A stretch of 64,000 nt of DNA from Eledone cirrhosa. Its lineage: Eukaryota. Of this stretch, positions 1 to 64,000 are shown in pieces (within the stretch, counting starts at the first letter, position 1; each line of letters begins with the position of its first letter). Location: the NCBI GenBank assembly GCA_964016885.1, contig OZ024740.1:328290001-328354000 (forward strand), given 5' to 3'. The notes beneath the pieces are model-generated. The model was not told the DNA's origin and did not search any database. It worked only from the letters and a program-made list of their open reading frames with translations. Both the position numbers and the translations under genes were made by a program.

Positions 1-289
1 TCTCTACCTATTTACCATATATGTTTTATTATTGATGTTATTGTTTTGATTATACGCTATTTTTCTATATGTCTTGCCTCGAGTGAATTACTTTCATATC
101 TACTCACTCTGATGTAAATAATGTATTGGAGATCGAATGACGCAACCTCAAGCGATTAGCGAACTCTAGACTCACCTGATCAACGAAACAATTGTCAGTA
201 CTTTAAATAAAGCCCTTATTGTACAGCCAACCATGTTACTCTTCATTCTTTAACTATATATACTATATATATACTAAATTATTATTACT

Positions 290-474
290 CGGTGGATTGG
301 CACTATCGGTAGAGGGTCGGACGCCATGCTTCCAGCATAGTTACGTCCCTTTACGATCTGAGTTCAAATCCCGCCGAGGTTAATTTTGCCTTTCATCCTT
401 ACGGGGTCGATAAAATAAAGTACCAGTAATGCACTGGGTAATTTCTGGCCTTGTGCCAAAAGTAGAAACAATTA
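290..474 (+). mobile_element. tRNA-derived SINE, family 1 (Deu/Nin-like core)
   Basis: A-box-like GGTGGATTGGCA and B-box GAGTTCAAATCC, then core GCCTTTCATCCTTACGGGGTCGATAAAATAAAGTACC. About 10 similar copies occur in the window. Confidence 0.85.
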
Positions 475-592
475 CTATATATATATATATATATATTAAT
501 TAAACTATTTTTCACCGTGAACAATTTGTCAGCATTTTCTTTTCCGTTTACCAATATATCATAACTTGTGTGTTACACCTCTATTCTTTTAA

Positions 593-629
<37 letters not shown>

Positions 630-1100
630 AGTATATTTATGCGTGTACATTTATGTGTGCATACGCATACATACGCATTTAATATGGCATTTTGAATTTT
701 TTTCTACTTTCTCTGTAGTTAACTCCGGAGCTTACAGTCATACATAAGTCAATCTGGTTTGCCAAAATCTTATCAAAATTTTTGTTCAAGATGAGACAAA
801 CGCGAAACTGAATGTTAACCACGCATCTTAACCACGCGGCCAGGCCCTGACCCATTTATATCTTTAAAACTGTAAAGAATGTAATGAATATCTTATACAA
901 GCACCTGAAACATTTAGAGATTTGTTCTTTTTGAAGGAATCTCGTGAAACATTTCACTCCAAATACCGTTCCATAAGTCTTCTAGAAATAGGGAGAATGC
1001 AAGCGGAATCCAGATTTATAACACACACACACACACGAATCTATGCACTGCCTTCACACAAACAAATACAGACAGACATACACACTCACACACACATACA

Positions 1101-1148
<48 letters not shown>

Positions 1149-1571
1149 TATATATGTGAATACCACATGTGCTTTTACGTGCCTCTGTGTCATTCACAAA
1201 TTTGGTACAGAGCAAAATACCTGTTGATAACGTGATATTCCTTGTTCGATCATTATACCTAAAGCTTATATTTTTAAGCAGACAGTATTTTCATTTAGGT
1301 CTCATAGAAACCCTGCATTTGGATTTTAACATCAATTCCAACGGGGTCAGGTCTGTGTTTTTTATCATTTACTTTGTTTTGATCTGTTTAGCTTGATTTA
1401 CTTTTTGGCTTAGGTGGTTGATGGTTTCTTGACCACTATTTCAGTTTTGTATGGCCTCTTAACATATTGTTTAGCTCTGGTTTTTTAACTATGGAGCGCT
1501 TGCCAGTATCATTTCTGATTTTTGTGTTTTCGTTTCGCCTTTTCTACCCGCCGAAATGCGATTCTCGCTGA

Positions 1572-1617
<46 letters not shown>

Positions 1618-1622
1618 TTATA

Positions 1623-1657
<35 letters not shown>

Positions 1658-1675
1658 TTATCTATCTATCTATCT
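1572..1675 (+). repeat. (TATC)n microsatellite, 5' flank of Tx1 LINE
   Basis: Read directly from the sequence. Confidence 0.95.
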
Positions 1676-1886
1676 CTGGGATGGACACACGCGTATAACT
1701 TGCTGAGTAAGTTCTGTTTAAATTTCTATAGAAATTCTTGTCTGATAACTTTAATTTTTGTACCATTTTGTAGAGGGACTGCCAGGTCAAACTTTGATCT
1801 GGTCAGTCTCTCAAAATATTCTACGCCTTTAGGCGAAATAGTTAAAAAAAAAGTTTTTTCTTGTTGAAAAGTTTATATTTTTTTAA

Positions 1887-3674
1887 ATGGCCGAAGCTTC
1901 TTCACCAAAATTCGAAGGAGGAAAGGGGAAGATGAACTTACAGCTTCCCCCTGCCACTGTCACAGTAGCAGAGGTCAAGAAGATAGGTCAGCCAGAGGAA
2001 GAATTCTCTCCACCTGTTAACCGACAACTTGACGTTGCCATGGCAACAACCCAAAGAACCAGCAGCAACAGCAACAACAACAACAATGCGACGGACGAAA
2101 ACAACACCAATAACAATAACAATAACAACAACAAGACCAATAACGGTGACAACAACAACAATGATAACAACAACACCACCAACGACAACAACAACACAAA
2201 CAAACAAAATTTCTCCTTCGCCGAGACGACAAGGAAAACCCTCGACTATCTGCCAGTAGATATAACAAAAGCGAAGGAGCTACTGGCGGATGCGAAAAAA
2301 TATATAGTGTACGGGGAAAATGGTTCATTCACAATCCATTCCCCCCCGGAACTAAAAAGCCAGAGACTCCTAAACACGGTCATGTTTAGGACAATCTCGA
2401 ACAAAAGTAAAAAACCAGCTCAACCATCACAGAGCGAGATAGAGCTGGTTTTAAAAGACGTCATGAAGGACATCACCTTCATTCAGAAGGATAGACTCTA
2501 CGGGAGTCTATCCATTCTCATGAAGGACAGGGACACAGCAGTGAAACTGTCCATCAAACCAATCACATCCACCGCATACACCTTCTACCCTACGTACATG
2601 GGTAGAAGAACACAAAAAATAAAAATCCACACCATCCTGCCGATTATGGACATATGGTGGGTTTTGACAGGTTTTCTGGACCTGGAGGATGACATGCTGG
2701 TGTCCATGGGAAAGGCATCGGGTGACGCGTTCAGTGGAACGAGCCTCGAACTTGTAGTTCAAATGAGGCCCGAAAGGATCGCCCAGATCCCTGAACGCGT
2801 CATACTGGATGATCTAACCTTCATCAACATTACCGTTGAGGGTAGACGGCCCTCGTGTTACCTCTGCGGAACCAGAGGTCACCTGAGGGCTGTCTGTCCC
2901 CAACTTAATAAGAAAACCCCAATCCTGCCTACACCACCAACAACTGCACAACCAACACAATCACCACAACTACCACTACAAAAACAACCACCACAGCTCA
3001 AACCAAAACAAAACAATGTCCAACCCATCCCCTCTACTCAAAAAACAAAAACAATTTCCAAAACACCCGTACCGCAAACACAACCCGAAAATATACCCCT
3101 CCCCTCCAACGCGGAAGATGACCCTAGTTCGTCGTCAGACGAGGAGGAGCACTTCCACACAATCAAAAGAAAAAAAAGAAAACACACCTCAGACACACAA
3201 ATGAAAAAAAACCCTCCCCAAAACATAACACTGACACCAACACAAAAGAGCTCACAACAGCAAACAAAAAACACCACACAAAAACAAAAACATGCATACA
3301 CATACATAAATACAAGAAACAAAAAACTGTTAAACATTGTGTACAACAACAATCTAATAAAAACACAAGGGCCTAACTTCACCCAGGCAGGGGATTTCCC
3401 CCACCTCAAAATGATTAAGGCCCCACAGGACACCTATAAAACTTTAAAAAACAATTTTAAAGAGGACGTGGGTCCCCCCTGCGTCGGGCCCATTAACCGC
3501 GTCCTCCTAAAAAACTATCCCACCCCCTCCCCAAACACCCTCACAACTCCAAGCTCCCCAACCACACAACACACTGATGCCCCCACACTTCCACAAACCA
3601 CCACCCCACCCAACAACCCATCCCCCACCCTAATGGAAATTGTGCAGCCCGATACCCGGGACGCAGAGAGGTAA
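1887..3674 (+). CDS. LINE ORF1 nucleic-acid-binding protein
   Basis: 595-aa open frame with zinc knuckle CYLCGTRGHLRAVC (CX2CX4HX4C), poly-Asn tract, acidic/basic patch SSSSDEEE...KRKKRK and Pro/Thr-rich tail. Confidence 0.88.
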   Translation: MAEASSPKFEGGKGKMNLQLPPATVTVAEVKKIGQPEEEFSPPVNRQLDVAMATTQRTSSNSNNNNNATDENNTNNNNNNNNKTNNGDNNNNDNNNTTNDNNNTNKQNFSFAETTRKTLDYLPVDITKAKELLADAKKYIVYGENGSFTIHSPPELKSQRLLNTVMFRTISNKSKKPAQPSQSEIELVLKDVMKDITFIQKDRLYGSLSILMKDRDTAVKLSIKPITSTAYTFYPTYMGRRTQKIKIHTILPIMDIWWVLTGFLDLEDDMLVSMGKASGDAFSGTSLELVVQMRPERIAQIPERVILDDLTFINITVEGRRPSCYLCGTRGHLRAVCPQLNKKTPILPTPPTTAQPTQSPQLPLQKQPPQLKPKQNNVQPIPSTQKTKTISKTPVPQTQPENIPLPSNAEDDPSSSSDEEEHFHTIKRKKRKHTSDTQMKKNPPQNITLTPTQKSSQQQTKNTTQKQKHAYTYINTRNKKLLNIVYNNNLIKTQGPNFTQAGDFPHLKMIKAPQDTYKTLKNNFKEDVGPPCVGPINRVLLKNYPTPSPNTLTTPSSPTTQHTDAPTLPQTTTPPNNPSPTLMEIVQPDTRDAER

Positions 3675-3698
3675 GTGCCTTTTCTCTTCACCACCAAC

Positions 3699-6600
3699 AT
3701 GGCTATGCTAAGAGTAGGCTGTTTAAATGCGCGTGGCCTGGGCTCAACTTGGAAGCAAGTAATGCTTCTAAATGACCTCAGGTCACAACGTATAGATGTG
3801 ATGGTTATTTGCGAGGCCCGGATCAGCAACGTGCGACAGCTGGCCCCCACCTTTGATGACTTTGAGATGCACGCATCTCTCTGTCAGCCCGGAGGTGGGG
3901 GTGGAGTTGTCGTTCTGCTGCAAAAACATCTGGGTCTCGCAACACAGATGGTGCATTTGGACCCGGAGGGTCGACTAGTGGTTCTGGACCTTGGCAGTGG
4001 TAAAGGCGGAGCGTTTAGGTTGGTAGCCGCCTACGGCCCTTTCGGGTCAATGCGGCCGGACTTCTTCCATCGTCTGGAGACTTTTCTAGGGACGTCCCGC
4101 TCCTTGCTATTAGTGGGGGACTGGAATGGTATCCTAGATGCACGCTGGGACTACGTAGGGGCCTGCCCCGATAGAGAGGGGTGTAATAGCCTCAAAGGGT
4201 TAATCGGTCGATTTGACCTGGCCGATAGATATCGACTAGATTTTCCGACTGCGCCAACCTGGACTTGGGCAAATCGTAGCGGATCATCTAGGTCGTACCT
4301 AGATAGGTTCTTAGTTAGAATTAAGGATAAGGACTTTTTAAGTTGTCCAAAAATGCGCATGGTTGGCTATTCAGACCACAAATTAGTGACCTGCATGGTC
4401 AACCTTGACAGAACTCATAGACAGGGCCCCGGTTACTGGAAGCTCAACTTGTCCTTGCCGGCAAGTAGAGCCTACAGGAATCGGATTAGTACATTAGTTA
4501 AGGAACGGTTGACTGGAGCGATCGTCAACAGCAGGTGGTGGGTATCTCTAAAGAGAGAGATTAGAGTAGTCTCGATAGAATTTAGTAAGGTTCTAGCTGC
4601 GGATAGGAATAGGAAGGAAAGGGAGCTAATAGATAGAGTAGAAGAGGCAATTAGAAGCGGCGACGTGGCCAGAGTGCTAGCGTCGAGAACGGCTTTGAGC
4701 CAGTTTTTCGACGCGAAGCACGAAGGCTGCGTTGTCCGAAGTAAAATACGTGCTCTAGGGAACGAGGGGACCAAAGCTGTTAGCTGGGCCCGCGTGACAG
4801 AGGCCAACAGTGGAACTAAATCCACCATCCGGTCTTTGCGAGACCTGGATGGACGGGCGATTCTTGAGCCTAAGCAGATGTGTGAGGCCTTTCAAAGGCA
4901 CTTTGCCCGACTGTTCGGGAGGGGCGGGGAGCCGGTTGGGAACGTGGACTTCGGTCCATACCTCGACGGCCTGCCGCGCCTCTCGGACAGGGAGGCGAAG
5001 TCCTGCGAGGAGCCGATTTCGGCCGCTGAGATAGAGGACGTGCTGAGCCAATGCGGCAAACGCAAATCCCCGGGTCTCGATGGTCTTCCTTACGAATTAT
5101 ATCTAGCTATGCCGGACTTGTTCCCCGATCTCCTCGAGGCGGTCTACTGCAACTGGCAACAGAACGGGAGAATTCCCTGTACTGTGACCAAGGGCGTAGT
5201 CACGCTAGTGAGGAAGGACGAGAACAAGGGGGACGAAATAAGTAACTTCAGGCCCATAACTCTGCTAAATACAGAGTTACAGATTTTGGCCAAGGTGCTA
5301 GCAAAGAGGTTGGCGCTTGTCGTGGGCAACCTGGTGGGAGATGCGCAGACATGCGCTATCCCGTCCAGGTCCATCCATGACAACCTCCACCTCATGCGAT
5401 ACATCATAGAGAGGGTTGGGAACGAACCCGGCTTTGGTGGGGCTCTGATCAACTTGGATCAATCTAAGGCGTTCGATAGGGTCGACCATGGTTACCTGGA
5501 TGCGGTGCTAGCGGCGGCAGGCTTCGGACCCGTTTTCAGGGGCTGGATCACTGCTATGCACAGCAGCCGCATCTGCTCTAGGGTCAAGGTGAACGGCTAC
5601 CTCTCGGAGCCGTTCAAAATCGCGCGGTCCATCCGACAAGGGTGCCCTCTCTCCTCCCTTCTGTATGTGTTGACTCTCGAGCCACTACTGCGGAAGTTGG
5701 AGTTGTTGCAGGGCATCCCTTTGGAACCGGGATTGCGGAAAGCGGTGTCGGCCTACGCCGATGACGTGACAGTAATGGTGTCGACGGCCTCCGAAATCGA
5801 TGCGGTCGGCACCTTACTGGAGGAGTACGAAAAGTTCACAGGGGCTAAGCTGAACCGGGACAAGTCGATCGGTTTGCAACTCGGCACGTGGAGGGGCAGA
5901 CCGATGCCCTCCGATAGCGTCGTCGGACGCTGGACGGAGGGCCCGGTGAAGTTGCTCGGGGTCTGGTTCGGACCGGACCTCCAGGTGGAGAAAAACTGGG
6001 CGGAGGTTACGAACAGGGTGTTTGCACTGACCCAGAAGTGGGCCAGTTGCAAACTATCCCTGAAAGGTCGGGCGGAGGTGGCGAACACCTACATAGCGTC
6101 CGTCATCTACTACCGCCTGACCGTAGTACCCTGCCCAAGGGAAACCCTCACCAAGATGGAGCGCGCGCTCTTCCAATTCCTTTGGAAGAGGCGGGCTCCT
6201 ATGGTGAGGAGATCCATCTGCTGTCAACACCCTTCGAAAGGAGGGCTGGGGATGCCGTGGCTAATGATGCGTAAACACGCATTAAGGCTACGGCACCTCT
6301 ACGTATTCCTCACCGGACAACCGGTGTGGGCCTCGTTTGTGAGACGAACCTTTCCCAGACTCGTCTCACTCACCGAGCTGCAATCCTGGGTCAAGCAGAG
6401 ACCGAGAAAACTGGGCGCCTGGCACACTGAGTGTGCCCAGGCGCTCACCGCCCTCTGGCAGGCGGATCCGGTTATCAGTGGAGACTCCACCGCAACATTC
6501 TATAGAGGGCTGGTACGCAGCAGGTGCGACGACGCCCTCGGAGAAGCCCTAGACATGGAGGGGGACGAACTGGCCAGCCTGTTCGGTAGGACATTCAGCC

Positions 6601-7136
6601 CGGGACCTATGGACAACTTCCAGAAGTCCCTGGCCTGGCAGTGCTACCGAGGGGCTTTACCCGTTCGAGAAAGGCTCTACAGACACGGGCGCCCGGGTAG
6701 GGACCCCGCCAAAAAGATCTGTCCCAGATGCGTGTGCGACGAGGAAACCGTTGCACACGCATTAGTACACTGCTCGGGCGTAGCCGATCTGTGGGGCTAT
6801 GTCGAACAACTGCTGTCAAGGGTGGGACCGATCCGGTTGACCACCGAGTCTATTGTAATGATCAAGCCGCCTCCCCCCTTCAAAGATGAAGCAGAGGCGG
6901 TGTTTCTGTGCGTAATAGCCATGGCGAAAGAGGTTGTATGGTGGACGCGTCTGAAAGGACTGAGGTCGGGCACCTTTCTCTCTGGCCAACAACTGGTCCG
7001 TTTCTTCCGATATCATTTCGGAAGAAGGATCAGGATGGAGAGAAAGGTGCTGCACCCCAGCTGTTTCTATGAAAGATGGGTGAAAGTGGCGAGAATGGCC
7101 CGTGTGAATGGGCCTTCACTCTACATCAGACTATAG
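3699..7136 (+). CDS. LINE ORF2: APE endonuclease + reverse transcriptase + C-terminal Cys/His finger
   Basis: EN motifs LNARGL, GDWN, YLDRF and SDH. RT motifs KSPGLDG, FRPITLLN, LDQSKAFDRV, RQGCPLS and YADD. C-terminal CPRC...H...C. First ATG is at 3699 (the track starts at GTG 3675). Confidence 0.95.
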   Translation: MAMLRVGCLNARGLGSTWKQVMLLNDLRSQRIDVMVICEARISNVRQLAPTFDDFEMHASLCQPGGGGGVVVLLQKHLGLATQMVHLDPEGRLVVLDLGSGKGGAFRLVAAYGPFGSMRPDFFHRLETFLGTSRSLLLVGDWNGILDARWDYVGACPDREGCNSLKGLIGRFDLADRYRLDFPTAPTWTWANRSGSSRSYLDRFLVRIKDKDFLSCPKMRMVGYSDHKLVTCMVNLDRTHRQGPGYWKLNLSLPASRAYRNRISTLVKERLTGAIVNSRWWVSLKREIRVVSIEFSKVLAADRNRKERELIDRVEEAIRSGDVARVLASRTALSQFFDAKHEGCVVRSKIRALGNEGTKAVSWARVTEANSGTKSTIRSLRDLDGRAILEPKQMCEAFQRHFARLFGRGGEPVGNVDFGPYLDGLPRLSDREAKSCEEPISAAEIEDVLSQCGKRKSPGLDGLPYELYLAMPDLFPDLLEAVYCNWQQNGRIPCTVTKGVVTLVRKDENKGDEISNFRPITLLNTELQILAKVLAKRLALVVGNLVGDAQTCAIPSRSIHDNLHLMRYIIERVGNEPGFGGALINLDQSKAFDRVDHGYLDAVLAAAGFGPVFRGWITAMHSSRICSRVKVNGYLSEPFKIARSIRQGCPLSSLLYVLTLEPLLRKLELLQGIPLEPGLRKAVSAYADDVTVMVSTASEIDAVGTLLEEYEKFTGAKLNRDKSIGLQLGTWRGRPMPSDSVVGRWTEGPVKLLGVWFGPDLQVEKNWAEVTNRVFALTQKWASCKLSLKGRAEVANTYIASVIYYRLTVVPCPRETLTKMERALFQFLWKRRAPMVRRSICCQHPSKGGLGMPWLMMRKHALRLRHLYVFLTGQPVWASFVRRTFPRLVSLTELQSWVKQRPRKLGAWHTECAQALTALWQADPVISGDSTATFYRGLVRSRCDDALGEALDMEGDELASLFGRTFSPGPMDNFQKSLAWQCYRGALPVRERLYRHGRPGRDPAKKICPRCVCDEETVAHALVHCSGVADLWGYVEQLLSRVGPIRLTTESIVMIKPPPPFKDEAEAVFLCVIAMAKEVVWWTRLKGLRSGTFLSGQQLVRFFRYHFGRRIRMERKVLHPSCFYERWVKVARMARVNGPSLYIRL

Positions 7137-7400
7137 GTGAGGAAGATGAAAGACCAAGGGAGCACCCCTTCCCTGTGCTCCTGAGGAGAAGGGTTGCACA
7201 CTTTTTTCGGGGGTGTGTGCGACCCCCCAAGGCGCCTCCTCTCTATTGAGGATTTTGTTAAAAATTTTATTTTTTGTTATATCTTATTTTATTTTTATAT
7301 TTTGTTATTGCCTCCTCCTTATTGAGGACGCCTTTTTGTGTAAACTCCCCCCTTTGTACTTGTCCCACTTTTGATGCCCTAGTGGCAAATAAAAGAAATA

Positions 7401-7526
<126 letters not shown>

Positions 7527-8119
7527 TAAAAAGGAAAAGAAAATGCTGACAAATTTTTCCCAGTGAAAAATAGTTTAATTAAGGATAAGTATAAATTAGT
7601 AATAAGTATTAGTTAGTATTCAGATTTAGTTTTAAGTTTTTATCGGTTGCGCATTACTTATGTTTTTCAAAAATAATTTTGAGATAGAGTGCTCGTGATT
7701 TTTGCTCTAATCGGATAAGTTTTGGAAATTCTTCCTGTTTTATGTGAAAAAAGTGGCTTGGGAGGTATTAAAATTTGGTTGGTTGTTGAATGTCACGTGA
7801 CATTATTAGCTGTCATCATCAAGCTAGAAACTAGTTCATCGTTCCTTTATCAGTGTTGAACAAAAGGGCAACGATGGTTGCCGAACACAGTACGGCTAAT
7901 AATTCGGGCTGTTTGTTTACAAACAAACCGAGCATTATAATAAATGTTCGGTAAATCCATACGTACATTTATATATATGTGTGCATGTATGTATGTATAT
8001 ACATACTACTGTACGTCTGTATACATATACATACTTATATTTAAGTATCAGCCGTACTAAGAGTGAGAAATGAAATTTCATTTTTTCCATTTATATATAT
8101 ATATAAATCTACCGCTTTG

Positions 8120-8186
<67 letters not shown>

Positions 8187-8399
8187 CGTTTCTGAATTTG
8201 TTTAGCAAGATTCTTTATCTGAAATCGTGTGTTGAAACCGATATTGTTATACTTTGGGAGGGTCATGTTGCCAATAAGAAACACACGCACCAGTTGCTTT
8301 CACTTCAATTTAATTTAATATATATTTATAAATTTACAAATTTATAAATTTCTGGTTGGTTGGTTGGTTCCACAACCAGATAGTTGTTTATATATATAT

Positions 8400-8444
8400 A
8401 GTCATAGTTCTTTCGTCACACACTCTGTGACCTCTTCAGTGACT
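8400..8444 (-). ncRNA. Minimal hammerhead ribozyme motif (family A)
   Basis: Reverse complement of 8558-8602. Confidence 0.72.
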
Positions 8445-8557
8445 GGGGATTTCTTTCTTCGTTTCTGTGCCTTTCCTTTCTTCTATCCTACGCCATTTTT
8501 GAAAAATGGCGTAGGATAGAAGAAAGGAAAGGCACAGAAACGAAGAAAGAAATCCCC

Positions 8558-8602
8558 AGTCACTGAAGAGGTCACAGAGTGTGTGACGAAAGAACTATGA
8601 CT
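8558..8602 (+). ncRNA. Minimal hammerhead ribozyme motif (family A)
   Basis: AGTCA-CTGAAGA-G-GTCACA gagtg TGTGAC-GAAA-GAAC-TA-TGACT: 5-bp stem I, 6-bp stem II with one extra nt after A9, minimal stem III. Confidence 0.72.
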
Positions 8603-8825
8603 ATATATATATAAACAACTATCTGGTTGTGGAACCAACCAACCAACCAGAAATTTATAAATTTGTAAATTTATAAATATATATTAAATTAAATTGAAGT
8701 GAAAGCAACTGGTGCGTGTGTTTCTTATTGGCAACATGACCCTCCCAAAGTATAACAATATATATATATATATATATATATAATTAGAAAGCGGTAGATT
8801 ATGATGCACCCTGCACACACGCACG

Positions 8826-8872
<47 letters not shown>

Positions 8873-9414
8873 ACACAAATAAATATGATGGCTGTTGACT
8901 TCATTATATGCTTTGAAGATGGGAAAGATACACTCTGATATGTCATGAGTAGCACTTCAACGCATGCCATGAAAGCATCAGTGGCAGACAAATGGTGAAT
9001 GGACGCGCATACATTACATCTTCTGAGCAACGAAAATATGGAAGAGTCAGAATTTCAATATCGCAGATGGACGTCATACTGAAGTCCCTGTAACAAGCGG
9101 TCTTATGTTTCTATGTGGCTCCAATGGTTGTGCCTTGAATTGGTCTAGGTGAAAAAAAATATGAAACAATATAGGAGCGAACTGTGCTTATGTATCAGCT
9201 AGTAGGAAACGAGGAACATCCTCTAACTGTTTGTAATATGTTAAACTATGTATGTTTGGTCCCGTAACTTTTGATAGAGTCGTATGGGCGCCGTATTCAC
9301 TTACGGCGTTTCTAGGACATTTTATCTCCTCTCCGGGCTTGAGTACAGCAGATTTCTTCCAGAGAAAGATAGAAAGTGAGAGAGAGGAAATGAGAAAGAG
9401 ATATAGAGGAAGAC

Positions 9415-9566
9415 CCCCAGTACTAGACTGATACTTTTTATCGACCACGAATGGATGAAAGGCAAAGTTGACCTCGGCGGGATTTGAACTCAGAGAGCAG
9501 AGAGCCGAAACGAATACCGCAAAGCATTCTATCCGACGTTCTAACGACTCTGCCAATTCACCGCCT
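9415..9566 (-). mobile_element. SINE family 1 copy
   Basis: Reverse complement of the B-box and core (GGATGAAAGGCAAAGTTGACCTCGGCGGGATTTGAACTC on + strand). Confidence 0.8.
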
Positions 9567-10885
9567 GATATGTTAAACCAGCAACTATTAAAAACAAAGC
9601 AGGATGGTAAGAAGCTACAAATACCACCGGTTTCAAATGAAAGAATCATCCACTCATGTGTTTCTATGTGCAAGGCATAGATTCATGATATTGGATGGTC
9701 TTTAACTGACATGATTCCTCATCTTATTGGTGGGTTTTGTTTTTCTTCCCGCAGCGAGTCCAAAAATCTCCGGCCTCATGAAGTGGCTACCAGTTTAGTC
9801 ACCGATCACCTGTTTATGTAATCTGGCCTGGTCCATAATCAGGAAAGTACCACCCGATAAAGGGGGATCTTTCATATGCAAACTATGTCTGAACGGGACC
9901 CTCGAGATACTAAGAGGTGGAAGCGGCCTGATAAACCTCAGAACTAACTTCTTCGGGACATGCAGACACCTCAGGGCCGGGACCTTCCTCAAGATATATG
10001 GACAGTAGCAACACAATAAGATATGAACTCCCCTCAAGCTATAGGGACTTCTCCAGAACATGTAGACACCTCTCGGCCAAACCTCCCTCAAGCTATATGG
10101 GCAGTAACAACGCCATAGGTTGGGAACTCCCCTTAAGCCATAGGGACCAACCCAGGCTGAGCAGACACCATGATAGCCTAGATATTGATTCTGACACAGC
10201 CTTTTATAATTTGGCCAACATCTTTATAACACACACACATTTTAATTTACCTGATTTTTGATTTTTCAATTTTGATTTCTAATTATTCATTTGTTATTTG
10301 TTTTCTGTTTTCTTCATTTTATCACCTTATATTTATATTTAAGTTGAGATTGGTTATAACACACACACATTTTATTTGATTATCCTATTTCGTTTTACTC
10401 TTTTACCATCTTGTTCCTCCTACCAATCTATCCAACATATTTCTGACCTTGAGATTGGTTATAGCACACACACATTTTATCTTATTTATTCGAATCTTCA
10501 TTTTATTTTTCACTTCTCATTTTCATTTTTCATTTTCCATATTCATTTTTCATTACCTTTTCATTACCTTTTCATTAATTTTTCATTTATTCTCTATATA
10601 TTATTTATTTTCTGCTTACTTCATTTTATTGCCTTCTATTTCTTCATATACATGGCAGACCCCCCCCCCCCCCCAACCACCCCACCACCACTACCACCAC
10701 CACCACGGGAGATGGTGGCAGGAGGGATGAAGAAACACACACACAGATACTTCTAAATTGTCAGCAGCAGCAAGACATAAGCTGACCACAACACCAACCA
10801 CACTATCAAAATAAGGGTAGAGGTCTGATGTACTTAACAATAGCAAACACAAACACTACAGGGAGTCTCACCCCAGAAAGAATTT

Positions 10886-11842
10886 CTATGGGAAATTTGA
10901 CCTTACAAATCTTTATAACATTGAGATGGGTATAACACACACACATTTTATTCGATTATTTTATTTTATTTTGTTCCTTTACCATCTTATTCCTTCTACC
11001 ACTTTATCACTTTTTTTTAGCTGACTCCAACAATAACACCGCCACCAACACAAGACTGAGGAATGCTCTCAAAACTGACCAATGGGAAGTTTGACCTTAT
11101 AAATCTTTATAACATTGAGATGGGTATAACACACACACACATTTTATTCGATTATTTTATTTTATTTTGTTCCTTTACCATCTTATTCCTTCTACCACTT
11201 TATCACTTTTTTTTAGCTGACTCCAACAATAACACCGCCACCAACACAAGACTGAGGAATGCTCTCAAAACTGACCAATGGGAAGTTTGACCTTATAAAT
11301 CTTTATAACATTGAGATGGGTATAACACACACACACATTTTATTCGATTATTTTATTTTATTTTGTTCCTTTACCATCTTATTCCTTCTACCACTTTATC
11401 ACTTTTTTTTAGCTGACTCCAACAATAACACCGCCACCAACACAAGACTGAGGAATGCTCTCAAAACTGACCAATGGGAAGTTTGACCTTATAAATCTTT
11501 ATAACATTGAGATGGGTATAACACACACACACACATTTTATTCGATTATTTTATTTTATTTTGTTCCTTTACCATCTTATTCCTTCTACCACTTTATCAT
11601 TTTTTTTAGCTGACTCCAACAATAACACCGCCACCAACACAAGACTGAGGAATGCTCTCAAAACTGACCAATGGGAAGTTTGACCTTATAAATCTTTATA
11701 ACATTGAGATGGGTATAACACACACACACACATTTTATTCGATTATTTTATTTTATTTTGTTCCTTTACCATCTTATTCCTTCTACCACTTTATCACTTT
11801 TTTGAGCTGACTCCAACAATAACACCACTACCAACACAAGAG
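10886..11842 (+). repeat. Tandem array of about 5 units of ~196-198 bp
   Basis: Near-identical units (…GGAAGTTTGACCTTATAAATCTTTATAACATTGAGATGGG…CAACACAAGACTGAGGAATG…). These produce the duplicate 75-aa ORFs in the track. Confidence 0.95.
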
Positions 11843-12098
11843 TAGAGGTCAGATGTACCTAACAATAACAAGAACAACAACTACAGATTGGCTTGCCTCA
11901 GAACGAATTTCTATAGACTTTTGACTGAGGAATGTTCTAACAACTGACCAATGAGAGGAGAAGAGGCCCTTTGACGCTGAAATTCGATTGTTTGAATTCA
12001 TATGATTCCAATTCCTCAGTGAAATAACAACCCAACCAGGAACTGGGCATATCAGAGTATTGACAACATGTGTACTCGTCTCTACCACACTAATTCGG

Positions 12099-12153
12099 AC
12101 TGCCTGAAGAGGTCACAGCCAAAGATGGCTGTCACCGAAATATATATAGCAGT
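12099..12153 (+). ncRNA. Hammerhead ribozyme motif (family B)
   Basis: ACTGC-CTGAAGA-GGTcACAGCCA aaga TGGCTGTcACC-GAAA-TATATA-TA-GCAGT, with a palindromic stem III. Confidence 0.82.
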
Positions 12154-12300
12154 AATAAACGAAGCCAAATTTTAAACATTTGACTTATTTATTTTATTTT
12201 ATTTTACATTACTCCGGAGTAACCAAACCAACCTGCGCACTTCGTCGAGTGCTCCAATGTGCATACTGAGGTGTTGGTATACAACCAACATATACTCAAA

Positions 12301-12361
<61 letters not shown>

Positions 12362-12570
12362 CTTTCAGTCAACGGACTGCGACTATGCTGGAAACCGTCT
12401 TGATTTTGATGATCGTGTCGACCTAATTATATAATTTTTCAAGTCTGGTACTTGATATATTTTATTGTCGAAGCGCTTAGTTACGGTAAATAAACACGGA
12501 CATTGACACAAACGTAAACATAGACACAGACCGTGTCACAGACACACACATACACACGCGCACACACACA

Positions 12571-12836
<266 letters not shown>

Positions 12837-13609
12837 GCCTAGAATATATGGATCGCTCTACGAATTTGCGTTATCCTTAAGCAGAGGCCATGCAAATCTC
12901 TGTATTGTTCCATTGTTAGTGTATGTACTGCCGAAGTAGTATGTGTTAGTAATCTGTTTATATATTCTAAATATCTTTTGAAATTGGAGGCGTCATCTCT
13001 CCAATATAACATTTCCAATTTTTTTTCCTGTACTACGAAATACAATGGTATTCAGTCTGACTTGGCAGTGTTGAGATGAAGAACACAAAACACAAAACAA
13101 AACAAAGCAAAAAAATGAAAAATAAGATACATGAAACATAGAGCAGGTAAATTCCAACAGGTAATTGATAGTTTTTTTTTTTCTTTTTTGTATTTTCGAA
13201 TTCCGGCTATGAAAGAAAAGCTAATCAAATAAGAAAAATCAACAACAACAAGACACTGCTCTTTGTGTCTGCAGAACAATCCTACTGTTGTAATTAAATG
13301 GAATGTAACATATAGATTTGAACATAATGTTGAGAAAATACTATATGGTGAGGTGGGTAAACAGAAAACCTAGAATAGAGTAAAACATAAAGACAAAACA
13401 TAGGCGTGATGAAATAATGTTTCTGGCATGGCAATTTAAATTAAAGTAAGAGTGAAGTTATACAACAATAACAACAACCACACTCAGGGAAATGAAAAAC
13501 ACAGAGATATGTTTCGTATTTGCTTCTTAGTTTCCATCGCTGATGCTTTTCTGATAGATTCCGCCCGGAAGACAAATGCATTCCACCATATTTATCATTA
13601 ATTCATTCT

Positions 13610-13801
13610 CAGACCTGTCAACTCTCTCCATCCGAGAGGAGATCTACCACCCACTTTGGGGTGGGTGAGAAATGGTTTCTCTTGTGAAAATTGGTATAGC
13701 TTTCATTGTGTAAAATCTCCTCATTTTGCCTCTTCTCTCCGTTGTGGGGCACTTTTATTCATGGTACGCCCTGTTTGGGTTTTTAGAGGTTGGCAGATCT
13801 G
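13610..13801. mobile_element. MITE with hAT-like TIRs
   Basis: TIRs CAGACCTGTCAAC / GTTGGCAGATCTG, flanked by CATTCT direct repeats. A second copy lies at about 16680-17054. Confidence 0.65.
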
Positions 13802-14254
13802 CATTCTCTGCAAATGACAAAAGGTAGTGTATACAGAAGAGGTGGCGAAAGGGGTGGTAGCCTGTTTTAGGGTGCACATTTAGTTTACAGTATTGAAAAA
13901 CTCTTTTTTCTCGTAACAGTAACAGTAAAATGATATTGCTTTATTTTAATTTACACCGCAAAACACAGCTTACTAGAGAAATCGAGTGGGTCATATTCAA
14001 GGAGGATTCCTGTTAGCACAAACTCTCACTCATCCAGGAACAGCGTTGCCAAGCCACCTAGGGCATATACCCCAGAGAGGTGCATTACCGAATCTTAGAG
14101 GGTCGATGTTTTATAAGAATTTATATATTTAAGTATATAATAATTTCCTGTGATCAATAAATATATCACAAAAGATATTTGCCGCGTAGCAGCGTTGTAG
14201 AAATGTCCAAAGTGCTTGAGAGGAATGTATGATATTATGTTATGTCACGTGAGG

Positions 14255-14472
14255 GCAATCGATTGGCAATATCGATAGAGTATCGGACAATATACTTTGT
14301 GGCATAGAGTTACGGCCTTCTACAATCTGATTTCAACCCCTACCGATGTTAGCTTTGCCTTTCATCCTTACGGGGTCGATAAAATCAAATAGCATTACTA
14401 CACTGGGGTCGATTTAATCGACTTTCCCCTTCCCTAAAATTGCTATCCTTGTGCCTAAATTAGAAACCATTA
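14255..14472 (+). mobile_element. SINE family 1 copy
   Basis: Core GCCTTTCATCCTTACGGGGTCGATAAAA and tail CCTTGTGCCTAAATTAGAAAC. Confidence 0.78.
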
Positions 14473-15038
14473 TGTCTTGTCGCATGATTTAGCCTGGGTG
14501 TGTGTGGACTGTATAGTAGAAAATGCGGCTTAAGTAATTTTCTTAGTGTGGTTAGAGCAAGAAATGTCAAAAACTAGATTTGACAGCTTATCAAACTGTA
14601 AGTTGAAATTATTTTATTTGAAAGAATGAGGAGCATAATTTGAATGAGAAAGAACACATTGTAGAGCTAGCTTAGAACGTTAGATATCCAGACGCCTGCT
14701 CAGGCTATACCTCTGGTGATAAGCTATGGTATTTTTTATTCAAATTTTCCTAGTGTCCTCACAATAAATACTCCTCTAGAATTAGAAATATAAATACGTT
14801 TCTTGATTAAAGCACTAATACACTTTTCTAACTTAAGAAAAAGAAAACGAACACACACACAAATCCAAGTCAATGCAGTCGACTTCCAGTACATTACAGC
14901 ATTTAGTTGGACTTGAGAATATGAAAAGTCAAATTCAACACCAGTTGGCTTTGAAATCAGAACACACACGCACACACACATGTACCCGCGCACATGTAAA
15001 TATTAATGGTGTTATGTAGATTTTTTGGTATATATAGA

Positions 15039-15212
15039 TAATTGTTTCTACTTTAGGCACAAGGCCAGCAATTACCCAGTGGTACTTTATTTTATCGACC
15101 CCGTAAGGATGAAAGGCAAAGTCAACCTCGGCGGGATTTGAACTCAGATCGTAAAGGGACGTAACTATGCTGGAAAGCATGGCGTCCGACCCTCTACCGA
15201 TACTGCCAATCC
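15039..15212 (-). mobile_element. SINE family 1 copy
   Basis: Near-identical reverse complement of 290-474. Confidence 0.85.
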
Positions 15213-15427
15213 GTATATATAGATAATACGAAAGAGTCATACACTGTAACTCCAAAATTTCTTAAAGCAGTTGCCAATACCGCGAATACCATGTAGGATT
15301 GGTGTTATTAAAAAATCAGGTACTGCGCACAATTTAAGGAAAATATTATGTGTGAGGTTCTTGTTGTGACTTGACAGAAGATTAAATACTCTGGCGCATT
15401 TTCCATCTACACTGCGTGACAAAGTAA

Positions 15428-15630
15428 TAATGATTTCTAATATAGGCACAAGGCCAGCAATTTTTTTTGAAGGCGGGGAGGAGTCGATTAAATCGACCCC
15501 AGTGCATTACTGGTGCTTTATTTTATCGACCGCGCAAGGATGAAAGGCAAAGTTAACCGCGGTGGCATTTGAACTCAGAACGTAAAGGGCCATAATTCTA
15601 TGCTACAAAGCATGGTGTTTAGCAATCTTA
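15428..15630 (-). mobile_element. SINE family 1 copy
   Basis: Core and B-box on the minus strand. Confidence 0.78.
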
Positions 15631-16679
15631 ACACCAACGACAACAATGAATTCGTTATTAGTAACAAACTGATGATAGATGCAGTAGGGGTTGTACTAAG
15701 AGTTATATTAGTACCGGTAATAGTAAGGGTTGTAATCGTTATCGTACTGTTAATAACGATTTTTTCGGTGGTATTATTGGGGGTGGTGTAGAGGGATTGC
15801 TTAATTCTCGACAAGGCCTTGCTTTTAACTGTCATCACAAACTCCTTTGAACTTTCTCTAATGTACATGTAATCTAATCTAATAGATCAATAAACCTAGC
15901 CCAAACTGCGACCACACTTGGAAGAACACCATTGGAATGTTGTGAAATGATGGAAAATACCAAAATTAGAGGAACAATACCCCAATACACTGGAGAAGAG
16001 AAACATCTCACTTAATTGAAAACTAACGCAAAGCTGATAGATTTATCAGTAGTAATAAGAACACTTAAATATATATTTACAACAGTAGAAGGAAGAAAAC
16101 AAAGCCCTGAATACAGTAACACACTTTCAAACGAACTATATCTAGATAAGCTATTCTCTACCCATAGAAACATTCTGCATATGATTGGGAGGTGTTGTCT
16201 CACTGGGCAAATATGAGGACTAAACGACACTGAAGTTTTATATTATAACACATTTAAATATGCATGAAGTAAAATATCACACTTCTCCATAGCTACATTT
16301 ACACATCCTGTATCATTCAGTATGAAGGTCCTAAAAATACTGTTGATTGTTTATAGTTACTCTCCGATAGATAATGCTTTAAAATGATGTCAGCCTCGCT
16401 TTGCTGTAATGGTAGTGCAGCGATCCGGCATGCGGCAGGTGTGAATTCTAGTCCCATAGATGATGCTGTTCACTTTTTCCCGTCCCTATGGGGCTTATAT
16501 GCCTAACTTGTCTGACTATTCCTCATAGCCAATAAACATACAGTGAAATAGTTGATCTAACATACATTAGAAATTCATAAGTCGCTGAACATTTCGTAAA
16601 AATATAATTGATTGTTTACATTCACTGGCTGATAGATAAGATTTAAAAATAACGTGAAGTTTGTCATCCTCACCTTCGT

Positions 16680-17054
16680 GATGACCTGTCAACTCTCCCC
16701 GTCTGACGGGTAGATCTCCCATCCACTTTGTGGTGGGTGAGAGATGTCTTCTCTTGTGAAAATGGGTATAGCTTTCATTATGTAAAATATGGCGGTGGAT
16801 TGGCAGTATCGATAGAGGGTCGGACGCCATGCTTTGACGTATAGAGTTATGGCCCTTGCCATTCTGAGTTCAAATCCCACCGAGGTTAACTTTGTCTTTC
16901 ATCCTTTCGGGGTGGATAAAATAAAGTACCAGTAATGTACTGAGAAATTGCTGGCCTTGTGTCAAAAAGCAGAAACAATTTTGTAAAATCTTCCCATTTT
17001 GCCTCATTTTTTCACGGTATTCCTTGTTTGGGTTTTTAGAGGTTGGCAAGTATG
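16680..17054. mobile_element. Second MITE copy interrupted by a SINE (16791-16981, +)
   Basis: Both halves match 13610-13801. The SINE is flanked by the duplication TGTAAAAT (16781-16788 / 16982-16989). Confidence 0.72.
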
Positions 17055-17216
17055 TTGGTGTAAAGGTAGTGCCGGCATACACCACGTATGAGTTCGTGTC
17101 CCATAGACAATGTAGCACACTTTCTCCGTCTCTAAAGGCATATTTGCCTAAATTTTCGAGTATTTTTCTTAGTAAAATAAACCTGCGTTGTAGCAGATCA
17201 CTTAACATACTTTCAA

Positions 17217-17293
<77 letters not shown>

Positions 17294-18319
17294 CACATAC
17301 ATATATATATATGCGCACGCTCGCATACACACACATTTACCAGAAAGCATTTCACGAAGAATCCTTTCGATCTGTCATCCACCATCGTCTTTAAAATACT
17401 AATTTTAGCAAATAATTACATTAAAATGCAAAGCTTTCAAAACCGAAAGTAATTATTACATTCACTTATTTTCATACATAATGACCGCAAAATATAAGTA
17501 GGAGGATCTTGCCGGGGTTATAAATACCGATTTTTCATCATTCTAAACCCAACTAACGGGAAAACCTTGAATGCGTATCAGTGTTGAAAATATATGAGAA
17601 AAAAAAAGCAAAGGTTCAGTCTGTTGCAATCTTGAATAGTTTAATTTATATTACACATGAATTAGAATTAACTGGCAATGATATTTGGCAACGAGATTAA
17701 TTGATGATTAAATTATATTTGAATAAGATTATGTGGCGACTCTATTTCGTAGTTAAGGATTTAGGAGGAAGCAAAAATCAACTCGTTTCAAGCCTACATA
17801 AATATTAGGCAAGAGACGAATGACAGAAATCTCAGTTACACAAACTTCTTTTTGATACTTTACATACCATAACTCGACCAATGCCTTAGTATATCAATTT
17901 CTTACTGAAGTTTTATTGCATAAATGTTTGTGTTTATCGAATTGTATGTAAGTATAATGTTAGAAATGTTTATTGTAGAAAGGCTGAGTTTTATAGGATG
18001 TTTGAAACAGAATGGCGTCGCAAGCTCTTTAATTTTGTTTATTAGACAGGTTAAACTAATAATGACGTAATTTGATTACTTCCGCTTCTTAGCAAAAACA
18101 TTTCTGTCTGATAAAGATAAAAACAAATTTAGTGATAGTTTCAGATGATAGATGATCCACAGATAGATAACCACACATATTGAAATACCCCCCCCCCCCA
18201 CACACATATACACATACATACATACATGCATACTACATACATACATAAATATATACAAGCACATACACTACATGTCTTTTTCTCTGACAAGCTCTCACTG
18301 ATACATGAATACTCACACG

Positions 18320-18390
<71 letters not shown>

Positions 18391-18485
18391 GTAGAACACT
18401 GGAAGGTAATATCCGTAGTGGTAGAGCACTCAATCCATGCGACGAGTTGGGTAGAAGTGGTTACACAACAGTTAGTTCACCATAC

Positions 18486-18523
18486 CGAGAACAATTGTTT
18501 CACCTTAGCGGATCCTCAGCTCG
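18486..18523 (-). ncRNA. Minimal hammerhead motif (family C)
   Basis: CGAG-CTGAGGA-tCCgctaaGGt-GAAA-CAATTG-TT-CTCG, with palindromic stem III. Confidence 0.7.
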
Positions 18524-18689
18524 TAATGGACATGGTTATACGGAACAGGAAGGACAACCGTACGAACGCGCATGCGCAGAAACCATCACTTCACACAGGC
18601 AATACTAAAAAGCGTGCGAGAGGTGTAAGGGAGATAACTGCGAAAGTCTGAAAAGTTTCTAGTTGATAAGAAAATTAGGATGTTGTGAT

Positions 18690-20800
18690 TCAATCCGGAG
18701 CTTTGTAGTTATGTAAGAGGTGTTTCGAGACGTGTGGACAACGTGTGAAGAATTCATTTCTCGTGTTTAGGCAATCACTATTGCATAATCTCTTTAGAAT
18801 ATTTATTCGTTCATCAATACATAGTCCACACGACGGATTTCCCCTTGCGTATGGCTTGGACTTAGTGATGGGTTTCCATTGAATGGAGTAGTCTATACTT
18901 GAGTCCTTGAGGGAACATACGTGGCTCGCGAGTTTCGTAGATGAACGTCTGTCCGGGTACCTAAAGGTCGACTGGTGGTTCAGGAAGCGTTCCTTAAATC
19001 GGCCCTCCGCCATGCCCACATAGGATTAGACCTCCTGTGGTTGATTTGGTCGATTGGAAGTGACCACAGCTTCATAAATTACAGCGGGTGTGTTGCATTT
19101 CTGTTGAAGGGGACAAGCTTCGGGCTTACGGCAAGAGCACCCTGGTGTGGTGTTGCTCTTAGGTCTGTTGGTGATGTGGGCCTTCATGTTCTTAGCGCAG
19201 GAGTATCCTAGTTTTACTTTGTGTCGGTTAAAGACAGAGCGGTATTTATGACCTATGGAAAAGTGTCTATCTAAGAGGGTTAGAATTTTTTTGCCTCCAT
19301 TGGTTTTAACGTTGAGTGAGAAGGGAGGAGAGAACCAGATAGTTTGTCTATTGTTACGCTTTCTTTTCTCATTGCTGTTGTTGATAGAGGGAAAGTAAGT
19401 GAGAGGTTGCGAGAAGCCGCTGTTAGCTACCGCCGTGTTATAGTAGGGTGCCACCCCGTCAAATATAGCCTTATTAGAGGAGAGGTTTGAGATTCTAGTA
19501 CTGATATTATTTACGAAGTTTGTAAAAAACAGTGGGAGGGTGGCATGAGTCCTTGTGAATGTAATTGAGTTTTTCGTTTAGCTTATGGAAGGGTCTGTAG
19601 GTGTGTGTGCGAAGGTCTAAATTAATGTCTATGAAATCTACGCTAGAGAGGTTGATAGCTACTGTTATCCTAAGTCCCAACTCATTGAAGGTAGAAGCTA
19701 AGTCTTTTTTAAACCGGTCGAGGTCGTTACCACTTTTATGGCTCGATAAGGTCAGTCCGTCGTCGCGGTATATTCCCGTGTGGAAGTCCGGGAATCTAAC
19801 ACGTAATATATCTAAAATAAATAAGCTAACCAAGTCGCATACGTCAGCACTGTCAAACGATCCCATGGAGACGTCGAATAGATCTTAAGTTGTTGACTTC
19901 TTTGCCCAGGCTACTCCGTCATTGAAGAGGAGGGTTTTCCGGCAGTGAGCGATGATTTCCCTGTCTAAACAATCGACGGTAGTGTAAGTGGTAGCGAAGT
20001 CCAACGCTTTGTTTAACAGGTTCTCTGAGATCGACGGGTAAAAACCAACAATGTCGAACTGTGTGAACTCCGCTTTTTTGGATTTGAAGGAGTTGAACAA
20101 CTTAATTACGGAGTCGCTGTTCTCCCACTGGGACACGTTGGACATGGTCCTAATGGTCTTAACTATGTTTCTGAGTATGGCCTTACTGACTAGTCCCATA
20201 TCTATGCGTGTCGGGTTTATTAGTCTACATGTTGGGTTAGAAGTAGAGTCTACCTTGTGATCTTTCAGGGTGAGGAACGCCTCCCGCTTAGCTAGAGATT
20301 GTAGCTTCTTATCTACCTTAAGGGCGGCGGCAAGTTCTTTGGCTTCTGTATTAATGTTGTGGTAGGCCATAAGGTTAGCTTTCTTATATTTGGAAGTAAT
20401 AGCGTTATGGGCCACGTGGCGGAAAGTGGTGTTGTCGACTTCGTAAATATTATTAGTTTTGTCGGAAAGAACGAAAGTATTATTAGAGGACCTAAATTTC
20501 TTAATCACATTTCTAAGTTTAGTTTGAAAGGTGTTAGGTTGTTTGCGAAAGGAAATGTTAGCGACTAAGTCAACAAGGTCCGCCCCGAAAAGAGCAAGTT
20601 CAGTTACCTTAGGAGGGTAGGCCCTCGATTTCAGGTTGAAGGTGTTATTGGTGCCTGCAATTTTGCCGTCAAAAGCTAGGGCTCGCCATCTTAAGCGCCT
20701 GACGATATATTCCGCTTTTTGTAGGAGAAGCTTCTGGTAAACATGGTTGGGGGGGAGTGGGAATGTTCTTCAGGGAGTAATCCAGTTCGTAGAAATCCAT
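18690..20800 (-). pseudogene. PLE RT + GIY-YIG polyprotein with frameshifts and stops
   Basis: In order: MDFYELDYSLKNIP…RRLRWRA, SDKTNN, TLKDHK…CRLINP, FDIVGFYPSI, MGSFDSA, GIYRDDGL, WFSPPFS, CSCRKPEACPLQQKC, VIYEAVV…YVG, CGLC…CPH. Confidence 0.9.
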
Positions 20801-21094
20801 ACTGACGTTGATATATTCTAAAGAGATTATGCAATAGTGATTGCCTAAACACGAGAAATGAATTCTTCACACGCTGTCCACACGTCACGAAACACCTATT
20901 ACATAACTACAAAGCTCCGGTTTGAATCACAACAACATCCTAATTTTCTTATCAACTAGAAACTTTTAGGACTTTCGCAGTTATCTCCCTTACACCTCTT
21001 GCACGCTTTTTAGAATTGCCTGTCTGAAGTGACGGTTTCTGCGCATGCGCGTTCGTACGGTTGTCCTTCCTGTTCCGTATAACCATGTCCATTA

Positions 21095-21132
21095 CGAGCT
21101 GAGGATCCGCTAAGGTGAAACAATTGTTCTCG
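21095..21132 (+). ncRNA. Minimal hammerhead motif (family C), in the inverted arm
   Basis: Same motif as 18486-18523. Confidence 0.7.
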
Positions 21133-21159
21133 ATATGGTGAACTAACTGTTGTGTAACC

Positions 21160-21528
<369 letters not shown>

Positions 21529-21861
21529 AATATACATATATAATATGTATGTATATATATATATATATATATAAATATTTACACATACACCAATTAAACA
21601 AAGTCACAGGTATATATGTGTTTTGGCAACTATTCACGATGTGGCTCATTGAAGAATTAATAAATTAAGTAATCAGAGCAAAATACTATAGAGTAAAGCA
21701 TGTCCAGAGAATTATTTGATAATGTATATACATCATTTCTGCTCCCAATCAGCATAATTAACCACACAAAAAATCAATTAGACCAGGCTAAAAGAAAAAA
21801 GGCACCTATGAAGAAAAACTAAATAAATACGCCACAGCAGCGTCTTCGCGGCCAACCGCTA

Positions 21862-22437
21862 TAGAATAGTTACCCAACATTTCAACAGCACGTGGAAATT
21901 AATTAAATATAGGTCAACCATACATAATTAGGTAAAAATTAAAGTTAGAAATGCTTATATACATACCAGGATTAAATCACTCAATCCCGACCCATGGGAT
22001 TCGCTCACACTTTCTTTAATTGGTGTATGTGTAAATATTTATATTTAATAATCTCCCATAAGGTTAAGATACAATTTGGGCGATATTGGGCTGCGCTTTC
22101 TAGCAACCAACCCACTCGCCGTAAGCAACCAAACACACCCTTCCTGACTTGACCACGCCACGTCACAGTTCTCAACCATTTTGAATTCGTGTTTGGCGGG
22201 GGCCACTTCGGAATATAATCTGTCCTAGCGAGTTTGTCCCCTGAAGAGCTCTAAACTCGAGATTTATCCTTAATAAGATATCTCGAAATGTGAGCGAAAC
22301 CCGTGGGTCGGGATTTAGTGATTTAATCCTGGTATGTATATAAGCATTTCTAACTTTAATTTTTACCTAATTATGTATGGTTGACCGTATATTTAATTAA
22401 TTTCCACGTGCTGTTGAAATGTTGGGTAAATATTCTA
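21862..22437. repeat. Inverted repeat with ~148-bp arms (PLE terminal repeat, family D)
   Basis: 21862-22009 vs 22289-22437. Confidence 0.85.
22237..22313 (+). ncRNA. Hammerhead ribozyme with extended stem II (family D)
   Basis: TCCC-CTGAAGA-GCTC…TCGAGAT…ATCTCGA…GAGC-GAAA-CCC gt GGG-TC-GGGA, with a GUC cleavage triplet. Confidence 0.85.
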
Positions 22438-22476
22438 CCAAAGTACTCAATACTTAGGTTAATAGGAACGAGTAGG

Positions 22477-22572
22477 ACCCCGACGGCTGAGCTCAAGCCG
22501 TTTCGACGGCTAATTCTGGACTAAATGAAAATTTTTATCCTGGTATTTGAATAGTCGAGCTTCTCAGGGGGT
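22477..22572 (-). ncRNA. Hammerhead motif family E, core CUGAGAA (C3/A8 mismatch, probably impaired)
   Basis: Inverted copy of 23566-23661 that differs at core position 3. Confidence 0.6.
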
Positions 22573-23565
22573 AATTCCATATATGGTCAAAGTGATTGTC
22601 ACAGGGATTGGTCAAAAGTTTGTAGTTGAGGCATAATAATTCTATGATGGCAATTTGTGGAGGGAAGGGGTAGCTAAACCTGCCAGTAGGAGAAAGAGGG
22701 AGAGGGGTGGAGGAGATCCATTCATGCATTGATAGTGCCGGCTACAGCTGGGCGTGAGGTCAAAGAAGATACTAGGGAGGGGGAGGGGAGGAAGTCGAAA
22801 CAGTAAGTAGAACAATAAGGGGTAAATATATAGAAAAATACTGATCAGTATATATATTTTTTTTTTGGGGGGGGGGGGTCTGAATTAATTTTCCGTATCA
22901 AATTTTACATCTACTATGTACGAGCTTTTATGTAGCTTGCACTAGAACTTTTGTATCGTAGCGGCACTCTTAGAGATAGTATTAGTATTCTTTTTCGGGA
23001 CTCTGAATTATTATTTCGTATTAGTTTACTTTTTTGCACTGGGTGGTTGCTGGCCTTGTGCCTGGGGTAGAAACTTTTATTATTTCGTGGTAGTTTCTTT
23101 AGTATTTTGGCCCCTCACTTGTTGACCCGTCACCGTAAGACATACTCGGTTTATTACTTATACCTCTTAAAAGGGTTTCATTTTAATTCCATCCCAACTA
23201 GTATATTTCTTTAGCCTAGCAATAGTGAGAGACTTAGGTCGTAGTAACCAGAAATTGTTTATTTTTTTTACATTTAATTGCTTTTTAACACTCTCAGTAT
23301 TTTTCTATATATTTACCCCTTATTGTTCTACTTACTGTTTCGACTTCCGCCCCTCCCCCTCCCTAGTATCTTCTTTGACCCCACGCCCAGCTGTAGCCGG
23401 TACTATCAACGCATGAATGGGTCTCCTCCACCCCTCTCCCTCTTTCTCCTACTGGCAGGTTTAGCTACCCCTTCTCTCCACAAATTGCCATCATAGAATT
23501 ATTATGCCTCAACTACAAACTTTTGACCAATCCCTGTGACAATCACTTTGACCATATATGTAATT

Positions 23566-23661
23566 ACCCCTTGAGAAGCTCGGCTATTCAAATACCAGGA
23601 TAAAAATTTTCATTTAGTCCAGAATTAGCCGTCGAAACGGCTTGAGCTCAGCCGTCGGGGT
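23566..23661 (+). ncRNA. Hammerhead ribozyme with U3-A8 core (family E)
   Basis: ACCCC-TTGAGAA-GctCGGCTA…TAGCCGtC-GAAA-CGGC ttgagctca GCCG-TC-GGGGT. Confidence 0.8.
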
Positions 23662-23671
23662 CCTACTCGTT

Positions 23672-23750
<79 letters not shown>

Positions 23751-23974
23751 GCACATTCATTTATATACACACACAAACACGCAGACAGAGCTAAGTTTGA
23801 GTGAGTCGCTCCTCGGAGTTTTTGGTTATAGATGCTTTAGCGTCCCAGGAACTCCTGTGAATCTGTAACGAGAGACTCAGGTTGCGACACTCAGTTTCAG
23901 CTTTGTGCATGTCCTAACACAATACCCGCCGTTGACCAGATTTAAATGACGTTACAAATATAACAGTATTTATC

Positions 23975-24147
23975 CCTTCTTCTTCTTCTTCTTCTTCTTC
24001 TAAGAAGAAGAAGAAGAACTCTGTCGTAAGAGCAGAGTCCTCAACCATTCCCTCCAGCGTGTCCTGTCAGAAGCAACCGTCTCCAACAGATCTGGCTCGA
24101 CATCCAAGCGAGACCAATCAAGCTCATTGATTTTAACCAGCCATCCT
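23975..24147 (-). mobile_element. 3' end of an RTE-like LINE with (GAA)n tail
   Basis: The minus strand reads …LDVEPDLLETVASDRTRWREWL…, then a stop and (GAA)n. Confidence 0.55.
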
Positions 24148-24294
24148 GCTCATCCTACATGTATATATATACATATGTATATACATATATACATATGTAT
24201 ATATGTAGGAGGTGAGTTTTATTGTAGTACAATAAAGCAATGCAGATATCGGATAAGAAGCACTCTACAGTTTGTAGGACTGGAGTATACATAA

Positions 24295-24487
24295 TATATA
24301 AGATCAAAAGATGGTTAAATGAGTTCCATCTATTTTATTATGCGCATTTCAAAAACAAATATCATCATGCAATAACATTTGTGTTTTCATCAGATAAAAT
24401 AGGAGGACATGATATGAAGGTTAAAAAACACTTGTGAATAGTGCAGTTTTAAATCAACATATGTTAACCATCTTTTGATCTTATATA
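24295..24487. mobile_element. MITE with ~24-bp inverted termini in TA context
   Basis: TATATAAGATCAAAAGATGGTTAA / TTAACCATCTTTTGATCTTATATA. Confidence 0.6.
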
Positions 24488-24814
24488 CATATGTATATAT
24501 ATACATATATACATATGTATATACATATTTACACATTTTTGAATGGTTATTGACTCATGAGTTCTTCCACCCTTTGTCAGGTTTTGTTTTTTGTCTTGCA
24601 GGGTATCCAAAATCACCCTCCTCACCAAGTAAACTTGTGACAGGTTGTACTGTATTACATGTTACCAGTTGCACTCAAGAGTGACCTGACATACATACAT
24701 TCATACATGTATACATACATACATGCATATAGATACATACATACATACATACATACATACATACATACATACATACATACATACATACATACATACATAC
24801 ATACATACATACAT

Positions 24815-25250
24815 AATGCAATCCGTAGAAAAGATAGCCTCGAAAATGAACATATCAGAAGGTACAGCAATGTGGAAGACATATCCATACATAATATGAA
24901 AGAGTACCGGTGAAATGTTCCAGACAAAACCCCAATAAAAGGGAAAAAAGGCATGCACAGTAGTGGAAGTTAGCTTCCCATCAGATGTCAATATGATATT
25001 AAAGATTAGCGAAAAGGAGAATATCTAAGCCTAACTAATGAGAAATCTGCAGATACTTCGCCCTTACTATACCTTCAGATTTATACCTGTGATTATTGGG
25101 GCAGTGGGATAAGTTATCAACTGCCTCAGTACACATCTTGAGAAGCTGGGCTTCACGGAACTAGAAATAACACGATTAGTTAGGAAATTACATGTACAAT
25201 CCATTAATGGAACAGTAAAAATAATTAAAACATTCCAAAATTTATGCATG
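24815..25250 (+). pseudogene. Restriction-like endonuclease C-terminus of an R4/Dong-like non-LTR element
   Basis: PD…CTVVEVSFPSDVNM…EKE…LMRNLQILRP…FIPVIIGAVG…LEKLGF…GTVKIIKTF, with stops. Preceded by (TACA)n. Confidence 0.7.
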
Positions 25251-26094
25251 TAATAACTACATGTACACATGTACAAATACCAAGCATATGCACATGATTA
25301 CATATAATTCAAAACATCCACATCCACGCATACAATACCATCCATACCTGCACACACACGCATGCAGACATGCTTACATATAAAGATATTTGATGTCTAA
25401 ATTCTAATGAAAGAGTCTTGTATCTATGTTACAAACAAACTCTCTCACTATTGGTAAACATCTATAAAATTATAAGGCTAGAAGAACATACATGGGGAAG
25501 GAACATAAATTTGCAGTTATTCGACCATCTCTGAGCCTGCTCATAAAATTACCGTACAAGATGCTAAGAGTTACATAGACTTGTGTAACATTAACGAAAT
25601 TCTCATGGATTTACATATACACTGTGGGTGACAAGGCTGACCCTTTGAATTACGGGTACCGTCCACCAGACAGGCCACCAAACAATTTTATCTACCCAAA
25701 GACTTGGATTGACCCAGGGCTATGGCAAATGATGCAGTCCCAATATGAAACACAATTTGATCGAAACCGGGACCTAATGTATATGTACTCAGTACATATA
25801 GATACTGAGAATAAGCCCAGTGAAGTAACATTTGATGAAGGTTTAGTCTAGTCTGTGCTGCTTGCTGGTGTTACTGCAGTCGAGATTAGTGAGTTAGGAG
25901 AGAGTATCTGCTACTCACATTAGACAGCTTATATTTCTCCTTCCTTACACTTATTTCACACCAACATAACACATGGCAAAATAAATATATTAGCAATAAG
26001 AACATGTAAACCGTGGACTCAGACACGCCTCCCCACTTACACAAACACACACATATGCATATATAGCTACATACGTATATATACACACACACAC

Positions 26095-26346
<252 letters not shown>

Positions 26347-27247
26347 GGAGACACACAGACATAAACATGCACATAAAAGACATATAACTAATAGATAAAT
26401 AAACATACACATAAAGTTACGCATACGCATAAACCCTGACTAACACACGAATACAAATATAGGCACATGCATACGCATACACACAGCTGCGCAAACAAAC
26501 ACATGCATACATACACACCTACCTACCTACCTACATACATACATACACACACACAGACATGGCTTTTCTCTAAGTAGTGGGCTACGCTAACGTCTGTTTG
26601 TTAGAATCAAGAATTCCTGTGTTGATACAGAGATGTTATATAGGAAGAGAAAAAATGCTGGACAGAAATACCAGTGTCAATTAAATCATGTATGTGCCTT
26701 ATGCCAGACGGCTGCACCAACCATTACGATAATGGCTATCAAAGCCGACCGGCATACGACAGATGCACAGTTCGATTCCTGCATACGCCCCTTGTCACCT
26801 TTGTTTCTGACTTATTTGACTAATTAATAGTAAATATGCATCTTATTGATAAAGCAAAAACAATTTCCTAGTGTATTTTGCACACGCCATCATTACCTGT
26901 GTTTACTCAAAGTATAGATTTAAGTGTGGGTGTAAAGCAGTAATTCTTATTCGCTCCCATCCCTTTTGGATGTATATGCACCTATGTGTGTAGGCATGTA
27001 ATATATACAGCCTTCAAACTATTTGTATTTATCGTTGTTGTGGTATAAGTATAGCCACTGCTTTAGGTCACTTTTCTTGGTGTCACACTTTCTTAACTTT
27101 GTGTTTATTCTGGACGATAATGTATTAACTTATCGCTGCATTTAGTGTTGTGTGGCTGCCTCAAACAATTGCATTAGTATCTACTATATTGCGGCCACAA
27201 CTTCGACTCATACCCAATATTATATATATATATTTAATCTAGAAAAA

Positions 27248-27296
27248 GCTTCTACAGGACTAGAACTGTTTCATTCGGGAGAAATCATCAGGAAGC
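27248..27296 (-). ncRNA. Hammerhead motif (family F)
   Basis: GCTTC-CTGATGA-tTTCtcccGAAt-GAAA-CAG ttctagtc CTG-TA-GAAGC. Confidence 0.75.
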
Positions 27297-27980
27297 CGAC
27301 TGTCCAAGTAATATGGTGGTATTTATATCTTTTCTGGTGGAAGGGGAGGGTGGTGATTGGGATGGGTGGAGGTCATTGGTTGATGGGTTTAAAGAAAAGG
27401 GAATTCTTTAAAAACTATATTTAGAGTAACAAAGGCAGAAATAATTCTATAGTCAAGCTCAAACTGGGGTGCCACTCCTGATTTTTAAAGTTCACTTAAG
27501 CTAATAATGGCTATGGTCAGATTATACAAACACACACACACACACACACACGCACACATATAAACCCTCACTCCCACACACTCGCTCAAACACACACTCT
27601 TATACTTATATATACACACCGATAAATCAACCAATTGATGGTAGGGTCCAGAAACGATCGTAAAATAATGGGTTTTACTATGAATTACCCGTATTTTGTT
27701 TAATTTCATTGTTTTCACTATTTGTATTACACACACACACACACACACACGCACACACACACACACACATACACACGCGCGCACAAATATATATATATAT
27801 ATATATCATTATAAGAAAGTGAATGAAATATATTCATACATACATAAGTGTGCATTAAGATATATCAAAGCTTAAGACAAGAGACAATCTGCACTGGAAA
27901 TAAGATTACATAATTCGTTGAGTATCTTATTAAATTTAATAAAATATTTAAAACAAAATACCTGATAACGATCAATATAT

Positions 27981-28071
27981 TTCCCTCATATGTATTCTCC
28001 ACAAAATCAGAATACATTTCACCAAATAACGGCGAAATTAGATATTTTGAAACTGGTCATCAGTGAGGGAA
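27981..28071 (-). ncRNA. Hammerhead ribozyme (family G) with long perfect stems I and III
   Basis: TTCCCTCA-CTGATGA-CCAG…TTGGt-GAAA-TGTATTCT gattttgtgg AGAATACA-TA-TGAGGGAA. Confidence 0.82.
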
Positions 28072-28135
28072 TTCCCAAATCATCTAATCTCACTCAATAT
28101 AGGGTTGAGTGAGATTAGATGATTTTGAAATTCCC
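28067..28135. repeat. Hairpin with ~31-bp arms adjoining the family G ribozyme
   Basis: …AAATCATCTAATCTCACTCAA tataggg TTGAGTGAGATTAGATGATTT…. Confidence 0.85.
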
Positions 28136-28629
28136 TTAAATATTAAGTAACGTTCACAATTTTATATATTTATATATAAATGTATGCTTTTACACACATT
28201 TTTCTTTAAATTATGTATTGTTTGTGCACAGATATCCAGTTATAGTATATTTCAGCTATTTAATGTACAATCTAATCTAAGCACGAATATTATCCAAATT
28301 TCCTTATCTATCGTAAACACTAACATTATACAAATTAGCAGAGTCAGTTCTTTATTATTTCTACATTCGAAGAGTATATAAAGCCTTCAGATTTCTCTCC
28401 AGGCATTTCACCGCGGATTGTAAGATTTATAGTTAACTTCTGATGGCGATCCCAACAAGGACCGAAACTTGAGTGAAGCTATTCATTTTTATCATTATGT
28501 AAATAAGACATGTTTACATATATAGAAATGCGTATTTACAGACGCATTTCCTGGAGCTTCGGTTAAATGTTGTACTGCATGCGTACATAGTTTAGTGCGT
28601 ACAGAGTTTAGTGCTTAGTACACAATTAA

Positions 28630-28698
<69 letters not shown>

Positions 28699-28754
28699 CA
28701 TGTATGTATGCGTCTCTCTCCTGTCTCTATTTCTTTTTCACTCTCACTCTCTAT

Positions 28755-28812
<58 letters not shown>

Positions 28813-28838
28813 AGAGAGAGAGAGAGAGTGAGAGAGAG

Positions 28839-28879
<41 letters not shown>

Positions 28880-29337
28880 CAGGAGAGTAATGCATACATG
28901 CTTATATAAGTATAGGTTACATATACACATAAACATATAAACATACAGACACATGCTATACCTTTTGAAAAACACATCATGAAGATGAAAGGAAATGAAG
29001 CAAGTGACAAAACAGTAACAGTACTCTGAATGGTAGTTTGCAATGTGTGCACTGACATGCAAAACATGTAATGTTTAGAAAGGATCCAGTTCTAAGAGAC
29101 AGTGTCGCCATTCAGTCGAGAACAACTTTGGTACAGATGGACGGATGATGCGATGATGGGATGGATAGGGTAAGGGAAGCGATCGGATGAGAATACTGTT
29201 TGAGGCAATATGGAAACATTATCTTTAACAAGTTTGTCTTTTTTCTTTTCGTCGTCCCTACCAGCGCCAAACCAGCGTCACACCATCTCCACCACCACCA
29301 CTGTTACTGCTGCTGATGATGGTGGGGGTGCTGCTGG

Positions 29338-29409
<72 letters not shown>

Positions 29410-30185
29410 ACCGGCAGCATCCCTAGCCACCACCAAACTTCGTTTATTTTCGTAAGCCCTATGCTTTTAATTTCATATTACATGTGATAACACTTTCTAA
29501 ATGTCGTTGACATTTACTATACTGAATGAAGCACTAAGGGTTTGTCCGATATATGACAGGTGTTTTTTAATCTCCCAAGAAGTGGTTTTTTAAACGCATC
29601 GATTGTTCAATATTTTACCAAATAGCACAATCCTCTTACTGTGTTTAAATTGACTCTTGTTGCATCACTAAAGCGGTCGACTTGTAGAGTCTTTAGAGCT
29701 TCCGATAGAAAGCATTGTAATGTTTGTTTTAACTCTCAATGTTCTAATGTCCACTGAGATTCACTTTACCTTTATCTTTCTCGTGTCGTTAAAAAGTGTA
29801 TTATATTTATGCTAGTACAACATTATTTCACAGTAGCTGTCACGCCATGGATATTCCACAGCATGAGGGGCAAGGTCGAGCGAGTATCTGGATCTGTTCG
29901 CGACTATATAGCAGAGGCTTGGCACATGCAACTAAGTCATCCTAAATCGTAACAGCTGTAATTTAGTTGCATCACTTCTTTGGTTTGCTTGGCATTTGTC
30001 TGTTGTTTCGTCTGCTTCTTTGTATTTTGTGTAACTTTCCATCGAAAAAAAGTGGATCGCCTTACCAACCTTCTCTCAACAGCTACTGTTTTTATAGAAG
30101 TCCTCATCCAGACAAACTCAATCTATCTTCTATGCATTTTGTGACTATAGATACATCTTTGATAATATTATCTTTATAGTGACAG

Positions 30186-30372
30186 TAATAATGGTTTCTG
30201 ATTTAGGCACAAGGCCAACAATTTTTGGGGAAGGGAATTGTCGATTAAATTAACCCAAGTGCGTTACTGATACTTTATTTTATTGACCTCGTAAGGATGA
30301 AAGGCAAAGATAACCTTGGCGGGATTTGAACTCAGAACGTAAAGAGCCGTAACTCAATGTCTCAAAGCATAT
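30186..30372 (-). mobile_element. SINE family 1 copy
   Basis: Core and B-box on the minus strand. Confidence 0.78.
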
Positions 30373-31650
30373 AAGGAAAATTCATTTTGTTAAAGACAGT
30401 TAATATCGCTTTCCGTTTGATATCAATATCAAGTATAAGAGTGAGGTGGCGAATTGGCATTGCTGTTAGAGGTCTAATTTTCTTTTCACCTTTTCGAGAT
30501 AGATAAAATAGAGTAATCGATTGAGGAAATTGTTAGGGTATCGAACAGGTTGTATTGCAATATCTGTTTCGGCTAGTGCTTTCTAAGTTCAAATCACGCT
30601 TGCTGTCCCAGAAAGGTGTGGCATGATAGAACTAGTCTAATTCTCATTAAATTTCATAGGAGACTAAGCTTAAGCAGGCGTGGAAGTTCTAACACTAATC
30701 CCCACCACACACACACAAAAACTGAGAACACTAATCTTAAATGAACAGCAGATAGACTGTTCACAATGTAAAATAATATAAATGTTACGGGGGCACTCAT
30801 ATTGTTATTATTTTTGAACCCATTGTCCACCCGCTCCAGTAAACATTTCATAAAAAATGATCCAGTCTTGATCAAAATAAATCTAGAAAATATTAACCTT
30901 CTCTCTTTACTTTTTTGAAAAAAGCATGGTGTGTTTCTTTTTTGGATTAGGAAAAGGGGTGAATAATCTCTGAGAATACTAAGGTTGTTATTGTTCTTTA
31001 ACTACAGAACTACTAAAATATATGATTTATGACCACATATCTTTTCTCTATGTATAAGAAATCCAGGACCACATTATCTGAGATTTTCGTAATATTGGCT
31101 ATAGTGGTAAATGTTTGACTGGAGGGTTGGACAGAAGCATCAGGTGTCGGATGGAGGGGATAAGCAAATAATTCAGAGAAGCAAATGCCGAATATAGAGA
31201 CAAGAAGACAGCACGTCTGTAGGCCAGAGATTTTAGTGTATTCGTGAGAGTGTTTTCGTCACTAATTGCGATAGCCTTATTTTGAATGTGTCTTGGTTGT
31301 ATGTAGCAATGACACCACTTCAGTTGTGAGATCAGTACCCTGTTGTGGGTGATACTTCAGTTTTACAGAGAATTCATTGGGTTCGAAGTAACATTTAGTT
31401 CTTAATGGCGAGGCTTAACTTTGGAATGTATCTTTAACTTATATATATGTGAATTCTTCCAGAAAACCATCAAATATTGTGGAAGCTAACATTTGTTCTT
31501 TACAACGAGAGAAGGGGTTGCACAATATTATTCCTATTTGATGTGAGCAATTAACGAGAGAAATTTATAGCAGGACGGGAGTCAACGTAGAGGCACCATC
31601 GCACACCTGATACAAACAAACGAGCACACACAGGTACATACATTTGTATG

Positions 31651-31685
<35 letters not shown>

Positions 31686-32970
31686 TGGAATTGTACGACA
31701 TTTAATACTTCAAGTTTTGACACATGAGGTGTATGCTGCAAGGTGATTTACACCATACACCGGTTCTCTAGGCAAATATTATCCACTTGTTACATAATAC
31801 AATAATACCATTTGCATTGAGGTCATGAGGTTAAAGTCACATATGCGATGAACAGGTCACATTTCCTGGATAAAGGATCATCGTTTGTTCACGATTGTGC
31901 TGTATGCCGCCGGGACAGAAGGGACGCAAACTGAACATCACCAGCGCTCTACTGTAAACTTCGAATGTGATGCCTGGTATATTTTCGTTGTGAAATTTTA
32001 CAGATATTCGCTTGCAAAAGGCATCAAATACGATTATGTTTATGAGATTAAAATTTGAAAAAAATTATTTTTTTTTTTTCCGCAATTTATAATTGTAGAA
32101 ATGATCGTACGTTCCTGTAGATTATCTGACAGATAGTATTTAGTATCAACATGAACACATTTACAGTTTACCTTTTGCTTATTGTTAACTCTGATCGAAA
32201 GTATTCAGTAATGAAAGCATTAACTAACGAAAGTATACAATAATGGAATTATTGAAATTATGTTCCCTTCTCCATTTTCAAGTAATCGTAATAAACTTAA
32301 AATGTTTATAATTTCATCAAAATAACCGCAATCTAAACCTCGGAAAATGTTTTACGACATTTAATTACGGCTCTAAGTTCAAATTCGACAGAGGTTTACT
32401 ATGCCATTCATTCATCTGGGTTCGATGAAATAAAGTACCAATCAAGTACCGAGGTCGATGGCCTAAATGAAAAAAGATATTGTTAAGGAACTAGAAATTA
32501 GTACTAAGAAATATATGAGGTGGTTGGAGGTGGAGTAATATACTCTATATATATCTGGGCATTTTAGTACAAAAGGTTTTGGTGGATATGCTTCTAGTTC
32601 CATACAGCTAATGGCGGGAAGATTGTGAACTATTGTCGCAATAGTACCATCAATCTTGAATGCGGGTAACTATAACTTCCTTCATGTTAATAGCGGGTAT
32701 ATGTGAATGTGTATATAAGCGTCTATTAGTGTCTGTATTGATATAGTTATATGTATGCAGGCTTTATTGCATGTAAATATGTATGTGTATGAGTATACAC
32801 GCACGCACACACGCGCGCACACACACACACACGCACACACACACATATATATATATATATATACGTTTTCCGGGTTGAATCGGAGGTAACCACAGTAAGT
32901 AAGGTACTCAATACATTGCAGAGTATAAAAGAATGAAACAGTTCTAGTCCTGTACAATCTCATCTATATT

Positions 32971-33052
<82 letters not shown>

Positions 33053-33394
33053 TATATACACAAATGAAAGTTTAGTAAAATCGAAGTTTCGGTGGTGGCC
33101 AAGCTAGCGATATACAATTAGGTTTGTGCAGCAAAGTACTCAATAGGGTGTATCACCCTGAGTAATTAATATACATTAGATAGCTAGCGTGACAATTTAT
33201 ATATATATATGTGTGTATGTATATATATATATTGTTATACTTTGGGAGGGTCATGTTGCCAATAAGAAACACACGCACCAGTTGCTTTCACTTCAATTTA
33301 TTATATATTTATAAATTTATAAATTTACAAATCTACAAACTTATAAATTTCTGGTTGGTTGGTTGGCTCCACAACCAGATAGTTGTTTATATAT

Positions 33395-33439
33395 AGTCAT
33401 AGTCCTTTCGTCACACACTCTGTGACCTCTTCAGTGACT
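33395..33439 (-). ncRNA. Minimal hammerhead motif (family A)
   Basis: Same as 8558-8602 except stem III reads GGAC. Confidence 0.72.
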
Positions 33440-33740
33440 GGGGATTCCTTTCTTTGTTTCTGTGCGTTTCCTTTCTTCTATCCTACGCCATTTTGTTTCT
33501 GTGTGTGTGTTGTGTGCTCGGTTTGCGCATGTGCCACATCCGTGTGTCTGTATGTGTTTGTGTTCATTTATCTATTTGTTTATTTATTTAATTATTTATT
33601 GTTGGTTGGTTGTTTGTTCTATGTGTGTGTGTGTTTTCATTTTATCCTGTGTATGTTTTCATTTTGTCCTTAATTGTAAGTTGTTTGTTCTATGTGTGTG
33701 TGTGTTTTCATTTTGTCCTGTGTGTGTTTTCATTTTGTCC

Positions 33741-36700
33741 TTAATTGTAAGTTGTGATGTTGCTGTTCCACTCATATTTTCTATTTAATTTTGGTTGTAA
33801 TTCTTTTATGCTTACTGCCTCTGTAATTTGCCTAAACATTGCATCTTTTCTGTGTGTGGATTCTATTTTTATTTCTATGTTCTCTAATCTACCCCTGTGT
33901 TCTATCTTAGCATGTTGGTAGAGCACAGATGATTCTTTATTATCTTGAAGGTCTCGCCAGTGTTCATTTATTCGTTCCCCTATACTACGAGCTGTCTCAC
34001 CTATGTACACTATATTTTTGTTTCTACATTGTCCTTCAGTACATCTTATGCTATACACTACATTTCTAGTTTTACAGTTAATATGGGGGCTTATTTTACA
34101 GGTTATACATTTCTTATCTATACATGAGGGTCTTTGGAACGGGTATGTCTGTCTAATAAGTGTTTTTACGGAGGTACCTGGTCTTTCTACTAACTTAATA
34201 TTGAGTTTATGTTTGTTTAGGGCCCTTCTAAATTTGTAGGCTAGTTCGCCTCTAGGGGTTGTATTGATGAACATTACACTCTGGTATTTATTGCTATCAT
34301 ACCATGAGTTTATTCTATTGGCCTTGTTCCTAGTTCTTTCTATTCTATTCCAAAATTTGCTCCTATACAAGGGGGCAGGTCCCATTTATGTCATTATTTA
34401 CCATTTTTTCCCATTTGGTTCTGGCTCCTCTATACACTCTGATTCTATCTCTCTGATTGTAGCCAGAGAACTGCATACGGTGGATGAAGTGTTGTATGTG
34501 TCTCTCTAGTTCTTCGGGGTTGCACATGCGGGACACATTTCTCATCACCCGTACCAAATCCGCAATCAGTATGTTGATTTTGGTATGGTCCGAAATGGCC
34601 GAGTTTCGGTGGATCAGATGTTTGGAAGTCATGGGTTTGGCATAATGGGAATGGAGGATTTGTTTTTGGTTGTTAATGGTATCTAACCAGAGCTCTGTGT
34701 CTAGTACAGGTAATCGATGGTTGGGGTGTCTACTTGGGTAGTCTATAGTAACTCTAATGCTCTGGTGGATGGAGTTTGCTATTTGCTGGATGCTTTCCAT
34801 TGTGTTTTTCTCTAGTTCCTGACTGTTCTTTAGTGGGGGTGTCTTAACTACGATGTTTATATCATCTACGTAGCGGGAGTACATAATCAGGGTTAAGCTG
34901 TCTTCTAATTGTTCTTTAAGTTTTTGTTTAAGTCTACTGTCCCACCATACCATGAATAAGTTAGCTATGTCGCCTGCAATGCTAACACCAATGGCTGCTC
35001 CTTCCTCTTGGGCATATGTTTTACCATTAAATTTGAACATATGTTCCTTAAGGGTTAATTTTATGCTGGCCCCTACCGCATGTGCAATCATTTTCTTCAG
35101 TTCATCGTGGTTTTCGGGTGTCCGTATGGCTCTGGTCCACCCGTTCCATCTATCCGTGTGGGTTTTCTTGGCCATTGAGGTAATGGTAGGTGGTCTGCCT
35201 CTTGCTGGTCTTGTAGGGCACAGGTTGCTAAGGTCATAAGTGTCTAGGTAACTATTACTATGGGTAAGCTTAAGTAGAAGTCCCAGCTCACTGGTATCAA
35301 TCCCACGGAACTCAACCTTGCTCTCGCTGATCATTTCTACGCATTTCTCCACAGCAAAATCCACGTCAATAGATGGATACAGGGACACAACATCCATACT
35401 GCCTATTATGCAGTTTGTTAGGTCCCCAGATCGGTTACCCGCGTCGATTCTGCTGAGGAGGTCCTCCGTGCTGTCACATACATCTGGGGACATCTCAATG
35501 ATGGGGCGTATGATCAGGGAGAGGAAGTAGGACAGTCTGTAGTTACTAGCAATGTTAGCTCCACAGACTGGCCGTGTTGGTGGTCCGGCGACAGTGTCCC
35601 AGCCCGTTTTATGGTCTTTTCGAAGTCCATACAACGCCGGCACGTCATTGTTCCAGGCCTGGAAGTTGTTGGCAGTCCTTTTGTTGGGCTGCATTATATT
35701 CGTCCACATCACCATATGGGCATTGAGGGCTTTTTCTCTATCCTCATGCTCCTGTGGTGTTACCTCTCTTGTGTTAGTGATGTGGGGTTGCATTGCCTGG
35801 ATGTAGTTTGGCAGGCTGTCAACCGACATTCTGCCAGACTTGTCTGTTGGAAAGCATGCTATCTCTCCATTACGCGAGCGCTGAATGAGCTTACGCAAGC
35901 CATTTGCAGATTTTTCTCCCAGTTGCTGGGCCTCTATTCTATTATGCTTCTTGCTATACTGTTCTATAATATTTCTAAGTTCGGATTTAGCTATACTAAA
36001 TTGTGCTTCTGTTTGTTCATCGACCTGCGACGGCAACTGCGTGCGTTTGTTAAATGGTAAAGTCGTGGCGTGGACTCGTCGCAGGTCGAATGATTTATCG
36101 GAGGGATTATAAAATGGAGAGTTCCAGGCTGCTGCTTTATGTGTACTAGTGCTATTGTTATTGTTAGTTGTGTTGTTTCTATTTCTATTTCCACCAACAG
36201 CCTCATGGTTGTTTCTATGTCTCTCATAATTACTCCTGTCTCTTTCCACTGGCTCAATGTTGTTATCTACCCTATTTTGTGTGTCTGTGTGTTCGTCTTG
36301 GTTATTCTCTTTGTCCTTAGTCTCCCATCTCCTTTTCCTTTTAATCCTATTACTTTCCCTTATTTCTCTGATTTCTGTGCTACTGTCATTACTTGTTTTC
36401 TGTGTCTGTGTGTTTGTTAAGATTGTGGTGGTGGTGAGAGGCATTGAATGCGTGTGTGTTGTTGTTGATGTGTGCTGTTGTTGATGTGTGTTGTTGTTGT
36501 CTCCGTGTGTGTTATCGTTGTTGTGTGTGTTGTTATTGTTGTTATTGTTGTTTGTGTCTGTTGTTGTTGTATCTGGGTATGTTGCTATTGTTGTTGTTGT
36601 TGATTTGTGTGTTGTTGTTATTGTTGTTTGTGTCTGTGTGTCTGTTGTTGTTGGGATGTGTGTTGTATATGTGTGTGCGTATATTGTTGCTTTTGTTTTT

Positions 36701-37298
36701 GATGCTCCAACGTAGATTTGTAAATGATTTTTCTATTTCTGACAGACAACTAATCATATTTACCTTCTTGAATGTCGCAAATTTGGACGGTAGACATAAC
36801 ACAGACATTTCATTATTATCTATTTCCGTGTTCCCATAAATGTTGGTATTTTTGTTGTTGAACTCTTCTGATAATGAGGTGTCGGCCATGTTGATACCGT
36901 CAATTTTGTCGGGATATCTATTGGTATACTCTATAGTATCCTGATTTAGCTTTGCCTGTTTAAGCCACTTTAGTTTCCTGTTAAAGTGCTTATCACATTC
37001 TTGAGTATTGTACTGTTCTTCGGGGCGTATAAGGCTTATAAATATTAGTTTTTCTGTTGGTGTGGTGATTTTAGCTATTTCTTGTATTAGGTTACGCTTT
37101 TGTTTTTCTTGATGACTTAATTCTCTATAGATCTTCTTTTTTTATGTTTAGAATTAAAGTTCGTTTTAGCCTATCTGCTTGTTTTTTGGTGAGTTGTAAT
37201 CTTCTAACGTCGGTATTGATGGTGTTGGTGTAGATTCTGGAAGTGGCGCACAGCTTTATGAAATGTAGTTGTCGAGATGTTATGGTTTTTCGTAGACA
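33741..37298 (-). pseudogene. PLE polyprotein (N-terminal domain, RT, Cys linker, GIY-YIG) with a few frameshifts
   Basis: LHFIKLC, LCLPSKFA, PTDKSG, YGLRKDHK…PTRPVCGA, MDVVSLYPSI, GAAIG, RYVDD, LPVLD, CIDKKCITC, VVYSIRC…YIGETAR. An extra C in a C-run near 34371-34375 splits RT from EN. Confidence 0.92.
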
Positions 37299-37963
37299 AT
37301 AAGCCCCCATATTAACTGTAAAACTAGAAATGTAGTGTATAGCATAAGATGTACTGAAGGACAATGTAGAAACAAAAATATAGTGTACATAGGTGAGACA
37401 GCTCGTAGTATAGGGGAACGAATAAATGAACACTGGCGAGACCTTCAAGATAATAAAGAATCATCTGTGCTCTACCAACATGCTAAGATAGAACACAGGG
37501 GTAGATTAGAGAACATAGAAATAAAAATAGAATCCACACACAGAAAAGATGCAATGTTTAGGCAAATTACAGAGGCAGTAAGCATAAAAGAATTAAATAG
37601 AAAATATGAGTGGAACAGCAACATCACAACTTACAATTAAGGACAAAATGAAAACACACACAGGACAAAATGAAAACACACACACACATAGAACAAACAA
37701 CTTACAATTAAGGACAAAATGAAAACACACACAGGACAAAATGAAAACACACACAGGACAAAATGAAAACACACACACACATAGAACAAACAACCAACCA
37801 ACAATAAATAATTAAATAAATAAACAAATAGATAAATGAACACAAACACACACAGACACCCGGATGTGGCACATGCGCAAACCGAGCACACAACACACAC
37901 ACAGAAACAAAATGGCGTAGGATAGAAGAAAGGAAAGGCACAGAAACAAAGAAAGGAATCCCC

Positions 37964-38008
37964 AGTCACTGAAGAGGTCACAGAGTGTGTGACGAAAGGA
38001 CTATGACT
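37964..38008 (+). ncRNA. Minimal hammerhead motif (family A)
   Basis: AGTCA-CTGAAGA-G-GTCACA…TGTGAC-GAAA-GGAC-TA-TGACT. Confidence 0.72.
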
Positions 38009-38588
38009 ATATATAAACAACTATCTGGTTGTGGAACCAACCAACCAACCAACCAGAAATTTATAAGTTTGTAGATTTGTAAATTTATAAATTTATAAAT
38101 ATATAATAAATTGAAGTGAAAGCAACTGGTGCGTGTGTTTCTTATTGGCAACATGACCCTCCCAAAGTATAACAATATCGGTTTCAACACACGATTTCAG
38201 ATAAAGAATCTTGCTAAACAAATTCAGAAACGAAATATATATATATATATATATATATACATACACGCAGAAAGTAATTTGCATAGATCAAGAGAGAACC
38301 TAGGGAACGGAAATTAAGAGTGGCGCAAAAGAGAGATGTAGAAGGTGATGAAGAGTGAAAGGGAGAGGCAGATTGACAGGAACAATAGAGATGGAGGTGA
38401 ACGGGAGATATAGTGAAAAAAACAGGTGAAAAAACAAACACAAAGTGATATACTTCCCTGTCAGATTGAAAAGGTAAGAGTTGAAGTAAGAGATAAAAGA
38501 CCTGCCAGCCATCTTAAAGCAGGGTGCTGAAGCTTGTCATAATATCTATTGTAGATTAGAAAGGTGATAGATAGGGGTAGTTATCAAC

Positions 38589-38724
<136 letters not shown>

Positions 38725-38845
38725 GTATATATATATAAACAAATAGTAAAAAGGTGAAAATTCAGTAGAAAATGCTGGAGAGATTTTTTTCAGTATAGTA
38801 TGAAAACATTTATTTATAAAGTGGGTATTTTCGAATTTAATAGTG

Positions 38846-38878
38846 GTACCGGTTTCAGCATTATATGCTTTTTCAACG
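38846..38878 (-). ncRNA. Degenerate minimal hammerhead with U3-A8 core (family H)
   Basis: TTGAAAA-AGCAT ata ATGCT-GAAA-CCGG-TA. Stem I is largely unpaired. Confidence 0.45.
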
Positions 38879-39001
38879 GCGGAGGTGCAAAGTCCAGTTA
38901 AGTTGCATATTTATATGAATAATAATAAAATGTCCGAGCTTATTCTTCGTTCTCTGTTAGTTAGCTAACAGAGGTGGTAGTAGTTTTGAAGTTTTGGTTC
39001 T

Positions 39002-39158
<157 letters not shown>

Positions 39159-39355
39159 GGAATTTAGATATTTAGGGCGATATAATGATATATTCATAGA
39201 GGTCTCCACAGTTATTTCGACTTTGTTGTCCACAACTGTTCAATGAAAGCAAGAGCGAAAAACCTGTATCATACGCACGCACACACACACACATATATAT
39301 GAATAATTAAGGATGATGATTTCATACAAGTTAAATTGTTCTAGCCATTCACAAG

Positions 39356-39406
<51 letters not shown>

Positions 39407-39632
39407 TGTGTGTGTATACATTAGGTATTAATTTAACAATGAAAATAATAACATCAAAGTCGAGTTATTTAACCTATTCATATTGTTTTACGATCCTTTC
39501 GGAGGGTTGATCATATGGACATATTTCTATGGATTTCATTGGATTACTCGCCATCAGATTACATTGACTTCTATCTACGGTACGGACCCTACCACCAAGA
39601 TAGACCACTCTGGAAAAAATATGTATATATAG

Positions 39633-39663
<31 letters not shown>

Positions 39664-39695
39664 TATATATATATATATATATATAAGAAATATGC

Positions 39696-39791
39696 CCCCT
39701 ACGGCAGACCTCAAGCCGTTTCGACGGCTATTTCTGGACTAATGTAAGAGTATTTTAGTCTGGTAAATAAATGCCCGAACTTTTCAAGGGG
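39696..39791 (-). ncRNA. Hammerhead with U3-A8 core (family E), GUA triplet
   Basis: CCCC-TTGAAAA-G…C-GAAA-CGGC…GCCG-TA-GGGG. Confidence 0.72.
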
Positions 39792-41299
39792 TACTTCCTT
39801 ATATGGGAAGATTGTAGTTGTCAAGAGGATTGGTCGAGCATAGAAGGTGAAATCTACACGGCAAATTCTAAGGAATGCGTATGAAAGTAGGCCAGTGGAG
39901 GTTAGCGAAAAAAGGTTTCTTTAGAAAGTGGAGGAGGGACGTTTTAGAAATAGTAAATCAAAAGCGATTAACTTCGCACAAAACATCGTGTCCTCAAACA
40001 ACAAAAGTCACAACCCCTATGGAAGAAACAACCTACAAATTAGTGGAGAGCCGACCAGGAGGTGTAACTGCCCCGATAGATCTACGTGCCCCCTCAACAA
40101 CAGATGCCGAGAACGTAACGTGATCTACCAGTGCAACGTAAGGACGGACTCCGCCAACAAAGCTTATATAGGATTAACCGCTTGTGACTTTAAGACCCGG
40201 CTTGTGACTTTAACACCGACATACGTTCCGAAACCCAGTCTGGCGACATGCTGCCACCACACTTTCGGGCCATATCTGGGACCTCCAAGATAATAATATA
40301 ACTTACCATCTTACTTGGAGCTTACTGTCCAGAGCCAACTCTTACACGGGAGGACGCCGTCCGCGTAACTTATGCTCGGAGGAAACATTACAAATGCTGT
40401 TTACGAAGGATCAACTCCTAAACAAAGAAGACAAACTGGTAACTGCATGCAAACACAGATTGCGGAAGACTTACCTCGCTCTCAATCCCCTTAACGATCC
40501 GGGTGGGTAGACTAGGGCTGAAACACCTCACTTGCCGTATAAGATAGGGTAAACCCTACTTATATAGGTAGATGTACCTCTTTCCTTTTCCTCTATGTTT
40601 TCTCCTTCCCTTTGTCTCTTCCTATCACTTCTTTCCACCACCGAATTTCATCCTCGTTCGTTTCTTTGTGTTTTTCCCCCTTTCGCCTACCCGAGGCAGC
40701 CCATCGGACCTCTTTAGTCTCAGTACACCCACCCCAGTAACTTACAGATAGCACTTGCCGATTACGCTATACTAACTATTTATAGAAGCTGTGTTAGACC
40801 CCAGAGATGTGGTATTAATTTTTAATTCTATATTTTCAATAATTCTCATCTAGCAACACATTCTATAGCTTTGGCCGAAATAGCAGCACCAACTAAATAT
40901 AGCAGCTGTGTTAGACTCCTTAGTTTTATTTCACTTCTCACTTTCCAATCTTACATTCTGATACATCTTTCTCTCATTTTTTATTATATTCTCTTTTATT
41001 ATATTTTTTCATTGTCCCCTAATCGCTTTTGATTTACCAATTCTATAACGGCCCTCCTCCACTTTCTAAAGAAACCTTTTTTCGCCAACCTCCACTGGCC
41101 TACTTTCATACACATTCCTTAGAATTTGCCGTGTAGATTTCACCTTCTACGCTTGACCGGCTCTACCCCCTGCCCTATCGTTCTACAGGCAAATTCAGCC
41201 ATCCCCACCCCGCACCCACTGCCATGATAGACTTTTCTGTGTCTGCTACAAATTTTGACCAATCCTCTTGACAACTACAATCTTCCCATATAAGGAAGT

Positions 41300-41398
41300 A
41301 CCCCTTGAAAAGTTCGGCTATTTATTTACCAGACTAAAAAAACTCTTACATTAGTCCAGAAATAGCCGTCGAAACGGCTTGAGGTCTGCCGTCGGAGT
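41300..41398 (+). ncRNA. Hammerhead with U3-A8 core (family E), GUC triplet
   Basis: ACCCC-TTGAAAA-GttCGGCTATTT…GACTAA…TTAGTC…AAATAGCCGtC-GAAA-CGGC…GCCG-TC-GGAGT. Confidence 0.75.
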
Positions 41399-41488
41399 CA
41401 TACTTTCTCCTATTACCCACTCTACTACCCTAAGTATTGAGTACACTGGTACGTTATGTTCCATCTGGTTCCTTACCAATACTCCTTC

Positions 41489-41547
<59 letters not shown>

Positions 41548-41853
41548 GACTTCTACATGACTAGAACTATTTGAACGTGTGAAATAATCGTCCTTAATTT
41601 TATGCTTTCTGAAGAAAAAAGGTGGCCGTAACCTCGAAGCTTCAACGTTTGGCTCTTCTGGCAACCAGAAAAAGCAACCGATGCCACCTTCTTTGTCAGA
41701 AGATAAATCTTACACACTGCAAACATGTATCGTGTGATCATTCATATATGATTGTATGTATGTATGTACGTACGTAGTATATATATATATATATATATAT
41801 GTATGTTTGCATGTATGTATACATGTATGTATGTTTCTATGTATGCTTGTATG

Positions 41854-41913
<60 letters not shown>

Positions 41914-41971
41914 AGTGGGTGTTTGTGTGTGTGGTGCATGCATATGTATGTATGGAGAGAGAGAGCAACAC

Positions 41972-42031
<60 letters not shown>

Positions 42032-42470
42032 CGAGGGACAGACAGGCCGCTATGTATGTGAAGCCCTGCAGATATACTTGAATATTTACATAGTTATGCA
42101 TATATTTACATAAATACTTTCTGTACAGTATACATTATGTTTTTTAAAAGCCTGACATACACAAACATACACTGACACTGACAAAAATAGACAAAATATA
42201 CACAGTAAATAGACACACAACACACACACACACAGACACACACACACACACACACACACAGACACACACACACACACCCACACACAGACACACACACACC
42301 CACACACACACACAGATACGAATATCTCCGTATTTGTCTATGAGTATGCAGATGGTTACATTCCCATTTAACTAATGAAACATCAAATATACATATATAA
42401 GTACTGCGATACACATATATACATACACACACACAATATCTATATATACACAAACAAACATTGACATATT

Positions 42471-42598
<128 letters not shown>

Positions 42599-44554
42599 CA
42601 CACTCACAGACACTTATATATTCCCTGAAGATGGAAAGATGCACAGATATACAGACAAGTAGAAAAATAACTTAGTGTATTGTACATCTATTTAGTAAAA
42701 AATAAAAACAACAAAAAATATAAACAGCTGTAAATTATTGCCCCTAAGTTTCTTTTTTTTTTTGTGTTTTTGCTTTAGCGGTGTTTTCAATTTGCCTGGA
42801 AAATATGCAAAGATTCACGAAAGAAGATACTTGACTTGTTGCCAAATTAGGCTGTTTAAAAACTTTGAAGCAAACTGGGTAATAAAACAAACAATAATCT
42901 CCTACCCTTAACACTGCGCAGTTAGTTGGCAAAATGTTTTGTATATCTAATTAAAAACATGAAATGAAACTGAGAGAAGAAACAAGAATTATAGATAATT
43001 TGTTGACTTTGTGAAGTTTATTTGTGGCTTGTATAGATACCAATATTTGTCTTGTTTCTTGATGTATTTTTAACCGATTTATACCGTTGAATGTTCGGTT
43101 GCGTAACGGGATTGAACCTTTGGTGTGTTTGTTCCTTTTAGGATCTTGATTGAGAAGTATTCTGTAGTCTAATGTATATTGTCTCCCGCTCTTCGTTCAA
43201 GAACCATCATGTTTGACATCTCAGATATTACCTCTCCTCAAGGCAAACACATATATTTTATTATTTTTATATAAAGTGCCGTCATAGACCATCTCTAACA
43301 TTTTTTCTACATTGTAAGAAAGAATTTCATCTCAAAGCTGCAATATCAAGCGGCGAATTGAGCCAAGCATTAGAGCATCGTACAATATGCTGTGAGGTAT
43401 TTATTTCAGCAACTTGCCTTTTCAGTTAAAATTTCCCAAGGTTAACGTTGCCTTTCAACCAACTGGTGTCGATAAATAAAGTACTAGTTTATGGCGGTGA
43501 ACTGGCGGTATCAATAGAATGACGGACAATATGCCTTGCAGTATTTCTTCAAGCTTTCTATGCTCTGAGGTTCTTCTGTCTGTCTTTGGCTATGTGTGTG
43601 CGAGTGTGTGTGTGTGTGTACTTCCATGACATATACGGATGGCAATTTTGTTTGCAATTTAGTTTACCCTCTGATGAATGAGAGATTACAACATATTTAT
43701 TTTTAAATATGATGTAAACATCATAGTGTTTTTGTGTATTTTTTGTTCCTTTAAAGGTCAATTTTGTAATTTTCACCTTGTAACAATTGACCATACAGAC
43801 AAAATATTTATGTAGACGTCATGACGCGATAGTTCGCGAAAGAACGAATCAGAAGTTTCATCTGTCAATATCTTCTCAGTGTAATATTGAATGAAACTGC
43901 AACCAAACAACTAATTTATATTTTTCGCAATTAAATCTTATTGATGATGCTGCTGCTGATGTTGCTGCTGCTGATAATGATTATGATGGTTATGATTATG
44001 ATAATTGTGGCGGTCGATATCCTCAACTCTCTAGGTTTATATAATACGATGAATCGCTCTAATACTATCCATGGTTAACTGAGAGTGTATAAGGATATAA
44101 TCCTTTCTATTTAAACTCAGAATATAAAGAGCCGGAACAAATATTTCATGACTGGTATTTTGTCAATCCCGAAAGAAAAGAAAGGTAAAGTTGTCCTCGA
44201 GAGTTGGAATAGATATCGTAATTATCGTAATAAGTAATTTTATCCAAGACTCATGCTGCCAATTCGCCACCTCAAAATTATCCCTTATCCGTAATGATGA
44301 ATATATATATATATATACATAGGTCTTATCCATCATGATAAATTGAAAGGAATTAATCTGTAGTATGATGAAAACTTGTTACACATGAAGTCCTCTGGTG
44401 TAATTGAATAAATAGTGGTGCCGCTCTCTAATGCCATCTAACATGTTTAAATGATGATGGATCCTCCATCGACTGTGACGTTAATCACGCAGTAAGTTAA
44501 GGTGTAAGTTATTGAGTGTTCAGTGGGACACTATATGTGAAAAGTTGTAATCTA

Positions 44555-44718
44555 TCCGATGGACACTTACACAATTTCCGTCTACCCAATTTCACCCACA
44601 AGGTTTGTGTTGTCGCGAGGTTATGGAAAAAAAGTTTGGCCAAGATGCTATGTGGTAACATGGAGCCCAGGATCTTATTCTTGCGAAGAAAACTTCTTAC
44701 CCATTCAGCCATGCTTGC
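44555..44718 (-). mobile_element. Degenerate SINE, family 2
   Basis: Similar to 12670-12836. Confidence 0.55.
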
Positions 44719-45255
44719 AGCAAATTATGTAGTGCTGAAAATATATTAACCACGCATAGTCAATGAAGTGGAGCTAAACAATGACTTAAATTTATTTGTT
44801 GACCTTATATAAATAGTAACCAAATCTCCCTCAAATTACCTCCTATCGTTTTAAAAAGACACCCATTTGATAATTAGTTGAGATCCATTGGCTGAAGGAA
44901 AAAGCACGAGTTAATCATAGCTGACCATATCCTTTCATTACAGGTTTATTCAAGCATCGTTGTTATGGATCTAAATTACAGTTTAACTTAAACACAAATT
45001 GTTCTTCTGTTTATCAAATATTTTGAATATTTACATTTAATATGATTCAATCCAAATGAATAATAAAACACATGAGTTTTGGTACGGAATGATTAAGGAG
45101 TTTACATTTTAGCGACATGTATTCGTGTTCATTCTCATTACGTTTCACTTTAAGCAACTGTCTTGTATGTATGTATGTATGTATGTATGTATGTATGTAT
45201 GTATGTATGTATGTATGTATGTATGTATGTATGTATGTATGTATGTATGTATGTA

Positions 45256-45822
45256 TCCCAGTACAACCTGTCTCATGGTCGGGTCGTTGGCGAGTAAACT
45301 GGCAACCCCACCAACGTTTCTTTGTGAGAAGGGTGACTTTGGACATCCTGCAGGACTAAAAACAAAACCTGTCAAAGGGCAAAGGAGCTCTTAAGCGTCA
45401 ATGGCCATCCAAAATCACCGGGAGAGATGACCCCTTAGCCTTTGTCAAGGCAGAATTCTATGAGTAGGAAAACTCTGATATAACACCTGCAACTCTGATG
45501 GTATCCAATGATGTTAACTTGTTCTTCTTTTTGGTAAATATCTTGGTTAAGAGAGTGGGACTGGCTTTGTGCAGTGCCTTTGCTCACTATAAAAGCTTCA
45601 CAGCACAGGCATTTCTTTATATCTGGAGATCTCTCTGCACTTGTCATCACATGGTACCATGGGCCCAGCACTATGTGTCAATAATTGTCACAAGTGTAGT
45701 GTTTGTACCAGAGTTTTCAAGTCGCTGGCTGGACTAAAAAGTCACACTTGTTCAGCGCATCGGTAGGGGTTCTACATGGATATAAAGTAGTGGCCGTACT
45801 CGAAAATGAGTTGGCAGCCACC
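45256..45822. mobile_element. Repeat fragment inserted in (TATG)n, possibly a non-LTR 5'UTR
   Basis: (TATG)n on both sides. 45259-45410 is homologous to 24540-24653 on the minus strand. Confidence 0.5.
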
Positions 45823-46491
45823 ATGTATGTATGTATGTATGTATGTATGTATGTATGTATGTATGTATGTATGTATGTATGTATGTATGTATGTATGTAT
45901 GTGTATGTGTATCTGTGTGTGCGTGTCTATGTATGTTGTCCATATCTGCACTTATGTTTATTGTCTGTTTACTTTATTCTCTGGCTTCAAAGTTTACTTT
46001 CAGTTTATTAGTACATATATGTATTGAATGTTAACCCAGTGCCGTTGATAAACATATTTTCTTTCAGACAAAAGCTAAGTCCAAAAATGATAGATTCATC
46101 TTCTCAGGAGATAATAAATTTGTACAAACTCACGTACTTCACTGTGAAATCTTTGCCAGCATAAATCACCATTAGCTCCCAAAGACTTCGTTTTTTATTT
46201 ACGTATAAACAACATACGCTCAAATATAGATGTTTATATACAATAACGTTTTCTTTTAGGTACATCATGTACAGCGAACATATTGAATTTTAGGCAAGAA
46301 ATTGTTATGTTTATATAAATAAAGATAACAATTCAGCTACATACTTGGCAAAGATTCACTAGAAGAAATTACGAAACCATTACTCTTCTCTTAGTAAACT
46401 TTAGAATAGTTTTATCTCCCACTGTTCATATCGTTGCTAATGTTTGTAGATTAAATATTTATACATCTAGTTTACTTTTATTCATATTGCT

Positions 46492-46573
<82 letters not shown>
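46492..46573. repeat. (TAC)n microsatellite
   Basis: Read directly from the sequence. A similar tract lies at 29338-29410. Confidence 0.95.
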
Positions 46574-46759
46574 GTCTTTATAATTGTTGTATGTTTAGAA
46601 CTATATTTTCCATTGAGACTATTTTATATTTAAGATTTGAGGGAAATTTATGTACTATTTCTAGCAAGAAGAGCGACCACGAAAAGGTTCTTCTTTTGCC
46701 TTGTTGCTTTATAGGTTGTCAGTGTTGAACGCTTAGTCAGATCTGGAAATGTATGGGGC

Positions 46760-47650
46760 AGGGATACATCATGCCAGTCATTTACTTCAACTTCTAGACG
46801 AAAGAGGCAACCGGTAGTCAGCAAACAACGTGACTGGAGTAAGAATTGTTAGCCCGAATCTCAACAACCTTTGCTTTGTTGATGATATCGTTGTTGATAA
46901 CGTCAACAGAAAAATTCCAAAGACTGCTTGCCGAGGTGGAAAGGTTCTCTGGCAAATATCAGCTGCAGATCAATACACGGAAGACGAGGTTCATGACAAC
47001 CGTTATAGAACCGGTGCAGCTAGGCATTCAATGTCAAAGAGTTACGCTACATTAAATGGAATAATTCAAGTACCTAGGAACTATCATAGATCAAACAATG
47101 AATAATAGTCGTGAGATTAGAGCTTGGGTTGGAGTAAGAAGACTTGCATTTACGTCGCTTAAGCCGTCGTGGAAAGACTGCGCTCTCCATAAGTGCTTCA
47201 AGCTGAAGCTTCTGAAGACCCTAGTGTCAGAGGTGGCGCTCTATGTCTGCGAGACATGGAAACTGAAAACCACCGTTGATAACAAACAGATGTCGTTTGA
47301 GACAACATGTTACAAGCGGGCACTGCGTATCAGCTTGATGAGTCACAAAAATAACGAGTCGGTCTTGGAGGTCTTGGTGGAGATGGAAACAGAGATAACA
47401 GAAATAAGGAAGCGAAAGCTACAATACTTTAACCATGTCATTACCGTCCAGAACAACTTCACTCATAACCTGGAGGGAAGCACCGATGGCAGAAGATCCA
47501 GACGAAGTCCAAAGAGACGCTAGAGGGACGACATCATGGATTTAACAGAAGAACGCTGGTGGAGTGCACGGTCGAGGCGAGGGAGAGGAGCTAGTAGTGA
47601 GCCTTGGTACAATTGCACATGGTCCCCGACTCTCAGTATTGATAATGAGA
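46760..47650 (+). pseudogene. Degenerate RTE-clade LINE ORF, 3' part
   Basis: NLNNLCFVDDIV (compare NNLRFADD), LQINTRKTRFM, KLKLLKTLV…LYVCETW, RKRKLQYFNHV, EGSTDGRRSRRSPKRR. Confidence 0.8.
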
Positions 47651-48215
47651 AAAGAAGAGATAGTTCTGATTGAGCATACATATGATCAATCGCATTCCAA
47701 CAACAACGGTCCCATCTCTTATTTTAGACGACATGTATCTAGGACTTGCATTACCTAGGTGAGTGAAAGATACCATAATAGATATTCTTGTTCACGATAC
47801 ATTCTTAAAAATTCACATTTCTTAAAAAATACAGTTGCTTTTTAAATATAATACTGCACAGTCAATTGTCACCGAGAAAACATATGTTGGATACAGGTCA
47901 TTGGATTATAAGAATCCGATCGATTCGAAGGAGATCACAGTGAAAAACAGAGGTTGAATCCTACGAATGTACTAGCGTTTCTTTTGCAGATGTTTCCGAA
48001 CTGTCAGTTGCGACATTTTATTGAGTTACCCATAATCTCCAGATGTATGGCGAAATTGAATCATATCTAATAAATGTTTACGAGTATACATTCGGCTGAA
48101 ATTTCTGCTTACAGTTAGATACATGACTCTAACGTAAATGTTTATTTAGTAGAGAACAAAGAGCTCCACAGAACAAAAAGCATTCATCTTGTAGTAAGAT
48201 ATATATGTGTGTGCT

Positions 48216-48334
<119 letters not shown>

Positions 48335-49071
48335 TGTTGATTAATTGGTAGTTGAGGTTGCGTATTAAACCAAATTACGTAATAAAGAAAATTAAGAAAA
48401 TCTCGCCATCGTAATAATAATAATAACAACAATAATAACAACAGCAACAATAATAACAATAACTATATATATATATACAAACCAAAAGAGGAACTTAAAT
48501 CTTATCTGAGACGTAATCATTTCTTGCACGAAATAAACTGTACTGAGTGACATGGACTGCATTCTCTTGATATCTTCTCTGGTATGCAAGTCTGCAGTGG
48601 GTTTGTCATCACATCTTTTCATCTTTCAAAACCCGTTCACAGCTTCAACACACTGCTCACTGTATTACATTCATTCCTTTAATTCAGGGGCTCCCAAACA
48701 TGGAAAAAATCTCCACCGCCCACTGTAAAATAAATATTTTAAAGCATAAATTCGAGATGGGCAGATTTCCTGATAGGCACTATTCCGGACTATAAAAAGT
48801 ATAACAGTAATAAAAAGTCAGTTTACGAACCAGTAACAAATGTTTTTAACTCTTACAAAACAATATAAATGAATAATATTTACATTACAATATACTTTAT
48901 TGAAAGAAATATAAAAAGTAGAAACATCAAATATTTAGACACACACATAACATTTTTATATATCATCACTGTGACCCGTGTCTGGTGCGACGCAGCTAGT
49001 GCAAACACATTGGGTTTAAATTTAATCAGCTTTAGCATAAAGTTAATTTCCTTGGTTATATCCAACAGAAT

Positions 49072-49330
49072 GACGCCGAGAACAAGCGGACGGCGCCTGG
49101 GCGAGTGGGTCAGAGCCTAACAAAGCCGAAGGACGCCGAGAACGAGCGGTTGACGACAAGGCGAAGGGGAAGAGTCTAGCGAAGCCGAAAGATGCCGAGA
49201 ACGAACGGTCGGTGACAAGATAAGTGGGTCAGAGACTAGCGAAGACGAAGAATGCTGAGAACGAACAGTCGGCGACAAGGCGAGTGGGTAGAACCTAGCG
49301 AAGCCGAAGAACGACGGAAAAGAACGGTCG
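49072..49330. repeat. GC-rich minisatellite, ~59-60-bp period, about 4.3 copies
   Basis: Units start GACGCCGAGAAC-like at 49072, 49132, 49191 and 49251. Confidence 0.85.
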
Positions 49331-50371
49331 ATCATTGTATCTACATTCTATCTTCTTCTAGCCAACAAAACGAAGCACTAAAAAGGAATATTTTTCTCTC
49401 TGGAGATTAAACTGTTTACACGCCATGTCGTTTAAAATTGACTGCGATTTAAACCGGCAGTTGTACCACTCTACCATCGTGACAATTCTGCTTTAAAATA
49501 TTCTAAAAAAGTGATATTGCAAATGTTTTCTTTGAATTCCTTATCGTCTTACATGTTTTATACTTTCGTACGGATTTCCATAAGTATATTATACTTTTGG
49601 ATTGCAGGTTCGGTTATTCTATCAATTATCAAATACTAATGTTACTATTAATTATTTAATTTAATTTTTTCCTGTATAAATAATCAATTATACAGTCAGA
49701 CACAAACAGTCAGAAACATACCATATATATATATATATATATATTTTCCACTAGCCGAAATGCGATTCTCGCTAATTTATATATATATATACACAGTTCA
49801 AGAGTAACCAATCTTAAAGAGAGAGATGGAGATAGGTGAGGAGATAGGAGAGGAGAGATTGGTGAATTAGTTAGAAGTCAAAGCGTAAAGTCATGTGCTC
49901 AATGTGCAATATGCAGTGGAAAGCAGCTAGGTGGCTGGGTTCATGCAGATGTTAGGCGCGCAGAGCTGGAAATATTCATTAGTTAAGCAAAACAAGACCA
50001 CACATTTCACAAGGAAGACATTATTAAAAGATTGTCAACATATTTTAGTTTGATGTAAGGAATGTAGAGAATAATAATAATAATATTAATAATAATAATG
50101 TCCGTTTACAATTGTTTCGCTACTCCATATAATATTTCTAGATCAAATGACTATATATCATTATTGATCTGGTTCAGTTGAACATAATTAACATAATTAA
50201 AGATAGAGCGGCTCATCGGAACTTCAAAGGAATATAAATTAAAATAAGGAAAGAATGTTACATAATGTAATGTTTCATATATTGGTATTTCACTATGGTG
50301 TCCTGGGTGTATCAATTGTCTGCCATAATCAAGCAGTATTCTTCTGTCGAGGCTGCATTGTGTGAGATCTG

Positions 50372-50455
<84 letters not shown>

Positions 50456-50699
50456 TTAATTAGTTACCTACCTAGCTATGTGTGCTTCCACACTTTTACA
50501 AATTATTCCCTGTGATTGTTTCATATGTTTACTTTAGATATATATATATGTCAATCAATTTCTAATTAATATAAAATGCTCGGATCTATTCATTGGAATG
50601 TTGGAGCATATTCTACAGTGGATATGGCGCATGTCTCTCCGACATGACACCTTTAATTTAATTTTGGATATATATATATATATATTATATATATATATA

Positions 50700-51535
50700 C
50701 GAGGTGTGTCAGAAAAGTTCCAGGACTGATGTCACAAAAGATTTATTTCAAACCGAATCTTCACACTAAGAGTTTTCTCATTCAAAGTAATCCCCCTGGA
50801 GTCTAATGCACTTTTCCATCCTTCTCTTCCACGCTTGCATGCACTCCTGGAAGGATTCTTCCGGGATCCTCCGCAGTTTCGTCGTCACGGCCTTTTTGAT
50901 GTCGTCCACGTCTTCAAAACGGGTCCCCTCCGGGTCGTACTCGAAGATCCATAACTCATCACCGGTGATGACTGTCCCTAGCAAGTCTGGTTCGGTTTCA
51001 AGACGCTCGAGGATGTCTTGGCACACTTGCATGCGTCGACCCTTCTGGTCATCGTTCAGCAGTTTTGGCACCATCTTCGCGCAGACTTTCCGCATGTCCA
51101 AATCTTCAGTGAGAATTTTCCAGACGCTGTACGGATTCATGCCCAGCGCATTTGCCATCAGTCAGCTGACGATCGCTACGCACCATCTGCCTGACACACT
51201 GAACGTTGACCTCAGTACTGGTTGTTGAGGGCCTTCCGCTCCTGGGGTCATCTTCCACGTCATCTCGTGACATCGTCTCATCTCAATACACTTGCTGCAG
51301 CAATCCCAGTGCTTCTGACGGAGTTTTCCCCAACCGTCCCAGAAGCTTCAAGTTTGTTCGTTGCTCTGTGCTCATTGCTTGACGACCTGAAACAGAGGAC
51401 ATGTATATAAAATTATGAAGAAAAAAGTTTGATCGCTGCAGAGAGCTAAGATTACAGTTACATACTCCAGGGGGATTACTTTGAAGGAGAAAACTCTTTT
51501 GTGACATCAGTCCTGGATCTTTTCCGACACACCTC

Positions 51536-51536
<1 letters not shown>
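50700..51536 (-). mobile_element. Internally deleted mariner transposon
   Basis: TIRs CGAGGTGTGTCAGAAAAG… / …CTTTTCCGACACACCTCG with TA target. Transposase pieces MSTEQRTNLK, RKVCAKMVPKLL and ITGDELWIFEYDPE fused to GTRFED…GDYFE. The later catalytic motifs are deleted. Confidence 0.92.
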
Positions 51537-51565
<29 letters not shown>

Positions 51566-51571
<6 letters not shown>

Positions 51572-51802
51572 AGTATATGTTGGTTGTATACCAACACCTC
51601 AGTATGCAGATTGGATCACTCGACTAAGTGCGCAGGTTGGTTTGGTTACTCCGGAGTAATGTAAAATAAAATAAAATAAATAAGTCAAATGTTTAAAATT
51701 TGGCTTCGTTTATTACTGGTATATATATTTCGGTGACAGCCATCTCTGGCTGTGACCTCTTCAGGCAGTCCGAATTAGTGTGGTAGAGACGAGTACACAT
51801 GT
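51566..51802 (-). mobile_element. PLE terminal fragment (family B) with hammerhead at 51715-51769
   Basis: Reverse complement of about 12067-12302. Confidence 0.85.
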
Positions 51803-52774
51803 ATATATATATATTAATATTATTATTATTATTATTATACTTGGGGAGGGTCATATTGTTTTAATAATATTGCCAGAAATAATGACAGAACACACGCACT
51901 GTTTGGTTGGTTTTCGCTTCTGCATCTTTTATATCTTCATAGTTAATTTATTTGGCAATCAATGTTTATCATTGACTGGCCATCGGTTAAAAATACAGAT
52001 ATAAATATATATATACTAGACCTGAAAAATGCGCAAGCTCAAAAGAGCCACAGAATGTTATCATAAACCTTCAAAAGTGTGGGACTAGAGTTGTTGCTCA
52101 AAAATATTGTAATCATTATCTATCGTACACTCTGTGGGTCCTTTTATAAAAAAGAGACACATAACGAACTCAAGACGACACGATAATTATTTAAGTGAAT
52201 TTATAATATAGAATTCGGTTTAAGTGTATTTCGTATTAATCATGAAGGTTTATGATAACATTCTGTGGCTCTTTTGAGCTTGCGCATTTTTCAGGTCTAG
52301 TTTAATATTTTTTTAAGGCAACGCTTGTAATAACTCTAGTTAAACATGATATATATTAATAATAAATTATCGTTGTAATGTCATTAGATTACACCGTGTA
52401 ACAAAAAAATATATTTTTCTCTGTTCCTGGCTTGTAACCACTTTTTTCGTGTTGCTTAGGTCCCAAATAAATAAAAAAAGTGCTATTAAACAGTTAAAAG
52501 TTTGGGTTTGTAAAAATTCTAAGCTATTCACTAGAATTATTTGTATGCTGGATTTTACGTTGTATGTAAGTTTAATTTGCTTATGTTAAATGATATTTAA
52601 AATATATGTTTCAGGTTAAATTAAAATTATAAAATAAAGAGTAATACCTAAATAAAATTATAAAAGTGCAATAAAGTATAAAATTGTTAAAAAGTGGATT
52701 AAAGAGATTTATTGATACTGGATTTTCGCACCCTGAATGAAGGGTAAGTTGTGTTTTAAGCATTCGTATCCAGG

Positions 52775-53853
52775 ATGAAGCAGTGGAACTTGGTCAAAGA
52801 GGAAGTGCAGGTGACAAGTCAGAGAAGTCGACACGAACCTTTCTCAGGCTTTTACACTCTTAGGGATGGCCTCTGCTTCTGCCATGACGTGCCTGGACTG
52901 TTTGACGTTATTGGGGTGCCGTTTGTGCCCAAGGAGTGGCGGCTATTTTTAGACAGCTCCACCACAAGTTTGAAGGCTGTCCTCCTCCACAATGGAAACA
53001 AGTTCCCGACACTGCCCCTAGCTCATTCAGTCTGCCTGAAGGAAGATTACTACAGTGTGAAAGTCCTCTTGGAAGCTCTGAAATACAACCAGTACAATTG
53101 GGAAATCATTGGAGACTTCAAAATGGTGACTTTCCTGCTTGGACTCCAAGGAGGCTTTATCAAATTCCAATGCTTCCCCTGCCTTTGGGACATCAGAGCC
53201 ACCTCTAACCACTACAAAAGAAAGAACTGGGAGCAGCGAACAGAATTTGTAGTTGGGACCCCAAACGTGATGTGGGAGCCACTGGTTGATACCAGGATTG
53301 TGCTCATGCCGCCACTGCACATTAAGATGGGGTTGATGAAGCAGTTTGTGAAGGCTCTCAACCAAGAATAAGCCGCTTTTAAGTACCTTCTCGAGTTCTT
53401 CCCCAAGTTATCTGAGGCCAAAATCAAAGGTGGAATTTTTGTTGGACCTCAGATAAAGAAGGTATTTGAGTCTACCGAGTTCTCCAATAAGCTGAATAGG
53501 ATTGAGAGAACAGCATGGAACTGTTTCAAGGCAGTTGTTAAGGGCTTCCTGGGCAACATAGTGCTGAAAACTACCAGCAACTGGTGCAGGATCTGATAAA
53601 GGCTTTTGGCGTCATGGGATGCAGGATGTCGCTTAAACTCCATATGCTGGACGCTCACCTGGAAAAATTCAAGGACAATATGGGCGCCTACTCAGAAGAA
53701 CAAGGCGAACGATTCCACCAAGATGTGAAAGAGATAGAGCGGAGGTACCAGGGCTACTACAATGAAAAAATGATGGGGGACTATATCTGGGGGCTAGTGC
53801 GGGAATGCGACCTGGACTACAACCGCAAATCCAGGAAATCCAGTCATTTCTGA
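52775..53853 (+). pseudogene. Chapaev3-type transposase C-terminal part (stop at 53369-53371, frameshift near 53560)
   Basis: WRLFLDSS…LKAVLLHNGN, GDFKMV…LGLQGG, CLWD, PPLHIKMGLMKQFVKAL, SLKLHMLDAH, SEEQGERFHQD, MMGDYIWGL. Confidence 0.82.
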
Positions 53854-54065
53854 CGTGTATAAGTTGCTTTATAAGTGTTATTTGTTTTTACTTGTTTGCT
53901 TTTGATAAGCTTGTGTAATAAAATAAATATATACCCTGTTGATTTAATTATATGAACTGATAAATTTAAAAAAAATGTGTTTTTTCTTGAAAAATATGAA
54001 AATTTCGAAATATCAAACTCCTTATCACAAACCCAAACTTTTGATTAAATAATAGTGTTTTTTTA

Positions 54066-54260
54066 TAATAATTGTTTCTACTTTTGGCACAAGGCCAGCA
54101 ATTATCTCAGTGTATTACTGGTACTTTATTTTATCGACCCCGTAAGGATGAAAGGCAAAGTTAACCTCGACGGGATTTGAACTCAGACCATAAAGGGCCG
54201 TAACTCTTTGCTGCAAAGCATGACGTCAGACCCTCTACCGATACTGCCAATTCACCGCCC
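54066..54260 (-). mobile_element. SINE family 1 copy inserted in the Chapaev element
   Basis: Complete SINE flanked by TTTTTTATAATAAT-like duplications. Confidence 0.85.
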
Positions 54261-54773
54261 CTTTTTTATAATAATGGGATATAACAAACCATGAAATGAC
54301 ACTTAGAACCGGGGAACAAAAAATATGTTACACGGTGTTATATAATTGTTATTTTATAAATCTTATAAATATTATTGTAAGATGTATAAAAATATTTTCA
54401 GACTTTTAATATAAACAACTACAAAAAACAATCAATATTAAATAAATATATTTTACATAATAATTGTAATAGTTGAATTAATAAAAATTAAATATTACAT
54501 ACAAATATTCTAACATTAATAAAAAAAATAATCTAACATAATAATAATAAAATAATCTAACATAAAACGAAAATAATATGGAGAAATATACAAAATGGCG
54601 GATGCTTATGAGCAACAATTACTCTCGTTGGTTGATTAGTCAATAAGACGATGAAATTAGCCAATAAGACGATACATTACAAAACATGTTTGGCAGCGAT
54701 CATCACGGCCAGCGACACCCCACAGACTTAAAACATTCTGTTGTTAGTCACTGCGTGTCTAACAGATATAGTC

Positions 54774-54817
54774 TAACAAAGTTCTTTCGTTACACATCTG
54801 CAACATCATCAGTGGTA
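54774..54817 (-). ncRNA. Minimal hammerhead motif (family A')
   Basis: Inverted, slightly diverged copy of 54896-54939. Confidence 0.6.
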
Positions 54818-54895
54818 CTATTATCATATTCCCTCCTATTGTATTGTAAAAATGGCGTGAACATTACAATACAATAGGAGGGAACATGATAATAG

Positions 54896-54939
54896 TACCA
54901 CTGATGATGTTGCAGATGTGCAACGAAAGATCTTTGTTA
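54896..54939 (+). ncRNA. Minimal hammerhead motif (family A')
   Basis: TACCA-CTGATGA-T-GTTGCA gatg TGCAAC-GAAA-GATC-TT-TGTTA, with palindromic stem III AGATCT. Confidence 0.7.
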
Positions 54940-55202
54940 GACTATATATATATATATTTATATCTGTATTTTTAACCGATGGCCAGTCAATGATAAACAT
55001 TGATTGCCAAATAAATTAACTATGGAGATATAAAAGATGCAGAAGCGAAAACCAACCAAACATTGAGTGTGTTCTGTTATTATTTCTGGCAATATTATTA
55101 CATGAATATGACCCTCCCCAAGTATAACAATATTTGTTTAGACACATGATTTCATATCAAAAACCTTGCAAAACAAATATACACACATATATATATATGT
55201 AT

Positions 55203-55789
<587 letters not shown>

Positions 55790-56068
55790 TGCATGTGCAT
55801 TATATAACTTATTATAAAACTTCCAGGGGTCCCAGAAACCTACCTGAGAGTATATCTATTACGTCGATATTAATCAACCAGAGATGGTCTATGTTAGTTT
55901 AAACCTTTCTGTACGTATCGTCGTTGTGTTATATGTATAGCTGTGCCTTCGGTCGGTTTTCTTGGTGTCATACATTATAACTGTTGTGTTTACTGTGGAC
56001 CTAATGTTTTTAACTTTTGATCCATTGAGTGCTTTGTTATTGCCCCAAACAAATCGATTAGTATTGGC

Positions 56069-56106
<38 letters not shown>

Positions 56107-56110
<4 letters not shown>

Positions 56111-56288
56111 GGCTTCTACGGGACTAGAACTGTTTCATTCGGAGGAAACCATCAGAAAGCTTGCTGATGGTTTCCTCCGAATGAAACAGTTCTAGTCCTG
56201 TAGAAGCCATTTCTATAATAAATTACTTTTACTCTGCTATGTATTGAGTACCTTACTTACTGTAGATCCCCCGATTTAACCCGGGATC
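56107..56288. mobile_element. Fold-back PLE terminal fragment (family F) with two head-to-head hammerhead-like motifs
   Basis: Palindrome 56107-56212 centred on AAGCTT, with both cores reading CTGATGG. The tail matches 32866-32952 (-) and 62611-62740 (+). Confidence 0.7.
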
Positions 56289-56843
56289 TATATATATAAG
56301 TACGTGTTCGGCAAACTTTGCGACAGCCAAGCCGAATATTAATACATGATCTTACACCTACTATATCTTTACTTTCCGACAGAAGGTCAGATTCGTTGAA
56401 AAAACATAAAAAAAAAAATCATTTCTTTTCCAACGCGAGACCGATGTAATTGTAAACATTTACCACTTCAACATAACATCATCTAACTGACAATATAATT
56501 TTTAGTAACTAGAAGAAAATCAAAATATATGCGCAATTCTAGATAATATATCGAAATATTCTTATAGATTATGTAAATACAATAGCTAAGGTAAATAAGC
56601 GTAGCTTCTCATAACGAAAATACTGAGTGGTTTAGCACCCCTACATATTCTCTCAGCATCACATTGAATAACGGCATTGATAGATTATCCAGTTCAAATC
56701 TTGCTCAGGTCTTCCTATCATCCTTCCAGGATCGACAAAATAAACTAAAAGTCAAGTATTAACGAAGTTTAACCGGATTCCCATTCCCCAAAAATTGCTG
56801 GCAATCTGCAAGATGTCATCTAGCAACCAATCAAAAAGCCTAA

Positions 56844-57420
56844 ATGCTGCAGCCAGCACAGCTACAGCAAACACATTGTGAGCCACTGATTTATTTTAAG
56901 CAGAGAGTTCAGAAGACCATATTTCTCTTACTCGCGTGTTGTATTTCTTGGTTACTCGTTCCTTGTTATAATTACCATCATAGGATACATTTTCATCTAT
57001 CCCTAAATATCTATAGCAGTCCTCGTCAGATACCGTTGAATCTGTCGGTCGGGTCATTGATAAAGTTATTGCTAGATTGGCTTGTAGTTTTCCCTGGTAT
57101 TACAATCACACAAGAGCATTTATCTTGGCTAATCTCCATTCCTATATCTTTCGAGTACGTCGTAGCCAAGTCACTTATATTCCTGGCATAAAGTTTCGGT
57201 TTATCTACGAAGAAGCTATGTGTTATGTTTGTATCTGGCCTCCTGTAAAACAATTACGTATCCTTCATATTTTCTCAGAATAAATAGCAAGGGGTTTAAT
57301 GACAGTATAAATAGTATGATTGTCCATCTCATATCCTAATGGTCAAAGTTCTCCCATTCTACACGACGTGGCCATTTATACAATTACTGTTCTCCAACTT
57401 AGAATCCTTCCTAAATTTTT
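56844..57420 (-). pseudogene. Degenerate R4/Dong-like RT fragment
   Basis: ITHSFFVDKPKLYA…YSKDIGMEISQDKC (compare INHLLFMDDLKLYA…FSxDIGMEFGLDKC). Confidence 0.55.
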
Positions 57421-57667
57421 TCTAATTTTTATAGTTTACTTTGATAAATGGTTTAAATCGAAATATCACATTTCTTACTCGCTTCTGTGTAAATATTTCA
57501 ACTGTACTGCAATTTTTCATATTTTTATGCATATATTTTGTCAACCACTTATATATACATATGTGTGTGTATGAATGTCTAATATATATGTAATATATAT
57601 TATATGCATACACACACACACACACACACACTATATATATATATATATATATATTGTTAGTGTGTGT

Positions 57668-57712
<45 letters not shown>

Positions 57713-57847
57713 GGGAAAAGAAACGCTCACAACTATGCAGTAGATCAGAAAGAAATAGAAATAGACAGGCAGACAGAAAAACAATTTTGATATCTACCGG
57801 GAATTCAATAGCGTCATCAATTTGTATTGTTAAATATTTATTTAAGG

Positions 57848-58030
57848 AAGGTGGATTGGCAGAGTCGTACGGGCGTCGAAGTACATACATTGAAGGTTTT
57901 CTTCCAGTTCTTTACGTTCTGAGTAGAAATACCACCGATGTCAACTTTGCTTTCTGGGGATCGATAAAATTATATACAGGCAACATATGTAGTGGATATA
58001 ATCGAATTTCTCACCAAATTGCTGACGTTC
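57848..58030 (+). mobile_element. Degenerate SINE family 1 copy
   Basis: GGTGGATTGGCAGAGTCG head and partial core. Confidence 0.6.
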
Positions 58031-58186
58031 GGTTAATTCGTATTTATTTATTTTAATATTCTGGATGTAATATAGGATTAAAAAGTAATATAGGATTAAA
58101 TTTTCAAGTTTCAAATCACTAGGATTAAACATTAATCAAAATATCCCATATACAGACACACACACACACACACGCATATATATACA

Positions 58187-58248
<62 letters not shown>

Positions 58249-58260
58249 TGTATATATATA

Positions 58261-58310
<50 letters not shown>

Positions 58311-58385
58311 ATTTTTCAACTATATATATATATATATATATAGTTGAAAAATGAGCCAATTTTACAGTTATATTGTGTGTGTGTG

Positions 58386-58417
<32 letters not shown>

Positions 58418-58733
58418 GAGAGAGATCATACACATACATCATTATATATATATATATATATATATATATGCATTCATATACAAGATGACTTGCGGAGAGA
58501 CCTGTTGAATATATCTGCTCTTTTACTTAATGGAATTCAAGAACATACATTAAATGTCGAGTTTATGGTTACTATAAAGCAATTGGGCGTTATATATCAC
58601 AGCAATAACCTATAGTGTTTCCTTTGAAAGTAGTGCAATATTGGCAAACGAACAGACATCGCACATGCATGTACACACAAGCCAATATGTGTATCTATAT
58701 AAACATAGATTTATCTCTGTCTCTCTCTCTATG

Positions 58734-58813
<80 letters not shown>

Positions 58814-59499
58814 TTCGTACATAGTTATATACTAGAGATATAATATAGCCTACTTAAATAACCTATTAAAATGAAGACTACTGTGACCCATGAAGAGCAT
58901 TTTCTAATAAATTCACTTGAGCGTGATAATGAAAAAGATTTTATGAGTTAACATGACATAAAAAAAGAAAGGTTCATAGTTTTCGGTGACCTTTATTGAA
59001 GTCAAAGAATGAACATATTATTTTGAAGTATTATTTTCTTTCAATGTAGATATGAGAAGATAATTGCTCTCGTAACTGTAACATGGCTGACGAGAGGATG
59101 TGAGTGGTATACTTGTAAAATTTACAAAGCGTGTCAGTCAACTTAGAAACCGTTAGGATAAGTCATTGTTATAGCGGCACCGTTAAGAAACTGTAACAAT
59201 GACGATCATAGAAATGCTGAAGATTGCATTTAATATTTGCATTTAATATTTACATTTAATATCAAAGTAAAGAGGAGGCCTCTACATGGCAACTCATTAG
59301 GCTAAAATGCCAGTTTAATCGTCCACAAATCACATCATATTATCTTTAAAAAGTGAAAGAATCGATAGATATACCATTTTTGAGTAAAGGATAGTTTCAA
59401 CAGAAACCCCTTTCACCATAAGTCTTTTGTCGCATTTCTAAACCAAGATGACGGATCAAATCTAATGACCTAGGAACTCTTGGGTACTTTCTTCTGGGG

Positions 59500-60140
59500 A
59501 TTATGTTTCCATCTTCCTTCTCAAATTTCTAGCTATTCCTAGGAGTGTCGGTTTCTGAAGGAATACAACTTTTGCCTGGACCCCAATTTTTTCTATCCAC
59601 TTTTCTAAATTCTTGGTCACCCAACCAAAAGCACCAAACACTGTTGGTAGGATCTCAAACTTTCTCATATTCTTTGGCTTTCAATTCTAAAGTCCTGATA
59701 TTTATCAAATTTCTCCATTTCTTTTGGGTGGATCCTCTCATCTTCGCCAATAGTGACATCAATAATTTGACCTATCACAACTATGTTATCGCACTGTATA
59801 GATGTGCCACAACGTATTTACATCTTCTGTCTCAACTATTCCCTCTGGTTGATGTTTATGCCACAATTAATTTTGTTCCAGATGATAATTCCCACAGAGC
59901 TTTCAATGGATTAACTTAGTAACTGTATCATGGCTTGTATTCTCTTTGGACTAATTTAGGGCATTCAGTAATGATTTGAGACACTCTCGTTCTTTTCACT
60001 ACATAGGATACATAGGGGTGAATCTACAGTTTTATCTATTTTGTTTTTTAATCATGTTGGTTTGGATTGCTTGCTCTTGAGCGCGGAGAAAATTAGACCT
60101 TCAGTTGTTGCTTTGAGATCAGATTTCCTTTATTAGCCAT
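59500..60140 (-). pseudogene. Degenerate R4/Dong-like C-terminal region (Cys finger + restriction-like endonuclease)
   Basis: …ATTEGL(I/F)SAQEQAIQT…, ILCSEKNESVS, KFDKYQDF, LQKPTLLGIARNLRR, with many frameshifts. Confidence 0.6.
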
Positions 60141-60810
60141 AAAGGCTTGAATATAGAATGTGAACGATATAAATACCTGTGGGGCTGAACAAAATTATGT
60201 AAAACCGAGTGTAGGGGTAAGGAGGTCGTACAATTGACTTAAAAAACACACACGAAAGACGTATAGGATTATAATAAAACACACAATAATTATGAAAAGA
60301 CATGATACAAAAACATAAAAAATTATATAGTGTGGAATGTGTCCGTCTATCTCATCTACATCTTCATGCTATAATTTCTTAAGAAATTGTTTGCATAAAA
60401 TAAAACCACGCGCGAAAAATATCAAAGCATTTAAATATACAAAAAAGCCTCAACCCTTTACTTGCTGTTATCGAGACGAAGTTGGCCACACGCAATAATG
60501 AAAACCACGTGTTGAACTGGCTTTTTGGCGCATCTCATTCGCTATTTTATGGTGTAACATTGTTTCAATTCTGTCCACTGGGACGATGATGCAACGGCCC
60601 CCTGAGATTTTGAACTGCAGAGAGACAGAACGTACAAATGAAAGAGAGTGACAACCTTTCGTTGGTGGATACGTGCTGTTACCGTTAGTCACTACATATA
60701 TATATATAAGCAGTACCCCCGTGCGCTGAATATTCACATATTATCATATTGCTTATTAAACGCCATCATGTGTCGTCTTTAGAAAAGAAACTTTTCAAAA
60801 AGAAAAAACC

Positions 60811-61180
<370 letters not shown>

Positions 61181-61240
61181 ATTTTTTATTGGTCTGAAGA
61201 AGGCATAACATATTGTTAATATGATATCCCTGAAATATAT

Positions 61241-61422
61241 ATAATTGTTTCTACTTTTGGCACAAGGCCAGCAATTACCCAGTGCATTACTGGTACTTTA
61301 TTTTATCGACCCCGTAAGGATGAAAGGCAAAGTTAACCTCGGCGGGATTTGAACTCAGAATGGCAAGGGCCGTAACTCTATGCATCAAAGCATGGCATCC
61401 AACCCTCTACCGATACTGCCAA
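61241..61422 (-). mobile_element. SINE family 1 copy
   Basis: Reverse complement of 290-474. Confidence 0.85.
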
Positions 61423-61481
61423 TAATGAAATAAATATGGTTTTATAAATATAGTTTCCATTTATTTAATATCATATTATAA

Positions 61482-61525
<44 letters not shown>

Positions 61526-61530
61526 TTTTT

Positions 61531-61920
61531 AGTATATGTTAGTTGTATACAAACACCTCAGTATGCAGGCTGGAGCACTCGACGAAGTGCGCAGGTTGGT
61601 TTAGTTACTCCGGAGTAATGTAAAATAAAGTAAAATAAATAAGTCAAATGTTTAAAATTTAGCTTCGTTTATTACTGCTATATATATTTAGGTGACAGCC
61701 ATCTTTGGCTGTGACCTCTTCAGGCAGTCCGAATTAGTGTGGTATATCAGAGTATTGACAAAGTTATACACCTTAACAACATATGTACTTGTCTATACCA
61801 CACTAATTCGGAATGCCTGAAGAGGTCACAGCCAAAGATGGCTGTCACCGAAATATATATAGCAGTAATAAACGAAGCTAAATTTTAAATATTTGACTTA
61901 TTTATTTCACTTTATTTTAT
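61531..61920. mobile_element. Fold-back PLE terminal repeat (family B) with hammerheads at 61674-61728 (-) and 61812-61866 (+)
   Basis: Both arms match 12050-12300. The minus copy has GAAA changed to TAAA. Confidence 0.85.
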
Positions 61921-61923
61921 ATA

Positions 61924-61970
<47 letters not shown>

Positions 61971-61974
<4 letters not shown>

Positions 61975-62107
61975 GTAGAACACTGGAAGGTGATATCCGT
62001 AGAGGTAGAGCACTCAGTCCATGGGACCAGTTAGGTAGAAGTGGTTACACAACAGTTAGTTCACCATACCGAGAACAATTGTTTCACCTTAGCGGATCCT
62101 CAGCTCG

Positions 62108-62111
<4 letters not shown>
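61971..62111 (-). mobile_element. Solo PLE terminus (family C) with hammerhead at 62070-62107
   Basis: Matches 18387-18526, with (TA)n on both sides. Confidence 0.88.
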
Positions 62112-62155
<44 letters not shown>

Positions 62156-62365
62156 ATAATAATACTATTTATAGTTATGTATATAGTATAAACAACTATA
62201 AACAGGAAGGTCAGTAATTTCTTAATTACCTTATTAGCTCAATGTATGAACATCAGTTGTTTTACAGAGCAGTTAAATAAATAAATTTCATTACAGGTCC
62301 AACTGATTTTTGCGAGCCGAGTGAAAAGAAGAAAAGTAAAATAAACTGTTTTGCTCAGACATAAG

Positions 62366-62419
<54 letters not shown>

Positions 62420-62425
62420 GCACGC

Positions 62426-62473
<48 letters not shown>

Positions 62474-62560
62474 ACGCACACACACACACACACACACACA
62501 CGCTCGCGCGCACACACACACACACACATGCACACTCACACACACACACTAGCGCGCGAG

Positions 62561-62591
<31 letters not shown>

Positions 62592-63290
62592 GGCTTTTAT
62601 ATGACAAGAACTGATAATTTCTTTCGAATGAAACAGTTGTAGTCCCGTAGAAGCTATTTCAATATTAAATTTGATGTTTACACTCTACTAATGTACTGAG
62701 TACCTTACATACTGTGGTTACTCACGATTGAACCCGGGACTCACCTATATATAATATATATATATAGGCAGAGTTATGTTATTGTACATCAGAAAAATAG
62801 CTCCGACAGAGGTGGAATCGCTCATGGCCCCATGCGAGTCCAAGAAGTCGTAGGTAGCTGAATAACAATCCATTAGGAGTTATGATATATTTTGATTATA
62901 TTTTTAAAGGTATTTATTCATTTTCCTACAAAATATTCCACCATTTTTATTCATATTCCGAAGACATTAATCACATCCTAAAAATACTTACATACATCAT
63001 AAAGTCCAAATTTATCCAACTAGATTATGTACCCAGACGTAAAACTCTGTTAGTTTCTCTATAATTTTGATATACAGCCAAGTTTGCTTCTCGCAGACTT
63101 CGAAAAGCTTTTCAGAATAGCTTAGTCTTCCGTATTTTTCCGGATCATATTTCTGCTGGCTTCTAATAACATTATTTCACGTAAACGATATGCTCCACCC
63201 CAATTGTGTCATCATCACCTAACATTACACTAGAAATCCTAGTTAACACGTCTATTATTATTGCTGGTGTTATTATTGTTGTTGTTGTTT

Positions 63291-63362
63291 TTCTTCTTCT
63301 TCTTCTTCTTCTTCTTCTTCTTCTTCTTCTTCTTCTTCTTCTTCTTCTTCTTCTTCTTCTTC
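63291..63362. repeat. (TTC)n microsatellite in a low-complexity region
   Basis: Read directly from the sequence. Confidence 0.95.
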
Positions 63363-64000
63363 TCATTGTTGTTGTTCTTGTTATTATTCAATGTTATTTT
63401 CATTGTTTGCTGTACCACCAAGTGAGAACAACAACAACAAGAAAATAAAACCATTCTTTAAACAATAAACTTAACAATAACCATAACAACAACATTAACA
63501 ACAACCGTAAAAACAAAACAATATATTTAAAATGCAGGAGTAACTATAATAAATAAATACTGAAACCATTACAAAAATAACAATTGAAGAATAATGACTA
63601 AAAAGTGAATGAAGAAAACAACAATAACATCAACAACGTCTATTTCAATAGGGAAAACTTTAACGAGAATAACAAGCAATAAGACACCCCACCATCACCG
63701 GCGACGGGGATGACGACGACAGCCACAACAAGAACAATAGCAACAGCAACACAACGAAATCAACAACAATATCCACACGAGCAACATCAACAATAACAGC
63801 TCGACTGCATAATACAGACATCTAGTGGTGTTAAGATTTATCAATACAAAGTGGATAGAGGAATGCTTTAAGAAAACCAAGTTTAAGCTAAAATAGAGAG
63901 GTGGAAAAGAGGTACTGTCTATTGGTGTATGAGGTAGGCACTTCGGTGGATTGTGTGCTTATCAATACTGACTCGTCGTTCGAACTAAACTGTGGAACTT

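Follow-up and report, generated by a model that had tools for sequence, protein, structure and literature searches.

A candidate U3-A8 hammerhead ribozyme in a Hydra-clade Penelope-like element of Eledone cirrhosa: lineage history of its 3-8 pair and truncation within stem II

Introduction

The hammerhead motifs closest to the one described here are found in Penelope-like elements (PLEs). In the model proposed for these elements, transcription of tandem repeats is followed by hammerhead release of a unit RNA, its possible circularisation and target-primed reverse transcription at (TA)n (PMC4209133, PMC6765202). PLE hammerheads are slow in vitro (PMC4209133), and the role of the motif in endonuclease-bearing PLEs has been called unclear, with the suggestion that it may just ride along (PMC8557442). 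Natural covariation from C3-G8 to U3-A8 was published in 2011 as rare examples (Perreault et al., PMC3088659), and U3-A8 hammerheads in PLEs were published in 2014 (Cervera and De la Pena, PMC4209133). A natural CUGANAA hammerhead was reported as inactive (PMC8490949), and when every double mutant was scanned in one study, activity at the 3-8 pair was restored by no change other than G3-C8 (PMC9901934).

Here, we analyse a type I hammerhead motif in a 64,000-nt stretch of the Eledone cirrhosa genome (the window) and the family of elements to which it belongs. As described in PMC4209133, the Cercyon elements of Schistosoma mansoni, with ~1,300 U3-A8 matches in that species, share with this family the type I architecture, the terminal repeat, the U3-A8 pair, a long helix II, a palindromic loop III and inverted pairs. 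In contrast to Cercyon, the present motif has a 56-nt stem II with internal loops, a 5-bp stem III and no extra base between positions 9 and 10.1, its element belongs to the Hydra clade, and a long-lived C3·A8 stage as well as U3·G8 stages can be traced on its trunk. Hydra-clade hammerheads (Craig et al. 2021, PMC8557442) have in common with ours the protein clade, the (TA)n target and the 3′ position as well as inverted 5′-truncated arms and a one-end tail, whereas the Hydra rows in File S2 of that paper are all CUGANGA with short stems, and none of these rows has Y3·A8 or a comparably long stem II. The U3-A8 cases are presented in PMC3088659 without lineage history or mismatched intermediates. 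The large helix III of fungal and protist PLE hammerheads is likewise stable and would permit monomer cleavage, but those motifs belong to endonuclease-less telomeric elements for which the account in PMC4209133 describes no core variant, while the present element is from an animal and bears an endonuclease.

The original prediction had regarded the U3-A8 variant as possibly overlooked. A U3-A8 core would indeed be missed by searches for CUGANGA only; as a kind, the variant has already been published (PMC3088659; PMC4209133). In the literature covered by our search, which did not extend to Lunse 2017, Przybilski and Hammann 2007 or Nelson and Uhlenbeck 2008, neither a lineage passing through C3·A8 nor truncation at stem II was described. 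By itself, the U3-A8 core is ordinary.

Results

Anatomy and predicted fold of the motif

The motif at 23566-23661 has the type I architecture, with three helices round a junction and the open ends in stem I (Table 1), and it carries the type I core bases U4, G5, A6 and A9, G12, A13 and A14, A15.1-U16.1, H17 and G10.1-C11.1. The perfect stems I and III, the GUC site and the UUGAGAA core of the original prediction are all present, as is UUGAAAA in both copies of the diverged relative (41305-11 on the plus strand and 39787-81 on the minus strand). Stem II had been described as branched and is instead an interrupted helix with internal loops. Its CGGCUA/UAGCCG helix stands as proposed, but the inner (distal) helix proposed with it is imperfect in the 23566 copy, where it contains an A·G mismatch, and decays in later subfamilies. 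Stem III is a G+C-rich 5-bp helix in all 13 subfamilies, not the absent or 1-2-bp helix III of minimal PLE hammerheads. The palindromic hexamer of loop III (23642-23650) is retained in all but one of the 13 subfamilies and is common to families A and B (see below), even with a stable stem III, and might allow pairing between two RNAs.

A strict type I descriptor matched three sites in the window (23571, 22567 and 39787) and none in each of 60 shuffles, and it skipped the 41305 copy because of a stem I mismatch there. No Rfam hammerhead family was found among all 29 matches at E ≤ 10 in the region 20900-23670, nor among the 150 of 269 matches listed for the whole-window scan, and inspection by eye recognised no canonical loop-loop tertiary motif between stems I and II. 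The predicted lowest-energy fold of the 23566 copy is not the hammerhead (z −0.52). The hammerhead fold is predicted to lie 2.8 kcal/mol above the ensemble, and a competing hairpin is predicted to pair the 3′ arm of stem II with the 5′ arm of stem III. The hammerhead motif at 23566-23661 is real, and it is a candidate ribozyme, likely a weak or intermittently active one.

Table 1 Features of the hammerhead motif at 23566-23661 and of related copies in the window
Feature	Position	Strand	Basis or remark
Type I hammerhead motif, subfamily A6 (U3-A8, by probable reversion from C3·A8)	23566..23661	+	sequence, lineage trees
Stem I	23566-70/23657-61	+	sequence
5′ core U3 U4 G5 A6 G7 A8 A9 (UUGAGAA)	23571..23577	+	sequence, genome counts
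Stem II, 56 nt: G10.1-C11.1, small internal loop, CGGCUA/UAGCCG, imperfect distal helix	23578..23633	+	
G10.1-C11.1 pair	23578/23633	+	
Stem II helix CGGCUA/UAGCCG	23581-86/23626-31	+	
G12 A13 A14, stem III with 9-nt loop, U16.1, C17	23634..23656	+	
GAAA	23634-37	+	sequence
Stem III, 5 bp	23637-41/23651-55	+	
GUC with C17	23656	+	predicted cut 3′ of 23656
5′-truncated arm of Hydra-clade element	22844..23676	+	ORF lost; 3′ untranslated region up to a (TA)n run
Inverted arm of the same insertion	22437..22844	-	hammerhead 22572-22477 (stray C3, stem II change), part of tail
Older copy (A1b)	39970..41496	+	remnant of the endonuclease at 39970-40583; at 41300-41398 a hammerhead with UUGAAAA and a single mismatch in stem I; tail up to 41496
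A1b copy, inverted arm	39680..39970	-	decayed hammerhead 39792-39695 (A17, damaged stem II)
Palindromic stub of sister family B	21255..21455	.	two hammerhead 3′ halves

A Hydra-clade element carries the motif

The genome searched was the 3.0-Gb assembly, in which inverted pairs of the motif flank remnants of a single ORF and a Hydra ORF lies upstream of the motif at many loci. An intact unit (locus L302, G000:C1:11225500-11232700) consists, in order, of a hammerhead, a 190-nt leader, a 719-aa ORF, a 3′ untranslated region, a second hammerhead and (TA)n; its two predicted cut sites are 3,118 nt apart, and it holds a single RT-GIY-YIG ORF. With domains assigned by eye, the protein shows RWR, DKT, CNCPDRSIC (a CxCx5C linker) plus a GIY-YIG-type domain at the C terminus with CNLC (CxxC) and CKH (CxH). 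The described marks of the Hydra clade are RWK, DKT, a CxCx5C linker, and CxxC and CxH round a conserved E and N (PMC8557442), so that RWR for RWK is one conservative change. By eye, the protein resembles Hydra-1_Obim, and insertion into (TA)n, inverted truncated arms and a one-end tail are all found for the family. A Pfam search with the family's ORF (L118 protein) gave no match, and a protein search with the family ORF returned relatives at 35-52% identity. The diagnostic motifs and the by-eye likeness place the family in the Hydra clade of PLEs; Naiad identity was rejected on domain order. In L302, a frame is open from the loop of hammerhead stem III to the start codon (L302:3379-3580; 67 codons, no stop).

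U3-A8 is the majority state of the family

The 3-8 pair is Watson-Crick (U-A) in the 23566 copy, C·A in about a quarter of core-bearing copies and U·G in the oldest stage of family A. A 21-letter pattern with positions 3, 7 and 8 free, which misses subfamily A9, gave 3,614 exact matches, including 2,038 with U3-A8, 1,478 with C3·A8 and 64 without A8; by eye, eight of these 64 are C3-G8 and 28 are U3·G8. Subfamily A9 accounts for 42 of the first 100 of the 4,673 matches to a pattern that includes it, and all 42 are U3-A8. When the whole core was left free, 5,434 matches were obtained, and the first 100, all on contig C1 and with inverted partners that are not independent, were scored by eye. 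Position 3 was U in 79 and C in 21, A8 was present in all 100, and U4, A6 and A9 were likewise found in 100 and G5 in 98, while position 7 varied (77 G, 13 U, 8 A and 2 C). U3-A8 is thus the majority state of the family and about one in four core-bearing copies is mismatched C3·A8, contrary to the outcome named as a possible refutation of the original prediction, that most copies be unpaired at 3/8. A higher share of C3·A8 (41%) was rejected because the underlying pattern missed A9. In the contigs of one DNA study, U-to-C at position 3 accounts for ~25-28% of depth, which serves as a consistency check only, since sequencing depth does not measure copy number and these runs may come from the sample behind the assembly itself.

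The 3-8 pair was lost and regained along one lineage

Trees were built with FastTree from ORF DNA and protein with the hammerhead excluded, one of them from 28 hand-picked copies. The ORF trees form a ladder, with FastTree support of 0.70-1.0 along the trunk in the 28-copy tree, on which A0 is U3·G8, A1, A1b and A2 are U3-A8, A3, A4 and A5 are C3·A8, and A6, A7, A8 and A9 are again U3-A8. Terminal branches shrink from 0.063 in A0 to 0.003-0.004 in most A9 copies, and the C3·A8 stage takes up 0.05-0.086 of the ~0.20 substitutions per ORF site on the trunk (25-43%). Subfamilies carry linked markers, the order of which agrees with the ORF trees. A tree of the hammerhead region only was poorly resolved and partly at odds with the ORF trees, and was set aside.

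The 41300 copy falls in A1b and the 23566 copy in A6, so U3 would have been lost and then regained between them, and U3 at 23571 is on the evidence of these trees a reversion. The two types, which had been taken for two subfamilies conserving U3-A8, are therefore early and late stages of one lineage, separated by a long C3·A8 stage according to the ORF trees and linked markers.

Sister family B has ~60-70% protein identity to A and is mostly U3-A8 (276 matches), with a few old C3-G8 and U3·G8 copies (three of each among the old B0 copies). Rooting with protein relatives as outgroups placed the root between A and B, where the root state rests on a few old copies and FastTree support only. Given this root and the C3-G8 pair in all Hydra hammerheads of the published table, the change from G8 to A8 most simply arose twice, separately in B, a reading based on few B0 copies. 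A Watson-Crick 3-8 pair was regained three times (A0 to A1, B0 to B1 and A5 to A6). Only transitions occurred at positions 3 and 8, a class of change favoured by mutation bias, and this weakens the case for selection at the 3-8 pair; we estimate a small, though not negligible, chance that the C3·A8 stage ended neutrally in a paired state.

The hammerhead shape shows signs of selection

All four bases occur at position 7 as subfamily states, whereas the other core bases are unchanged; positions 4, 5, 6 and 9 were fixed in the pattern used for this subfamily comparison and left free in the core-free pattern (5,434 matches). At one stem II pair, family B has A-U, some A0 copies have G·U and later A copies have G-C, and two further stem II pairs have changed on both sides between A1/A2 and B. 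In a set of 34 hand-picked copies, the number of cells paired and the covariation score exceeded all 500 shuffles, the count of double-change pairs did not (197 of 500), and stems I and III had no double-sided change; the covariation events are few and mostly reflect the one A/B split. Subfamily A9 has gained one stem II pair and, in stem III, a G·U that makes the competing fold weaker, and in four of four A9 copies the hammerhead is the predicted lowest-energy fold (0.8 kcal/mol). The C3·A8 stages fold worst, with predicted medians of 3.1-3.9 kcal/mol for copies with intact helices. The free position 7, the near-fixed core, the stem II covariation and the best-folding youngest subfamily together support selection on the hammerhead shape in the source lineage. 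The earlier description of the variant as selected is upheld to that extent, but not for U3-A8 as a state kept throughout, as the C3·A8 stage intervenes. Strong selection for catalysis is disfavoured by the length of the mismatched stage, by the inactive natural CUGANAA hammerhead (PMC8490949) and by the double-mutant scan with its sole G3-C8 rescue (PMC9901934).

Most sampled truncated copies end within stem II

The 3′ half of the hammerhead has 54,002 exact matches in family A and 3,107 in family B and is ~10 times as frequent as the 5′ half. Taking as reference the third base before G12, 24 of 30 sampled A arms end 0-22 nt upstream of it and 30 of 30 sampled B arms end 1-26 nt upstream; these end points lie within the 3′ arm of stem II. 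Once past the core, arms are lost at only ~7% per 100 nt, with 69 of 69 extending to 100 nt, 64 to 200 nt and 53 to 400 nt. Arms with and without the ~90-nt tail share the stop zone, and tail arms also stop earlier, with 12 of 24 usable partners ending in or near the tail. In the DNA-study contigs, depth is far greater over the 3′ half, depth again being no copy number; the same depth test on the canonical long-stem family at 22236 gave noisy data and no step at the 3′ half.

The simplest reading is that stem II stalls reverse transcription as a structural block. Alternatively, synthesis may have aborted early, a set distance from the short end, an option left by the coupling of partner arms and the noisy data from the 22236 family. 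Amplified short masters were rejected as a source, given the scatter of the end points and the presence in the stubs of markers from several stages. If stem II is the block, the pile-up of truncations links an RNA structure to the origin of one of the commonest short repeats of this genome.

Discussion

We propose, with moderate confidence, that the terminal-repeat hammerhead is a weak self-cutter, the cutting of which was dispensable in the C3·A8 stage before selection restored core and fold. A tandem transcript would be cut at each hammerhead into 3.1-kb unit RNAs, and the unit RNA, possibly circularised, would undergo target-primed reverse transcription at (TA)n. Selection on source elements appears to have retained the three-helix shape and core bases 4, 5, 6, 9 and 12-17, and wobble and mismatch at the 3-8 pair seem to have been tolerated over long periods, which suggests that fast cleavage is not required for retrotransposition. 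The youngest subfamily would then have re-tuned the fold, and the long stem II seems to halt the reverse transcriptase of the element, which would account for 3′ stubs in their tens of thousands. We count in favour of weak self-cutting the unit with its 719-aa ORF, the core pattern, the ladder, the stem II changes and the A9 fold, together with the inactivity of the natural CUGANAA hammerhead and the slowness of PLE hammerheads in vitro.

The same record might be left by a ribozyme that had to be efficient in every stage, even C3·A8 and U3·G8 cores being brought to sufficient speed by contacts from the long stem II, from an extended stem I or from the protein that the element encodes. Consistent with this idea, the core bases other than 3, 7 and 8 are fixed throughout the C3·A8 stage, all four observed 3/8 states are pyrimidine-purine, and the stable 5-bp stem III means that a monomer could fold; natural U3-A8 cores also exist, and the swap is reported active in vitro (PMC3088659). 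We nevertheless find efficiency in every stage unlikely, given the inactive natural CUGANAA core (PMC8490949), the low values of single core mutants (PMC9901934) and the poor folding of the C3 stages, in which C3 is predicted by RNAalifold to strengthen a slipped pairing with the G-run of stem I. Conversely, catalysis could be lost or incidental, the 3′ end serving as a binding or stop signal for reverse transcriptase and the 3/8 changes being neutral drift. The 1,478 C3·A8 matches over 0.05-0.086 substitutions per site mean that protein binding by itself could have maintained the motif, and the long mismatched stage, the conservation between A and B of the tail 3′ of the motif, the retention in inserted copies of sequence on both sides of the predicted cut site, the concentration of truncations in stem II and the success of Naiads without canonical hammerheads (PMC8557442) all fit such a signal. 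A purely non-catalytic role is still improbable in our judgement, as a free position 7 with fixed 4, 5, 6 and 9 is the pattern of a catalytic core, the 3-8 pair was restored three times, and the youngest burst added a stem II pair and a better fold. That the motif is a chance look-alike in repeat DNA, as the lack of an Rfam hammerhead match and the non-hammerhead lowest-energy fold of this copy might suggest, is highly implausible; the strict descriptor has no match in 60 shuffles, and the thousands of copies in the canonical terminal-repeat position and the C3-G8 relatives refute it.

A bolder account, which we regard as doubtful, is that of a fossil series through C-G, U·G, U-A and C·A on the trunk, in which the C·A stage multiplied with a dead ribozyme while stem II stopped the telomerase-related reverse transcriptase and gave rise to ~50,000 palindromic mini-insertions. 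If true, the motif would act foremost as a structural signal read by protein and only secondarily as a catalyst, and stem II would be like a template boundary. Within a single sequence context, the family provides a dated natural series of cores, one long stage of which should, judging from published data, not cut. The series makes it testable whether such elements need self-cutting to retrotranspose and documents compensatory change in nature across a catalytic base pair.

Additional copies and repeats in the window

The 23566 copy belongs to a truncated insertion and is inert. Its arm is 95% identical to another genomic copy over 860 nt, and the two arms of the insertion (22437-23676) have nine differences in 383 nt, one of them in stem II. 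The inverted arm at 22477-22572 had been put forward as a natural C3/A8 control, and it is indeed C3/A8, with C3 at 22567, but it is a confounded control because of the second change in stem II. This C3 sits on late-A6 flanking markers and is probably a stray change rather than a mark of a C3 subfamily. The 39787 copy is decayed, with A at position 17 and two stem II changes, and both halves of the family B stub are cut off inside stem II, one of them with the tail.

Several other repeats lie in the window. A canonical C3-G8 hammerhead of another repeat family (22236-22314, plus strand) also has a long interrupted stem II; that family has at least 40 close genomic copies, with Hydra-like ORF pieces near two of them, and its inverted stub (near 21870-22010) likewise stops within the 3′ arm of its stem II. 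Another Hydra-clade element, a broken one at 18453-21165 with ORF pieces at 18723-20769 on the minus strand and inverted arms, has an ORF ~35% identical to that of family A and, by eye, a minimal canonical hammerhead (21095-21132, plus strand). A Penelope-like element of another clade at 33229-38178 has long inverted repeats and, on the minus strand, RT (34363-36732) and GIY-YIG (33741-34385) regions, for which Pfam RVT_1 and GIY-YIG scored slightly under the cut-off; its ends are related to a perfect inverted repeat at 8241-8761 (260 bp, 1-nt spacer). An apparently intact non-LTR retrotransposon occupies 1887-7136 on the plus strand, with frames of 595 and 1,153 aa (endonuclease and RT, by eye). 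Pieces resembling DNA-transposon genes, by eye, lie at 50778-51161 and 52760-53371, and a U6 snRNA match, either gene or pseudogene, is found at 12842-12942 on the minus strand (57.4 bits against an Rfam gathering score of 44).
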